Shown here: one piece after another, positions 1 to 64,000 of the stretch
How positions within the stretch are numbered: position 1 is the stretch's first letter
Layout of the letters: each line of letters starts with the position of its first letter
Source: a virus
Length of the DNA stretch: 64,000 nucleotides
Virus record (IMG/VR): IMGVR_UViG_3300046532_004322
Span: 1-64,000 of that record
Direction: 5' to 3' (one strand)
Position numbers and translations under genes: made by a program
The notes under the pieces: model-generated
The model's input: the letters and a program-made list of their open reading frames with translations, nothing else
Database searches by the model: none
What the model was told of the DNA's origin: nothing

Positions 1-348
1 ATACACTAATTTAGAAATATCAGCTTGTATCATTAACTTAGAGCACTCCAAGCAAGGAGATAGGGTGGTATACATCGTAGCCCCTTTACTGGATTGAGTG
101 GATTTAGCTAATTTAGTTATAGCATTACTCTCCGCATGAAGAACTTCTGGCTTTGTCACTAAGGAACCTTCAAGTTCAATTTCGCAATTATTGTCAAAAC
201 CTTTAGGGGTTCCATTATATCCATCAGAAATAATAGATCCATTTTTAACAATTAAACATCCAACCTTTTTTCTTTTAGCATTAGATAAAGAGGCCCATAT
301 TAAAGCCATCTTTAGATAAGCTAAATCAAGATCTTTCTGACTGGCCAT
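1..348 (-). CDS. dCMP deaminase (3' end runs off the window)
   Basis: Translated by hand (not in ORF track): MASQKDLDLAYLKMA...KKVGCLIVKNGSIISDGYNGTP...VLHAESNAI...TTLSPCLECSK. It has the HAE and PCxxC zinc motifs. The ATG at 346-348 overlaps the nrdB stop (TAATG). Confidence 0.93.
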   Translation of the reverse strand, partial: MASQKDLDLAYLKMALIWASLSNAKRKKVGCLIVKNGSIISDGYNGTPKGFDNNCEIELEGSLVTKPEVLHAESNAITKLAKSTQSSKGATMYTTLSPCLECSKLMIQADISKLVY

Positions 349-1361
349 TAGAAGTCATCTTCTAATGAACCTACTTGCTGATATTCCCTAACTCTCCTTT
401 CGAAGAAATTGCCCATAGCCTGAACATCTACAGCTTCGCCTAGCCAAGGAAAAGGGTTATGATCGCTAGGGAATCTAAAATCAAGACCGATAGACTCTAA
501 CCTTCTGTTTCCTATATAATGCATATAATCTATAAACATTTCTGCATTTAATCCCAGTATCCCCGTAGGAAGAACGTCATGAGAATATTTTATTTCTAGA
601 TCCACGGCCTTTTTGATATGTTCTACGAATTCTTGCTGTATTGATTTAGTCCAAATAGAAGGGTTTTGTTCAATTAATGTATTTATTATATAAACACCGA
701 AAGAAATATGAGAACTTTCATCCCTTAGGGTATATTTAATTTGATCAGATATACCCTGAAGCTTATTCTGCCTACCGAGAGAAAGCAGCATTGCGAACCC
801 GCTAAAGAAAAAAGTTCCCTCACAAACTATATAATAAGTTAATAAGTTCCTTAATATTTCTTGTTTCCCAGCTCTCGTAGAGGCATTAAATCCATCCCTG
901 TTTATATCAGTAGTTATTTCCATTAGGAAATCATCTTTGGCTTTAATACTAGGAACGTTTTGATAGGCGGCAAAAACTTCTTCTATATTAAGGTCGAGAC
1001 TATCGCATATATATACTATAGTTAAATTATGCAAACTCTCTTCGTAGGCTTGTCTTAGTATATATTGACGACATTCTGCATCTGAAATATGTTTAAAGGC
1101 AGAAAGAAGAAGATTATTTCCAACAAGAGATTCGCTTCCAGCGAAAAAACCCAAACACCTCCTTACGAGAAGCTTTTCAGCATCAGATATTTCATCCCCA
1201 TTCCACTGCTTAATGTCTTCTTGCATGGATATCTCAGTAGGCATCCAATTGTTTGCGCAGCTACTTAAGAAAAGATCCCAAGCAAATTTATGCTTATGAG
1301 GTAAAATTCTATTTACAACAGAAATTTCGTTGGTTAATAAGTCTCCAGATTTATCATTCAT
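348..1361 (-). CDS. nrdB: Ribonucleotide reductase beta subunit with class Ic (R2c) signature
   Basis: Ferritin-like ligands E77, E108xxH111, E181, E215xxH218; W39; C-terminal NFFERRVREY. First ligand is Glu, and Ile115 occupies the radical-Tyr position. Confidence 0.96.
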   Translation of the reverse strand: MNDKSGDLLTNEISVVNRILPHKHKFAWDLFLSSCANNWMPTEISMQEDIKQWNGDEISDAEKLLVRRCLGFFAGSESLVGNNLLLSAFKHISDAECRQYILRQAYEESLHNLTIVYICDSLDLNIEEVFAAYQNVPSIKAKDDFLMEITTDINRDGFNASTRAGKQEILRNLLTYYIVCEGTFFFSGFAMLLSLGRQNKLQGISDQIKYTLRDESSHISFGVYIINTLIEQNPSIWTKSIQQEFVEHIKKAVDLEIKYSHDVLPTGILGLNAEMFIDYMHYIGNRRLESIGLDFRFPSDHNPFPWLGEAVDVQAMGNFFERRVREYQQVGSLEDDF

Positions 1362-1370
1362 ACGATAAGC

Positions 1371-1399
1371 ATTATATCAGAAAAAAAATATAACGTCAA
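1371..1399 (-). promoter_or_regulatory. Sigma70-type promoter of nrdB
   Basis: TTGACG-N17-TATAAT with extended -10 TGn, 9 nt upstream of the ATG. Confidence 0.75.
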
Positions 1400-1408
1400 G
1401 AATAAAAT

Positions 1409-3484
1409 TTAGATCACTAGAATTTTACCAACAGAAAAAGGCGAACTGTTCAGAAACGGATTCATGTAGAAATAAACTCCTTTTTCAGAAGGAGTAAAAC
1501 TCATAGTTTCACCTTCGGAGACTAATTGAGGGGAAACTCCAGATGTAAGATTGGATGTTTCTCCTAAAGTAGGAACGTCTTTAATGCACAGTTTTTGCCC
1601 GAATCCAGTAAGATTTTTCATATTTAAAGTGTCACCGACTTTGATAACTATATGGGGAGTAGTTTTAGAAAATGTTCCAGAAGAGTAAATAGGCTCAAGC
1701 CTATGCTCTCCTTCTAGTTTGAAATGAGCATTCGTACCACCCGTAAAAGAACTGTCTATATCGTATGTTTTATTAAGAGCCGAATTTAATATAATCTCAT
1801 CTCTCCAGTTTGATTTATATGTTATAACGGAAACGTTCTCCCAGCTTTGCGTTCCAAGGATACTTCTTTTGTCATTAAAATCTCCATAGCCAAACCATTC
1901 GTTGGTCTTTTCGCCTGCAAAATCACAAGGAGACTTTACCCATTCATTTTCAGACGAATTGTATTCGTATACATGAAGTTCGCCCTTGAGTTGGTTAAAA
2001 AAGTCCGCATTAAAGGCTAAGACAGTAGGTGTATTATCTTGGTTATTTGAAAAATGAAGGCGGGCATTTCCATCTTCTATGTCATTGCCTATTTGAGAGT
2101 AAGCGCCAGTTTCGTCTTCTATGTTAAGGGAACTTTTGAAAGTAAAAGCAAAAGGACTGAAATTTTGATTCAAGGCCATTATTTTTAAATCATTTCCGTC
2201 GAGTTCATAACCAGGATTTACTTGACTAATAGTTTTTTCTAAAGTCCATGTTCCTTCAAAATCATCAATATTTGTAGGAGTTGGGGTTGATGCTGGGTCG
2301 TGAGGAAATTCATCATATTCCCAAATTTCTATAAAATGATTAGTGCCACCTCCATTATGCTTGAGTATACTAATTTTAGTCCCATCGATACTAAATCTTT
2401 CTGTAATGGCATGTATAGCATCCATCGACGAAGTATCTCCAAGCTCTTTCCATGAATTAGAACTTTCGTCATACTTCCTAATGTAGGTTGTTTGTTCAGA
2501 TTCTAAGCGGCCAACTATAATGTTACCGAGAGGATGTATAGACATGAAGTCATCACCTTCTGTGGTAGACACTATATCTTCTCCCATTTGAGTCAGCGTG
2601 GACCCGTCTATTTTATAAATTCGAACAAAAGCACTAACACTTTGGTTGGTTGATGTAATCCGACTATAATAAAAAACAGCAACCGAATCGTTTAAGGAAC
2701 AAAGCTCGACATTATACAGGATATGATCGGCAGGAATGTTTTGATGCCAATCTATATTGGAGGAATCCGCACTTTCTTCATATAATTTAGAAGAAGAGTT
2801 AAGCTCCATTAAGGAATACTTTAATTTCTTGGGCGAGGCCGTCTCTTCTCTCCTCCATATTAATTTGCCAAGAGAATAGTTAAATGAAACCCTCGGAGAA
2901 AGGTCATCTTCTCCGCTTGCAAACGGAACTTCATGCTCAAGCTCCCCAAGGCTTTCCGAGAACCATTGGCATCCAGCCGTTTTAGTTGGGCTTGAGGTAG
3001 GAGTTGGGCTAAGGGTTGCCGTAGGAGTTACTGTAGGAGTTATGGTAATCGTATTAGTTATAGTGGGGGAGACTGTCATTGTGGGAGTCTCTATTCCTTT
3101 ACATTCCTCGCAGCTAGCATAATCTCCAGTATAATCTTCTCTAACCTCTTCTATCGGAGCATTATCTCCAACCTTCCTGAAGCAAACTCCGCCGATTTTA
3201 ACAAAATCTGGGGCACCATGAGGTAGTGATACGTGCGCACTATTACCACCGAACGTAGGGCCACCGCCCGTTCCGTAGGTATAGGTATAGTCAGCATTAC
3301 TTAAATAATAACTAGGGAAATTAGATACAAAGATTTCTTGACCCTCTTCAAGGTCTTCAAGTAAAGAACTGTTAGCTTCTTTTATTTCATCCGAAGTAGT
3401 CTCATACATAAAGGCTATGTCTTTAATAGTTTCACCTTCTGAAACTGTATGAATTATTCTAAGATCTGTTTCTTCTTCACTCAT
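1409..3484 (-). CDS. Modular putative virion/surface protein: LysM, Cys module, Thr/Pro linker, beta-propeller-like region, cupredoxin-like domain
   Basis: N-terminal HTVSEGETIKDIA...EIKEAN...LEEGQEIFV (LysM); TPTMTVSPTITNTITITPTVTPT linker; repeated VRIYK/IEIWEY/LHVYEY..W strands; C-terminal IKVGDTL...FTPSEKGVYFY...GKILV. Confidence 0.7.
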   Translation of the reverse strand: MSEEETDLRIIHTVSEGETIKDIAFMYETTSDEIKEANSSLLEDLEEGQEIFVSNFPSYYLSNADYTYTYGTGGGPTFGGNSAHVSLPHGAPDFVKIGGVCFRKVGDNAPIEEVREDYTGDYASCEECKGIETPTMTVSPTITNTITITPTVTPTATLSPTPTSSPTKTAGCQWFSESLGELEHEVPFASGEDDLSPRVSFNYSLGKLIWRREETASPKKLKYSLMELNSSSKLYEESADSSNIDWHQNIPADHILYNVELCSLNDSVAVFYYSRITSTNQSVSAFVRIYKIDGSTLTQMGEDIVSTTEGDDFMSIHPLGNIIVGRLESEQTTYIRKYDESSNSWKELGDTSSMDAIHAITERFSIDGTKISILKHNGGGTNHFIEIWEYDEFPHDPASTPTPTNIDDFEGTWTLEKTISQVNPGYELDGNDLKIMALNQNFSPFAFTFKSSLNIEDETGAYSQIGNDIEDGNARLHFSNNQDNTPTVLAFNADFFNQLKGELHVYEYNSSENEWVKSPCDFAGEKTNEWFGYGDFNDKRSILGTQSWENVSVITYKSNWRDEIILNSALNKTYDIDSSFTGGTNAHFKLEGEHRLEPIYSSGTFSKTTPHIVIKVGDTLNMKNLTGFGQKLCIKDVPTLGETSNLTSGVSPQLVSEGETMSFTPSEKGVYFYMNPFLNSSPFSVGKILVI

Positions 3485-3488
3485 CTAA

Positions 3489-4463
3489 TTAAACTTTAAA
3501 TTCATCAAAGAACTGCGTGTAGGCTTCGTTCATGATTTCCCAATTGTTTCCATTTACTAAAGTGTTAGAGAAGTACCAAGCGACAATACTCCAATGAGTG
3601 CCGTTACTGCTACTTTCTGATCCCATTTGGCCTATAGATAAAACGGTGGATAACTGGTTACCTGGCGGAGAAAATAAGCTGGAAGTTAAAACCTCGGAAC
3701 CTATTTCTGGTATGGAAAATTCATGAGGGTTTATTGGAAACTGCAAAGGAATGCTCCCCGAGTATTTAAGAAGACCTCCATCAGGACAACCAATTGCTCC
3801 ACCCACTCCGCCAAAAGAACTATTTCTAACCCATTGCTCATCAACAGATATACCCTGTTTGAAGGCGAACATAACAGCTGTAGAAAGATATTGAAAACCT
3901 CCTATATGACAAGCAGGTACAGAAGGTTGAAAAGCAGCGGCATTATCATCAAGGAATTTTTGATCATCATAGCTCCATAGGCAAGAAATACTATTAAAGA
4001 AATGGCTAATTCTTTCATCAGAAAAAGATATACTTGAAGAAGCTGGATTAGAACAAGGAGAGCTTATGTTAAAAGGAGTTAAGGTCGGCGTTGAATTAGG
4101 AGGAAGTTCTGGAGTTAAACTTGGAGTGGGCGTAATGGCGGGAGGGGTAAGAGTAGGAGTCATCGCGAGAGTAAGAGTGGGAGTCATCGCGAGAGTAAGA
4201 GTGGGAGTTTCTGCAGGAGTGGCAGTAAGAGTAACTGTGGGAGTAAGAGTCTTTGTGGGGGTCTCGTGAATAAGTAAACAGGAATCACAATCCGCAAAGT
4301 CTCCAGAATAATCAGTCCTTATGTCATTAGGTAAAACTTTTTCGTTGGTTCTCTGGTAGCATTCTCCTTCAACGAGAACAAAATCTGGAGCTTCTGCAGG
4401 GAGAGCGACTTCAGAAGGAGATGCGCCTAAAGACTTATAAATAAAATTTTCTTCACCAGACAT
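3489..4463 (-). CDS. Cys-module and Thr/Pro-linker protein with a unique C-terminal domain
   Basis: N-terminal LPAEAPDFVLVEGECY...DYSGDFADCDSC is homologous to aa ~85-130 of 1409..3484. It is followed by a ~65-aa TP-rich tract. Confidence 0.7.
   Translation of the reverse strand: MSGEENFIYKSLGASPSEVALPAEAPDFVLVEGECYQRTNEKVLPNDIRTDYSGDFADCDSCLLIHETPTKTLTPTVTLTATPAETPTLTLAMTPTLTLAMTPTLTPPAITPTPSLTPELPPNSTPTLTPFNISSPCSNPASSSISFSDERISHFFNSISCLWSYDDQKFLDDNAAAFQPSVPACHIGGFQYLSTAVMFAFKQGISVDEQWVRNSSFGGVGGAIGCPDGGLLKYSGSIPLQFPINPHEFSIPEIGSEVLTSSLFSPPGNQLSTVLSIGQMGSESSSNGTHWSIVAWYFSNTLVNGNNWEIMNEAYTQFFDEFKV
4147..4208 (-). repeat. 24-bp tandem repeat (~2.5 copies) encoding TPTLTLAM
   Basis: gtaagagt(a/g)ggagtcatcgcgaga repeated on the + strand. 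Confidence 0.85.
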
Positions 4464-4466
4464 AAG

Positions 4467-4565
4467 TTATTTAGTGCTTTTCTTAAGTATTTTAGATCTA
4501 TTAAGAACATTAGACTTTCTTACAACCGAAGACCTTTGTAGAGAATTTGTGAGACTGACCGCCAT
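4467..4565 (-). CDS. Small basic peptide, 32 aa
   Basis: MAVSLTNSLQRSSVVRKSNVLNRSKILKKSTK fills the gap between the GTGTAA motif (4577-4582) and the next ATG, ending 3 nt before it. Confidence 0.5.
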   Translation of the reverse strand: MAVSLTNSLQRSSVVRKSNVLNRSKILKKSTK

Positions 4566-4576
4566 AATAAAGTATG

Positions 4577-4582
4577 TTACAC
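4577..4582 (-). promoter_or_regulatory. Putative phage late-promoter motif GTGTAA
   Basis: The same GTGTAW motif recurs upstream of starts at 5379, 20560/20570, 30171, 54461, 56700 and 61009. Confidence 0.55.
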
Positions 4583-4609
4583 AAAAACTATGCTATTTTT
4601 AAAATGATT

Positions 4610-4942
4610 TTACTTTCTTTTAATTTTACCCTTTAGCCAAATAGAAGCATTGTTAATAAAAGTTAATATATAATGTAGAGAACAACAACTAAAAATTAAT
4701 AACAAAACAACTAGGAAACCCATAAGCGGAGTTCTGTAATCGACAGAGGGATCGACAAAAGAGCGTTTTGTTTCTTTTGTTTTTCGGTGGTTTTTAAATT
4801 CTTCTTTAGAAATAGTTCCGTCTTTATCAGAATCAATTTCAGAAAAAGATATCACCTTTGGTTGAATATTGTTTTTTTTAGAGACTTCCGTTTTAACGGA
4901 ACAAGCGCATAAGAAAATACAAAATAAAAATGCAATTCTCAC
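4610..4942 (-). CDS. Lipoprotein with EF-hand and C-terminal TM helix (u-spanin-like topology)
   Basis: Signal peptide with lipobox LCA-C14; canonical EF-hand loop DSDKDGTISKEE (37-48); hydrophobic LMGFLVVLLLIFSCCSL; basic tail. Confidence 0.6.
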   Translation of the reverse strand: MRIAFLFCIFLCACSVKTEVSKKNNIQPKVISFSEIDSDKDGTISKEEFKNHRKTKETKRSFVDPSVDYRTPLMGFLVVLLLIFSCCSLHYILTFINNASIWLKGKIKRK

Positions 4943-5370
4943 CTTCTTTTACTTGGTATAGCATAAAAGCCGACAACCATAAAGCAAAGATCCATGAAGG
5001 AAGAGAGCATTAAACCACCAGTTAGTTCTACAACTTTCCATTCATCAGCACCAAAGATCCACGAAAAGAAACCAAGTCTGCTTTCTCCAGTAGGGACGAT
5101 CACGGTATATGAAATGTCTGGGTTGAGGGCGTAATATATCATTAAAAAACACATTGTAAAAGTTATGCTCATAAATAAAAGCCTTCTAGTAACCTTGACA
5201 AAAGGGTCGCTAGCCTGCTTAATCTGATTATCTAGTATCGCTTGCAGTAGTTCAGAGTCTCTTGCGGCAAGCATCATTTGATCCTGCCTTTTCTGATCCA
5301 ACCAAGCATTTATAAGGTTGCAAAGTAATTTTATGCCCGCACCTATAATGGTATTCAATACTGGCCCCAT
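4939..5370 (-). CDS. Putative holin (3TM/GTA-holin-like)
   Basis: N-terminal amphipathic/hydrophobic helix, SDPFVKVTRR, two TM segments, ends with GFY plus a basic tail. Confidence 0.55.
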   Translation of the reverse strand: MGPVLNTIIGAGIKLLCNLINAWLDQKRQDQMMLAARDSELLQAILDNQIKQASDPFVKVTRRLLFMSITFTMCFLMIYYALNPDISYTVIVPTGESRLGFFSWIFGADEWKVVELTGGLMLSSFMDLCFMVVGFYAIPSKRR

Positions 5371-5395
5371 AAAATGTAATACACTAAAAAATGTA

Positions 5396-6250
5396 TTATG
5401 ATTTAAAATCTTTTTTACCAGAAGACACCGCAGCTGAATATTGCTCCCAGTCTTTTTCTGGTCTAACTTTAAGGTTTGTGTCCCAAGCGGCTTTTAAAAT
5501 TATAGGGTCAAGATCAAGATCGGACATTATGTTAATTAAGGAATTTATATCTTTAGGGAAGCAGGTTCCCCCGAAGCCCTTCTTTCCATCATTACCAGGG
5601 ACTTCGTAATGAGTTCTACCTATCCTGCCATCTGAGATAACACCTTTTATTATTTCATTATAATCTAAATCCAGTTTATCGATGAGAAGACTCATTTCAT
5701 TAAAAAACGCTATCTTGACAGAGAAAAAACAATTAGCAATATACTTAACGCATTCAGAAGAATTACTGTTCATTACAAAATTAGGAACTCCAGGAAATCT
5801 GTTTTCAAAAAGATTGACTACGCTTGAAGTATCAGAAGGATCTTTCGTGTACCCAAAAACATTTCGCGAGCAAGTTATAAAATCAAGCTTGGCATTTCTA
5901 GCTGTTAAAAATTCAGGAGAATGAATTATATTTAAATTAGGGTACTTCTCACCAAGAATAGATGTAGTACCTACTGGAACCGTAGATTTAATTATAAATG
6001 TACAATTAGGGTTATATGAAGAGGCTTCTTCAAATACAGATTCTATAATGGATGTATCACACTTGCCTCCATCTTTAATTGACATGGGAGTAGGGACGCA
6101 AACAAAAACGAACTCTTGAAGAAGAACTTCCTCAAGGGGGTTTAACCTTCTTTTTTCATCTTTATCAAAAATTTTAACTTCACAAAAAGACGAGAAGCCA
6201 GAAGCAATAGCCGATCCGACGAATCCATTACCTACTATTCCAACGCTCAT
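5396..6250 (-). CDS. ugd: UDP-glucose/GDP-mannose 6-dehydrogenase family (short form)
   Basis: GNGFVG Rossmann motif, CVPTP, KSTVPVG, SPEFL, KYIAN, and GFGGTCFPKD with the catalytic Cys. Confidence 0.88.
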   Translation of the reverse strand: MSVGIVGNGFVGSAIASGFSSFCEVKIFDKDEKRRLNPLEEVLLQEFVFVCVPTPMSIKDGGKCDTSIIESVFEEASSYNPNCTFIIKSTVPVGTTSILGEKYPNLNIIHSPEFLTARNAKLDFITCSRNVFGYTKDPSDTSSVVNLFENRFPGVPNFVMNSNSSECVKYIANCFFSVKIAFFNEMSLLIDKLDLDYNEIIKGVISDGRIGRTHYEVPGNDGKKGFGGTCFPKDINSLINIMSDLDLDPIILKAAWDTNLKVRPEKDWEQYSAAVSSGKKDFKS

Positions 6251-7269
6251 TTCCAGTAAGAATATATATCTTTTTCTATTTCGTAATCCATAAACCCGAC
6301 TTCTCTATCAGGTTGTTCTTTGGCCCAGAAAAACATTTCAGTAATAAGATCAAGGAGATTGGTTTTATCATTGAATTTCAAAAGATCTTTGGCTTTATCA
6401 TGGTTGCAATAAGCATCCTTCACTTCTTCTCTTGCTTCTCCATGTTCTATCTTTACGTCAAGCATAAAACTTTTTGCAATTTTCTTAACTGAAGTAGCCG
6501 TTTCATTCAGGGAGAAATGCTTATCGGCGCCAACATTAAAGATTTCACCATTATAATCATCAAGTAATAAATGCAATGGATCCATGTAGTATTTTATATC
6601 GGAGAAAGCTCTAGTCTGCTCGCCGTCGCCGTAAATAATTAAAGGCTCATTTTTTAATGATTTTCTTATAAAAATTCCTATTACATTTCGATATTTATCC
6701 CATATGTTTTGATATATACCTAATACATTATGAGGTCTAACTATATTATATCTTAAACCAAATTGTTTTGAAGCGTTTTCTATATCTTGCTCTACAGTAT
6801 ATTTTGCTATACCGTATGGATCGCAAGGTGTAGGTCTAAGGTCTTCTGTAAAAGGGGGAGCGCTACATCCATAGACAGCCATAGATGAGGTAAATATTAA
6901 TTTGCTATCATGATTGACGCAATTATTTATAACAGAAGCAGAAGCAATTACGTTATTCTGATAATTAAATACCCTAACAAATGGAGAAAGCCCCTCGGAT
7001 GCATATGCCGCAAAATGATATGTCGCTTCAGGCTTATGTTTTTCATAAATATCAGATAACTCTTTGAAGTCTTTGTCTAGAGATATTTTATAGAATTTAA
7101 AATTTTTACCTTCGGGAAGATAGTCAGAATAACTCCCGAACATATTATCTATTCCAATAACATTGTAGCCCTTTTTAAGTAAGAACCTGCTAAAATGATT
7201 TCCTAAAAGTCCAGCGCAACCCGTGACTAGTATGGTTTTGCCGTGATTGAATGCCGATATAGTTTTCAT
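6247..7269 (-). CDS. NAD-dependent nucleotide-sugar epimerase/dehydratase
   Basis: TGCAGLLG, HFAA, TSSMAVYG, YGIAK, GDGEQTRAF. Confidence 0.92.
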   Translation of the reverse strand: MKTISAFNHGKTILVTGCAGLLGNHFSRFLLKKGYNVIGIDNMFGSYSDYLPEGKNFKFYKISLDKDFKELSDIYEKHKPEATYHFAAYASEGLSPFVRVFNYQNNVIASASVINNCVNHDSKLIFTSSMAVYGCSAPPFTEDLRPTPCDPYGIAKYTVEQDIENASKQFGLRYNIVRPHNVLGIYQNIWDKYRNVIGIFIRKSLKNEPLIIYGDGEQTRAFSDIKYYMDPLHLLLDDYNGEIFNVGADKHFSLNETATSVKKIAKSFMLDVKIEHGEAREEVKDAYCNHDKAKDLLKFNDKTNLLDLITEMFFWAKEQPDREVGFMDYEIEKDIYSYWK

Positions 7270-8276
7270 TTGAAACCTTTTGCTTTTAATTTAACCATTA
7301 CTTGCTTGATTGCCATCCACATGTCAAGATATTTATAGGTGGCAAGCCTTCCCAGAAATATAGTGTTAGGGTCGGATTCTGCCATCAGTTTATATTTCTT
7401 ATATATTCCAGGGCCATCTCCGAAAGTTTTAGGGTAAATTGGGTCATTTTTATTGGAGTCGTATTCTTCTGGGAAATCTCTAGTATGAACAGTATATTCT
7501 ACATCTTCATTCAAATATACACTACTATCCATCGTCCTGTTAAAAGGTTTTGTGTTGCATTCGTTTATAACTGCTCCAGAATCCCAAGAGTAAGCGGGGT
7601 CTTTTTTAACCCTTGTGTGTTCAAAGACTAGGGATCTGTAAGGAAGGTGGCCGAAAAGAAGGTTAAAATATTCAGATACCCTACCCGTCCATATTAACTT
7701 ATCGCATTTTAAATTTTTCCAGCTATTTCTATCAACCCCAAGATTAACCTTTATACCTTCCAACATCGATTTGAACATTTCCGAATATCCGTTTTCAGGT
7801 ATACCCTGATATTTATCTGTAAAATATCTATCATCATAGTCATCTCTTTTATTGGGAACCCTGCCACTTATACTTTTGGGTAAATCTTCCCAAGGGACAC
7901 CCCAATGCCTTTCGGAGTAATCTTTAAATAACAAATCTTTGATTTCTTCTGGCGAAAGGTCTCTACCTAATTGATCAGCGGTTTTCTTATTGAAAGGTAT
8001 TGAAAGCAGCCCTTCTTTGGTGTTCGCCCTAACCCTGTGCTCGTAGTTATTAAATTTAGTATACCTATTTAAAAAATTCCAAACTTCTTCGTCGTTGGTA
8101 TGGAAAATATGGGAGCCATATTTATGAACAGTACATCCATCGGAATTTTTTTCGTCATAGCAATTGCCACCCACATGTTCTCTAGACTCGAAGATCTCGA
8201 CTTCATGACCGAGATCTCTTAATAAAATAGCGGAGGTGACTCCTGATAGACCGCAACCTATTATGTTAACTTTCAA
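7266..8276 (-). CDS. glf: UDP-galactopyranose mutase
   Basis: GCGLSG FAD motif, HVGGNCYD, HKYGSHIFHT, YQGIP, LPYRSL, GRLATYKYLDM. Confidence 0.95.
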   Translation of the reverse strand: MKVNIIGCGLSGVTSAILLRDLGHEVEIFESREHVGGNCYDEKNSDGCTVHKYGSHIFHTNDEEVWNFLNRYTKFNNYEHRVRANTKEGLLSIPFNKKTADQLGRDLSPEEIKDLLFKDYSERHWGVPWEDLPKSISGRVPNKRDDYDDRYFTDKYQGIPENGYSEMFKSMLEGIKVNLGVDRNSWKNLKCDKLIWTGRVSEYFNLLFGHLPYRSLVFEHTRVKKDPAYSWDSGAVINECNTKPFNRTMDSSVYLNEDVEYTVHTRDFPEEYDSNKNDPIYPKTFGDGPGIYKKYKLMAESDPNTIFLGRLATYKYLDMWMAIKQVMVKLKAKGFK

Positions 8277-10131
8277 TTTTAAAATTTAAATTAAAGGGAT
8301 TTTCAGTCAAACATACATTTTTCTTACTGAGAGATAGGAATTTTTTACTAGAAGAATGCTGAAGGAAGCTGCCAGACAGAACCCATGCGTCTTTTTCGTT
8401 AGAAACTTGTACTGATCCTTTTTTAGCGGAAAGATACATATCTGGTTGGTCGTCTGCAATTAATTTTATATAAAATTCATCTTTAGAGCCAGCTTCTTCA
8501 AACTCCCAAATATAGCCAGTAACCATCCAGTAGAAATCTCTGGCAATTTTATAATTAGGGATAAGGTTATCAGATAGACATTCAGCCCATGTGGAGTCGG
8601 TCTCAAGATTGTCATTCGACCTGTGTATATTGCCAAGAACTACCTCTTTTGAATGAGAGCTCATGGATATAATCTTCCAGGAAGACCCCTTGAAGTCTTC
8701 ATCGAAAAAGTAAAAATCCATAGCTTCGGATTGTTTTTTCGGGTTAAGGTTCTTGTTCACTGGCCTTTTACCCAAAATACTTTTGGGGTTCTTCCCAGAA
8801 TGAATGACGTAAAGACCGTCCTCTTTCTTTTTTATCTTGCTATAATGATTTTGATAACTAGCTTGGAAGAAATAGAAAATAGGGAAGGCCATCGACCTTA
8901 TTTCTCCAGCCTGGGTGGTTTTTAGGATATTATTTGTGCCAGTAAAAAGAATCGGAGATTCGGAATTTAAATCCAAATCAAATAAAGCCGCATCTTCAAA
9001 ATTATTACTCACCGCAGTTTGGCTTTTTTCAAAAAATCTACCAAGTCCAACCATTTTACCTTTGGAGTCGGGCGTTTTTCTTTCCATTTTCACGTGTTTT
9101 AAGGAAAAATAAGATTGATCTTCGGGGTTTTGTATAATATATGTATTAGCATTTACCCAGCTTTTCATTACATAATTATTATCAAACTTAATAGTAGAGG
9201 CGCTATTTACTTTTTCACATATAGATTTGTGTTTTAAGTCCCCACCCCTCTTATGCAGTTTTTTACATAGCTTAATATAACCCTTATGAGTATTTTTATC
9301 TTCCATAACTGGCTCCTGGACTCCGTAGGTATGATGAGAAATTATGAAGTCTCCTATGATAAGATTTGGCCTGTCAGTCTGTTGGGGGTATTTTGAGCTA
9401 GTATCGTATTCATCCTGAAGATTAATCTGGGAAAGGATTTTTCTATCAGAGCCAAGCATAAAAATAAAATTAATAGAAACCCTGTTGCAGAAATAGATAT
9501 TTTTATTTAATTTATATTTTTCAAGGTTACTGTAGTCTTTTATGAGGTCAGAAGTAAATTGCTTATGATGATCGCAGGCAATTTCTGGATGAGAGAATAA
9601 GGGGCCAGTAAGCCCGCCAAGCGGATACATGCCGCTTTCCTTATCTTCCCAGATGCCTTTCTTTTTTTGATGATACGCAGAGATACCATTATTTATAGTG
9701 TTGGCATGCATTAAGAAGGCTTTTTTGTTTTTCCATCTAAGATCAAAAGCTGCCTTAAGAGTCTCAATATCTATAAAATAAGTGTCGTCGTCACATTTGG
9801 CTATAACGTCATTATCCTTAAACCTTAAGAGCCATTTGTAGAAAATACCCCAAGAGTTGCTTTGTTCTTTAATCTTTTCAGGATCATTAATTATTTTAGA
9901 CCTTTCCTCGTGGTTGTGAATATGAACCCTGCCAGGAAAAAGCTTATTTAACCTCTCCTGTTCTTTCTTGATAAGTTTATGATCGCTAGGTTTTCTAGTC
10001 ATGTCGATAAACCAATAGTTGTCAACCGCTTCGAGTCTTAAGGCGTCTTCTATGTAGGGGAGTAGTATTTTTAAGTTCGACTCTCTACCCATAAATGTAC
10101 AGAGGTGTGTATTGTATTCTTTTTCCATCAA
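8266..10131 (-). CDS. Putative GT-A glycosyltransferase with a C-terminal beta-trefoil (ricin-like) region
   Basis: N-terminal FMGRESNL...IAKCDDDTYFID (DxD-type) and RVSINF. The C-terminal half has repeats such as YIIQNPE..YFSL, LYVIHS, IWEFEE..FYIKL..MYLS and AWVL..FLQH..KFLSL. Confidence 0.6.
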   Translation of the reverse strand: MMEKEYNTHLCTFMGRESNLKILLPYIEDALRLEAVDNYWFIDMTRKPSDHKLIKKEQERLNKLFPGRVHIHNHEERSKIINDPEKIKEQSNSWGIFYKWLLRFKDNDVIAKCDDDTYFIDIETLKAAFDLRWKNKKAFLMHANTINNGISAYHQKKKGIWEDKESGMYPLGGLTGPLFSHPEIACDHHKQFTSDLIKDYSNLEKYKLNKNIYFCNRVSINFIFMLGSDRKILSQINLQDEYDTSSKYPQQTDRPNLIIGDFIISHHTYGVQEPVMEDKNTHKGYIKLCKKLHKRGGDLKHKSICEKVNSASTIKFDNNYVMKSWVNANTYIIQNPEDQSYFSLKHVKMERKTPDSKGKMVGLGRFFEKSQTAVSNNFEDAALFDLDLNSESPILFTGTNNILKTTQAGEIRSMAFPIFYFFQASYQNHYSKIKKKEDGLYVIHSGKNPKSILGKRPVNKNLNPKKQSEAMDFYFFDEDFKGSSWKIISMSSHSKEVVLGNIHRSNDNLETDSTWAECLSDNLIPNYKIARDFYWMVTGYIWEFEEAGSKDEFYIKLIADDQPDMYLSAKKGSVQVSNEKDAWVLSGSFLQHSSSKKFLSLSKKNVCLTENPFNLNFKIES

Positions 10132-10137
10132 TATATT

Positions 10138-11142
10138 TTACAGTAAATCATTAAGAAAAAGAAATTTTTTATCTAAATATTTTGATATCTCCTGTGATTT
10201 TTTTCCATCAAACCACCAATTGGTGGGCTTTGTATTTTTGTTTTTTCTATAATGAACGTTTTGACTGTTATCATCATACGTTTGTTTGTTGCATTTTATG
10301 TTTATGTCAAACTCTTTGAAAAAATTGCCTATGTCGTTTCCTGTATCATTAAAATTAATTACTTTATCAACTTTTATTTCTGAACCATCATGGTAATAGC
10401 CATAATTTAAAAATCTACACTGGCCTTCTGTTGCTTGGTGTTTTTGAAATGGCTCGAGGCGAATGCATATATCTTCTGTATTTAAATAAGGAAAAAAACC
10501 AAGCTTGTTGTTTATAATGGGAGAGACGTCATCCACTTCGTAGACTCTGTATCCAAGTTCTTTATTTTTTTTCTTATAAATTTCTCGCTCCATCTCAACT
10601 CCTTTAACTCCGTATGTGTCATGAGAAGTTAAATCAAGCTCATCGGATTTCAACTGAAGTAATGTAGTTTCTTCAAAATAATCCCTGACCTCTTCAGGAT
10701 AAAGATCAAGAACGCTGTTTTCAAGTATTGCTTTAATTTCAGGGCCTTTCGTTCGAGAGCGAAAGGCTGGACTGGGTTGAAAAAGTCCAGGTTGAATTAA
10801 TATACTATTAAGAAAACAAAACAGTGAAACCAGCCTATCTTTAGGGTCTCGTTCTATGGTGAATTTAGTATAAGACTCCCATATTTCATCGCCGACTATC
10901 TCTTTGATGATAAACCAAGGTAAATGGTTCCCGTACTTTTCTTGATAGGATAGCGCAGATTTCCCTGTAGATTCAAAAATCTTGTCAACATTAACTTTTG
11001 TATTTTCATTTACATAGTTAGGGGGATCTCCAGCCATTACGTCATCTACTCCTAAATGAGGCTTGATAAACTTCATAAAGGTTTGAGTTGAGGTTTTGTG
11101 AGTCTTAACGAATATGAATTTGTGTTTGTGTGATACAATCAT
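10138..11142 (-). CDS. Carbohydrate sulfotransferase-like (Sulfotransfer_2 type)
   Basis: MIVSHKHKFIFVKTHKTSTQT (5'-PSB-like) and KFTIERDPKDRLVS (3'-PB-like) PAPS-binding motifs. Confidence 0.8.
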   Translation of the reverse strand: MIVSHKHKFIFVKTHKTSTQTFMKFIKPHLGVDDVMAGDPPNYVNENTKVNVDKIFESTGKSALSYQEKYGNHLPWFIIKEIVGDEIWESYTKFTIERDPKDRLVSLFCFLNSILIQPGLFQPSPAFRSRTKGPEIKAILENSVLDLYPEEVRDYFEETTLLQLKSDELDLTSHDTYGVKGVEMEREIYKKKNKELGYRVYEVDDVSPIINNKLGFFPYLNTEDICIRLEPFQKHQATEGQCRFLNYGYYHDGSEIKVDKVINFNDTGNDIGNFFKEFDINIKCNKQTYDDNSQNVHYRKNKNTKPTNWWFDGKKSQEISKYLDKKFLFLNDLL

Positions 11143-12092
11143 TAGGAATTGATTGAATTTTTAATAGCTTGATTTATGCTTTCTTTATCTCCTGCGGTAT
11201 ATGTATGTGCATTATTTATGTGCTTACTATATATACGATGTAAGTCTTCATCAATTATAAATTTTAAATCATATGCGATGCCATAAGTAATAGATGATGT
11301 TAGAGTGTTTATATAATATCTTTGGCTTGGGTTTCCTTGTTCGTTTTTAGTTAGAGTTAAGATTCCAGAGCAATCTAATATCTCTCGATGGAACCCTAAG
11401 AATTGTGGTATATTTTTATATATTAATTTATCATTATACTTTTTGAGACAAGAAGGCATTAGATCTCTCGTTAAAACCTTAACTTTAAAGTCGAGAGGGC
11501 ACTCAAGTATATTTACTAATGTATCCATATCTCTCCAGTTTAACGCTCCAAGAGCGAGATATATAGGGGCGTCTTGACATGGGTTAATTTTATCTACGTA
11601 TGGAAGTTGATCATGTATAAAATATCTATTCGTGCCGTTCATCGGGGTTAAGTGATACACATTTTCATACTGTTTCGTTATTTCGCTTACTTGATGGCAA
11701 ATGTAATATTGACCGCGCTGATGTTGTGTTTTTTCTAAATCCCACTCGCTAGCGGTTATGTGTATTTGGTAATCTATTCCATTTGGTTTGCCTTGAAGGA
11801 TATCACATGAACCTTTGTAAGGTGCGCTAAAGTATTTCTCTTTCTTTTTTTTGTCAATTATCTCAGCCTCTGATGCGTCTGGGTCTAATTCTGCGTCGTG
11901 GTATTGTATTTCTATATTAGGTATAATAGATTTTATATAATCAGCATATTCGTTCTGAAAGACTCTTAATCGAAGAATTATTCGATCACTGTCAAGTTTT
12001 TTTTGTTTTGTTATTATATCTCGATAATATATTACCGATTCAATCACTTCCAAATGGCAAGCTGCACTGTTAATAAATTCGTATGTTTTCAT
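11142..12092 (-). CDS. Putative GT-B-fold glycosyltransferase-like protein
   Basis: Position in the glycan cluster; HLEVIESVI N-terminus; FHREILDC...LTSSITYGIAY resembles a GT-B C-terminal region. Weak call. Confidence 0.4.
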   Translation of the reverse strand: MKTYEFINSAACHLEVIESVIYYRDIITKQKKLDSDRIILRLRVFQNEYADYIKSIIPNIEIQYHDAELDPDASEAEIIDKKKKEKYFSAPYKGSCDILQGKPNGIDYQIHITASEWDLEKTQHQRGQYYICHQVSEITKQYENVYHLTPMNGTNRYFIHDQLPYVDKINPCQDAPIYLALGALNWRDMDTLVNILECPLDFKVKVLTRDLMPSCLKKYNDKLIYKNIPQFLGFHREILDCSGILTLTKNEQGNPSQRYYINTLTSSITYGIAYDLKFIIDEDLHRIYSKHINNAHTYTAGDKESINQAIKNSINS

Positions 12093-12112
12093 TAATATTA
12101 AAGTATCTACAT

Positions 12113-12781
12113 TTATAAGAGTTTTAAAAGCCTTTCTTCTATTCGCTGCCTTATGTATTTTTCAATTTTTTCGCTATAGTGAGTCAAGTCTTTGGCTGCT
12201 TTGAAAACTTCAGAAGCGTTAAATTTTTTTAATATATCTGATGGGTATATTGTTGGTTTGTTATGTTCCATTAGCCAATCGTCAATCTGCTGTCGGGATC
12301 TTAGGCGGTTGTTGCTGAACATTTTTTCACCAAAACTACCAAAATCTTTTATGTGTTCGTTGGTAAAATTTACATTAGCAGCGGATATATAAATTACGCT
12401 TTCATCTCCACATATATTCTCGATTTCATTAATTTTATTAAAAAAACTCTCTTTTGTGAATTTAGACCAGCCCGAATTAGATTGAGAGCATTTAAATTTT
12501 AGTGATGAGATTTCTATTAGATATTTATCAACTTCCATTTGCTCTATGTAGTCGCATGTGTCTAGATAATAATCTGGAAGTTGATTAGAGCTTAAGCTGG
12601 AAAGTGTTTTGTTTTTTACCGATTTTAATATATCTATAGTGTGGGAAATATACTCTGGATTCAAGCAAAATCTTACGGGTAAAATTTCCCATTCTTTGAG
12701 CTTAGATCTACCTTGAGGTGGGCCGCAAAACTCACCTAAACGTGTCGCTCTACACGTACAAATTTCTAGTATCCTTTTCAC
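12113..12781 (-). CDS. SGNH/WcbI-like putative sugar acyl-modifying protein (paralog of 15466..16155)
   Basis: TCRA, EISSLK, SRQQID and DLTHYS motifs are shared with 15466..16155. Likely start is GTG at 12779-12781, overlapping the upstream TGA (ORF track gives 12811). Confidence 0.55.
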   Translation of the reverse strand: MKRILEICTCRATRLGEFCGPPQGRSKLKEWEILPVRFCLNPEYISHTIDILKSVKNKTLSSLSSNQLPDYYLDTCDYIEQMEVDKYLIEISSLKFKCSQSNSGWSKFTKESFFNKINEIENICGDESVIYISAANVNFTNEHIKDFGSFGEKMFSNNRLRSRQQIDDWLMEHNKPTIYPSDILKKFNASEVFKAAKDLTHYSEKIEKYIRQRIEERLLKLL

Positions 12782-13830
12782 TTCTGAATTAAATTTATCG
12801 TCCTTAACCAAGACTCCACTCTATGATGAGGTCTATGATGATTCATTACGTAATTCATTCCCGCTTCCCCTATCGCCTTCGCCTTGTCTTGGTGGGCCAT
12901 ATAATAATATACCTTTTCTAGCATGTCAACATGGTCATTGTACACAACCCAATGCTTCCCATCCACTAATCCAGGTGGAGGTAAAATCATTCTGTTGTGA
13001 AGGACTAGAGCCCCGCTACTCATTGCCTCCATGAGTCTATAATCTCCCTCCCAGCCATCTGGAGTTGCGGTTACAACAATTTTAGTTGTAGCCATGAGCT
13101 TACAATATTCTTCTTGAGGGGTCCTTCTGCCCTCTGTTTGTCCCACTCCAGTTTTGCCAATATGCATATTGTATCCGCAGCCATACAACTTTTGCGCAGC
13201 TTTTAAAGTTGAAGCTATAAGTCTTCTTGTTCCGCACCAACCTATATGTTTTTCAATTATATTTCGAAAACTGTCGCCTCGTTCGTAATGAGTAGAAATA
13301 TGCTGCGACCAATTGTTTTCATTGGGTTCAAAAAAACAACAAACATCCACATCTCTAGAGATATCTTTATACTTCTTGAATTCTTCAACAATATCTTCTC
13401 TGACGCAATACGGAGAAAAATGCACGACATGTGGATTATAATCATAAACACCTAATGGTTTTCCGTGCTCTCTAATTGCCATATTTCTTTTAAAATGAGC
13501 TAAAACTCTCAAATCTGGATGCCATAATTTCAATTCATCTTTATAGTCTAAAACAATTGCTGGAATATCTGGGTATTGCTCTCTCCAAACTATAGCTTGA
13601 TCGGGAGTCATGCACCCATGTATAATCATGACATCTACATCTTCAGAATTACCATGGGTCTGTGGCGCTGCGGTGATGTAAGGACCTTCTGGATGATCAA
13701 GTGTTCTTACTAGGCTTGGTAGTACAACTAATTCGCATTTGTTACTATTTTCTATTCCTGGCTGAAGTATTTGGCTGTTTTCTTCAGCGCCAGCATTATG
13801 AAAGGGGCAGTATATTCTTATCTTTTTCAT
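12778..13830 (-). CDS. GT-B glycosyltransferase (Glyco_trans_1_2/CgeB-like)
   Basis: EYCKLMATTKI...RLMEAMSSGALVL...GKHWVVY...LEKVYYY...IGEAG...HH C-terminal signature. Confidence 0.85.
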   Translation of the reverse strand: MKKIRIYCPFHNAGAEENSQILQPGIENSNKCELVVLPSLVRTLDHPEGPYITAAPQTHGNSEDVDVMIIHGCMTPDQAIVWREQYPDIPAIVLDYKDELKLWHPDLRVLAHFKRNMAIREHGKPLGVYDYNPHVVHFSPYCVREDIVEEFKKYKDISRDVDVCCFFEPNENNWSQHISTHYERGDSFRNIIEKHIGWCGTRRLIASTLKAAQKLYGCGYNMHIGKTGVGQTEGRRTPQEEYCKLMATTKIVVTATPDGWEGDYRLMEAMSSGALVLHNRMILPPPGLVDGKHWVVYNDHVDMLEKVYYYMAHQDKAKAIGEAGMNYVMNHHRPHHRVESWLRTINLIQK

Positions 13831-13845
13831 ATTAATAATGGTTTT

Positions 13846-14700
13846 TTACCATGCCTCGGAAACTCTGCCGTGTCTGTTTACATTGGGATCTCCTAGATGC
13901 AGTGAGTAGCAGTTAGGGGTTCGGAGTATCATGCCGACTATGTGTTTGTTTGGTTCAAACGTGGAGGGCGATGTATAGCATTGTGATCCAAGAAAAACAG
14001 GATCATTTCTTTTGAAATCTTTTACGATGCCAGAATTATTTAATAATATACACATACGTATGTATTGGTATACAAACCACATATCAACTGAATATGTAGA
14101 TGTAAATGTCTCATTCATTAACCATATAGGGCCATCGGTTTGCGGGCATATATAGTCTGAGTCATGGTTGAAATAAAATAACTGAAAATAGCCAGTAAAC
14201 GCTTTTTCGTGACTTAGGCCATTATTTCCTGTAGGAGAAAACCCCGTCAGGGATCGGATATTTTTAACAGTTTTATCTTGCCCCCATTCTTTATATGTTT
14301 CGCGAGTCTTTACCAAATATCTATCTAGGCCAAAAATCATCCATTGGGGATCTCCGCCCGATTTTTTTACTTCATTAATGTGGTGGTTGAAGTCATTGCG
14401 AAAATCTGCTATAATTGTGTCGGCATCTGCAAGGCATAAATAACCATTATATTTTTCGTTTTGAAGGGTTTTGAGACCCTTGTTCATTATTCTGGCTTTA
14501 TTAAAGCTACCTCCATTATGTAATAATTCTCTATCTTCGCTAACGATAGCTCTTGCATTTGGATATTTTGAGCATAACTGCTGCGTCTTTTTGTCTCTCG
14601 CAATAGTGCATACTAGTATATCTGTAAATATTTTTGAGGAATATTTTAAGGATTCTTCAAGGTAATCTGAATATTCGATGCAAGTAGTTAACATTTTCAT
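13846..14700 (-). CDS. GT-A (GT2-like) glycosyltransferase
   Basis: TTCIEYSDYL, FNKARIMNKGL, LADADT (DxD), GYFQL, SLHLG. Confidence 0.75.
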   Translation of the reverse strand: MKMLTTCIEYSDYLEESLKYSSKIFTDILVCTIARDKKTQQLCSKYPNARAIVSEDRELLHNGGSFNKARIMNKGLKTLQNEKYNGYLCLADADTIIADFRNDFNHHINEVKKSGGDPQWMIFGLDRYLVKTRETYKEWGQDKTVKNIRSLTGFSPTGNNGLSHEKAFTGYFQLFYFNHDSDYICPQTDGPIWLMNETFTSTYSVDMWFVYQYIRMCILLNNSGIVKDFKRNDPVFLGSQCYTSPSTFEPNKHIVGMILRTPNCYSLHLGDPNVNRHGRVSEAW

Positions 14701-15464
14701 AGTATGAAGCCTGCTCTTTTAAGAAAATTAATTTGTGGCTGACATGCATGCTGAGCAATGTGCAAGCCTGAACCTCCGACTACTGTTGCGTCTGACTTGC
14801 TATGAATAAAGTAGCCTTCTGAGTCAGAATAGTCCTTATAAAGATTGATCAACCAGTATTTATATTTAGTAGATTGTTCTCTACAGTATGTATTGAACAA
14901 TCTCACATATTGAAGCCTGTCTTCTTGTGTTCCTAATACTGGAAATGGGAAGCCTTTTCCGTAATCTCTTAAAGGCGGCACGACATTTTGTATATATACG
15001 TTAACATGTCCATTTCTTTCGCTTCCACTAGAACCAGTTTCGGAACTTAACTTTTCATTTAACTTATCAACATTTAGCTTAATTGCATCTAGGTATTTTT
15101 GTATCATTTCTGATATTATTTCTTCTGCTGTATTATTGCTAGTTACGTGCTTATGTAAGTGGCATCTGCAATCTGGTTCACCAAACACAAAGCATATGCT
15201 ATCGCCAGTTTTTATATCAAAATCATACGTATGTGTAGTTGATTCTTTTAAATGGTTAGTGCTTGTCCAGCTTCCAGATTCGATATCAATTTGTGATAAA
15301 GCGTCACGCCCAAATGAATATGCCAGACAAGTGGATAAGTGATGGGATAAAATGCGGACTGGTTCCTTGCCTGGGCCAAAAATTAAACCGTCGCGAGCCA
15401 TTTCGGCTATCCGCTTCCATCCACCCTTAGTGTGACTGTCTCCTATAAGGTGGAAGGTTTTCAT
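14697..15464 (-). CDS. SGNH/GDSL hydrolase-family protein
   Basis: IGDSH (block I), FGEPDCRCH (block III-like) and a C-terminal GLHI. Confidence 0.8.
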   Translation of the reverse strand: MKTFHLIGDSHTKGGWKRIAEMARDGLIFGPGKEPVRILSHHLSTCLAYSFGRDALSQIDIESGSWTSTNHLKESTTHTYDFDIKTGDSICFVFGEPDCRCHLHKHVTSNNTAEEIISEMIQKYLDAIKLNVDKLNEKLSSETGSSGSERNGHVNVYIQNVVPPLRDYGKGFPFPVLGTQEDRLQYVRLFNTYCREQSTKYKYWLINLYKDYSDSEGYFIHSKSDATVVGGSGLHIAQHACQPQINFLKRAGFIL

Positions 15465-15465
15465 T

Positions 15466-16155
15466 TTATATTAATAGTCGTTCGACTTCTTGAGTGATAT
15501 ATTCACTAGTTTTTATCACGCCATCTCTTGAATAATGGTGAGTGCTTATGCCATCTTGTAGCATTGTCGCCACATTCGATTGTGCGTCTAAACATTTTTG
15601 GGGAAATATTTTATATTTTGCGCACATATCGATAGCTCGATCAATTTCAACTCTAGACTTTAATCTATTATTTATAATCTTACTCGAATCAAGACCTAGC
15701 TGATTTATAATATTGTTAGCCATCTTGTAGTTTAACGTCCCTATAAGTATTATTTTTTTTTGGCCCACAAGCGAAATTAATTCATTAATTTTTTCAACAA
15801 ATTCATCAAAGGTATATGACAGTAGCTGATTTTCACTATCCCTGTATTTCATCGAAGATATTTCACATATATACGCGTCAAATACTCTATTGTTAATCTC
15901 TGCTACAACAGCTGGAGCCCTTTGATCTTTGCAAAAACCCCATGAATTATTTGGGTTAAATAATTTAGTAAATTGTTTATTTTGTTGAGCTTTAATTTGC
16001 TCGATTATTATATCAATATAATCTGGGTTTTTAGTGAACATCCTAGTTTTAAATAAGTGATAATCATTAACTATTGAAGTATCTAGAAATCCTGACGGGT
16101 GTTGTTCGCCAATCTTTTGAGCTCTACATGTAGCTATGTGTAATACGTTTTTCAT
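15466..16155 (-). CDS. SGNH/WcbI-like putative sugar acyl-modifying protein (paralog of 12113..12781)
   Basis: IATCRA, CEISSMKY, KINEL, SRVEID, THHYS. Confidence 0.55.
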   Translation of the reverse strand: MKNVLHIATCRAQKIGEQHPSGFLDTSIVNDYHLFKTRMFTKNPDYIDIIIEQIKAQQNKQFTKLFNPNNSWGFCKDQRAPAVVAEINNRVFDAYICEISSMKYRDSENQLLSYTFDEFVEKINELISLVGQKKIILIGTLNYKMANNIINQLGLDSSKIINNRLKSRVEIDRAIDMCAKYKIFPQKCLDAQSNVATMLQDGISTHHYSRDGVIKTSEYITQEVERLLI

Positions 16156-16979
16156 TTATCTATATTATTTTTTTCATATGGTGATACCGCTTTTGTATTT
16201 CGACCAACTTTGTTTTGCTCTGAATCGGTTATCAGGTCAAATACCGATGTGTAATTAATTTCTTGATTGTATATATATTTAAGATAATTCGTGGGAAGTT
16301 GATCGCACCAATGCAGTTTTTTTGCTGGGCAAGCTTGCACATATTTATTAAGCTGAAATGGCCATGATATTAATTTCTCAAATACGTCAACATCTCCGCA
16401 GAAACATCGGTCTGCGTACCCTACAAAATTGCCATTAAATAATTCTCTACGTAAATAATTTTTAACGTCTTGCTTGTTGTTTTTGCCTGCATAATTAAAT
16501 GTTATATCTGACCTTAATTTAAGTATTCTATCATACTGATCGGTCGATTTTATAGAAATAAAAGCTCCGTAGTTTTTAATCCACTGCAACATGTGCCTTG
16601 CTAGAAACTGCCTTTCGGGCGGCCCCCCCCAATTGTTAATATCAAAAGCCTGCTGTCCCTCCGCAGGAAGATCCTTAATTGCTACCATTCGATGCTTGGA
16701 GTAACTAATTAATTTTTGTTTGTCCTCTAGATTCAGTCCAGATATTTCGCCACTATACAAAGGTCGATCACAAACTGAAGATTGCCAATCATTAGATATC
16801 TCTACGAGCGATTTTATATTATTAAGGTCGCTAAAACGCTCGGATTGACCGCTACCCGTGCATACATATATATCATATGGAACATCCAGAGTGTCTAAAA
16901 ATAGATTTATATATTTTGCGTTCCACGGTAAGCATCTCGGTTGACCAGATATTGTGACCGCTAATTTTTTAATGTTCAT
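16152..16979 (-). CDS. Putative glycosyltransferase (SGQPR family)
   Basis: AVTISGQPR N-terminus, YDRILKLRSD, ADRCFCG. This pattern is typical of glycan-cluster proteins. Confidence 0.6.
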   Translation of the reverse strand: MNIKKLAVTISGQPRCLPWNAKYINLFLDTLDVPYDIYVCTGSGQSERFSDLNNIKSLVEISNDWQSSVCDRPLYSGEISGLNLEDKQKLISYSKHRMVAIKDLPAEGQQAFDINNWGGPPERQFLARHMLQWIKNYGAFISIKSTDQYDRILKLRSDITFNYAGKNNKQDVKNYLRRELFNGNFVGYADRCFCGDVDVFEKLISWPFQLNKYVQACPAKKLHWCDQLPTNYLKYIYNQEINYTSVFDLITDSEQNKVGRNTKAVSPYEKNNIDK

Positions 16980-16987
16980 ATATACGC

Positions 16988-18466
16988 CTAAGTCTTTGCG
17001 TCAGTGTATATTTTTTCGTATACATCATAAAGCAATCTTTGATTTATTTGATTGTGGCTATGTAACGGAACCTCAGATAAGAATAAAGATGCAGTTAGGA
17101 ATTTTAAGTATAATCTCTCTTCTTCGCTAAAAATTTCAGCTTCCAACTTGTCAAATAGTCGTTCAATTTTTTCACACCCATCATTAAACATTTTTACCGA
17201 ACCTTTGTTCAGTGTGTATAATTCTGCATCAATAAAATCATAATGATAATTAAATGAGTGTTTCATTTTAGCCCAATCATAATATTTAGACCCTAACATC
17301 TGGCCTCGAGGGTCAATCATGATTATATCTTCATTTACTGAATTCCAAAACATATTGGCTGGTATAAAATCTCCATGAATTAAATGAGTTGTTGTTTCAA
17401 TTTTTCTACCAACTTTTTCAAAATCTTTTAAAAAGCTTTTTACTTCAAAATCTTTACTCCTGGATTTTGTCTTTTCCAATATAAAATCAAAAGATGAATA
17501 GTTGTATTCGTATTTAATCATTTGCATATAGACATTTTTGCATGCGCCTAATATTTTATTCCATAAGTCAATACTTCTATCAAAAAATAAATACAATTCT
17601 CTCACAGAAGGGCTATTTATTTTCTGCATTACGTAACTAGATTCTTCGCTATACATATCATAATCTAATAATTTTGGCGTTCTCGATTTTAATATAGTTG
17701 GGATATTTTGATACCAATTTATTTCATCTATTATCTTCTGGTTCTGTCGGGATTTTTTTACAACAGTGTTGTCTATAAATTGAATTGAATTGAAATCCCT
17801 GCCTTTTTTAATACCTTTGTTTTTAAAATATTTCTCCACGCTGCCAAAATCTAGAACTTGTAAATTTTTAGTTTTAAACTCACATCCCATCAATGTTAGG
17901 GCTGATGAAATAGTGTATTCTCCATTAATTTTTATGTCTTGTAATATTTGTTCGTTAATAGCGGAAGATAATTCTTTAGAGCTTGTTAAAAAATATACGC
18001 CTGTTAAAGCTTTATTTGTATCTGGCTGTTCCTCGGGTTTTTCTAAAAAAGCATTTTTGCGAGGGTCAAACATACACCATCTAGACCAGTCTTTAACTTT
18101 AGATGTTGACACCCAATTAAACTCTTCCTCGCCTGGGCTATCATGCACTATCATGTCGCCTAGCATTATCATTACAGATGTATCATCTTGTTTTTCTAAT
18201 GCTGATTGAATAGAAATCGATAAACCTTGATTATTTTTAGGAGCTATAATATTAACTGGTAGATTATAATCTTTTGCAACCTCTGAAATTTTTTCTTTTT
18301 GATGATTTGCGACAACATATATTTGTTCGCAACCCTGATCAATTAACCACTTTACATTGTATGCTAGCAAAGGCTTTTCTTGATAAGGTAATATGCATTT
18401 AGGGTATGCTTTGCCTAATTCAAAAAATCTACTTCCAAGTCCTGCACAAGGCATTATACCTATCAT
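16988..18466 (-). CDS. Nucleotidyltransferase fused to an APH/choline-kinase-like phosphotransferase
   Basis: PCAGLGSRF...YPKCIL, LGD and EKP in the N-terminal half; HGDFIPANM, IDPRG and YDWAK in the C-terminal half. Confidence 0.88.
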   Translation of the reverse strand: MIGIMPCAGLGSRFFELGKAYPKCILPYQEKPLLAYNVKWLIDQGCEQIYVVANHQKEKISEVAKDYNLPVNIIAPKNNQGLSISIQSALEKQDDTSVMIMLGDMIVHDSPGEEEFNWVSTSKVKDWSRWCMFDPRKNAFLEKPEEQPDTNKALTGVYFLTSSKELSSAINEQILQDIKINGEYTISSALTLMGCEFKTKNLQVLDFGSVEKYFKNKGIKKGRDFNSIQFIDNTVVKKSRQNQKIIDEINWYQNIPTILKSRTPKLLDYDMYSEESSYVMQKINSPSVRELYLFFDRSIDLWNKILGACKNVYMQMIKYEYNYSSFDFILEKTKSRSKDFEVKSFLKDFEKVGRKIETTTHLIHGDFIPANMFWNSVNEDIIMIDPRGQMLGSKYYDWAKMKHSFNYHYDFIDAELYTLNKGSVKMFNDGCEKIERLFDKLEAEIFSEEERLYLKFLTASLFLSEVPLHSHNQINQRLLYDVYEKIYTDAKT

Positions 18467-18855
18467 TCAACACCCCCTGTTATCGTATTGAAATTCTTAA
18501 CAAACATTTCAGGCGTCATAGCTTTATCATCTACGTACACCGCTGCCCATGTTTTACCTAGTATTAACTCATCATACGGTATTTGGTGTTTTTTGAGAGA
18601 GTGTTTTATTTCCTTCTCTACTTCCTTAGCCACATCCTCAATATTGTTATTACTCCTACCCATACCTCTAGCTGTATGTAGAACCACTCTCCAACCAAGC
18701 TGTTTTAGATTTTTTATCTTCTCGACAACTGATTCAATTGGTTTGCTATTTGCATAATCTCTATCTTTTGTAGTTAATACAGTTTCGTCTATATCAAAAA
18801 CGATTGTTTTGTCTGCACTGATATTATTTTTAATATTGACAGCCTCCAGGATCAA
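18463..18855 (-). CDS. HAD-superfamily capsule-biosynthesis phosphatase (EcbF/BcbF-like); start uncertain
   Basis: FDIDETV, HTARGM, PYDELILGK, YVDDKA. Confidence 0.88.
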   Translation of the reverse strand: MILEAVNIKNNISADKTIVFDIDETVLTTKDRDYANSKPIESVVEKIKNLKQLGWRVVLHTARGMGRSNNNIEDVAKEVEKEIKHSLKKHQIPYDELILGKTWAAVYVDDKAMTPEMFVKNFNTITGGVE

Positions 18856-19315
18856 TTTTATTAAGTTGTCTATTAATTTTTTTCCAGAAGGATTCAGATT
18901 TTTTCCATCTTAATGTTATAACTAAGCTATTTTCCAGGAACTCAAATTCATGAGGAGCATCTGGGCTCCAGTATATGTAATCCCCCTCTTCTTTCATAAA
19001 AAAATCTTCTTTACCGAAATTCATCCTTATCTTACCATACACTATTATGGCAAGGGTTATGTCTTTTTTATTTAAAACTTTCTTAGGCTTGCGTAAAAGA
19101 CCTTTTTTTTCTTTTTGAAACTTTAATTCAAAGTCTTTGGAGTTAAAGTTATTGTCCTCGACGAAAGATCCTATGATCCAGTCTTTGTATTGGTTTTTAT
19201 GAGTAGAAAAGAAATGACCAGTTTTAATTTTAGGGACAAGGGGGGTATTCACAGTTATTGTTCGGGTCTCTTGATATAAATGATCCGTCAGGACATTGAA
19301 GTACGGCTGGGTCAC
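18830..19315 (-). CDS. Cupin-fold protein; start uncertain (probably near 19228)
   Basis: WIIGSF...LAIIVYGKI...EGDYIYWSPDAPHEF...VITLRW. The annotated 5' part overlaps the upstream gene. Confidence 0.7.
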   Translation of the reverse strand: MTQPYFNVLTDHLYQETRTITVNTPLVPKIKTGHFFSTHKNQYKDWIIGSFVEDNNFNSKDFELKFQKEKKGLLRKPKKVLNKKDITLAIIVYGKIRMNFGKEDFFMKEEGDYIYWSPDAPHEFEFLENSLVITLRWKKSESFWKKINRQLNKIDPGGCQY

Positions 19316-20099
19316 AACCAGAGGCTGCCTCGGCAGTCTCTGTAGGGGTTAGGCTAGGAGTAACGGTCTCTGTGGGGGTTAGGCTAGGAGTAGCGGTCTC
19401 TGTGGGGGTTAGGCTAGGAGTAACGGTCTCTGTAGGGGTCGAGGATGGGGGTGAGGCCGATGCAGGGCCACCGTTTTCATAATGCCAGTCTTGGATAAGA
19501 TTAACGGAATAAAGTTGTGAGTTTATACATGGATCATCAGTACAAAGAATTGACATTGATACATCCAAGGGGTAAATTTGCTCACTGGTAAAGCCCATTA
19601 TCCATCCTATATAATCGTCTCTGTCATAAGTTAAGTCGTCATTGCAGTCAAAATAAAAAGTATCTCTATTGTCAAAGGAAGAGTTCGATAATAATTCAAC
19701 ATTAGTTACTTCTCCGCTGGCAGATTCCACGACCTCAGAGAAGCTAACTGAGGCTATTGTATCGTCATCCACGAGGCGAAGAACAATTTGCGTGGGAGGG
19801 CCATTTTTGAACTTTATGGCAATGGGACCATCTTTAATATCAAAAGACGACCAATCGCTTAAAGATAAATTATTGGAGTCGCCAACGGCACCTTCAGAAA
19901 CAAAGCTATAATCAATAGTCTCGGTTTCGGCATTAAAGAAAACGGTAAAAGAACCAACTCCGTCTAGAATGAAAGTCCCACCAGGATTTACGCCGCTTAG
20001 AGCTTGGGATATTTCCGTTAATTGAGTAATTGGGCTATTAGAGAAAAAGCCCGTAGGTAAAAGAGGGAGGGTTAGATCATTTAAAAGTTTTTTTTTATA
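19230..20099 (-). CDS. Open frame (290 codons) with acidic domain, TP repeats and a C-terminal CPDGS Cys module; probably the 3' part of a frameshifted gene with 20081..20530
   Basis: Read by hand, the frame is stop-free from 20099 to 19230. There is no ATG/GTG/TTG upstream of the internal GTG at 19772, yet the extra ~109 codons look like protein (LLNDLTLPLLPTGFFSNSPITQ...). Confidence 0.7.
   Translation of the reverse strand, partial: YKKKLLNDLTLPLLPTGFFSNSPITQLTEISQALSGVNPGGTFILDGVGSFTVFFNAETETIDYSFVSEGAVGDSNNLSLSDWSSFDIKDGPIAIKFKNGPPTQIVLRLVDDDTIASVSFSEVVESASGEVTNVELLSNSSFDNRDTFYFDCNDDLTYDRDDYIGWIMGFTSEQIYPLDVSMSILCTDDPCINSQLYSVNLIQDWHYENGGPASASPPSSTPTETVTPSLTPTETATPSLTPTETVTPSLTPTETAEAASGCDPAVLQCPDGSFISRDPNNNCEYPPCP
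19336..19439 (-). repeat. 30-bp tandem repeat (~3.5 copies) encoding TPTET[VA]TPSL
   Basis: gtctctgt(a/g)ggggttaggctaggagta(a/g)cg repeated. Confidence 0.92.
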
Positions 20100-20530
20100 T
20101 CACTGCACTTGACATACTTGATGCCAAAATCACAGCTTTCATATAATACTCCATACTTTTTTAAATGAGGTCTGTATATCGGGGTGTGACTTTCGTTAAT
20201 TGTGAAGTCACCTTTTCCAGTAAGCTTTACTCTCGTATAAGCAAAATTATATATTTCTTTATAATGAAACGTTTCAGAAAGAGAAGCTTGGACGTCAGCA
20301 TAAAAAATCGTTATCCAGTTAGCGCCCACAGAAGGGTCGCCGTTGGTTACTTGAACGGAAACGGAGCAGCTTAATGGAGATGTATCACTAACTATGAAGT
20401 GATACGAATGAGTATTATACAAATGTATTGGTATATACTCGGTATAATTAACCCCTGAAGAACTAGCTTCAAGAATTGATTGGGAAAAAATTTCTGCTCC
20501 CCGCGACTGAGTTATTTCAGAATAAGACAT
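20081..20530 (-). CDS. Beta-sandwich putative structural protein (5' part of the frameshift pair)
   Basis: SVSVQVTNGD...NWITI...FAYTRVKL pattern. It ends at AAA AAA AAC TTT TAA and has two GTGTAA motifs upstream. Confidence 0.6.
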   Translation of the reverse strand: MSYSEITQSRGAEIFSQSILEASSSGVNYTEYIPIHLYNTHSYHFIVSDTSPLSCSVSVQVTNGDPSVGANWITIFYADVQASLSETFHYKEIYNFAYTRVKLTGKGDFTINESHTPIYRPHLKKYGVLYESCDFGIKYVKCSDIKKNF

Positions 20531-20587
20531 TAAGTGTAATTATGCTTTACGAACATAAGTTACACATCTTTACACTAAAAATCTTAA

Positions 20588-21529
20588 TTATTTTCTAGAG
20601 TCAGCCTCAAGCTTGTTTTTTAAATACCATTCAATAGTTAACTTCAGGCCAACTTCAAAAGAGACTGGCTTGAAATCTGGGAATTTTCTCCTCATTCTTT
20701 CTACATCGAGAACTTTCCTGGGGACGCCATTGGGCTTTGACGAGTCCCAAGTTAAGGCTCCTTCGTATTTTATATATTTTGAAACAAGTTCAGCAAGCTC
20801 AAGTATGGTGGTTCCTTGACCAGTGCCAATATTTATTGGTTCTAAATCATGCTCTAGCTCAACAGATCTAACTATGGCTTCAGCCGCATCTTTCACATAT
20901 AAAAATTCCCTAATTGGGCTTCCGTCCCCCCAGTTGATTGTAAATGGGCTACCCTTTTCCTTCTCATCGGAAAATCTTTTTATTAAGGCAGCAACGACAT
21001 GAGATCGATATTCGGTAAAAACGTCGTTTTCTCCATATAGATTAGTTAAACAAAGATGGTTTCCTTCGATGCCATATTGTTTATGGTAAGACTGTTGGGC
21101 AATTAACTGTATCTTTTTTGAGGAACCATATCCAATAACGGATTCATGCATGGGGCCGCTCCAGAAGTCTTCTTCCTTCATGAAGCCTGCGACATCTCCA
21201 GGGTATGCACAGGCAGAACCAACTGAAACTATTTTTTTTACGGAATTATGAGCCGCAGCTTCAAAAAGATTGGTTGTCATTAATGTATTTCTATTAAAAA
21301 GATTAGCTGGCTCTTCCGTATTAATCTTTAATCCTCCATAGTAAGCCGCAGAATGAATTATAACCGAAGGCCTGTATTTCTCTAGATATTTGTAGGTAGA
21401 GAAATAATCGTATAGATTACATTCGGAGCTAGACGGGGATATTATTGTCTCATATTTTTCCGAACACTTGGAAACTATTTGTCGCCCAAGAAACCCAGAT
21501 CCCCCCGTTATCATTATTTTATCATACAT
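20588..21529 (-). CDS. fcl: GDP-L-fucose synthase family (GDP-4-keto-6-deoxymannose epimerase/reductase)
   Basis: TGGSGFLG, SACAYP, YGSSK, NLYGENDVF...SHVVAALI, WGDGSPIREFLYV, KPNGVPRK. Confidence 0.9.
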   Translation of the reverse strand: MYDKIMITGGSGFLGRQIVSKCSEKYETIISPSSSECNLYDYFSTYKYLEKYRPSVIIHSAAYYGGLKINTEEPANLFNRNTLMTTNLFEAAAHNSVKKIVSVGSACAYPGDVAGFMKEEDFWSGPMHESVIGYGSSKKIQLIAQQSYHKQYGIEGNHLCLTNLYGENDVFTEYRSHVVAALIKRFSDEKEKGSPFTINWGDGSPIREFLYVKDAAEAIVRSVELEHDLEPINIGTGQGTTILELAELVSKYIKYEGALTWDSSKPNGVPRKVLDVERMRRKFPDFKPVSFEVGLKLTIEWYLKNKLEADSRK

Positions 21530-22454
21530 TTTTATATTTACTCCTATTATCTAAGGCTGGAGAGGCATCAATTAATTCTTTAATACCCTGCTCGACGGTT
21601 TTTGAAATTGAAAATCCTGCATCATTGATTTTTTTATAAGAAACCTCATAGTTTCTCTTGTCCTCGTCTTCGCCTATCTCTGCAAAGTGAAGATAGTAAT
21701 CAACTTTATCTTTTATCATTAAAGCTATCTCTTCTTTATTGTAATTATTGAAATCCCCGCCAACGTTAAATGTGTTATTTTTCATTGAGTCGTAATTTTC
21801 AATAGCATATACAATACTCTTTGCCATATCGTCCACATGAATAAAAGTCCTCTTGAATGTTTTTTCAAACATGACGAGAAGCTTATTGTTTATAGCTTGA
21901 TAAACAAAGTCATTAATCAATAAGTCAAGCCTCATTCTGGGGGATAGACCAAATGCAGTTGCAAATCGATAAGCAACCGCACCATTTTCATTTAAAAATA
22001 TTTCTTCAGCTTCTGTTTTAGTTTTTCCATATAAGCTGATTGGGTTAAGCGGAGTCTCCTCCGTACAAATTTCGTTTTCTATAATTCCATAATTAGATCC
22101 AGTCGAGGCATAAACAGTACCTTGATCTTTCGATAGCAATGAAGATATAAGTCTAGACGAATCCACGTTCACGGATTTAGCAAGATCAGGATTTTTCCTA
22201 CAAGCAGGGAATCCTACTATTGCTGCTAAATGAATTACGAATTCAAAATTATGAACGAGGGGTTCCATAAAAGCCTTGTCCCTGGCGTCGCCTTTTATGA
22301 ATTTAAATTTAGAATTTTTAAAATGATGTATTAATGTGTGACCATTATCATACATTAAGTTATCTACGACACAAACCTTATACCCTTTATCGAGAAGTTG
22401 TGGAACTAAAACGGAGCCTACATATCCAGCGCCCCCTGTAACCAATATCTTCAT
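21522..22454 (-). CDS. NAD-dependent epimerase/dehydratase
   Basis: TGGAGYVG, HLAAIVGFPAC, YGKTK, RFATAFGLSPRMRLDLL. Confidence 0.92.
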   Translation of the reverse strand: MKILVTGGAGYVGSVLVPQLLDKGYKVCVVDNLMYDNGHTLIHHFKNSKFKFIKGDARDKAFMEPLVHNFEFVIHLAAIVGFPACRKNPDLAKSVNVDSSRLISSLLSKDQGTVYASTGSNYGIIENEICTEETPLNPISLYGKTKTEAEEIFLNENGAVAYRFATAFGLSPRMRLDLLINDFVYQAINNKLLVMFEKTFKRTFIHVDDMAKSIVYAIENYDSMKNNTFNVGGDFNNYNKEEIALMIKDKVDYYLHFAEIGEDEDKRNYEVSYKKINDAGFSISKTVEQGIKELIDASPALDNRSKYKNV

Positions 22455-23476
22455 AATAAATTGTAATCGTGATTATACATTTTTTCTACCAAGCCCATAA
22501 AAGAACATTTTGGATTCCAGCCTAATTCACTAATTGCTAATGCAGGGTTTCCTTGTAATAAATTTACTTCTGCTGGTCTATAATATTCAGGATTGACTTT
22601 TACTAAAACATTATCTCTGTCGTCAGTAAATTTCTCATCAACATCCTTTCCATGAGAAGAAACTGTTATTCCTGCAACCTGAAAACATGTAGTTATAAAA
22701 TCCCTAACAGTATTGACTTCTCCACTTGATAAGACATACTCTTGGGGATGCTCTTGGTTAAGCATAAGCCAAATGCCTTCGATGAAATCTTCAGCATCAC
22801 TCCAGTCTCTCTCTGCATTCATATTTCCAACTTCAAGTGGGATTATTTCAGTGCCATTCTCTATTGATTTTTTAATTTTCGCAATTGTTGATGTTATTTT
22901 TCTAGTAACAAATTCATAACCTCTCCTTGTACCTTCGTGATTAAACAGGAAGCCTTGAATTGCATAAATTCCATAAGACTCCCTGTATACCTTAACTAGG
23001 TGCCTTGCTGATGCTTTTGATGCACCGTAAGGGCTTCTTGGTCTAAGAGGATGCTTTTCATCTTGAGGTGAATAAATAACATCACCAAATTCTTCAGAAG
23101 ACCCTGCATTATAAAATCTACATTTAGGATGATGCGTTCTAATGGATTCAAGTATATCTAAAACTGAAGTAGAATTAACTTCGAAAGTTTGCTTTGGAAA
23201 GTCCCAACTAGAACCAACAAAACTTTGGGCGGCGAAATTAATAAAATAATCTGGTTTGTATTTTAAGATGGATTGTTCTATGCTATGAGAATCAGATAGG
23301 TCAATATTTACAAGTTTAAAACGATTGCTATTAATATGATTAATGTTAACATGATTTGTAACACTAAGTCTTCTTACCCCTCCATAAATTTTATAATCAG
23401 TATTATTGAGAAGATAGTCTACCATGAAACTTCCATCTTGGCCTGAAATTCCAGTCGTTATTATAGTTTTATTCAT
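22451..23476 (-). CDS. gmd: GDP-mannose 4,6-dehydratase
   Basis: TGISGQDGS, AAQSFV, SSEEFG, PRSPYGASK, LFNHE, FVTRKI, RPAEV. Confidence 0.96.
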   Translation of the reverse strand: MNKTIITTGISGQDGSFMVDYLLNNTDYKIYGGVRRLSVTNHVNINHINSNRFKLVNIDLSDSHSIEQSILKYKPDYFINFAAQSFVGSSWDFPKQTFEVNSTSVLDILESIRTHHPKCRFYNAGSSEEFGDVIYSPQDEKHPLRPRSPYGASKASARHLVKVYRESYGIYAIQGFLFNHEGTRRGYEFVTRKITSTIAKIKKSIENGTEIIPLEVGNMNAERDWSDAEDFIEGIWLMLNQEHPQEYVLSSGEVNTVRDFITTCFQVAGITVSSHGKDVDEKFTDDRDNVLVKVNPEYYRPAEVNLLQGNPALAISELGWNPKCSFMGLVEKMYNHDYNLL

Positions 23477-23508
23477 ACATAAGCATGTTAAAGATTAAAT
23501 TGGAAAAA

Positions 23509-24285
23509 TCAACAAATAGAAGCTTTAAAATAATTATCTTTTATTTTTTCTAGTTTCCATTTTTTTTTAACATCAGATTTAAGCCAAGGATCTCTTTTGC
23601 AAAACAGCCTATTTGATTCTATTTTATGAGATAAAGCTTTGTTAATGTTTTTATATTCAACGTTTCCGAATTCTTGTTGGTTTACTATTCTTTCTAGGTC
23701 TTCGTTTGGTATATGATAAATATCTTTAGGCTTTATATATTTCCGCTTAACTCCTGAATTACTCATGCGATTATAAAGATCGTCATCATCAAATCCGTAG
23801 GATACTATTCTTTCGTTGTATCCATTTATGTTATCAAAGGCTTGTCGAAAAAAATATACCTGACCGTTAAGGTGGTTTTCATTTTCGTTTCTTGCGAGCT
23901 TCCAAGACCCTCTAAAGAAACTATTTGAACTAAGCCGATAAAGATCTAAGAAATTGGAAGGAAGGATTATGTCGGAATCAAGCTTTAGAACCTTGTCGAA
24001 AGTGGTTTGTGAAACGGCAAGATTGTAAGCCCATGACAATACCCACCTGAACATTTTGTCAACTCTAATGAGCTTAATTCTAGAATCATTCAAAAGCTCA
24101 ATATTTTTAATTAAGGGCTTTTGAGAAGACCAATCGACAATTATTATTTCATCTATGTTTTCGACTTTTAACCAATATCTTAAGGAGGATAGTAAATTTC
24201 TGTTTCTATCCATGCAACAGCATGCAATTGACGTCCCTTCCTTACTGGCAGCTTTCACAAGAATCGCCGCTTTTAGAAGCTTCAA
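23509..24285 (-). CDS. GT2/GT7-like glycosyltransferase; start uncertain
   Basis: CMDR, IIIVDWSS, AYNLA, KLDSD (DxD), and GYNERIVSYGFDDDDLYNR (GT7 C-terminal WGxEDDD-like). Confidence 0.85.
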   Translation of the reverse strand: MKLLKAAILVKAASKEGTSIACCCMDRNRNLLSSLRYWLKVENIDEIIIVDWSSQKPLIKNIELLNDSRIKLIRVDKMFRWVLSWAYNLAVSQTTFDKVLKLDSDIILPSNFLDLYRLSSNSFFRGSWKLARNENENHLNGQVYFFRQAFDNINGYNERIVSYGFDDDDLYNRMSNSGVKRKYIKPKDIYHIPNEDLERIVNQQEFGNVEYKNINKALSHKIESNRLFCKRDPWLKSDVKKKWKLEKIKDNYFKASIC

Positions 24286-26680
24286 TACTGCAAGTTTTTA
24301 CTTCTTCGGTATCTGATTTTTCAATTTTAGTTGCAGCCCTATTTCTTAAATAGTAGGTGGTTTTCAACCCATGATCCCAGCAGCTCATGTAAATATCATT
24401 TAAATACTTTAAGGATGTTCCTTTGTTATAAAGATTAAAGCTAATAGATTGATCGATCCATTTCTGCCTAATGGAATTACATTCAATAAGTTTAAACATG
24501 TCTCTATCGAAAGCGGTTTTATATTTTTCTTTTAAGTCTTCGGGCAGATTTCCATTGAGAAGGGATAGATCTCCGTCCACGCTTTTTATCATGGCGGGCA
24601 TTTCAGGAGTCCAGAGATCCCTGTCTTTCATGTCTTTTATAAAGTGCTCATTAGTTATATAGAAATTGCCGCTCTTGTTTTCATAAACAAACAGAACAGA
24701 AAAGTTAGGCTCAATGCTTTGCTCTACTCCATTGATGTAGCCAATAGTAGCGGTAGGGGCAATAGCCATAACGTTCGAGTTTCTCATTCCAAATTCACCA
24801 ACATGAATTCTTACTTTTTCCCATTCTTTAAGGGTTTGTCCATGGCCAGTCAAAGGCTTCCCCGTGACAGAAGATTCGGGTGCTTTCCGCTTACCTTTAT
24901 AAACCATTAGGTTGTTATAAGAGTCTATAGGGAATACCCCTTCACTCCATAATGAACCATTATAAGTCTCGTAAGAACCTCTTTCCTGAGCCAACAAAGA
25001 ACTGGCGTAAATTGCGTGGCAAGAATAAAATTCAAAAATCTTATCGTTAAAAGCTAATGCTTTATCGCTATCGATCTGAATGTTTAGTTTATGAAGGATA
25101 TCGTGAAAGGCCATTACCCCTAATCCTATAGGCCTATTTCTTAAGTTCGACTTTTCAGCCTCCTTTGTTGGGTAGAAATTTAAATCTATAACATTATCCA
25201 GCATTCTAATTGCGGTATAAATGGTATTTTTAAATTTTTCATAATCTATATCGTCTCCAGATTCATTTAAATGATTTAAGAGGTTTATGGATCCAAGATT
25301 ACAAACAGCCGTCTCACCTATTTCCGTTTTTTCTCCTTGTGAGTATTTTGAAGCTTTTGTATGTAGGGTAATTTCAGTGCAAAGATTAGAGCTGTGAACT
25401 ATTCCCTCATGTTGGTTTGTGTATCGAATATTACAAGGGTCTTTAAATGTATTCCAGGGGTGAGACGTTTCAAAAAGAACCTTGAGCATTTTTTTCCAAA
25501 GTTCTTTGGCGGGCATTTTTTTCCAATTGGGTACATGACCGTTTTCGGCTAAATCAATTAAGGCATTGTATCTTTGGTCAAACTCCTCGCCGAAGCAATC
25601 ATGAAGGTCTGTCTCTGCTGGATTAAAGAAATACCAATCTTTTTCATCCTTAACTCTCCTCATGAATTCATCGGGAATCCATGAGGCGGTGTTCATGTCG
25701 TGACATCGTAATCTGTCGTCTCCAGTATTCCTTCTTAAATTAAGAAAGCTTTCGTAATCTAAGTGCCAAGGCTCTAGATAAGCGCACCCAGCGCCAGGTC
25801 TTTTACCTCCTTGGTTGACGGCAATTAATAAATCATTATATATTTTAAGCCAAGGAACAAGTCCACTAGATATACCATTAGTGCCTTTTATGTATGAACC
25901 CGTAGACCTAAAGGGGGTAACGTCTAGACCTAACCCTCCTGCGAATTTTGATTTTCTAGCTTCTTGCCAAGCTCCGTCAAAGATCCCGTCGATACTGTCA
26001 TCGAAAGTATTTAAATAGCAAGAGCTTAATTGAGAATGGGTAGTTCCGCTATTGAATAGAGTTGGAGTAGATGGAGTATAATGAAGCCGACTCATTATAT
26101 CGTAAAATTCAATAGCCTTTTCCTCTTTGTCCTTTTCGTTTTTAGCCAAACCCATTGCAACCCTCATCCAAAAGCATTGAGGAGCCTCCATTACGTTGCC
26201 TTCGTGTTTTATAAAGTATCTGTCAGATAATATTTGTATTCCGAGATACTTGAATAACTTATCATTTCTTATTCTTAAACTCTCGGAAAGTTTAGTTAAG
26301 TCATAATCAAGAAGATCTTTATTTAAAAAATCCAACTTAACCATCTTCTTTATGTTTTGGATGAAGCTCTTTCTATACTGGAGATCAAAGGCATCAGAAT
26401 CCACCCCTTCGTTGAATACCTCTTTGTATAAACAATTCAGCAACATTCTTGCAGCAGCATAAGAATAATTCGGTTCCTTAGATATCTTTTCTCTTGAAGA
26501 TAGTATTAGAGCTTGATCTATTTCGGATGTCGTAATTTTATTGAACAATTGTAGCTGGGCATCCAAGACCACTTCACTGGCAGAAACATTTTCGATCCCC
26601 TCGCATGCCCTTTCTGCACAAAAATTAATCTTATCAACCTTAAACTCCTCTAATCTTCCGTTTCTCTTCTTAACTTGCAT
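24242..26680 (-). CDS. nrdA: Ribonucleotide reductase alpha subunit with an N-terminal ATP cone
   Basis: VKKRNG ATP cone, STPTLFN, LSSC, SNLCTEI, VCNLGS, APTAT, KTTYYLR and C-terminal CESC. No intein or intron is visible. Confidence 0.97.
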   Translation of the reverse strand: MQVKKRNGRLEEFKVDKINFCAERACEGIENVSASEVVLDAQLQLFNKITTSEIDQALILSSREKISKEPNYSYAAARMLLNCLYKEVFNEGVDSDAFDLQYRKSFIQNIKKMVKLDFLNKDLLDYDLTKLSESLRIRNDKLFKYLGIQILSDRYFIKHEGNVMEAPQCFWMRVAMGLAKNEKDKEEKAIEFYDIMSRLHYTPSTPTLFNSGTTHSQLSSCYLNTFDDSIDGIFDGAWQEARKSKFAGGLGLDVTPFRSTGSYIKGTNGISSGLVPWLKIYNDLLIAVNQGGKRPGAGCAYLEPWHLDYESFLNLRRNTGDDRLRCHDMNTASWIPDEFMRRVKDEKDWYFFNPAETDLHDCFGEEFDQRYNALIDLAENGHVPNWKKMPAKELWKKMLKVLFETSHPWNTFKDPCNIRYTNQHEGIVHSSNLCTEITLHTKASKYSQGEKTEIGETAVCNLGSINLLNHLNESGDDIDYEKFKNTIYTAIRMLDNVIDLNFYPTKEAEKSNLRNRPIGLGVMAFHDILHKLNIQIDSDKALAFNDKIFEFYSCHAIYASSLLAQERGSYETYNGSLWSEGVFPIDSYNNLMVYKGKRKAPESSVTGKPLTGHGQTLKEWEKVRIHVGEFGMRNSNVMAIAPTATIGYINGVEQSIEPNFSVLFVYENKSGNFYITNEHFIKDMKDRDLWTPEMPAMIKSVDGDLSLLNGNLPEDLKEKYKTAFDRDMFKLIECNSIRQKWIDQSISFNLYNKGTSLKYLNDIYMSCWDHGLKTTYYLRNRAATKIEKSDTEEVKTCSIEASKSGDSCESCQ

Positions 26681-26706
26681 TTTTTTATTATTAGGGTACG
26701 CTTTAT

Positions 26707-26735
26707 ATCATACAGTATTTTACTATTTAAATCAA
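26707..26735 (-). promoter_or_regulatory. Sigma70-type promoter of nrdA
   Basis: TTGATT-N17-TATGAT on the minus strand. Confidence 0.55.
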
Positions 26736-26753
26736 GGACTAATTTCAAAAAAG

Positions 26754-26880
26754 TTATTCACATAAAAAACTACTTGACATTTTTTTCTTTTTAGATATAA
26801 TATCACTATTGATATATTAATATATATATATTACTATTGATATATTATATATAATAATCTATATAGTTATATATATAATT
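26754..26880. other. Putative replication origin
   Basis: Longest non-coding gap, at a divergent strand switch. It has a DnaA-box match TTATTCACA (26754-26762), the 15-bp direct repeat ACTATTGATATATTA (26805, 26833) and a near-pure AT tract. Confidence 0.5.
26774..26801 (+). promoter_or_regulatory. Consensus sigma70 promoter
   Basis: TTGACA-N16-TATAAT. Confidence 0.7.
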
Positions 26881-26900
26881 TTAAAAAAACAAAAATTGAC

Positions 26901-26929
26901 TTGACCTTTTGGGAATTATTTGATATAAT
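26901..26929 (+). promoter_or_regulatory. Sigma70 promoter of the early operon
   Basis: TTGACC-N17-TATAAT with TGn extension, 11 nt before the ATG at 26941. Confidence 0.78.
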
Positions 26930-26940
26930 GCCCAAATATT

Positions 26941-27234
26941 ATGATTAAATTAAGAGAAAGCGATATAAAACAAACTTATTTTATAACCTCTGCAGACTGG
27001 GAATCTGTGGTTGAGTCTACATCGTTCGATAACGCAGTATCTTCATCCCTCGAAGAAGCCTTTAATATCATTGGTGAAGATTTAAACCTATCTACTGCTA
27101 TTATAGTAGTAGATATGACTAACTTCTGTTTGAATTTTAATGAAACTCACACAAAGGTGTTTTCGACTCCAGAAGTTTTAGCTAATATCGGTAAGCATAA
27201 CCTAGCAAAGACATTTAAAAATATGAATCAATGA
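26941..27234 (+). CDS. Hypothetical protein
   Basis: ORF directly after the promoter, with an ATGA overlap to the next gene. Confidence 0.7.
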   Translation: MIKLRESDIKQTYFITSADWESVVESTSFDNAVSSSLEEAFNIIGEDLNLSTAIIVVDMTNFCLNFNETHTKVFSTPEVLANIGKHNLAKTFKNMNQ

Positions 27235-27791
27235 TAATTGGAGTCTCAGGAGTAGCTAGATCAGGAAAGGATACTTTTTACAATCTACTTTGTAAATGTA
27301 TGGAAGCTGACGGAATGTATTTCAAGAGGTTTGCTTTTGCTGACAAACTAAAGGCAGATATAAGACTCCTTCTTAAAAATAATTTTAACATAGATATATA
27401 TAACTGCTCAGACGAAGATAAAGAAAAAGTCAGACCCTTAATGGTAACCTACGGAAAACTAGCTAGAGAAATAGACGAACAGTATTGGATTAATAAGCTT
27501 ATGCCTCAAATATTATCATATAAAGATCCACGGACCCCCGTCATAACCGACGTAAGATACGAAAACGAACAATTGTATCTTAAAAAACGTTTTGATAATT
27601 GCATAAATATCTATATATCAAGAGTAAATTTTAATCCAGCTAACGAAGAAGAAGCCTTGAACGATCCGAAGTTAAAAGAAAATGCCGACTATACATTACA
27701 CTGGGGCACTTTCAATAGATCGGAAGACGAAGGAATCCCTCAAGTTCAAAAATTTATAAATGAAAGAATTAAGCGACGAACAATTAATTAA
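27231..27791 (+). CDS. Deoxynucleoside monophosphate kinase
   Basis: GVARSGKDT P-loop, FADKLK, RPLM..YG, VITDVRYENE. Confidence 0.88.
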   Translation: MIIGVSGVARSGKDTFYNLLCKCMEADGMYFKRFAFADKLKADIRLLLKNNFNIDIYNCSDEDKEKVRPLMVTYGKLAREIDEQYWINKLMPQILSYKDPRTPVITDVRYENEQLYLKKRFDNCINIYISRVNFNPANEEEALNDPKLKENADYTLHWGTFNRSEDEGIPQVQKFINERIKRRTIN

Positions 27792-28365
27792 CAACATAAA
27801 GAAGGGGAATAAAGACAGCGAAGATCTGTCGGAATCTTTTCTGGAAATTTGTCACAGGCATAAAAATTTGTTTTATCAAACTATATATAAATATACCTGC
27901 GGAAGAAAGAAAATAGTTAGAGACGACTTTTTGAAAGATATATATATTATATTCTACAAATCTATTATGGATTTCAATGAAGCTAAAAATTCTAAATTTA
28001 GTACTTACTTGGCGAATAGAACTAAATGGATGTGCATAAACGATTATCACAAAAACAAAAAAGAAGATTACTTGATAAATATAGAGGACTCCACACTACA
28101 ACTAGAAGATAAAAGAGATAAGACTTTCGATCTATCAGACGTTAATGCCGTCTTATCTAAGATAAAAAAAGAAAAAGATAAAAGGCTTTTTAGGATATTC
28201 AATTTAAGATACTGCAAGGGCGAGGGTAATAAATTAATGCCCTGGAGACAGGTATGTAAAAATTCAAAGATAAATTTAAGTGTTCAAGGATGTATAAACG
28301 TCCACAATAATTATATTAACAAAATAAAAGTGAAAGGAAAGCGAAATGGCTTTTTACCTAAATAA
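27760..28365 (+). CDS. Phage-encoded sigma70-family sigma factor
   Basis: LSDEQLI; region-2-like KSIMDFNEAKNSKFSTYL; region-4-like IFNLRY...MPWRQV. Confidence 0.75.
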   Translation: MKELSDEQLINNIKKGNKDSEDLSESFLEICHRHKNLFYQTIYKYTCGRKKIVRDDFLKDIYIIFYKSIMDFNEAKNSKFSTYLANRTKWMCINDYHKNKKEDYLINIEDSTLQLEDKRDKTFDLSDVNAVLSKIKKEKDKRLFRIFNLRYCKGEGNKLMPWRQVCKNSKINLSVQGCINVHNNYINKIKVKGKRNGFLPK

Positions 28366-28864
28366 ATATGACGTAGTCGGAAATCTCGTTGCCGACCCAG
28401 AGTTAAAAAACATCGGAAAAGATAAAAAGGTTTGCAAGTTCAGAATTGCTGTAAACAATCCTCATAACGAAGAAGCCCTATTCTTCTATGTTGATGTATG
28501 GGGTAGAGAGGGGGAAAAGTGTGGAATGCTTAAGAAGGGAGCTTTAGTATTTATTACAAACGCTTCCGTAATCCCAAAGCAATACGAAAAAACAACTCCT
28601 TCTGGAGACGTAGTTAAAATGTCTACTTTTACTATAAACGTAGATGGTTATTGCGGAAAGGTACAATTTGGCCCTAAGTCCGAATCCGAATCCGAATCCG
28701 AATCTGAGCCTTCGTCAAAACCAAAATATAAAAAGCCCAACCCTCCCGCTAATAAAAAAGAGTCCAAAAAGGAACCTGTTGAAGATCCTGAACCTTCTGA
28801 AGATTCTTCCAATGCCGATTCGCCAGGAGAGATTTCTTCTTTTGAGGAGGAATTTGAGTTCTAA
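28346..28864 (+). CDS. ssb: Single-stranded DNA-binding protein
   Basis: LNK..VVGNLVADPELK, FRIAVN, VDVWG, LKKG, and an acidic tail ending EEEFEF. Confidence 0.92.
   Translation: MAFYLNKYDVVGNLVADPELKNIGKDKKVCKFRIAVNNPHNEEALFFYVDVWGREGEKCGMLKKGALVFITNASVIPKQYEKTTPSGDVVKMSTFTINVDGYCGKVQFGPKSESESESESEPSSKPKYKKPNPPANKKESKKEPVEDPEPSEDSSNADSPGEISSFEEEFEF
28679..28702 (+). repeat. (TCCGAA)4 microsatellite encoding SESESESE in the SSB linker
   Basis: Read directly from the sequence. Confidence 0.85.
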
Positions 28865-30162
28865 AGAAAGTGCGCTCCAGAATTTTTTTGAGGATTTGGG
28901 TTTTTAGGAATACTTTCGTCAATCTTATTAACTAAAGGTTCTTCAAGGTTTTTAGTAGGCTGTTCTTTAGCTATTATTATCTTTGGGGTTCTTAAAGCCA
29001 TCTTTGCCTTTTTTTTAGAAGATCTATCTCTAGTATTAAGAGAAAAAAGATCCTTAACTCTACCTAAAAGCATTCCATAAGAAGACTCTCCTTCTGACCC
29101 ATCCCTTATCTTTAGGTATGTTATTTGAGCCGCCACTATAAGAAGTATAGCTAAAGGATCGAATACAACCATAAGTACCAACACCAAGAACCTTACCGCT
29201 TGCCCTGAATCTATATCTTTTCCAGAAAAATCCTTAACCAAACCTACGAGATACTTTAGCGGCCCGATCTCTGCCTCCAGTGACCTTACAGATTCTCCAT
29301 ACTTATTCTTTTCTATTTGCATGGATTGAACAAGATCCATAGACTTTCTTATTTTTTGATCATACTCGTCTATCTTTCCTAGGTTGGCATTGCTTGAACT
29401 AGAATCTCTATTTCTATAATCCTCTATTATTTTACTAGACTTTTCAAATTCCTTATTAAATTCGTTCCTGAAGGTCTCTATATTAGAATTATATATTTCA
29501 ATATTTTTTGATATAAACATCCTTTCTTCCTTTTGATAGCTTACAAGTTCCTCTATCTTTTTCTTTTTGTTTGAAAATAGTCCACCCGAAGAAGCCTTTA
29601 AGTCACTTAATTCTTTATCTAGATTCTTCTTTATATTACTTAAACCACCAATCCTATTGGTTTCTATTTCTATATCTTCCCTTAACTTTTTTGTTAACCC
29701 TTCTATTTTAGATTGTTCTCTTTCTATTTCCTTATCAGATCTATTTTCAGAAGTGTCAGAATTATTCTTAAAATCTTTTATATTATTTTCGTATTTTTGA
29801 ATCAAGCCTTTTTCTTTTTCGATCTTGGTTTCTAGATTTTCCATCAACGCGACTTCATTGCTTGCAGAGTTTTGATGCTCAAGATGAGACTTACTTAAAA
29901 ATCCGAAAATACCCAAACTCGTTATACCCATTAGTACTAGGACCGCAAAGCAAAAATAGCCTTTTATCAAGAGAGACGTTTTTTTCCAGTTTCTATGGAG
30001 CCATAAAACGGTTATTATCTTCCCTATCTCAAGTACTATGCCCATTATGATTATGGAAGTTTTTGACCCAGGAAATATGCTAGCCAAGCCTAATATGCTA
30101 AAATATGCACCAACAAGAGATATAGCTAATGCAGATATTAATGTAGTTATAAAAGAAAACAT
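28861..30162 (-). CDS. Membrane protein with a long coiled coil (conserved large-phage type)
   Basis: Three N-terminal TM segments (YFSILGL, LEIGK, ITSLGIFGFLSK), a coiled coil, then EIGPLKY...VFDPLA TM. GTGTAA motif upstream at 30171. Confidence 0.75.
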   Translation of the reverse strand: MFSFITTLISALAISLVGAYFSILGLASIFPGSKTSIIIMGIVLEIGKIITVLWLHRNWKKTSLLIKGYFCFAVLVLMGITSLGIFGFLSKSHLEHQNSASNEVALMENLETKIEKEKGLIQKYENNIKDFKNNSDTSENRSDKEIEREQSKIEGLTKKLREDIEIETNRIGGLSNIKKNLDKELSDLKASSGGLFSNKKKKIEELVSYQKEERMFISKNIEIYNSNIETFRNEFNKEFEKSSKIIEDYRNRDSSSSNANLGKIDEYDQKIRKSMDLVQSMQIEKNKYGESVRSLEAEIGPLKYLVGLVKDFSGKDIDSGQAVRFLVLVLMVVFDPLAILLIVAAQITYLKIRDGSEGESSYGMLLGRVKDLFSLNTRDRSSKKKAKMALRTPKIIIAKEQPTKNLEEPLVNKIDESIPKNPNPQKNSGAHFL

Positions 30163-30194
30163 ACAGTAGTTTACACATAAAACCTTCTTTTTGG

Positions 30195-30222
30195 TTGATT
30201 TTATATTATTTTATTTTATAAT
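30195..30222 (+). promoter_or_regulatory. Sigma70-type promoter, probably giving a leaderless mRNA
   Basis: TTGATT-N16-TATAAT, ending 5 nt before the ATG at 30228. Confidence 0.55.
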
Positions 30223-30227
30223 AAGAT

Positions 30228-30617
30228 ATGCCAACCTACGTTTACAAGCATCCCAATGAAGAAAGGTATATTGAGGTAATTCAGTCAATGAACGACGAAC
30301 ACACACATTTTGACGAAGATGACGTTGAGTGGAAAAGGGTTTTCGTAAATCCTCAACTCAATGTCGAGTCCAATATTGATCCTTTTAGTAATGTAGATTT
30401 TATAGAAAAAACTGGAAAAATGAAAGGAAGCTATGGAGATGTAATGGATTTATCCAAAGAGCTTTCGGAAAAAAGAAAAGAAGCTAATGGAGGAATAGAT
30501 CCCGTAAAAAAATCTTATTATGAAAAATATTCTAAAGAAAGAAAAGGAGCCAAGCACCCACAACAAACAAAAGACGAGGGGTACGAAAGTAAGAACGTTA
30601 AAATAACATATGACTAA
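30228..30617 (+). CDS. FmdB-family-like protein lacking the zinc-ribbon cysteines
   Basis: MPTYVY...IEVIQSM...WKRVF N-terminus; the protein has no Cys. Confidence 0.6.
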   Translation: MPTYVYKHPNEERYIEVIQSMNDEHTHFDEDDVEWKRVFVNPQLNVESNIDPFSNVDFIEKTGKMKGSYGDVMDLSKELSEKRKEANGGIDPVKKSYYEKYSKERKGAKHPQQTKDEGYESKNVKITYD

Positions 30618-31150
30618 TGAGTATATCAATATATAAACCAACCGCCAAGAATACAGGATGCGCATTTAGCTTCAGATATGGAGTTCAAAAAGATGGAGAG
30701 CCCTGTCTTTTCTTAAACGCAATACATCAATACAGCTGGAACAAAGATTCTAAAACTGGATCTTTTTCTGCAAATTCTGGAGATCCAGCTAAGAATTTAA
30801 AAATAAAATTTAATGAATTCGAGTGTGGTTCAATATTAAGTTCATTTAAGAGGCGTTACGAATATAATACCTTCCATACTTACGAGGAAAATAAAACAAC
30901 AATAAAAATATCTCCTTGGGATAAAGAAATAAAAATTTCTTTCCTAAATCACTCTACAAAAAAAATAGAAGAAAAGAAGCAAAAGATTCCCGCCTTTGGT
31001 ATATCCGTAACCAGAAACGGGTCTGATAACTTCAAGATATCTCTAGAGCCTGGAGAGGTAGAGGTTATCTCTGAATTTATAAGGTCTATTTTATCGAGAA
31101 TAACTGAATTCAGAATTTCAAATCAGATAGAAAATATAAAAAACTCTTGA
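30617..31150 (+). CDS. Hypothetical protein (possible Whirly/PC4-like nucleic-acid-binding fold)
   Basis: Two beta-beta-beta-alpha-like halves (IKFNEFECG and ISLEPGEV). The function is a weak inference. Confidence 0.45.
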   Translation: MSISIYKPTAKNTGCAFSFRYGVQKDGEPCLFLNAIHQYSWNKDSKTGSFSANSGDPAKNLKIKFNEFECGSILSSFKRRYEYNTFHTYEENKTTIKISPWDKEIKISFLNHSTKKIEEKKQKIPAFGISVTRNGSDNFKISLEPGEVEVISEFIRSILSRITEFRISNQIENIKNS

Positions 31151-31175
31151 CATATTGAATCGCATATGGTATTAT
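31147..31175 (+). promoter_or_regulatory. Sigma70 promoter
   Basis: TTGACA-N17-TATTAT with TGn extension; it favours a start at ATG 31183. Confidence 0.7.
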
Positions 31176-31182
31176 ATTGACT

Positions 31183-32031
31183 ATGCCAAAAGGAAGACCT
31201 AAAAAAGAAGTCACTCCCGATGCCGAAAAGTTGACATCGATAATGGAAGAAGTAAATATGGAAGAAGTAACATCCACAGATAATAGTTTTGGTCCGTCAC
31301 TCTTCAAAAGAGACGAACACGGCCTACTTGAGAACGCTAAATACACCTTTAATGAAGACGGCTCTATAAACTGGAGGTCTATGGTTAAGGAAGAACATTT
31401 ATTCCCTAATAAAGCATGGTTTGAAAGGTTTAAAAAACCTATTCCAAAAACAATAGATGGACTAAAAGACCATCAACTGTTAATTAAGCTTTCAGGAATT
31501 AAGGAGCTAGCTAGACTAAGGGGTTTTGACTCCGTATCTTATGAAGTGTCAAAATGTGAACTAAACCACGTCGCTGCAAAATGTTCGGTATCCTTCATTC
31601 CTAACTACGAGACGGGAGGGAGATCTATATTCTACGAAGACATGGCAAACGCTACAACCAATAATTGTAGTAGTTTTGCAGTTAAATTTCTAGAGACAAT
31701 AGCCTGTAATAGATCCTTTGTGAGAGCAGTCAGAAACTTTCTCAATATCCATATCGTAGGACTAGACGAAATGGATACCTCCGATTCAAACTCCATTAAT
31801 CAAGCACAAGGCTCCAGCCAATCATCTCTATCCATACAGTCCAGCCTTGAGAAGAACGCAAAAGACCTACTTGACTGCGTTGACTTTGATGACTTCCTCA
31901 CTTATTTAAAGGAGCTAAAAGACTCCAATTCTTATATATGTAAAGAAGTAGAATCTTGGTCTAGCTTTTCAGATATTCCATCTAAAGAAGCTAGGGTTTT
32001 ATTAAAATTAATCAAAGAGACGTACTCTTAA
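31183..32031 (+). CDS. Putative Rad52/Sak-like single-strand annealing protein
   Basis: LIKLSGIKELA...ETIACNRSFVRAVRNFLNI..V..DEM resembles the (M)AETRA..RA.R motif. Located near ssb. Confidence 0.55.
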   Translation: MPKGRPKKEVTPDAEKLTSIMEEVNMEEVTSTDNSFGPSLFKRDEHGLLENAKYTFNEDGSINWRSMVKEEHLFPNKAWFERFKKPIPKTIDGLKDHQLLIKLSGIKELARLRGFDSVSYEVSKCELNHVAAKCSVSFIPNYETGGRSIFYEDMANATTNNCSSFAVKFLETIACNRSFVRAVRNFLNIHIVGLDEMDTSDSNSINQAQGSSQSSLSIQSSLEKNAKDLLDCVDFDDFLTYLKELKDSNSYICKEVESWSSFSDIPSKEARVLLKLIKETYS

Positions 32032-32378
32032 TTATTTATTCTTTTTAATACTGGGTGTATTAAGACAGGATAAGATAAAAAAGAAATTGGTATTATATAA
32101 ATAGGTGCCTGAAAAAAATAGTAAAATGCGAAAGAAACTATTGCACCAACCCAATGACTTAAGCATATTGAGCAAGACAATAATTCTCCAAGAATTCCCC
32201 AATTAAACCCAACGTAATCGTCAAAATCCATTGGGGTATAAACTTCAGCTTTTCTCCTTCTTAAGAAAAGCCAGGCCTTTAGCATTTTAACTTTTAAAGT
32301 TGTTGCTTGCCAAGAAAGCATACAATTTAGGGATATTAAATATCCCCATAAATAAAATTCAATTATTTCCGAGGTCAC
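32028..32378 (-). CDS. DUF1360-like membrane protein
   Basis: GELLSCSICLSHWVG motif plus TM segments; GTG start. Confidence 0.65.
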   Translation of the reverse strand: MTSEIIEFYLWGYLISLNCMLSWQATTLKVKMLKAWLFLRRRKAEVYTPMDFDDYVGFNWGILGELLSCSICLSHWVGAIVSFAFYYFFQAPIYIIPISFLSYPVLIHPVLKRINN

Positions 32379-32816
32379 TTAAAGCTTTCCAAATGGAGCT
32401 CTTGTAATGTCTTGAACTTCATTTTCTTGCTTTTCCTCTTGACTTACCCCAGGCTCCACTACCTCTTTGTTTCCTCCAGGGTTTGGAGGTATTAATTCTG
32501 GACTAACATAGCCAGGAGGTTGCTGACGCTGGCTTGCATTTGAGTTTTGTGGTGGATTGGGCTGTTGCCTTACGGGAGGCTTTGCTGCACTTGGGGGTGG
32601 AGCCTTTGGATCTATCTCTGAATTTAATATACCCATTATCCTTTGCGTGTATTTAGCTCTGCATGCATTCCTAATGCACTGAGTACACCCAGGTTGAACT
32701 AATTCTTTTTTATACGCATCCCTTAAGGGTACAAAGTTTTCCCGATATTCAGATTCCAATAGTTCAGAACTGTCATCTAAGAAGTTATTTAATATTTTAA
32801 ACTTATCTTGTTCCAT
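32379..32816 (-). CDS. Hypothetical CxxC protein with a Pro/Gln-rich tail
   Basis: Likely start MEQDK at 32814-32816 after an AT-rich spacer (the ORF-track 5' extension overlaps the next gene). Contains PGCTQCIRNAC. Confidence 0.65.
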   Translation of the reverse strand: MEQDKFKILNNFLDDSSELLESEYRENFVPLRDAYKKELVQPGCTQCIRNACRAKYTQRIMGILNSEIDPKAPPPSAAKPPVRQQPNPPQNSNASQRQQPPGYVSPELIPPNPGGNKEVVEPGVSQEEKQENEVQDITRAPFGKL

Positions 32817-32866
32817 ATATATTATATTAATAAAAAATAATAAAAAATCAAGTTCTTTTTGAAAAA

Positions 32867-34750
32867 TTAAAAGTTTTCTTTTTTTATTGTTATCACTCCA
32901 CCTATTTTTGATTGATGGATCGTAGGCTTTGATTGCCATCCTAATGGATTTTGAGCGTCCTCTTTGTCTTCGTTCCAAGTTATGAAATACCCAGGTCCAC
33001 TTTCATTACCCGCTGTTTGTAAAGAATCTAGAAAATATATATATCTTCCTGAAGCACAAGACTTTATTGGAGACCATGTATATTCAAAATTATCATACCC
33101 CACGCTAGGATTGGTTCTGAAAAAATTTGGAATGGTTGAGGCTGATATCCACCCCGAGCAACTCGTTCCCTTCTTGTTCGTTAATCCTGTAAAAGTTTTT
33201 TTATCAAATCCATCCTCTTTAATCGTCATGCCTAACCCTTTCCAGCATGCCACATGAACCTTTTGGTTTTCAAATCTTCTAACGTCCGAAACAAAACACT
33301 CTGTATTATCAGCTGTTATATTTAAGTCGTTTATCAAACTTAAGTTAAATGACATCATGCCATACGTATTACGCACAGATGAATACACCCAGCTTAAAAA
33401 CCCCCCCAACAAACCTAAGTCTCCACAATTATGTATTGATTTTGGTATTCCAGGCTTATCTGGAATAATTTCCGTTATGTTTAAATCATTATTAAACGTA
33501 CAACTCTCTTCATTTCCATCCCCAAAATCATGTACCCCAGAAAAATGAGACCCAGTAGGTGCATTTTTCGAATACCTTGTTCCAGTTGTCAGGTATATTT
33601 TTTCACCATCTGCAGTGATTGACTTTATGGGCTGTTTATACTCAGTCGATCCGTTTGCAATAAAGTTATGACTATTATGGACATGAACATAATCCCTTTT
33701 CCCATGCTCTTGCGGATTCTCTGTATCATCTATTATTGGCCTTGAGGCTATATACCTTAATGCACCCCCTTCGTATTCCATGTCTTGACTAGTAGACTCT
33801 TTACTATAAGTTCTTCCCATTGCTATATAAATAGAATAATCCCCCGATCCATCTATATCACCATCCATCAAGTAAATGTCATTTATTCCAAAATCCCTTC
33901 CTCCAGTCACTCCAGCCAGGGCCGTCTTAAAAACAAGCGAGTTAGGGCTAGTAGGAAGAATAGGCACCCCTCCCTCTAACGTTTCGAATTCATCTATTCT
34001 TAAAACTTCAACACCTAAAGGATCTATATCGTCTGGATAATTATTGTAATTTTGATCGAACTGATGCCATAATCCTTCATTAGCTGGTTTAGCGTATCCA
34101 GTTGTTCCAATAAATAGAAACTCTTTATGTCTTACTACTTTATTGAAAATCGTGCTCTTTGGATTATTTGGGTCAAGATCTACAGCATCACGAACCCTAC
34201 TTGAGTTTCCCGTTTCAGTATCTACATAATATAATCCACCTTGCCCTACCGCTACATATATTTTTCTTGATTTTTTTGAACTACACAACGAATACGCTCC
34301 ATGAAATGGGGATAGTTCATATCCATACAAACTACCTTTATTCCCGCCTATTACCAAACCTCCAGCAAGAGACTCATCTGAGCTTCTTGAAGCCAGTCCT
34401 AATTCTGTCTGTATTGTTCTTTCCAGAACCAAGGTTCCATTTTCATTTTTAAATACCTGGACTCCAAGATCTCCGCTTGCTACATAAACATACCTCCCTC
34501 CCTTTTCTGACATTATGTCATACCCAAATATTCCTACGTTTTCATCTTCATTCATATTGAACCCGTCTGAATGAAACTTTGAGTTATATGGCCCATCGGG
34601 ATGAGAGTCATCTAGCGGAAAATCTATTTCTGGATTTTGCTTTCTATTGTCCCCAATATTTAATATATCCCAATTAAGTGAACATGATCCAGTATATCCC
34701 AGTATTCTATATTCACCTACCCCCTGATCACAGCAATTACCGAAGCCCAT
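32867..34750 (-). CDS. Beta-propeller tail-tip/receptor-binding protein (LVIVD-like)
   Basis: Repeats YVYVASGDLGVQVF, IYVAVGQGGLYYVD, FLFIGT, IYIAMG, IYLTTG; lies downstream of the tail-tip genes. Confidence 0.6.
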   Translation of the reverse strand: MGFGNCCDQGVGEYRILGYTGSCSLNWDILNIGDNRKQNPEIDFPLDDSHPDGPYNSKFHSDGFNMNEDENVGIFGYDIMSEKGGRYVYVASGDLGVQVFKNENGTLVLERTIQTELGLASRSSDESLAGGLVIGGNKGSLYGYELSPFHGAYSLCSSKKSRKIYVAVGQGGLYYVDTETGNSSRVRDAVDLDPNNPKSTIFNKVVRHKEFLFIGTTGYAKPANEGLWHQFDQNYNNYPDDIDPLGVEVLRIDEFETLEGGVPILPTSPNSLVFKTALAGVTGGRDFGINDIYLMDGDIDGSGDYSIYIAMGRTYSKESTSQDMEYEGGALRYIASRPIIDDTENPQEHGKRDYVHVHNSHNFIANGSTEYKQPIKSITADGEKIYLTTGTRYSKNAPTGSHFSGVHDFGDGNEESCTFNNDLNITEIIPDKPGIPKSIHNCGDLGLLGGFLSWVYSSVRNTYGMMSFNLSLINDLNITADNTECFVSDVRRFENQKVHVACWKGLGMTIKEDGFDKKTFTGLTNKKGTSCSGWISASTIPNFFRTNPSVGYDNFEYTWSPIKSCASGRYIYFLDSLQTAGNESGPGYFITWNEDKEDAQNPLGWQSKPTIHQSKIGGVITIKKENF

Positions 34751-34753
34751 TTG

Positions 34754-35155
34754 TTAATCTACATCATAAGGTTCGCTGGCAAAAACCAATATCTTTTGCT
34801 TATTGCCATCGGCATCACAATAATCAAGCTCTCTAAGCTTCATGGTTATTATTTCGCCTTCGTTTCTTTGCGGGTCTTGATCCGTAAATTCTTCGGTTTT
34901 ATCATCATCAATTTCATTAAATACTTTTCCAGTATCGATTTCAAGCATTATGTTTAACCCCTCGCTGGAATTGTCCTTGGAATCATCGGTACAAATTTTA
35001 ATGAACTGCATCTTTTTTTCTACGTAAGGCTCTCCGAGCTCTTTCCCAGAACTGGCTTTCCCCGTTCCTATCTCATAGCCCACTCTGGGCTCATCTTCGC
35101 CAGTAACTTCTGATTTGTGGTGGCGAACTAATGGTGTTGGATGAATTCTTTTCAT
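34754..35155 (-). CDS. Hypothetical tail-associated protein
   Basis: Acidic ORF in the tail operon. Confidence 0.55.
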   Translation of the reverse strand: MKRIHPTPLVRHHKSEVTGEDEPRVGYEIGTGKASSGKELGEPYVEKKMQFIKICTDDSKDNSSEGLNIMLEIDTGKVFNEIDDDKTEEFTDQDPQRNEGEIITMKLRELDYCDADGNKQKILVFASEPYDVD

Positions 35156-35159
35156 TTTT

Positions 35160-37793
35160 TTACATTATAAGGTTCATTCGGCTTGCTCTTGCAGCACTAA
35201 TTCCCAGGTAATCTGGTAACATAACTTTTTGAGAAAACGCATAACTTGCAGTTAAGGTTCCACCGCTAACGTTTATACTCATTGATTCTAAATATTTTTT
35301 TGTGTTTATCCAGTCATTATGCGAGAAGTCTATCAGTTCTCCAACTAGAGTAAATTCTATCCTGTCCAAACTTTCAACACATGCTGGACCCTGATTTAAG
35401 AATAGATTGTATGCATTTAGATTAATCTTTCCATCCGTTCCATAATATCTATTATAATGGTTTGATCCATCCTTAAACTCTGTAGTTAATTCTGCTGAAA
35501 AGGTTTTTAAATTTCTATTTGGATGAATACATCCAGCATTCCCCTCCAGTGAATTATGCCTTAATACCTTTTGTACATGAACTGGGTTTGACTCACTCCC
35601 ACTTACGGGAAGCTGTCCTGGTACCCAAAGGGGTTGACCCTGCCATCCCTGACCAACGTTTTCTATTTGTCTATATGTCGGGGAGGTCCTAGTTCCCGAT
35701 CCATAATATCTTAATGTATCATTTATCTCACTCCCGCCATGACTAATAGTGTCACGGCCTGCGTTTTCAAAAATAGTTTGTCCGAATTCACGTAAATCAT
35801 TTAAAATATTAAAAACTATCGGAGTTCCTCCATATAAAGGAATAACTAAAATATCATCACTATAATCTTCTCCAGGAAGATGTGGAAATGAATAATTTGA
35901 ATAAAAGGACTTTTCTTCTGTATATGCAGAGATTATTTCCGAAGCTTCTTCTTGGTAATATACGGGCTTTACTCCTTTGTCCGTTAATATAATTCCTTGC
36001 AACCCTTCAGATTCATCAGGAAACTGGCTAGGAAGTATTGGTAGCGACGCCTTTCCCCCAATTGCACTCCCAGACCCAAAGAAGAAATCCTTAACCGTCA
36101 TATCATCATACCCAGTAGCTTCAAAATTACTAAAAAATGAAAATGGAGAATCCTTAATTTTTGTCGTTACCGAAACAAATGACACTTCGCTCCCTTCATC
36201 CGTATACCAACTTTTTGACCCGCAAGGATCATACGAAGTTCCTAGAGTTTCAAAAGAAAACGTATCCATAAAGTCATTAACGGTATATCCATATACATCT
36301 CCATTTTGAGTTATTGCTTTGTATCCCCACTTCGATTTTATTTGCCACCTTTCTTCGTTTCCTAGAAAAAACTCCATAACTGCAGGATTAACTCTTTCTC
36401 CTTCGGGAGATTCAGTATTTAAATAGCAATTCTTCCACGGCCCTGGAGAATTTATTTCTTCTGGGTCCTTACCCCAGGAATTAACCCATTCAACTAAGTC
36501 TCCTGCGTTTTCAAAAACCTCATAGCGATCTACATTAATCTCTCCTTCTTCGTCCTTAAACTCTGAAAACTTATTAAGCAATGCGAGTTTTCTGTCTTCA
36601 TTCACGACCCTTGAGGTTCCAGAATCTCCGTTATATGCTCCAAATGCAAGTTCATATTCTTGAGCTAATCCAGCTTCGTGCATTTTTTCAACAGCGAAAG
36701 CCTGAGCTTGCCCTGGAGTAGAACTTGGTAATTTATGACTATATTTATCGCTATTAATTTTTTGCGACCATCCAGTTATTACATCTTGAAGCTCAAATAT
36801 CGCATCGGTTTCATCCGCATCAGATTCCCTGAAGTTTATTTCCATCGTATGTGCATTCCCTCCGCTTTTTGAATCTGGTTCGGAATTTGGATTAGTACCA
36901 TTGGACCACTTTCTAATAAACGCCCCAGAACTATATCCAGACAAATAATCTTTTTCCAAAGATGAGCTTATTGCGCTATCTGGAACAACTACTCCAGCAC
37001 TTTGCAAAACTTCTTTTTTTCCAAAATCGCTCCCTAGCGAATGAATATAAAAACCTCCAAGAAACGGATTCGCAACAAAAATTTTTGAAAACCTTGATAA
37101 TATTGAATTCATTACATCAAAAAATGAACCTGTATCAGAATATAACCCCGATACCCCCTGTAGTTCTTGAACGGGCAAAGGTAATGGACTTACTGAGAAC
37201 AGCTTTCCAGCGGGATAAAGGATTTGTCCGTGCTCTAAAGTTGGGTCTGGTACATTTCCTATCATCCCCCCCATATCTCCATTTTCCTTGTTTTTCCAGT
37301 GGTTCGGGTTTGAGGCTAAATTACCTGCTGAATTTATATAATGACTTCCGTCTTTAACTCTGTTATAATATGAAAGAAGCCTATTTCTTGAGAATAATAA
37401 ATCTTGTGGTATCCCAATCCCTTCTGGATCAGGAAGCCCCCTTACTGAATAATATTCATCCCCAATCATTACATCCCCACCAATTCTTCCAGAAAGTCCC
37501 ACCATAAAACTTGCAGCCGTTATTGATGCGTGGTCCTGTAATGAGTATGAAGTAATCACTCCAGACTCTGATCTAGAAGACTTTGCTTTTACAACCTTAA
37601 ATTCTTCTTCGAGAAAGGGTAAGACATCTCCAAAATTGTTTTTTAAACTAAATATATCTCCATCCAAGTCGGGCTCGTCCTTAGCTCCTAATACTTGAAC
37701 CTCAACGGATGTATTATTAAACGATCCAGAATTAAATGATACCGATGAAAAATTCTTACAGAATTCGTCTATGTTTTTTATTAAACAGCTCAT
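35160..37793 (-). CDS. Putative baseplate hub/Tal-like protein
   Basis: Synteny after the TMP and Dit-like genes; DVMNSILSRF..IF and a C-terminal LESMSINVSGGTLTASYAF. Confidence 0.5.
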   Translation of the reverse strand: MSCLIKNIDEFCKNFSSVSFNSGSFNNTSVEVQVLGAKDEPDLDGDIFSLKNNFGDVLPFLEEEFKVVKAKSSRSESGVITSYSLQDHASITAASFMVGLSGRIGGDVMIGDEYYSVRGLPDPEGIGIPQDLLFSRNRLLSYYNRVKDGSHYINSAGNLASNPNHWKNKENGDMGGMIGNVPDPTLEHGQILYPAGKLFSVSPLPLPVQELQGVSGLYSDTGSFFDVMNSILSRFSKIFVANPFLGGFYIHSLGSDFGKKEVLQSAGVVVPDSAISSSLEKDYLSGYSSGAFIRKWSNGTNPNSEPDSKSGGNAHTMEINFRESDADETDAIFELQDVITGWSQKINSDKYSHKLPSSTPGQAQAFAVEKMHEAGLAQEYELAFGAYNGDSGTSRVVNEDRKLALLNKFSEFKDEEGEINVDRYEVFENAGDLVEWVNSWGKDPEEINSPGPWKNCYLNTESPEGERVNPAVMEFFLGNEERWQIKSKWGYKAITQNGDVYGYTVNDFMDTFSFETLGTSYDPCGSKSWYTDEGSEVSFVSVTTKIKDSPFSFFSNFEATGYDDMTVKDFFFGSGSAIGGKASLPILPSQFPDESEGLQGIILTDKGVKPVYYQEEASEIISAYTEEKSFYSNYSFPHLPGEDYSDDILVIPLYGGTPIVFNILNDLREFGQTIFENAGRDTISHGGSEINDTLRYYGSGTRTSPTYRQIENVGQGWQGQPLWVPGQLPVSGSESNPVHVQKVLRHNSLEGNAGCIHPNRNLKTFSAELTTEFKDGSNHYNRYYGTDGKINLNAYNLFLNQGPACVESLDRIEFTLVGELIDFSHNDWINTKKYLESMSINVSGGTLTASYAFSQKVMLPDYLGISAARASRMNLIM

Positions 37794-39469
37794 TATACTA
37801 TTTCATTAAAATATTGCTTTTCAAAACTTATTGAAATCATATTTCTTTCCTCTACTTTTGATATCTCATCTCTAGTTATTAATCCTTTATCCTTAATTAC
37901 ACCCATTAATGAACACTCAAGCTCTTCGGTTAGCTCGTTGATCGTGTTTCTAATTTTTAATTCCGCAATTACTGCATGATTTGTATTGTCATAAGTTCCA
38001 GAACAAGATATGGATATTAATCCTTTTTTGAATCCAGACCTAGATATGATAAACTTATCCATTCCTCCTCCAGCGTTATGTTTCAAGTTATAGCTTGGAG
38101 AAGGAAATGATACTGAAGAGGTGTGTTCAAAACTAGAAAACCCATCTGGTCTATCAGAAGTTTCGAATAAATAATTATAATGTATCTCCCCTCCCTTTCT
38201 GTTTTCGGTTACAGAATAAGATGACGGAGTGTCCTTTAGTTCGGAACTTGGAATTCTTTCCTCACAAGTCCCAGGGGTAGGAGTCGGAACAGGCTGTGAT
38301 TGATAATATGATCCCAGCTCTGCTTTTGCATTTGAGAAAATATTAGATTTTATATTATTATAAAATTCATTTTCCACAAGGTTAAATCTTTTTGATATAG
38401 GGCCTCTTGAGGAAACTACCCCTGACACCGAAACGCTCATTTTATCAGAAGAGTTTTCTATTGAATAATCAACTTTATTTGATACCCCGCAAGAATTAAA
38501 ATTAAAATCATTATCAAATGCTATGTTGAAATTTATTCTTCCCCCCGCAGGGTCCTCAACTATGTTTTCTGTAATGGGAAAATTAACAAGGCTTTCTCCA
38601 GATTTACTTTCGGCTTCAGATAAAAATCCAAAATTCTTATATCTGCTCCTGACTTTTTCAAAATCTTCTTCTATTCCATACTCTATAGATCCAGCAATTT
38701 CAACTAAAGTAAATTTCCCAAAACTATTACTCGTATTTACTGCGTATCTCATTACTCCAGAATCACTCGACCCCTGTGTTGCATCAGCTATGTATACCTC
38801 TTCTATGGAGTATGAGCTTTTTACCCTATTAATCGACTCGCTTCTTTGAGTTAAGTATATCTTAAGTGATGGGCTCCCTTCTGGTAATAAAACATTTTCC
38901 TTCCCAGACCTACTTTCTACGAAATCTATTGCATTTTGAAGAGCTGAAGAAATCGAAGATGTATTACTTCCAGATAGATTTCCATCCTGCAAGTTTATCC
39001 CTTCTGCTGATATGGATCTTTTTATTGTATATTGTTCGCTTCCGTTTTTTAATGTTGATGTTTCATTAGAAGGATTTATTATTCCATAAAATTCATTATG
39101 AAGCTTCTCGTCAATACATTCTAACTCTATGGAGTAATTTACCTGACCGACATATCTGGAATCGCTAAAGGATATACTTTTTACTTTTGCGAAATCTTTA
39201 TTAAATATCTCAGTTCCAGATTCCTCTATTACAAGGCTCTTGTAGTCCTCGCTGAAGGCGTCTATGATTGAAGTCCTTCTAGCTGTTAAAACCTCAAAAT
39301 CATCACAATTCTCTTCGTCGTTATATATTTGTCCAGATAAAACAATTGACTCACTAACTCCTTTTCTACTCCCCTCGAAAATAACGCTAGAACTCCTAGA
39401 TACAAAAGGGGTGGGCATTCCATTTATCTTGAACGGATCAGATCCATTATATTTTACTAATACAGACAT
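37793..39469 (-). CDS. Distal tail-like protein (paralog of 39471..41864)
   Basis: ESIVLSG...KVKSISF...YSIELE repeats and an internal QPVPTPTPG insert. Confidence 0.55.
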   Translation of the reverse strand: MSVLVKYNGSDPFKINGMPTPFVSRSSSVIFEGSRKGVSESIVLSGQIYNDEENCDDFEVLTARRTSIIDAFSEDYKSLVIEESGTEIFNKDFAKVKSISFSDSRYVGQVNYSIELECIDEKLHNEFYGIINPSNETSTLKNGSEQYTIKRSISAEGINLQDGNLSGSNTSSISSALQNAIDFVESRSGKENVLLPEGSPSLKIYLTQRSESINRVKSSYSIEEVYIADATQGSSDSGVMRYAVNTSNSFGKFTLVEIAGSIEYGIEEDFEKVRSRYKNFGFLSEAESKSGESLVNFPITENIVEDPAGGRINFNIAFDNDFNFNSCGVSNKVDYSIENSSDKMSVSVSGVVSSRGPISKRFNLVENEFYNNIKSNIFSNAKAELGSYYQSQPVPTPTPGTCEERIPSSELKDTPSSYSVTENRKGGEIHYNYLFETSDRPDGFSSFEHTSSVSFPSPSYNLKHNAGGGMDKFIISRSGFKKGLISISCSGTYDNTNHAVIAELKIRNTINELTEELECSLMGVIKDKGLITRDEISKVEERNMISISFEKQYFNEIV

Positions 39470-39470
39470 A

Positions 39471-41864
39471 TTAAACAGGCGTTAAAGTTGAGGTCACGGA
39501 CGGAGAGGTTGTTGGGGTAACTGTTATTGTAGGAGTAATATAAAACTCCCTTTCTAGAGGAGTAGGAGTCTGCGGTATCGGAGTATACGGAATACCACTA
39601 TCAAAATCATAATTTGGTGTTGGTGTTGGAAAGTAAGTAAACTGAGAATCAATACTTGATAAATGCAATCCAAAACCAGGGGTTACCGTTGGTCTAGGAG
39701 CATTCTCACATTCCGATAGGTCTAAAACCGCCCTATTGTATTTCAATGAATTACTTGAATTAGAAAAAGAAAAACTTTCTTCCGTTAAAAAGACCTCAGT
39801 TCCTGAAGGTACTGAAACAAGGGCTGAATTTACACCATGCATTAACCCTTTTTCTTCTAATTTTTCTTTTGTTTTTTCTAGTATTAAAGATATACTCTTT
39901 CCTGCGAACCCTACGGATGATATTGATATTTTTCTCTCCACAGGGACCACCAAGTCTCCCAGTAATTGAGCGACATTAATACATCCTATTTTAAAGTCAT
40001 TAAATTTTTGCAATACCTTGGATTCAGAAACTTCAATCTCAAAAGATTTTATTATTCCGTTGGACATCTCCTCTTGACCATCTTCATTTGAATATACATA
40101 AGAATAATTTATTGCCCCCGCATGCATACTTAAGTTTATTGATTTTTCTTTTTGGTAAAATGTTGTCTTCGTATTTGGATCAAGAGCTATAACATTAAAT
40201 TTTACATCATTTATATTCGATACGATATTTGGCTCTATATCATTTGTGAATGCATTTTTTGCGTTTAAATATCTTTGGCTTATTACATCTCCACCACCCG
40301 TTATGTTTCCCTCTTGTGATATTGTAAAATTTCCACCAGAATGAGATATTTGATACTTTTCTTCATGAAAATAATTTTCACTTTCTTGTTTGGGATGGTC
40401 GGAAAATGCAAAACTTATCTCCGCAGAGCAATCGAAAGAATTTCTAACTATTCTTTTCGATATCGGATTAATTGATAAGGATGCCGTGGATATAGGGGTT
40501 TTTTCAACACCCTCACAACCATATTCAAAACTAGAGGAATAAGATGAATACTTCTCAGCACATCTTGACCTCGTCCCACCTAATAAATTTTCTATTACCT
40601 TATCTAAATTAGAATCACTTTTATTCTGAAGTATTTTTACGAAACAAGATTCTTCAATCGTTATTTCTCCGCTAACATCCATGTTCAATGATGTATTTCT
40701 TTTTACCGAATGATCTTTATCCATTCCTGGCGTAGGAGTAATAAAAGATCCTTCCATCTTATTTATTAGCCTTGCATAAGATATTGATCTTGTCCTTTGG
40801 TAACTAAGGTTGGACTCATTGAAGTTTTCTTCTGTTTCTTGGTTTTCCCAATTTGAAGAGTATTGATATATTCCAGAATGATCTCCTGCCATTAATCCAT
40901 ATACAGGATTGCTATTCATAAATAATGTTGAAATAGTCCTACTTCTTTCGATTGACGTATCTGATTTCTTAAAGAGTTTTATGTTCTTATAAAACGCATT
41001 TTTCCCAGCAGGAGAAAATAATTTGATAGTTATACTTGATGATGAAGTGGTAAACTCTATCTTGTGATGACCTCTTCTTGAGAAATCTTTTTGAACTTCT
41101 GACCCAGAGCCCAAATCTATAACCGCTTTTGACTCGGTTTTGATCGATGGAGATTCATCTATACCCAGGAAATCAAAAGATAATATATAATCTTCACCTA
41201 CATCCAAAGAGCTTTTTGATAGGTTTGAATTTTCCCATTGAGCGGAACCGTCCGCCTGCACCTTTAATGAAGCTTTTGCCCTATTTCCTAAGTTTGCTAA
41301 TTTATTGTTTTGCTTCTGACCATTAGCCCACTGCGCAATATCTTTGGAAATTATACTTTTTGATTCCAAAAACAAACAAGATACGGAGTGATTTATTGAC
41401 ATCTGAGAATTATTGTCTTCCGAAAAATTCATCGATTCATCAAAAGAAGAAAGATATCTCAAGTCCTCCTTTCTGACCAAAGATTGCTTCGATTCGTCAA
41501 ACTCCAAATCATTACCACCTCCTGAAAATTCTATATCAGATAGGTTTTTTTCTTCGTATATCGTTAAGCTTATTTTATATTCAGCAGTCCTTATGAATTC
41601 TCCATCTACTGAAAAGCTTTCTATAAATCCTTCACCAAGGTTTATCCCATTAATAATAACATCTTGATGATCATGCGAAGCGGACTCTAAGAATTCCTCG
41701 GAAGCTTCGATATTGCCTTTTACTCCGTTTGAATTATTTAAATCAAGAAGAAGCCCAGTAACTCCAACTACCTTCTTGTTTTTAAACGTTAATCCATTTT
41801 CGCCAAACTTCTGATTCTCTTGACTATAAGATAATAACGTTGCATCTGAAAAATCTAAAGCCAT
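39471..41864 (-). CDS. Distal tail-like protein with a CBM-like insertion and a C-terminal Thr/Pro tail
   Basis: VGVTG...FIESFSV...YKISLT N-terminus; KASLKV...DYILSF...KIEFT...FYKNIKL resembles a carbohydrate-binding sandwich; ~75-aa TP-rich C-terminus. Confidence 0.55.
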   Translation of the reverse strand: MALDFSDATLLSYSQENQKFGENGLTFKNKKVVGVTGLLLDLNNSNGVKGNIEASEEFLESASHDHQDVIINGINLGEGFIESFSVDGEFIRTAEYKISLTIYEEKNLSDIEFSGGGNDLEFDESKQSLVRKEDLRYLSSFDESMNFSEDNNSQMSINHSVSCLFLESKSIISKDIAQWANGQKQNNKLANLGNRAKASLKVQADGSAQWENSNLSKSSLDVGEDYILSFDFLGIDESPSIKTESKAVIDLGSGSEVQKDFSRRGHHKIEFTTSSSSITIKLFSPAGKNAFYKNIKLFKKSDTSIERSRTISTLFMNSNPVYGLMAGDHSGIYQYSSNWENQETEENFNESNLSYQRTRSISYARLINKMEGSFITPTPGMDKDHSVKRNTSLNMDVSGEITIEESCFVKILQNKSDSNLDKVIENLLGGTRSRCAEKYSSYSSSFEYGCEGVEKTPISTASLSINPISKRIVRNSFDCSAEISFAFSDHPKQESENYFHEEKYQISHSGGNFTISQEGNITGGGDVISQRYLNAKNAFTNDIEPNIVSNINDVKFNVIALDPNTKTTFYQKEKSINLSMHAGAINYSYVYSNEDGQEEMSNGIIKSFEIEVSESKVLQKFNDFKIGCINVAQLLGDLVVPVERKISISSVGFAGKSISLILEKTKEKLEEKGLMHGVNSALVSVPSGTEVFLTEESFSFSNSSNSLKYNRAVLDLSECENAPRPTVTPGFGLHLSSIDSQFTYFPTPTPNYDFDSGIPYTPIPQTPTPLEREFYITPTITVTPTTSPSVTSTLTPV

Positions 41865-41902
41865 AATATATTATTATAATAAAAACATTCAAAAAATAAA
41901 GC

Positions 41903-44900
41903 TTAATTTATTTGATCAGGCCTTATATTAAGCCTTCCTTCAAGCGCCCTAGCCATAACTTCACTTATAATTGGATCGAGGAGCATATTTTTTAATTGAT
42001 CGAACATTACTGGACCTAAAGCCTGAGAGAACATTTCGGTATTGAAATCCAATGTAACATTTCCAGTTATTCCATGGTTAAAAATTACAGACTCCAATTC
42101 GTTCTTCATTGCCTTAGGTAATTCATTTATTGATTCAGAGACCTTATTGACCCCTTCTGTTGCCGCTTGATCTATTTGATTTACCTTTCCATCTTTTCCT
42201 ACTTCATGAATAGTATGGTCCGCCCCAGGAGTGGACGCAATATACGGGCTCGGCGGCATGACATTTTCTTGAGTATCGTGAATAAACGGACCGCCCTGAA
42301 CTGGACTCCGAAGAGACCCGCCCCACGATGTTGCTCTTCGAGAGCCTGAATTTGAAACAGGGGAGAACGTCGGCATCGTGGGGGCGGTGACGGAGGGTTG
42401 ATTGATTGCCTGGGTTCCTTTGTCGAACCAAGCCTTCCAGCTCTCCTTCATTTTCTCGATCTCAAGTACAAACCCCTTCTCATCTTTTGCCCACTGGGGT
42501 ATATTTAATTGCCCGTAACCACTGACGTCAACATCCGCTTGTTTTAAGAAATCGCGCTGTTCGGGCTTTAACATCTGCGTAACTCCATCGTTATCCCCCG
42601 CTTTTCTAACCATTTTGTCTTGTAATATCGAATCGATTTGAACATTCTCGATATTGTCATAACTTTTTAATAAAGCTTCGATATTGTCTTTCAAAATTCC
42701 AAAGTTGTCTTGTTGGGAAGCTTGTCGTTGCCCGTAACCAGGTGCAAGGTGGGGCGAGTCGGTGCCAAGAACGGGGGGCATATCCCCTATGCCCATATTT
42801 TCGAATTTAGTTGCCTCTATGGGCCAAAGACCAGCCGAAGGGGCATTACCTTTATTCTTTAGTTTCGTAAAATGAGGCAGACTTGCCACCCGATTTTGTT
42901 GCTCTCTGATTATTTTTGTAGCCAATTTTATCGTATCATTCTTTGGTGTCAATGTCGAAAGCCAACGCGGGTCCTCTCCCTTGTCTGCAAGGTTCTGCGT
43001 CCGCCAGTTCGGCTTTGATTTTAGGAGTTCTAGTTTTCTTGCTAAATTTGAAACTAAATCATTGGTGAGTATGTCACCGTTAGCGTCCTTCGCCTCTTCA
43101 CTCAATGCAGCCAGAAAATGCAGGTTTTTTGTTTGCGCAGGTAGTTTCTCTAGATCCGTCCCTGCTTTATTAAGCGGGTCGTCACTCCCTGCAAACTGAC
43201 TTATTGGACCTGCTTTAGGATCGCCCAAGTGCCATTTTGTCACTTGCTTGCGATTACGCTTCCAATAGGGGTCCCTTACCTCCTGAAACCCCGTTTGCCC
43301 GCTTTTCCCTCTTACACCTGAAACCTTAACTGGGGCAAAAACTGTCGGTGTCTCGCGTTTTTTCTTAGCCTCAGCCGCACTAGCAGCTCTATCGCCTGCA
43401 GAGTCGGTCTTCTCGCCCAAATCTTGTTTTACCGAATCTCCTAACATGGAACTTATTGAATTCGCTATTCCAGTAGCTATTCCACTTTGAGAAGTCGTGC
43501 TTATATTTATCCCGCTATTACTAGCTAATTTGAAAAGACTTTCAGTATTATCGGCAATACTAAGAGTGGATGCTAGCATTTTTCCATTATCAGACAAAGA
43601 ATCAGAAAGTTCGCCTCCATATCCAATATTATTAAACTGACTCTTCTGCATCTGATCTACCGAGTCTATATTGGCAAACGCAACTTTTTTTCTTTTTTCG
43701 AGAAAGTCGATAAGCGGATCTCCATCAGGTCCGATGTCCTTATCCATCTTTTCTATATTTCTATTAATCTTAGCTTTTCTCTGATCCAGTCCAGTCCTCC
43801 CAGTCAATCCCGATAAATTTATTCCTAACGATTCCTCAAGAAAAGCTTGAGATTGCGAATTAATTGCTTCGTTCTCTTTTTCCGAAACGGTCCTACCTAA
43901 TCCTTTAACAAATTTAGATCTTTCTCCCTTGCGATTCAATCCCCCAGTTCTTATCGCATCGTTTAACTTCGTCGTATCATTAGTGCCTAAAATAGAACTT
44001 CCCATTTTGTTGATAAATTTGGCATCCAATTCCAGCATTTTATTTCTATTTTCTGATTTTAATTGATTTAATTGGGCGGAAAATACTGCACCGTTTCTCA
44101 GTTCTATATTTCTCATGTCAGTCTGTATCCTGTTGGAATATTCATTACTACTATTAAGAGTTTCAAGAAATCCCTTTATTTCTACTAGTGTAACGTTACC
44201 ATCTGCATTTTGCTTCATGAAATCAGTGAATTTATTTGTAAATTCTTCGCGCTCAGGACGCTCTTTCTTTTCGTTTTCTTTTTTCTCTCTTTCTAAAAAT
44301 GTCCCTTCATCCTTCTCTGCACTCAATCCTTTATCCTTAAGTATTTGATTCATGTCAATTAATGAATTTGGATCGGCGCCCTTAAGTAATCTTTCCATCA
44401 TTGAGCTTCTGAGTTCTTGATTATTTGAATCTCTAGCTATAATATTTTGAAGAGTATTTGATCTTGATACCTTTTCTCTTTCAGTTATAGCACCAACAGA
44501 GGATAATATATTATTTTTTCCTGAAAAATCCCGTTCTATGGTATCCCTATTTATCGACCTTACTCGTTCAACGGTTTCCCTATTTTTATTAAAATCTTCA
44601 ATAGCAAAATTTAACAACCTGACTTCTTTAATTAAAGATTTTAACTCATCTTCAATATTCTTTACTTTTGTCGCGTTTTTAGAGTTTGAATCAGCGTTGC
44701 TATCCAAGCTTTCTATTAATTTTTCCTGAGTTTGTATTTGTTCCTTCATCATTAACAAATTCTCTTTGGAAAGATTGTTTTCTGAAGGATCTATTATCCC
44801 CTCAACTATTTTATCAGCGGCAGCACTCTGCCCTCCATCTCTCAAAGCCTTTATGAAACTACTATTATTAAGTTTGTCTTTAGCATTCTTCTCCTCAAGA

Positions 44901-47900
44901 TCACTTAAGTGGCCTTTCATAATACTGGCATTTTCCAAATCATCTTTGTCTCCATATAGCAACTTATTTTGATCGACACCTTTTCCGAATCTATTTCCTC
45001 GAATAGATCCCCTTAATATATCAAGCCTAGCTTCCTCCAAATTGCCAAAATCTTTCTGCATACTTGTCAAGGTCTCTCTTGCCGACTCTACTGCCGCCTG
45101 ATCTTGAAAATCCTTACTAAACTCATCAAATGTTTGATCAAAACTTCCACCAGTTCGTGCTGCTAATACTTTCTTCCTATCAAATTCTTCTTGAGTTATC
45201 TCAGCTACGCTTTTTGTATTGGCTTGTTTGAAATTTGCTTTTAATTTCGAAGCAAAGTCTTTTGATTCCGATTCGTCCCATCTTGCACTGTCTAATTTTG
45301 CAGTCATGCCTCCCGCCCCAAACCAACTCGTCGGATCCATCCCCTCAGTCACTCCCGCCCCACTTCTCCATTGTGAAACCGCCGAAGATAAGCCAGCCGA
45401 GGGAAGAAATAGACCATAATCCACAAGCATCTCCCCTGCGGACGACATTACACTTTTTTCCCTTTCTATTCCCGCCGATACGGCAGTTCCTATTTCCAGT
45501 GCATTCTTAGCGTTCTTGGCATTATTTTCAGCATCTTTAAGTACTCCTGATAAAGCCTCTATTTGATCCGAGAAGCTCATTGTTCCATTGGTTATACTAT
45601 TTAATTTGTCAATTACGGAAGGATCAACAATTGAAGCTATTGATTCACTCATGAGCTTTTGACCTTCTTTTATTTTTGTAATATCTCCAGATTTAAATGC
45701 ATCATTTAATCCTTGCACTCCTTCCCTGTATTTAATCATGGCTTGGAGGTCTTTTAATTTTTCGTCTAATTTATCTTTTCCTTTTGAAAGGTCTTCCCCT
45801 ATATCAGATAAAGCTTTGTTGTCTTTCCAATTCATCGCCGAATCCGCAGCTCCGTATGCCGCGCCACCAAGAGCACCAAAAGCCATTCCTGGCGTCCCAA
45901 GCATTGCTCCAAATCCAGCGCCCATCAGAGCACTTGAACCCATATTCTTAACAGCTCCTCCGAGACTCCCTCTGCCTTTCGCTGTTTGTCCAGCGTCAAT
46001 TTGTTGTGAAATCATAGGCCCCATAAACATAGCTGCCATAGTCATTTGCGACATGCTCGCGTCCGTTTTCGCTTTTTGTTTCTCCCATTTGTCCCTTCTT
46101 TTTGCGAATTTATTTTTCGATTCGGAATATTTTTTACCGCGACTCGCTGGTATCGTCCGACCACCTGGCAGCTTACGACTTGGTCTATAGTTAGGGTTAA
46201 TATTCCTTGTGGGTTGCGAGCCAGGCCTTAAGCCTTTAAGGAAACCCATTCCAAACCTAAAATTAGGAACAAAACCTTCACTCATACCATGAGCTTTAGG
46301 ATCTATTCCCATTGCCATTGATCTATTTATTCCCTGACCCAAACCAAACCTTTCATCCACCCTATTTGTTATCGCAAAACCTCCAGGATTAAGCCTATGA
46401 TCTACAAGCTTCGGACTTCTTTCCATCCTTATCGCGCTAGAAGGAATACCCCTTTTCCTTAGGGCGGACTTTTCTCTATTATATGCATTTTCCAATGGAT
46501 TTGAAAAGCTTGGAATATATCCTCCAGAGAAAAACCCTTGAAAGATATCGTCCATTTTATCTAAATGGAGTTTCTCGGAAATTTTTTGTAGTTTTTGCGA
46601 TTTATCTACAGCCCAAACGAAACCAGCTTCGTCCACTCGCCTATTTGCCGCCTTACGCTTCCTAGTGCCACTTAAAAAACCATCTTTATTAAATCTTCTA
46701 AACTTTCTTCCTGGACGGGCAAAATTCGGAACAAAACCTCCAGCTGCTCCACCTTTTAATTTTGACGCATGACGGAGTATTTTAAGCTTTTGTTGCGTAT
46801 TGCCTATGTTATCCATTGATCTTGCCATATAATCATTTTGATCTTGAAATTTTTTGGGATTGTTCCTGAGTATTAATGCTTGATCTTGTAATAATTTTGC
46901 AATTTCTTTTTCTCCTATCTCACCCCTTCTAATACCATCTATGTAGGATTGTGTAAGATTGTTTTTTCCAGGATGAGGACTTCCCGCTCCAGGATGGCGA
47001 TTCCCTCCCCCTCTGGCAAAGTTGGGAATAAAACCACCAGCTCTACCTCGACGGGGAGTACTTGATTTTTTTTTATGCCCATATGGGTTAGCTTTTATTT
47101 CAGCAGCTCTCTTAAGAGCTTTCATCGCATCATCTATAAAACTACTGGTGTAAGGAGTAACGCCTCCTCGCTTCTGCCTTCCTATTCCTCGCCTGCGTTC
47201 TTTCTTAGCTTTTTCAAGAATCTCGGCTTCAGATAAATCTGGAAATTTCGCTCGCAAATCTTTTAAAGCATCAACTCCTGCTTTATGCCCTGAATCTACA
47301 GGCATTGGTCGATCCGAGCGTCTATAAATATGACTTTTATCACTAAGACCTTTCTCCCTAAGACCTTTCGTGATTTCCGCGTCAGACATTCTTGGGTTTA
47401 CCGCCTTTTTTATCTCAAACGCCCTTTTAAAATCTCTTGATTCCTGATTGTTTTCAAATTTTCGTTCGTTAGAGTAAACCATAACTCCGCTCCCTGTTTG
47501 AAAAATTTTATCTTGATATTTATGCCTTTCAGGCTGTCCATAATAATTCTTGCCCTTCCCTTTATCAAAAACAGTATCCCATTCTTTCATCCCCTTGTTG
47601 AATTTTACCCTTTGCTCAGCTTTTTTCTTGTCGCGAACAAACTTCTTTTGTCTCTTTAAATATTTTTTGTGGGTTTTTTTGACTCTCTTTTGAAATTCCG
47701 CATTTCGTTTACTTATATGCTTACTCATGAAATACGCCATAATAGCAGCAGGAGGAAGACTCATAGCTGCCCCACCAAGTATTCCTCCAGCTGTAGATAA
47801 AGCACTTCCTCCAGCGACCATTTTCAAAAAAGCACCGAATCCTAATTTTGACCCAACAGCTCCTCCTACTCCGACCCCTGTTCCAACCCCTGTTCCAACT

Positions 47901-50900
47901 CCAACCCCTGTTCCAACCCCTGTTCCAACTCCTACCCCTGTTCCAACCCCTGTTCCAACTCCTACCCCTGTCCCAATTAATGAAGCTAAATACTTCCCGC
48001 CCAAAACCCCTCCTCCAAATAATCCCGCTCCAATACCTGTAAGGGCTAATCCTTTTCCTTTCCCTTTCATCATTGACTTCATAAACGCAGCTCCACTTGA
48101 CCCCCATTCACCTGCGTGACTGCCAGCCATACGCAAGTTCTGCATCCCGCTTGATCCAGCTTCACCCGCCATCTGACCCATAAATCCCAGACCTTTCATC
48201 CCAAGCTTGCCAGTATCTTCAGCTCTTCTCATTCCCCAATTGAGACTCCTTGATCCTAAGTCTCCCATTCTATTCCAAATTGTTTTTTTCGACCCCTGCC
48301 TAAGCTTGCTTTTCCTTACCTCCTTCATCCTTCTCTTTTGCAACTCGTTCATAGCTTTTTCGCTACCACCAGAACTCTTGTCGCCTTTAGTATCATAGCC
48401 TGGTATGATTTTTCCAAATATACTTTTGGCATTCAAATTTGAAAAACTACCAATTCCCTTAATTTTATCAGATAACCAGCTATTAAATTTATCCTTAATC
48501 CCAACCTTTCCCTTATTCTTTTCACGATAACCCGATAATTGATCCTTCGTATTCATGAAAGCCAATTGTAACTGAGTTATTAATCCTGGTTTTCCAGGTT
48601 TTCTTCTAGAATCCCCTTCTGATTTGCGACCAAAAAGATTACTATCTATTTCAAATGGCGGAGTTAGCTTAAACATATTTTTTAAACTTTCCCATTTCTC
48701 CTTTCGCCTTTTCGACCTATCTCTCCCCCTTCTTTTCCTTTTGAGTCTTGCAGCCTCAAGATTCCTTCCTTTATTCCTTTTGTGTCGAGCCTTTTCCTCC
48801 AAACGTTCTTCTTCAATCATTGTAGACATCTTGGATGTTGAGGTATCGTATATTTGATCTGCACCATAAGCGTCAAATATATATCTAGCTTGATTAGCTC
48901 CCGCCTTAATACCCCTCATTACTCCGCCCCCAACCGTTTTTCCTCCATGATAAATATCAGAAAGAACATTTGCACCTCCAGAAATTAACTTTCCAGCAGA
49001 GTCCATAAATACGTGTTTTCCAGCCTTGGCTCTTCCTGCGATTTTCTTATTATCTTTTTCTTTCTTCGCTAAATGATCCCTACGTTTGATATCTTCTGGG
49101 TTTAAAGGAGACTGGTATTTGTAATTTGCCTTGTTTAACCGCCTTAGTTCAGCAAGTTCCTTATTCGCTCTGTTTGCTATATTTTTTTGGTGCTGAATCC
49201 TTTCTTTTTTCTTTTCTTGAGATGTTTTTCTTTCTTCTGGAGTCATCGAATGCCAGTTATACAATCTAGCCAGCTTTCCACCCCTCGTTTCTTTTCCATC
49301 TTTCCCTCCATACCCCATAATCTTGAAAAATCTTTCTCCCAATGATAGTTTTCCCCTTTGAGCCTCATTGGCTAAGGTCGTCGCATCTTGAGCGCCCCTC
49401 TTCCCACTGAAAGCTCTCGCATTTGGCCCTTGAGCGACATGGCTCACCATCAAGCCTTTCACTAATTCATCTATGCCTATATTTTGCGCCCCAGTTATTC
49501 CGCCTTTTAGTAAATTATCAAACCCGCTTCTCGTAATTTGCGGAATTCCGTGTTTTAAATCCTTTTTTCCCCAATTTATAAAATCAAATAATCCAGCAGG
49601 CGTTCTTGTTTTGAAATCAGCATTATTCGAATTCCCAGAACCAATAAGTCTCTTGGACATTCCTAATACCTCATTTTTCATAGCCATTTTTTGAGGATCT
49701 ATAAAAACGTTCCCAAAAAGACCCCTGATCTTTCCAGATAGTCCTTCATTATATAAGGAAATGGATTTTATTCTATCGTTTAGTCGATCCAGCATTTTTC
49801 CCTGCAAGTCTTTATTGTTTGAAATTCCTAGCTGAATATGCTTATTGTTTGAAGGATTAGGTATTGCATTTCGCATTCCTGGCGAGCCAGGGGCATTTTC
49901 TACTGGACCCAAAAATCTTACCGATCCCTTTTTATTATCTATGTCCACTTGAATATCTTTACTTCTCAAGTCATTAATAAATCCCTCCGTCCCTTTTCCT
50001 CCACGAAGAATTTCTTTTTCTAATAAATCATCAATAAATCCATACCCGCTCGCTTGCGTTCCCCCGCTTGTTTTTCCGCCTGCAAAATTTGGTATATATC
50101 CTGACGCACCATTATAATTATATCTGGCGTCTTCTTTATATGCGGACGCCCAAGGGTCGATTTTTGAAGAATTTGATGAAACCTTAGACTCTAAAGAAGC
50201 GACTCTTGACTCCAGGCTTGATACCCTTGCGGTATTCCCCGCCGATGAAACCACTCCAACCCGTCCTGCGAACCCAGCTGTTTTAATATTTGAATCTAAA
50301 TTAATTGGCGATTTAGTTCTGGAATTTAAGCGTGGATTATAATACCAATTATCCCCCGCTCTTTGATAAACTGGTTGTGCTATTCCACCCACTACCCTAG
50401 TTGTTCTTGCCCCTCTTTGCTCTTGAACCTTCATGCTTTGAGCTTTCCTATAAGCCCTTGTACCCTTTCCTCCACTCTTCCGTGTCGGACCCTTTCCTTT
50501 CCGCCTCCAATGCATCGCACCTTTTGCAAAATTAGGAACGAACCCGTCGTCCATATTTGGAATAAATCCTTCGCTCATGTTTGCAATAGCTTTATCCGTA
50601 TGACCTAATTGCTTAAGTCTTGATGTTGCGGAAGTCCACCCATGCAGCGAACCCATTCCTGCTCTTGTTCGTTTAAAGCCAGCTTTAATATGCCCTTTTT
50701 CTAGTTCGGCTCGATCTTCCGCCCCCGATTCTATCCGTTTGTTTGCGTTATGTACAAGATTACTCTTGCCCTTCTCTCCAGTTTTATTATATAGAGTGAA
50801 TATTTTTTTCACCATACTAGCTCTTGAATCCTTATTGTCCGATATTTTTGCATCTGCAAATGTAGTATTATATCCGAACAAATCTCGCAGGCTTTTTCCT

Positions 50901-53900
50901 GGGGCTTGAACTATATCAAATGTTGCACTATTCGTCGTGAAGGCAGTATTTTTTGAAATAGATTTTAATCCACTTTCAAAAACATGCCCACTTAACACTC
51001 CGATATGCTGATCAATATCTTTAGATAAGCTTGCGTGTGGCGAAGGAAGGGGTTGCTTTGGTCCAAGTTTTGGGCCGATTAATTTTTTAGCCGTTCTTCC
51101 CACCATAGCATTGAACACACGCCTGGAATCCGTTTTTATTTTGTCTTGTACAGTCGGCCCATCTTGAGGTCTTTTTATTCCTTCTACGTTAAATTTTACT
51201 CTCCTTTCCCTACCTCCTTTTTTTCTTGGACCAGCCCAATTAACCTGCCTTCTGTAACCTTCCTGAGGAACAAGCATTGTTGCTAAATTTCTTGCATCTA
51301 AAGTTTCGAATGTAGAATTTCTAGCTTTCATCTTGCTCTTGTCCTTAGATTCTAGGTTTGTCAGCTCGGAAGCAGTCCTACGTTTTCCTTGAGAATCAAA
51401 TTCTCCGTATACCGATGCTCTTCCTGCGCTCGTTTTACTTGCGCCTCCTCTATATTCGTTTAATAGTCTTAGCGACTGTTCGTCCAACATGGATTCGGTT
51501 ACCTTAACCCCCCCATCCCGAGTTTTGCCATGCGAAATGAATGAGTTTTCGTCTTTAAATTGGCTCCAAATGTTACCATTTGCCTTTTTTCCAGAATCTA
51601 TAAGCGGCCCACCAGCCTCCGTTCTATACTTAACATTTAATCCTCCAGCAGCATTTATAACATCTCTAGTTAATTTCGTATCTTTAGCTGTTATTAAATC
51701 TATACCAGTCTTAAATAAACTTGTTGCTCCCAAATCTATTTTCTCAGACATTCCATTGCTATGATTTACTTTCGGATTTGATAAATATAAATTAGCGGCT
51801 TTTTTCAGAACTCCCAATGTATTTTGTTTTCTTTTCCCCTTTACTTCAAAATGTCTTCCTCCAGCCAATAAATCAAAATATTTATTTCCTTTCAATAGGT
51901 TGACTGATTCTTTTCCTTTCAACCCAAATTCTCCCCTACTCCTCTTTAAATGTCTTCTAGCTTCGCTTTCCGCCCATAACCCCTTTATTCCACCCACTGC
52001 ATTTTGAAACTGTCCCTCTTGCCAATGAATATCTTTTGTACTTTTTGGATCAACCCATTTTTTAGTTAAAGAATCAATGGAAGTCAAGGCTCCTTTCCCG
52101 TTTCCAGAACTCAAAAGGGACCCGTATATTCCATTGGTCATAAGCTTTTTTCTTACGCCAGTTATGTTTTTATACTTTGGATTTATTATATATTTTTCTT
52201 TCCCAGCATTTTTCCCTATTCCGATTTCTTTTTCAAATATAGAATTAACTCCTAAATTAGGAGGCCCGTCTCTCCACTTTGGATGCCCGTCTTTCCATCT
52301 TGATTTCGCATTTTTCCCTGCCAAAATACGATGAGCTTTGCTTCCCATTTCTGCAGAAGTTTTTGAGAGCTTTGTAACTCTTAGATTTCCAGAAAATACA
52401 TCACTACTATCAGAAAATTTTGAAATTGGACTGGCTCCCCCCAGTCTCCACCCTAACTCGGAAGATTTTGCAGACATCTTCATCAATCCTTTTGAGAAAT
52501 TCGGAACAAATCCTTCGGAAGCAGTGATTCTCCTTGCTCCCCTTGGCATTCCGTATCTTTTAATCATTGATCTATTAAATATTGCCGTTCCTCCAGACCC
52601 CCTAAAATTAGGAACCTTCCATTCTCCAGTATGAGCAACTACACTTCGCCTTTTCCCTCCACCCATCGCATGATTTCTCAACACTACAGGCCTATCTCCT
52701 CTTCTTGCACCACCTACATTATTTCTTATTGATCTTTGTTCTCTATTTACCGAAGGGAGAAATCCTGACGCCATGCCCAAAGTTTTGCGACCTCGTCTTT
52801 TGTTCCAAGGCCTGCCCGCTGGCACAAAGCCCGCCTCGGAAGCTCCTACACCCCTTAGGGAAGTCCCAGCGGCTATTCTTTTGACCAAAGCTTCCTGCTT
52901 CATTCTTTCAACAGTCTCTTGCTTTATTAATTTTAATATAATTTTTTGTTGCTTCGCGGTATTCCCAGAAGCAGCCATTATCTTTTGGTAAACTCCGCTA
53001 TTTGATGCAAGGATAGAACCAATGGACGCTTGAAGGCTTTTTTGTCTTTTGGATTCTGAATTCATCCCAATAAGGTCTGAAAAAGCTTCTCTTGCGAACT
53101 TTGCTACAAGTACAAATATCTTAAGAAAAGCCGCTGTAATAATTGCAAATCCTGGACCAGCCAAGAATTTACCAAATCCCTTTACGATATTTTTTGCAAA
53201 ATCGCTACCCGTATTTTCATCCAAAGCTTTATTTAACCACTCAGCTAATTTTCCAACCACTTTTAAAATCGACTTAAAGCTATCACTTACCGCAAGCTCT
53301 CCAAGCCTTGCCGCCAATTCTTTAGCACTTAAAGATGTTTGGGTAAATATAGCACTTAGGGTCTTATTAAGTTCCTCGTTTCTTTTTATAGCTTCGTCAG
53401 TTGTTCCGTTTGCCGTTTTTAATGCTTTGTCGTAAATTGAATAACCATCTCCCAAGTCTTGAATCAAAGCTTGAAGATTTTGAATTTGAAATACCCCAGC
53501 TATTTGTTCGGAAGTAAATGCTTTTTGTGAATCCGATAGCGTTTTGTATACTTTTGCATAATCTTTAAGTATTGCAATACCAGATCTAAAATTACCATTC
53601 AAGTCTTTTGTAGAGACTCCAATTTCTTCAAGAGCTTCCCTGACCCTACTTCTTTTTATCCTTGTAAATATACTCTTGAATCCATTTCCTATTACGGAAC
53701 CACCTCTAGCGGTTCTTTGTTGAACTGCAGTTACAATTGAAGCGAGTTCATTAAATGAAACCCCAGAAGATTGAGCAACTGCACCAGCTCTAGAGATAGC
53801 TTCTGCCAAATCTTTTGACGAAACCGCAAAAGCTGCATCTACATTAGCCATCCTGTTTACAATTTGCTCGTGAGTTATCCCTTCCTTATTAAAAGAGTTA

Positions 53901-54436
53901 ATTGCAGCGGTTAAGGTTTCTGTGGACTTTACAGCACTTAATCCAGAAAGTCTTGATAGAATTAATGCAGAATTAACCCTGTCAAGAGTTTCTTGCGCTC
54001 CCAAACCTTGCCTAGCTAATTCAACGGCTGATTCGGATACGGTCTCAAAACTTGTTGCGGTATTTTTCGCTACACCAAACAAGCCTTGACCAAATTTCAT
54101 CATTTCCCTGTTTGTCGCTTCCATCACGACCTGAATATCCTTCAGTGCCTTTTCCACCTCTGCAGCGGATCTAACCATAGTTGCAAAGGCATTTGATATT
54201 CCATTAATTATTCCTACCGCAGCTCCAAACGCAAATACACGAGCCGCAGAAGCATCCATTGATTTCTGAAATTCACTTGCAGCATTCGTTATTTTTCCAA
54301 GGGGCTGAACAAATCCTCTTGTGTTCAGCTTCGGAGACATTTGCATCCGATTAACCACTCTTTGTGCAGACACGGCTTGGCCGACAATACTGCCATGGAA
54401 ACCCACTGCTGCGGTTGGAATATTTACTACACTCAT
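41903..54436 (-). CDS. Giant tape-measure protein (4177 aa)
   Basis: TP901-type N-terminal core (ELARQG, LAEAISRAG, RGGSVIGNGFKSIFTR, EQIAGVFQ), Gly/Ala TM-like segments, coiled coils, and position after the tube and chaperone genes. Confidence 0.93.
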   Translation of the reverse strand: MSVVNIPTAAVGFHGSIVGQAVSAQRVVNRMQMSPKLNTRGFVQPLGKITNAASEFQKSMDASAARVFAFGAAVGIINGISNAFATMVRSAAEVEKALKDIQVVMEATNREMMKFGQGLFGVAKNTATSFETVSESAVELARQGLGAQETLDRVNSALILSRLSGLSAVKSTETLTAAINSFNKEGITHEQIVNRMANVDAAFAVSSKDLAEAISRAGAVAQSSGVSFNELASIVTAVQQRTARGGSVIGNGFKSIFTRIKRSRVREALEEIGVSTKDLNGNFRSGIAILKDYAKVYKTLSDSQKAFTSEQIAGVFQIQNLQALIQDLGDGYSIYDKALKTANGTTDEAIKRNEELNKTLSAIFTQTSLSAKELAARLGELAVSDSFKSILKVVGKLAEWLNKALDENTGSDFAKNIVKGFGKFLAGPGFAIITAAFLKIFVLVAKFAREAFSDLIGMNSESKRQKSLQASIGSILASNSGVYQKIMAASGNTAKQQKIILKLIKQETVERMKQEALVKRIAAGTSLRGVGASEAGFVPAGRPWNKRRGRKTLGMASGFLPSVNREQRSIRNNVGGARRGDRPVVLRNHAMGGGKRRSVVAHTGEWKVPNFRGSGGTAIFNRSMIKRYGMPRGARRITASEGFVPNFSKGLMKMSAKSSELGWRLGGASPISKFSDSSDVFSGNLRVTKLSKTSAEMGSKAHRILAGKNAKSRWKDGHPKWRDGPPNLGVNSIFEKEIGIGKNAGKEKYIINPKYKNITGVRKKLMTNGIYGSLLSSGNGKGALTSIDSLTKKWVDPKSTKDIHWQEGQFQNAVGGIKGLWAESEARRHLKRSRGEFGLKGKESVNLLKGNKYFDLLAGGRHFEVKGKRKQNTLGVLKKAANLYLSNPKVNHSNGMSEKIDLGATSLFKTGIDLITAKDTKLTRDVINAAGGLNVKYRTEAGGPLIDSGKKANGNIWSQFKDENSFISHGKTRDGGVKVTESMLDEQSLRLLNEYRGGASKTSAGRASVYGEFDSQGKRRTASELTNLESKDKSKMKARNSTFETLDARNLATMLVPQEGYRRQVNWAGPRKKGGRERRVKFNVEGIKRPQDGPTVQDKIKTDSRRVFNAMVGRTAKKLIGPKLGPKQPLPSPHASLSKDIDQHIGVLSGHVFESGLKSISKNTAFTTNSATFDIVQAPGKSLRDLFGYNTTFADAKISDNKDSRASMVKKIFTLYNKTGEKGKSNLVHNANKRIESGAEDRAELEKGHIKAGFKRTRAGMGSLHGWTSATSRLKQLGHTDKAIANMSEGFIPNMDDGFVPNFAKGAMHWRRKGKGPTRKSGGKGTRAYRKAQSMKVQEQRGARTTRVVGGIAQPVYQRAGDNWYYNPRLNSRTKSPINLDSNIKTAGFAGRVGVVSSAGNTARVSSLESRVASLESKVSSNSSKIDPWASAYKEDARYNYNGASGYIPNFAGGKTSGGTQASGYGFIDDLLEKEILRGGKGTEGFINDLRSKDIQVDIDNKKGSVRFLGPVENAPGSPGMRNAIPNPSNNKHIQLGISNNKDLQGKMLDRLNDRIKSISLYNEGLSGKIRGLFGNVFIDPQKMAMKNEVLGMSKRLIGSGNSNNADFKTRTPAGLFDFINWGKKDLKHGIPQITRSGFDNLLKGGITGAQNIGIDELVKGLMVSHVAQGPNARAFSGKRGAQDATTLANEAQRGKLSLGERFFKIMGYGGKDGKETRGGKLARLYNWHSMTPEERKTSQEKKKERIQHQKNIANRANKELAELRRLNKANYKYQSPLNPEDIKRRDHLAKKEKDNKKIAGRAKAGKHVFMDSAGKLISGGANVLSDIYHGGKTVGGGVMRGIKAGANQARYIFDAYGADQIYDTSTSKMSTMIEEERLEEKARHKRNKGRNLEAARLKRKRRGRDRSKRRKEKWESLKNMFKLTPPFEIDSNLFGRKSEGDSRRKPGKPGLITQLQLAFMNTKDQLSGYREKNKGKVGIKDKFNSWLSDKIKGIGSFSNLNAKSIFGKIIPGYDTKGDKSSGGSEKAMNELQKRRMKEVRKSKLRQGSKKTIWNRMGDLGSRSLNWGMRRAEDTGKLGMKGLGFMGQMAGEAGSSGMQNLRMAGSHAGEWGSSGAAFMKSMMKGKGKGLALTGIGAGLFGGGVLGGKYLASLIGTGVGVGTGVGTGVGVGTGVGTGVGVGTGVGTGVGVGGAVGSKLGFGAFLKMVAGGSALSTAGGILGGAAMSLPPAAIMAYFMSKHISKRNAEFQKRVKKTHKKYLKRQKKFVRDKKKAEQRVKFNKGMKEWDTVFDKGKGKNYYGQPERHKYQDKIFQTGSGVMVYSNERKFENNQESRDFKRAFEIKKAVNPRMSDAEITKGLREKGLSDKSHIYRRSDRPMPVDSGHKAGVDALKDLRAKFPDLSEAEILEKAKKERRRGIGRQKRGGVTPYTSSFIDDAMKALKRAAEIKANPYGHKKKSSTPRRGRAGGFIPNFARGGGNRHPGAGSPHPGKNNLTQSYIDGIRRGEIGEKEIAKLLQDQALILRNNPKKFQDQNDYMARSMDNIGNTQQKLKILRHASKLKGGAAGGFVPNFARPGRKFRRFNKDGFLSGTRKRKAANRRVDEAGFVWAVDKSQKLQKISEKLHLDKMDDIFQGFFSGGYIPSFSNPLENAYNREKSALRKRGIPSSAIRMERSPKLVDHRLNPGGFAITNRVDERFGLGQGINRSMAMGIDPKAHGMSEGFVPNFRFGMGFLKGLRPGSQPTRNINPNYRPSRKLPGGRTIPASRGKKYSESKNKFAKRRDKWEKQKAKTDASMSQMTMAAMFMGPMISQQIDAGQTAKGRGSLGGAVKNMGSSALMGAGFGAMLGTPGMAFGALGGAAYGAADSAMNWKDNKALSDIGEDLSKGKDKLDEKLKDLQAMIKYREGVQGLNDAFKSGDITKIKEGQKLMSESIASIVDPSVIDKLNSITNGTMSFSDQIEALSGVLKDAENNAKNAKNALEIGTAVSAGIEREKSVMSSAGEMLVDYGLFLPSAGLSSAVSQWRSGAGVTEGMDPTSWFGAGGMTAKLDSARWDESESKDFASKLKANFKQANTKSVAEITQEEFDRKKVLAARTGGSFDQTFDEFSKDFQDQAAVESARETLTSMQKDFGNLEEARLDILRGSIRGNRFGKGVDQNKLLYGDKDDLENASIMKGHLSDLEEKNAKDKLNNSSFIKALRDGGQSAAADKIVEGIIDPSENNLSKENLLMMKEQIQTQEKLIESLDSNADSNSKNATKVKNIEDELKSLIKEVRLLNFAIEDFNKNRETVERVRSINRDTIERDFSGKNNILSSVGAITEREKVSRSNTLQNIIARDSNNQELRSSMMERLLKGADPNSLIDMNQILKDKGLSAEKDEGTFLEREKKENEKKERPEREEFTNKFTDFMKQNADGNVTLVEIKGFLETLNSSNEYSNRIQTDMRNIELRNGAVFSAQLNQLKSENRNKMLELDAKFINKMGSSILGTNDTTKLNDAIRTGGLNRKGERSKFVKGLGRTVSEKENEAINSQSQAFLEESLGINLSGLTGRTGLDQRKAKINRNIEKMDKDIGPDGDPLIDFLEKRKKVAFANIDSVDQMQKSQFNNIGYGGELSDSLSDNGKMLASTLSIADNTESLFKLASNSGINISTTSQSGIATGIANSISSMLGDSVKQDLGEKTDSAGDRAASAAEAKKKRETPTVFAPVKVSGVRGKSGQTGFQEVRDPYWKRNRKQVTKWHLGDPKAGPISQFAGSDDPLNKAGTDLEKLPAQTKNLHFLAALSEEAKDANGDILTNDLVSNLARKLELLKSKPNWRTQNLADKGEDPRWLSTLTPKNDTIKLATKIIREQQNRVASLPHFTKLKNKGNAPSAGLWPIEATKFENMGIGDMPPVLGTDSPHLAPGYGQRQASQQDNFGILKDNIEALLKSYDNIENVQIDSILQDKMVRKAGDNDGVTQMLKPEQRDFLKQADVDVSGYGQLNIPQWAKDEKGFVLEIEKMKESWKAWFDKGTQAINQPSVTAPTMPTFSPVSNSGSRRATSWGGSLRSPVQGGPFIHDTQENVMPPSPYIASTPGADHTIHEVGKDGKVNQIDQAATEGVNKVSESINELPKAMKNELESVIFNHGITGNVTLDFNTEMFSQALGPVMFDQLKNMLLDPIISEVMARALEGRLNIRPDQIN
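47868..47974 (-). repeat. 30-bp tandem repeat (~3.5 copies) encoding GTGVGTGVGV within the TMP
   Basis: actcc(g/a/t)acccctgttccaacccctgttcca repeated on the + strand. Confidence 0.92.
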
Positions 54437-54439
54437 ACT

Positions 54440-54466
54440 TACCTTTTACCTTTTAAGGTAATACAC
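54440..54466 (-). promoter_or_regulatory. GTGTAT motif plus AAGGTAAAAGGTA leader element of the TMP gene
   Basis: The element is shared with the leaders at 56339-56351 and 56679-56691. Confidence 0.55.
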
Positions 54467-55468
54467 TTATTTTTCGTGAATTCGAATAAAATCATCCATA
54501 TCAAGAGAACCGTCCTTTCCTTCTTCTGTGGCAACATCGTGTAAATCTTTCGTCCCAGAAACATCCAGGCCAGCCTCAACCATGTCTTCTTTCGAGGCTC
54601 CCATATAACTATATCCGCTCGAAGCATTTAATCTTTCCTTGGAATCTTGTACTCTTTTGGATTTCTTATCGGAATCTTGCATGAAGTCCATTATCTCCTT
54701 TGCGTTGTCCCTAATTTTTTCAGGTATTTCCTTATTTTTGAAAACATTTAAAAACATTTTCGCATAATTCAATACGTTTATCTGGTAATAACTTAATTCA
54801 AAATGATTTCTATTGAAAAACTTCGAGACATTGGATCCAAATAAATTCAATATAGAAGTAAAAAATGGCTCTATTGATATTTGTCTTACATTATCTGTTG
54901 AAAATTCGAGTAATGCTTCATTATATATATTGTATAACGTAGCTAACTCAGACCTGTCCAGCTCTTCAAATTCTTCATCTGTGAAAAATCTTTCCGTTAA
55001 CTTTTCATCCTTAAAGAAACAACGAGATATAAAGCTTTCATTTGATTTTTTTCCTGCATATTCTTCTGCAGTATTCCTTATTAAATGTCCTCTTTTTTCC
55101 TCACTTATCCTTATTCCTTTTTCCAGCTTCTCTATGCTTTTTTCCATAGATTTTCTTTGAGCTTTTATTATAAGATTCGAGACTGTTTTTTTTAAGTTTT
55201 TTATCTCTTCTCTTTTCTTTGAGGATTCTTCTTCTTCTTCTTTTGTCCATGTTTTTTCCTTGTCTAAAAAATCAAGTAATTCCTTTTCGGTCATTACCCC
55301 CATCTTCTTTGCCTTATTGAGATACCTGTCATGCATATCCCTTAAGAATCCCATATCATTAAGATCCGTATGCTTAATGAAAACAGGGGTTCCCGAGAAT
55401 TCAGTTCTCGAAAACCCCTGCATTAACTTAAGAAAAATATTTTCTAAATTTTTATTGTCATTTTGCAT
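54467..55468 (-). CDS. Putative tail assembly chaperone
   Basis: Immediately upstream of the TMP; helical and charged; EEFEELD..L pattern. Confidence 0.55.
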   Translation of the reverse strand: MQNDNKNLENIFLKLMQGFSRTEFSGTPVFIKHTDLNDMGFLRDMHDRYLNKAKKMGVMTEKELLDFLDKEKTWTKEEEEESSKKREEIKNLKKTVSNLIIKAQRKSMEKSIEKLEKGIRISEEKRGHLIRNTAEEYAGKKSNESFISRCFFKDEKLTERFFTDEEFEELDRSELATLYNIYNEALLEFSTDNVRQISIEPFFTSILNLFGSNVSKFFNRNHFELSYYQINVLNYAKMFLNVFKNKEIPEKIRDNAKEIMDFMQDSDKKSKRVQDSKERLNASSGYSYMGASKEDMVEAGLDVSGTKDLHDVATEEGKDGSLDMDDFIRIHEK

Positions 55469-56336
55469 CGACTAACTCTTCTTCGCTAGCCTCTTCATCT
55501 TCGGAATCTTCTTCATCCTCAAGGTCTTCTTCCTCTTGAGTCTTTTCCATTTCTTTCATAAGCTCTTCCAGGCCTTCTTTTTCTTGAGATCCGCTTATAT
55601 ACCAAATCGTTAATATTGAAGATATTTTATCTATTGATCTTGAGTAAATTTCATCATCAATTTCTTCAAGATCTACATACTTTTCATACCTTTCTTCGAA
55701 ACTCGTTCCTTCAAACATCGGCTCGATGGGGGCCTTTTCGTCCTCCCCTTCGGAGAAATAACTTAAATGCAAGACATACCACATTATGGTTCTGTTCCTA
55801 GCCTTTACATCTGCAGTATGATCAAACAATGAATTTTGCAACATTTCATACTCAGTTAATTCCTTTCTTATTTCAGCCATTTCTCTTGTAGCTTGTTCCA
55901 GTTTCTCTTGCTGTCTTTCCGATAACTTTCCTTTGTTATCTCCAAAGACCGAAAACTCTTGAACCTCAAGTTGTTTTTGATGCATTCTGAAAACCAAGTC
56001 GGAATAAAGCTTCTGTTCTTTTTCCGTCCACACTCCACCGTTTGATCCATATTGCTTTGCGAGCATGGCTTTAGTCAGGAGCCCCATCTTAATATACTTA
56101 TTAAGCTCCAAGCTGTAGAACATGTCTCCGTCCTCTAGCTGGCTCCTGGTGGGCTTTTTAATGCATATGTTGAAGGGGACCTCCTTTTTGGTGTTAACGG
56201 TCTCCTTGGTCACTACCGTATCCATCTTTCCAGTCTCCTTGTTCTTACGCTTCTTTTTCTTTTCTATCGTTTCCTCAACATCTCTCTCGATGTTCACTTG
56301 AAACGAATACAATACCTTTTTTTCATCAATGTCCAT
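55458..56336 (-). CDS. Putative tail assembly chaperone
   Basis: ICIKKPTRSQL motif and an acidic tail; lies between the tube and TMP genes. Confidence 0.6.
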   Translation of the reverse strand: MDIDEKKVLYSFQVNIERDVEETIEKKKKRKNKETGKMDTVVTKETVNTKKEVPFNICIKKPTRSQLEDGDMFYSLELNKYIKMGLLTKAMLAKQYGSNGGVWTEKEQKLYSDLVFRMHQKQLEVQEFSVFGDNKGKLSERQQEKLEQATREMAEIRKELTEYEMLQNSLFDHTADVKARNRTIMWYVLHLSYFSEGEDEKAPIEPMFEGTSFEERYEKYVDLEEIDDEIYSRSIDKISSILTIWYISGSQEKEGLEELMKEMEKTQEEEDLEDEEDSEDEEASEEELVDAK

Positions 56337-56389
56337 AATACCTTATACCTTGGTTATAGTTAATACAATATATATTATAAATTAAAAAA

Positions 56390-56674
56390 TCATTTTTTAA
56401 AGTTAATATCAAAATTTTCCATACAAGCAAACAATTCCCTCCTTAGATCGTTTCCAGAATCCAAGATCTTTTTCCTTATATGATTGAGTTGAGCCTCGTC
56501 CAAATACTCAGCTTGATTTAACAACTTTTCTTCTTCAGGAATAGCTTCCTTGAGCTTCTTGAATTGCGTCTTATGTTCTTCGCTTAAATCTTCTATTGTT
56601 CCCAAGAACGATTTATACAAATTAGTTATTCCACGGAGTACTTGAAACTCCAATAGTTCTCTTTCTGATTTCAT
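56390..56674 (-). CDS. Hypothetical helical protein
   Basis: ORF with a GTGTAT motif and the AAGGTA repeat upstream. Confidence 0.7.
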   Translation of the reverse strand: MKSERELLEFQVLRGITNLYKSFLGTIEDLSEEHKTQFKKLKEAIPEEEKLLNQAEYLDEAQLNHIRKKILDSGNDLRRELFACMENFDINFKK

Positions 56675-56705
56675 AATTTACCTTTTACCTTATGTGTAAA
56701 TACAC

Positions 56706-56739
56706 AAAAAACCCTCGAATGGGAAATCCGAGGGTTTTT
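56706..56739 (-). terminator. Rho-independent terminator after the tail tube gene
   Basis: AAAAAACCCTCG...CGAGGGTTTTT inverted repeat with flanking A/T runs. Confidence 0.85.
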
Positions 56740-56762
56740 GTTACTAATAGTAATTCTTTAAA

Positions 56763-58028
56763 TTACGGGGTCAATGTTGGAGTTTCAGTAAACTGAGGAG
56801 TATTATCCTGCGATGTGAACAAGAATATTCCATTATCCGAATCGTTAGCTCCGCCAACTTGAGCGGAGAAGGTAAGATCAACAGTCTTGTTATCTCCAAT
56901 GGAAGCACTAAATGCTTCGGTATCGAGGATAGCATTACGCATGACATAAGTCATGAGATTATTGCTTCCGCAACGATCCTTCATGATCAATGCGATATCA
57001 CGCTTTTCTTCAGCTCCACAAATAAGACCGTCAAGAGATCCTTCGTCAAAATCAGTCATCAATGCCGAAGCACTGAGCGTCATTGTAACTGGGAAATCAA
57101 TCTTCCGAGCGAATGGGAAGTGATTCCCAAGTCTTGTCATCGGAGTTCTTCCAATTGGAACTTCCAAGGATACATTCTGAATGTGAACAGCAGTTTTTGA
57201 GCCCGTCCCGAAACCAGATCCAGGAAGGACTGCTCCACCAACTTGTAAATCTCCAGCGCTTGTTGCATTACTGAAAAATCCAGTAGCATCAAAATCAATC
57301 GTAATGTCTCCAGGGCGGATAGCAAAGATTTCACTACCACTTTCTGTATTTCCTGTAGTTCCTGTGTTTGAAATAACGCTAGAAAAATTAACTTTATTAC
57401 TGAGCTTTGATCCACTCGTCGAACTAACATCAATTGCTGGATTATCCATATTGCCAGAAAGATCATTCTTAAAAAGCATATTCGAAGCTTCTACGGAAAC
57501 ACTTGCCGAAGCTAATTCTCCAACCGCAGCACTTATTGAATAACTCGTAAGAAATCCGTTACCAATTGCAATACATCCATGATTAGCAGTATTAACTCCA
57601 GTCGTATCATGCAAGTCGTCACCTTCTTTTGTCGTTACGACGTAAAAATTCAATTCATCTGCATTTGCTCCATGAACATTTTGAATATTTGTACTATCAA
57701 GAAGGCTCTTAGCTAATGGATCTGCAGTGGCAACTGGAAAAATCGTATCTGCATTTACATCAAGCCCAAGATTCTGCTCTTGGATACCTGTTGTGAGCAA
57801 GTACGAAAAATCAAGACTTACTGTGGGGGGCTCAGTTACTTCTCTCGAAAGAGCGGCAAGCTGACCAAACTCGTTAATATCAGTACGGGCTACTTCTAAA
57901 TTGTAGCTCATGTCCTGAACGCGATTTATTTCTTTAATGTTCGCACTTGTAATATTGCCCCCAGCATTGGGGTCGATCTTACTTGCGAACAAATTCTCAC
58001 TCTGGTAAATAACTCTATCTCTTGGCAT
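56763..58028 (-). CDS. Major tail tube protein
   Basis: RVQDMSYN...DINEFGQL, IQNVSLEVPIGRTPM..LG, NAILDTEAFSASIG. Follows the tail terminator and is followed by a terminator hairpin. Ends TPQFTETPTLTP. Confidence 0.75.
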   Translation of the reverse strand: MPRDRVIYQSENLFASKIDPNAGGNITSANIKEINRVQDMSYNLEVARTDINEFGQLAALSREVTEPPTVSLDFSYLLTTGIQEQNLGLDVNADTIFPVATADPLAKSLLDSTNIQNVHGANADELNFYVVTTKEGDDLHDTTGVNTANHGCIAIGNGFLTSYSISAAVGELASASVSVEASNMLFKNDLSGNMDNPAIDVSSTSGSKLSNKVNFSSVISNTGTTGNTESGSEIFAIRPGDITIDFDATGFFSNATSAGDLQVGGAVLPGSGFGTGSKTAVHIQNVSLEVPIGRTPMTRLGNHFPFARKIDFPVTMTLSASALMTDFDEGSLDGLICGAEEKRDIALIMKDRCGSNNLMTYVMRNAILDTEAFSASIGDNKTVDLTFSAQVGGANDSDNGIFLFTSQDNTPQFTETPTLTP

Positions 58029-58087
58029 AATTTTAAATGGTTTGTGTGTTATTACTAATTACAGTAAAAAGTTTAGAATGGGAACTT

Positions 58088-64000: not shown

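What the first reader, a model, noticed from the sequence alone, without database searches (positions are those of the whole stretch)
46259..52843. Giant TMP carries a ~2200-aa basic insert segmented by a recurring G[FY][IV]PNF motif: a possible cargo polyprotein
Seen: about 11 copies or variants. SEAGFVPA (~52815), ASGFLPS (~52750), WKVPNF (~52605), SEGFVPNFS (~52495), SEGFIPNMDDGFVPNFA (tandem, ~50525), ASGYIPNFAGG (~50076), AGGFIPNFARGG (~47010), AGGFVPNFAR (~46716), SGGYIPSFS (~46502), SEGFVPNFR (~46259). They delimit mutually unrelated, Lys/Arg-rich modules of about 70-1000 aa between a normal TP901-type TMP N-terminus and the TM/coiled-coil C-terminal part. The copies differ at synonymous positions, so conservation is at the protein level. 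Known: TMPs are often proteolytically processed and ejected into the cell, and phage polyvalent proteins carry effector domains. Inference: the motif is a protease-cleavage or packaging signal that releases separate effectors at infection, and modules may be swapped between motifs.
Basis: partly seen in the sequence, partly recalled or inferred. Interest (0 to 1): 0.82.

Follow-up and report, generated by a model that had tools for sequence, protein, structure and literature searches.

The report
Tape measure protein with peptide-fenced cassettes
The 4,177-residue tail "ruler" protein of this uncultured marine phage carries a 2,190-residue middle made of separately folding modules, two of them nuclease-like, each fenced by the same short peptide (G-F/Y-I/V-P-N-F); about a thousand related rulers share the peptide and swap modules at it, but whether the protein is cut there is still untested.

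Summary
ORF 41903-54436 (-) is a 4,177-aa TP901/SPbeta-type tape measure protein (TMP). It holds 6 strict, 8 relaxed and 11 loose copies of G[FY][IV]PNF, against 0 in 2,000 shuffles. The copies differ at synonymous sites.

The peptide marks a large uncultured TMP family: more than 100 viral and metagenome loci, and 1,137 cluster representatives for one flanked module. In about 110 loci it occurs 443 times in TMPs and never in flanking genes.

Family layout: a constant N-terminal domain (~540 aa), a cassette region, then a hydrophobic stretch and a ~1,100-1,450-aa C-terminal part. The cassette region is ~430 aa typically and 2,190 aa here. Homology blocks between relatives end at the peptide, so cassettes are exchanged there.

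AlphaFold places the peptides in low-confidence linkers between confident folds. Two modules keep an invariant PD-(D/E)xK signature.

Cleavage at the peptide is the leading mechanism (precedents: T5 pb2, lambda gpH), but nothing here shows it. A phage subtilase is not a constant partner.

This scan has already found the same family on at least six other genomes, with the same open question. I rate it a new variant of a known kind (TMPs with embedded domains).

The parts
41903..54436 (-). Tape measure protein gene, 4,177 aa
   Evidence: Single ORF. PF10145 at E 1.1e-29. Ten PHROG TMP families match aa ~15-480.
53495..54070 (-). PhageMin_Tail (PF10145) core of the conserved N-terminal domain (aa 123-314). 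The whole N part, aa 1-~540, is 72-82% identical in close relatives.
46259..52831 (-). Cassette region (aa 536-2726): basic, fenced by the junction peptide. 2,191 aa here, against a family median of ~430 aa.
52520..52759 (-). Bookend module M1 (aa 560-639), a small alpha/beta domain with junction peptides on both sides (GFLPS at 558, GFVPNF at 642) and an internal KVPNF strand
   Evidence: AlphaFold pLDDT >90 for aa 570-639, dropping to ~62 at the peptide. Conserved in about 58 loci.
52496..52513 (-). Junction peptide copy GFVPNF (aa 642-647), the M1/module A boundary
   Evidence: HSPs to relatives end at aa 647-650.
51647..52489 (-). Module A (aa 650-930), PD-(D/E)xK nuclease-like
   Evidence: pLDDT 80-97. 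E823, D855, E864 and K866 are invariant in 10/10 homologues of 30-45% identity. Weak structural match to the FAN1 VRR-nuc region, Z 5.5-5.6. ESM Atlas leads Tox-REase-3/-7 at 0.86-0.87. No Pfam hit.
51626..51652 (-). Decayed junction peptide AAGGLNVKY (aa 929-937) at the end of module A. It is intact in relatives (GYVPNF, GFIPNF) and half decayed in the closest one (GLSPTF).
50696..51394 (-). Module B (aa ~1015-1247), second PD-(D/E)xK-like module. In relatives it sits in other positions, separated from A by junction peptides.
   Evidence: E1154 and D1174 15/15, D1195 15/16, K1197 14/16. pLDDT 55-91. Positions in relatives.
50528..50569 (-). Tandem junction peptides GFIPNM-DD-GFVPNF (aa 1290-1303) in a disordered stretch
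   Evidence: pLDDT 22-33.
50084..50101 (-). Junction peptide GYIPNF (aa 1446-1451), preceded by a short heptad stretch
   Evidence: The weak Pfam Phage_tail_NK hit to aa 1401-1449 (E 0.0027, below cut-off) reflects the heptad segment only.
47036..50083 (-). Orphan basic region (aa 1452-2467). It has no junction peptide inside and only one weak homologue (P0002).
47714..48049 (-). Gly-rich hydrophobic stretch inside the orphan region (aa 2130-2241), with a 30-bp tandem repeat (47864-47976, 3.8 copies) that encodes a G/T/V repeat
47018..47035 (-). Junction peptide GFIPNF (aa 2468-2473)
46721..46738 (-). Junction peptide GFVPNF (aa 2567-2572). HSPs to relatives start here.
46277..46504 (-). Bookend module M8 (aa 2645-2720), flanked by GYIPSF (46505-46522) and GFVPNF (46259-46276). 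It is the most widespread module of the family.
   Evidence: 1,137 cluster representatives at E<=0.001, often 2-8 copies per protein. AlphaFold core pLDDT 74-85 with low-confidence flanks. No fold match.
45827..46045 (-). Gly/Ala/Met-rich hydrophobic segment after the last junction peptide (aa 2798-2870), conserved in the family
41906..46258 (-). C-terminal part (aa 2727-4177, 1,451 aa), free of the junction peptide, with balanced charge and a conserved last ~70 aa. Presumed ruler.
   Evidence: The ruler role is an inference.
54467..56336 (-). Two paralogous ~300-aa genes directly upstream of the TMP (54467-55468 and 55458-56336), at the position of tail assembly chaperones
   Evidence: One BLAST cluster, two members per locus, in 104 loci. 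No Pfam, PHROG or PDB match. The chaperone role is inferred from position only.

Best explanation
The ORF is the tape measure protein (TMP) of an uncultured marine long-tailed phage. The family has a constant N-terminal TP901-type domain and a constant hydrophobic-plus-ruler C-terminal part. Between them lies a cassette region built of independently folding modules.

In this phage the cassette region has grown to ~2,190 aa. It holds two bookend modules (M1, M8), two PD-(D/E)xK nuclease-like modules, small modules, and ~1,000 aa of orphan basic sequence. Every module boundary carries the exposed linker peptide [AS]-x-G-[FY]-[IV]-P-N-F-[AS].

Shown: the architecture, the family-wide conservation of the peptide at protein level, its position in linkers between folds, and cassette exchange at the peptide.

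Inferred: the cassettes travel in or with the tail lumen and leave it ahead of the DNA, as TMPs do. The peptide is the place where the chain is processed (cut) during tail maturation or after ejection, so that the modules act as separate proteins in the host. The same peptide gives a safe in-frame joint for exchanging cassettes.
For: - **Motif statistics.** 6-11 copies against ~0 expected, with synonymous codon differences between copies.
- **Family.** All 12 giant relatives but one carry 3-10 copies. 149 representatives have a median of 4 and a maximum of 12 copies. There are 443 copies in 258,753 TMP residues and 0 in 343,000 residues of flanking genes. Within this 81-kb record the peptide occurs only in the TMP.
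- **Boundaries.** 30% of internal HSP ends lie within 3 aa of a peptide, against 1.7% for random positions. Relatives 73-74% identical in the N domain carry a different cassette straight after M1. Modules A and B are adjacent here but separated and reordered in relatives; M1 and M8 are duplicated in some.
- **Lengths.** In 64 complete TMPs the coefficient of variation is 0.07 for the N part, 0.38 for the C part and 1.03 for the cassette region.
- **Structure.** M1, A and B are confident folds. The peptide copies fall in pLDDT dips of 62 and 22-33. The M8 core is folded and its flanks are not.
- **Enzyme-like cargo.** The PD-(D/E)xK residues are invariant.
- **Precedent.** T5 pb2 is cut after R1127, between its hydrophobic stretch and its peptidase domain, and the fragment stays in the tail (PMC10038345). 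Lambda gpH is cut to gpH* and gpHC by an unknown catalyst at an unknown site (PMC12617516).
- **Own inference.** I/V at P4, F at P1 and a small P1' would suit a subtilisin- or chymotrypsin-like enzyme.
Against: - No cleavage product, neo-terminus or protease has been observed.
- The phage's own S8 subtilase is missing from two relatives rated 100% complete that carry the peptide.
- About 9-11 positions are conserved on both sides. That is long for a protease site and typical of a docking peptide.
- One copy has decayed with the gene intact.
- The N-side copy runs within 2-3 residues into the first helix of M1 and M8.
- No natural gene split at the peptide was seen. The one broken TMP (L057) is a frameshift at an A10 run.
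- Delivery of the cassettes into the host is assumed from general TMP behaviour, not tested.
Confidence: 0.4

Rival explanations
1. The peptide is a docking motif that is not cut. It binds a conserved partner by strand addition: the inner wall of the tail tube, the two chaperone-position paralogues upstream, a bookend module, or the neighbouring TMP chains. This keeps the cassettes ordered or soluble during tail assembly and ejection.
For: Conservation extends over 9-11 positions on both sides of the core, as in docking peptides. The copies are exposed, low-confidence linkers that could become ordered on binding. Inside M1 a related KVPNF segment is a confident strand of the fold, which shows the sequence can pack as a strand. 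The genes around the TMP, including the two upstream paralogues, are conserved in nearly all loci, so a constant partner exists.
Against: The peptide is absent from the ~1,450-aa C-terminal part and from the N domain, where tube or chaperone contacts would also be needed. Spacing is irregular and domain-sized (median 169 aa) with no convincing register. Loci of the same TMP family that lack the peptide (L041, L082, L104) appear to share the conserved upstream gene set, which was found in 104 loci. I did not check those three loci one by one.
Confidence: 0.3
2. The peptide is only a neutral, flexible joint. It persists because cassettes that are exchanged between phages come with it, as a recombination scar or safe in-frame junction, and nothing recognises it biochemically.
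For: Homology blocks end at the peptide. Cassettes are reordered and duplicated. A decayed copy is tolerated.
Against: Copies differ at synonymous sites, so DNA identity between copies is low (about 13 of 18 bases) and selection acts on the protein. Near-invariance of N at +4 (73 of 83), F at +5 (69 of 83) and small residues at -2 across more than 1,000 diverged proteins is far more than a passive linker needs.
Confidence: 0.12
3. The whole 4,177 aa is ruler. The phage has a tail of about 630 nm, and the peptide is a periodic structural contact inside an ordinary, very long TMP.
For: TMP length generally sets tail length (PMC1796659). From my own memory, unchecked: TMPs of about 5,000 aa with very long tails exist in Thermus phages.
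Against: AlphaFold predicts globular alpha/beta domains, not a continuous helix, for aa 560-930 and 1040-1250. The cassette region varies about tenfold among syntenic relatives while the N and C parts are nearly constant. Spacing is irregular.
Confidence: 0.08

Closest known systems
TP901-1 / SPbeta-type tape measure proteins (Pfam PF10145), including TMPs with embedded enzymes (SPbeta YomI, TM4 TMP, T5 pb2)
   Same: It has the PF10145 N-terminal domain. Its best cultured-phage matches are SPbeta-like TMPs (28% identity over aa 87-456). It has hydrophobic segments and sits among the tail genes. Globular functional domains inside a TMP are known (PMC1796659, PMC10038345).
   Different: The known embedded domains are one or two wall hydrolases without a common fence. 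Here there is a string of unrelated modules, each bounded by one conserved peptide, and two of them are nuclease-like rather than muralytic. No cultured phage in the collection holds module M8. No paper in the library contains the motif strings in this context.
Proteolytic maturation of TMPs: T5 pb2 (cut after R1127) and lambda gpH to gpH* + gpHC
   Same: A TMP is cut between modules during tail maturation, and the fragment stays with the tail (PMC10038345, PMC12617516). This is the working model proposed for the junction peptide.
   Different: Those are single cuts near the C-terminus, at sites unlike G[FY][IV]PNF. Here up to 12 putative sites lie in the middle of the protein, and no cut has been observed.
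Polyvalent proteins of phages and conjugative elements (Iyer et al. 2017, PMC5512222)
   Same: Many unrelated modules, some enzyme-like, sit in one huge virion-associated polypeptide. They vary between relatives and are thought to enter the host with the DNA.
   Different: Pfam detects none of the domains typical of polyvalent proteins. The carrier is a TMP. A single conserved peptide at every junction is not, to my knowledge, described for polyvalent proteins.
Viral polyproteins with one consensus cleavage site at each junction
   Same: One short consensus recurs at domain junctions irrespective of the domains. Conserved modules are flanked by the site on both sides, as embedded proteases are.
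   Different: No protease was identified. M1 and M8 (~80 aa) match no peptidase by sequence or fold. Polyprotein processing of a tail protein would be new for tailed phages.

Membership tests
TP901-1/SPbeta-type tape measure protein (PF10145) | PhageMin_Tail domain above the Pfam gathering score | tested here: met
   104.2 bits against a cut-off of 33.2, aa 123-314. 111.6 bits in the genome search. Ten PHROG TMP families match.
TP901-1/SPbeta-type tape measure protein (PF10145) | Longest gene of the tail module, between tube/chaperone genes and distal tail genes | tested here: inconclusive
   The gene order is conserved in about 100 loci and the terminase lies upstream. The neighbours themselves have no Pfam, PHROG or PDB match, so their roles rest on position only.
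TP901-1/SPbeta-type tape measure protein (PF10145) | Protein length sets tail length | not testable with these tools
   This needs EM of virions. No cultured member was found.
PD-(D/E)xK nuclease superfamily (modules A and B) | Conserved E ... D ... (D/E)-x-K catalytic signature | tested here: met
   Module A: E823, D855, E864, K866 in 10/10 homologues. Module B: E1154 and D1174 in 15/15, D1195 in 15/16, K1197 in 14/16.
PD-(D/E)xK nuclease superfamily (modules A and B) | Significant profile or fold match to a known member | tested here: inconclusive
   No Pfam hit at E<=1. FAN1 VRR-nuc region Z 5.5-5.6, below the level that stands out. ESM Atlas Tox-REase-3/-7 at 0.86-0.87, which counts as a lead only.
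PD-(D/E)xK nuclease superfamily (modules A and B) | Nuclease activity | not testable with these tools
   Needs an enzyme assay.
Polyvalent proteins (Iyer et al. 2017) | Several distinct conflict-type domains in one polypeptide of a phage or plasmid | tested here: inconclusive
   There are several distinct folded modules, two of them nuclease-like. No Pfam family is detected in aa 520-4177.
Viral polyprotein | One consensus site at the domain junctions | tested here: met
Viral polyprotein | A cognate protease, embedded or separate | tested here: inconclusive
   The S8 subtilase is present in this genome and in G001, but absent from complete G002 and G003. M1 and M8 show no peptidase likeness.
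Viral polyprotein | Cleavage products observed | not testable with these tools
   Needs proteomics of virions or expressed fragments.

The most novel reading that the evidence does not exclude
The junction peptide is a true processing site, cut by a bookend module, by the chain itself or by a host enzyme. That would make this TMP family the first polyprotein of tailed phages. One tail gene would deliver a changeable set of separate, ready-made proteins into the host ahead of the DNA, here including two nucleases. It would also give the first defined sequence rule for TMP cleavage, whose site and catalyst are still unknown even in lambda.
Probability: 0.35. Interest if true: 0.85.

Novelty: new variant of a known kind. 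Interest (0 to 1): 0.62.

Why it matters
TMPs leave the tail first and help open the cell envelope. That they can carry wall hydrolases is known. A large, abundant, uncultured aquatic phage group that uses the TMP as a carrier for exchangeable cassettes, fenced by one peptide, would widen the idea of what a virion delivers besides DNA.

The peptide also gives a concrete handle on an old open question. [quoted passage not shown] Here a defined 6-10-residue candidate site recurs thousands of times and can be tested with peptides, expressed fragments or metaproteomes.

If the peptide is instead a docking motif, it points to a still unknown partner that handles non-ruler cargo inside a tail.

Tried and rejected
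- **Subtilase as cognate protease.** The phage-encoded S8 subtilase (L002:10717-12015) is present in G001 but absent from two relatives rated 100% complete whose TMPs carry the peptide. I rejected it as an obligate partner.
- **Prohead-protease site.** The peptide is absent from all other ORFs of the 81-kb record and from 1,310 flanking ORFs of about 110 loci.
- **M8 homotrimer.** A complex prediction with three copies of peptide-M8-peptide gave no verdict (score 0.00). It counts neither for nor against binding.
- **M1 and M8 as homologues.** hhalign aligns only the peptide and the start of the next helix, 25 columns. My early impression of homology is withdrawn.
- **Fold searches.** The 781-aa model gave nothing by Foldseek and only Z below 7 by VIA. 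M8 gave at best Z 2.6 and nothing in BFVD.
- **Profile searches against PDB sequences.** Nothing for M1, M8, the upstream paralogue or the 421-aa upstream protein.
- **Family libraries.** Pfam on ten TMP segments gave nothing above threshold. PHROGs and Pfam gave nothing on the neighbours.
- **Free-standing homologues of the cassettes.** None for aa 648-1290. One 100-aa fragment for aa 1449-2470.
- **Cultured relatives.** tblastn of M8 against 50,697 phage records found no match at E<=1. Megablast of 20 kb found none.
- **Literature.** A full-text search for the motif strings gave no relevant paper.
- **Periodicity of inter-peptide distances.** The only signal (about 46 aa) comes from the 75-83-aa module peak and is not a register.
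- **Hosts.** Only three MAG contigs of discordant phyla hold relatives, so no host could be inferred.
- **Natural split at the peptide.** The one candidate, L057, is a frameshift at an A10 run 37 aa after the last copy.

Full report
**Source and gene.** The window is the first 64 kb of an 81,328-bp IMG/VR virus record, rated 66% complete by CheckV. G+C is about 36%. The record also holds a T4-type large terminase, ribonucleotide reductase, PhoH, a GDP-sugar pathway and an S8 subtilase. ORF 41903-54436 on the minus strand encodes 4,177 aa. Its N-terminus is a TP901/SPbeta-type tape measure domain: PF10145 over aa 123-314 at E 1.1e-29, with ten PHROG TMP families over aa ~15-480. The best cultured matches are SPbeta-like TMPs, at 28% identity and over aa 87-456 only.

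**Observation.** G[FY][IV]PNF occurs 6 times, the relaxed form 8 times and the loosest form 11 times. The means over 2,000 shuffles are 0.0, 0.0015 and 0.31. The codons differ at synonymous positions. The fenced region, aa 536-2726, is 19.1% K+R and 9.1% D+E. Its segments show no mutual BLAST similarity. In the 81-kb record the peptide occurs only in this gene.

**Family.** A word-based search returned 13 giant TMPs of 2,328-5,756 aa. All but one carry 3-10 copies, with consensus (N)-[AFM]-[AS]-x-G-[FY]-[IV]-P-N-F-[A]. The G and P of that consensus were fixed by my search pattern.
- Scans of IMG/VR and of metagenomes gave more than 100 loci.
- The commonest form is 2,000-2,600 aa with four copies. 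These flank two ~80-aa modules: M1 (about aa 540-622) and M8 (about aa 890-965).
- A profile of M8 with its flanks found 1,137 cluster representatives at E<=0.001. Nearly all are proteins of 2,000-5,000 aa, often with 2-8 M8 stretches. These carry a median of 4 and a maximum of 12 strict copies.
- Over about 110 loci the peptide occurs 443 times in 258,753 TMP residues. It never occurs in 343,000 residues of flanking ORFs, apart from one frameshifted TMP piece.
- Variants exist: G[LI][VI]PN[FYL]A in L019 and a worn DIPNLA form in P0017.
- Only MAG contigs of discordant phyla hold relatives, so the host is unknown. No cultured phage has M8.

**Architecture.** Only four stretches of this protein are conserved across the family: aa 1-650, 2640-2730, about 2750-2950 and 4100-4177. 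Residues 1300-2550 are almost unique.
- In 64 complete TMPs the part before the first copy has a coefficient of variation of 0.07 (median 544 aa). The part after the last copy has 0.38 (median 1,172 aa). The part between has 1.03 (median 431 aa, up to 5,272).
- Total length follows the middle part (r = 0.83).
- Here the outer parts are ordinary (about 540 and 1,456 aa) and the middle is 2,190 aa.

**Cassette exchange.**
- Among pairs at most 70% identical, 30% of internal HSP ends fall within 3 aa of a peptide, against 1.7% of random positions. Part of this comes from the conserved M1 and M8 modules.
- Relatives 73-74% identical in the N domain (L086, L087) lose similarity at aa 647-650. After that point they carry a B-like module where this phage has module A.
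- A and B are adjacent here but separated by peptides and other modules in P0003-P0007. M1 is duplicated in P0003 and M8 in P0005/6.
- At the end of module A this phage has AAGGLNVKY and its closest relative has AAGGLSPTF, where others have intact copies. That is a decaying copy, so single copies are dispensable.

**Structure.** AlphaFold on aa 520-1300 with 35 aligned rows gave mean pLDDT 71.
- M1 (aa 570-639) scores above 90. Module A (aa 650-709 and 760-929) scores 80-97. Module B scores 55-91.
- The peptide at 640-650 lies in a dip to about 62. The tandem copy at 1290-1303 lies in a stretch at 22-33.
- M8 with 44 rows has a core at 74-85. Its N-side peptide is below 50 and its C-side peptide is about 62.
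- The peptides are therefore linkers between folds, not parts of one fold. M1 and M8 share only the peptide and the start of the next helix. Neither matches a known fold or a PDB sequence.

**Cargo.** Module A keeps E823, D855, E864 and K866 in 10 of 10 homologues. Module B keeps E1154 and D1174 (15/15), D1195 (15/16) and K1197 (14/16). This is the PD-(D/E)xK order, set on a predicted helix-strand-strand-strand core. Support from other tools is weak: FAN1 VRR-nuc Z 5.5-5.6, ESM Atlas Tox-REase leads at 0.86-0.87, and no Pfam hit. The 1,000-aa segment aa 1452-2467 is an orphan. It includes a Gly-rich hydrophobic stretch encoded by a 30-bp tandem repeat.

**Mechanism.** What is shown is a protein-level signal at module boundaries in exposed linkers, confined to TMPs. 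I rank cleavage first, at about 0.4.
- In favour: one consensus at every junction regardless of module. Conserved modules are flanked on both sides, as embedded proteases are in polyproteins.
- In favour: there are direct precedents. T5 pb2 is cut after R1127 between its hydrophobic stretch and its peptidase domain, and the fragment stays in the tail (PMC10038345). Lambda gpH is cut near its C-terminus by an unknown catalyst at an unknown site (PMC12617516).
- In favour, by my own inference: I/V at P4, F at P1 and a small P1' would suit a subtilisin- or chymotrypsin-like enzyme.
- Against: no product or protease is known. The phage's subtilase is not conserved. Conservation spans 9-11 positions. 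One copy has decayed.
- The main rival, at about 0.3, is an uncut docking peptide for a constant partner: the tube, the two upstream paralogues conserved in 104 loci, a bookend module or sister chains. A homotrimer prediction of M8 gave no verdict.
- A passive recombination joint (about 0.12) fits the exchange but not the strength of protein-level selection. An all-ruler reading (about 0.08) fits neither the predicted globular folds nor the length statistics.

**Comparison and novelty.** The protein is a member of the PF10145 TMP family. TMPs with embedded enzymes are known (PMC1796659, PMC10038345), and so are polyvalent proteins (PMC5512222). The new elements are the single fence peptide, the exchangeable string of modules in the middle of a TMP, and the nuclease-like rather than muralytic cargo. 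No paper in the library contains the motif strings in this sense.

This scan has already met the same family on at least six other genomes. The follow-up agents reached the same verdict: confirmed, swapping at the peptide, cutting and delivery untested.

Noticed in passing
L002:10717-12015 (G000 72716-74014, outside the window): A phage-encoded S8 subtilase (PF00082, E 8e-46) with an acidic repeat tail, next to a PhoH gene. It is also present in relative G001, but absent from complete relatives G002 and G003.
   Followed up: partly
window 54467-55468 and 55458-56336 (-): Two paralogous ~300-aa genes directly upstream of the TMP, overlapping by 11 bases. They are conserved as a pair in 104 related loci and have no Pfam, PHROG or PDB match. 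They stand where the tail assembly chaperone pair (G/GT) usually is, but as paralogues rather than a frameshift pair.
   Followed up: partly
window 47864-47976: A 30-bp tandem repeat (3.8 copies, 95% match) inside the TMP gene that encodes a G/T/V repeat within a hydrophobic Gly-rich stretch. The closest relative, P0002, has a similar G/T/I/S repeat. The repeat also creates spurious ORFs on both strands (47721-48107 and 47727-48119).
   Followed up: partly
L057:12900-12935: In one relative the TMP frame ends at an A10 run 37 aa after the last junction peptide, and the hydrophobic part continues in another frame. This is either a sequencing error or slippage. It is the only broken TMP seen.
   Followed up: partly
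P0017 (483 aa, metagenomic): Three tandem M8-like modules separated by worn versions of the peptide (DIPNLA, IPHF, LPHF). This shows that M8 can form arrays and that the peptide can degenerate in some branches.
   Followed up: no
window 20588-26680 and 8266-18466 (-): Class I ribonucleotide reductase large subunit (24242-26680), GDP-mannose 4,6-dehydratase (22451-23476), a glycosyltransferase (12778-13830), a sulfotransferase-like protein (10138-11142) and a nucleotidyltransferase (16988-18466). Together these form a sugar-modification cluster in a phage genome.
   Followed up: no
window 1409-3484 (-): A 691-aa protein with an N-terminal LysM domain (E 3e-6). It may be a wall-binding virion or lysis protein.
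   Followed up: no
window 62974-63927 / L002:975-2573 (-): A 532-aa protein between the presumed portal and head genes, with a weak, below-cut-off match to the Bacillus HBL helical family. It is probably a long helical scaffold-like protein.
   Followed up: no
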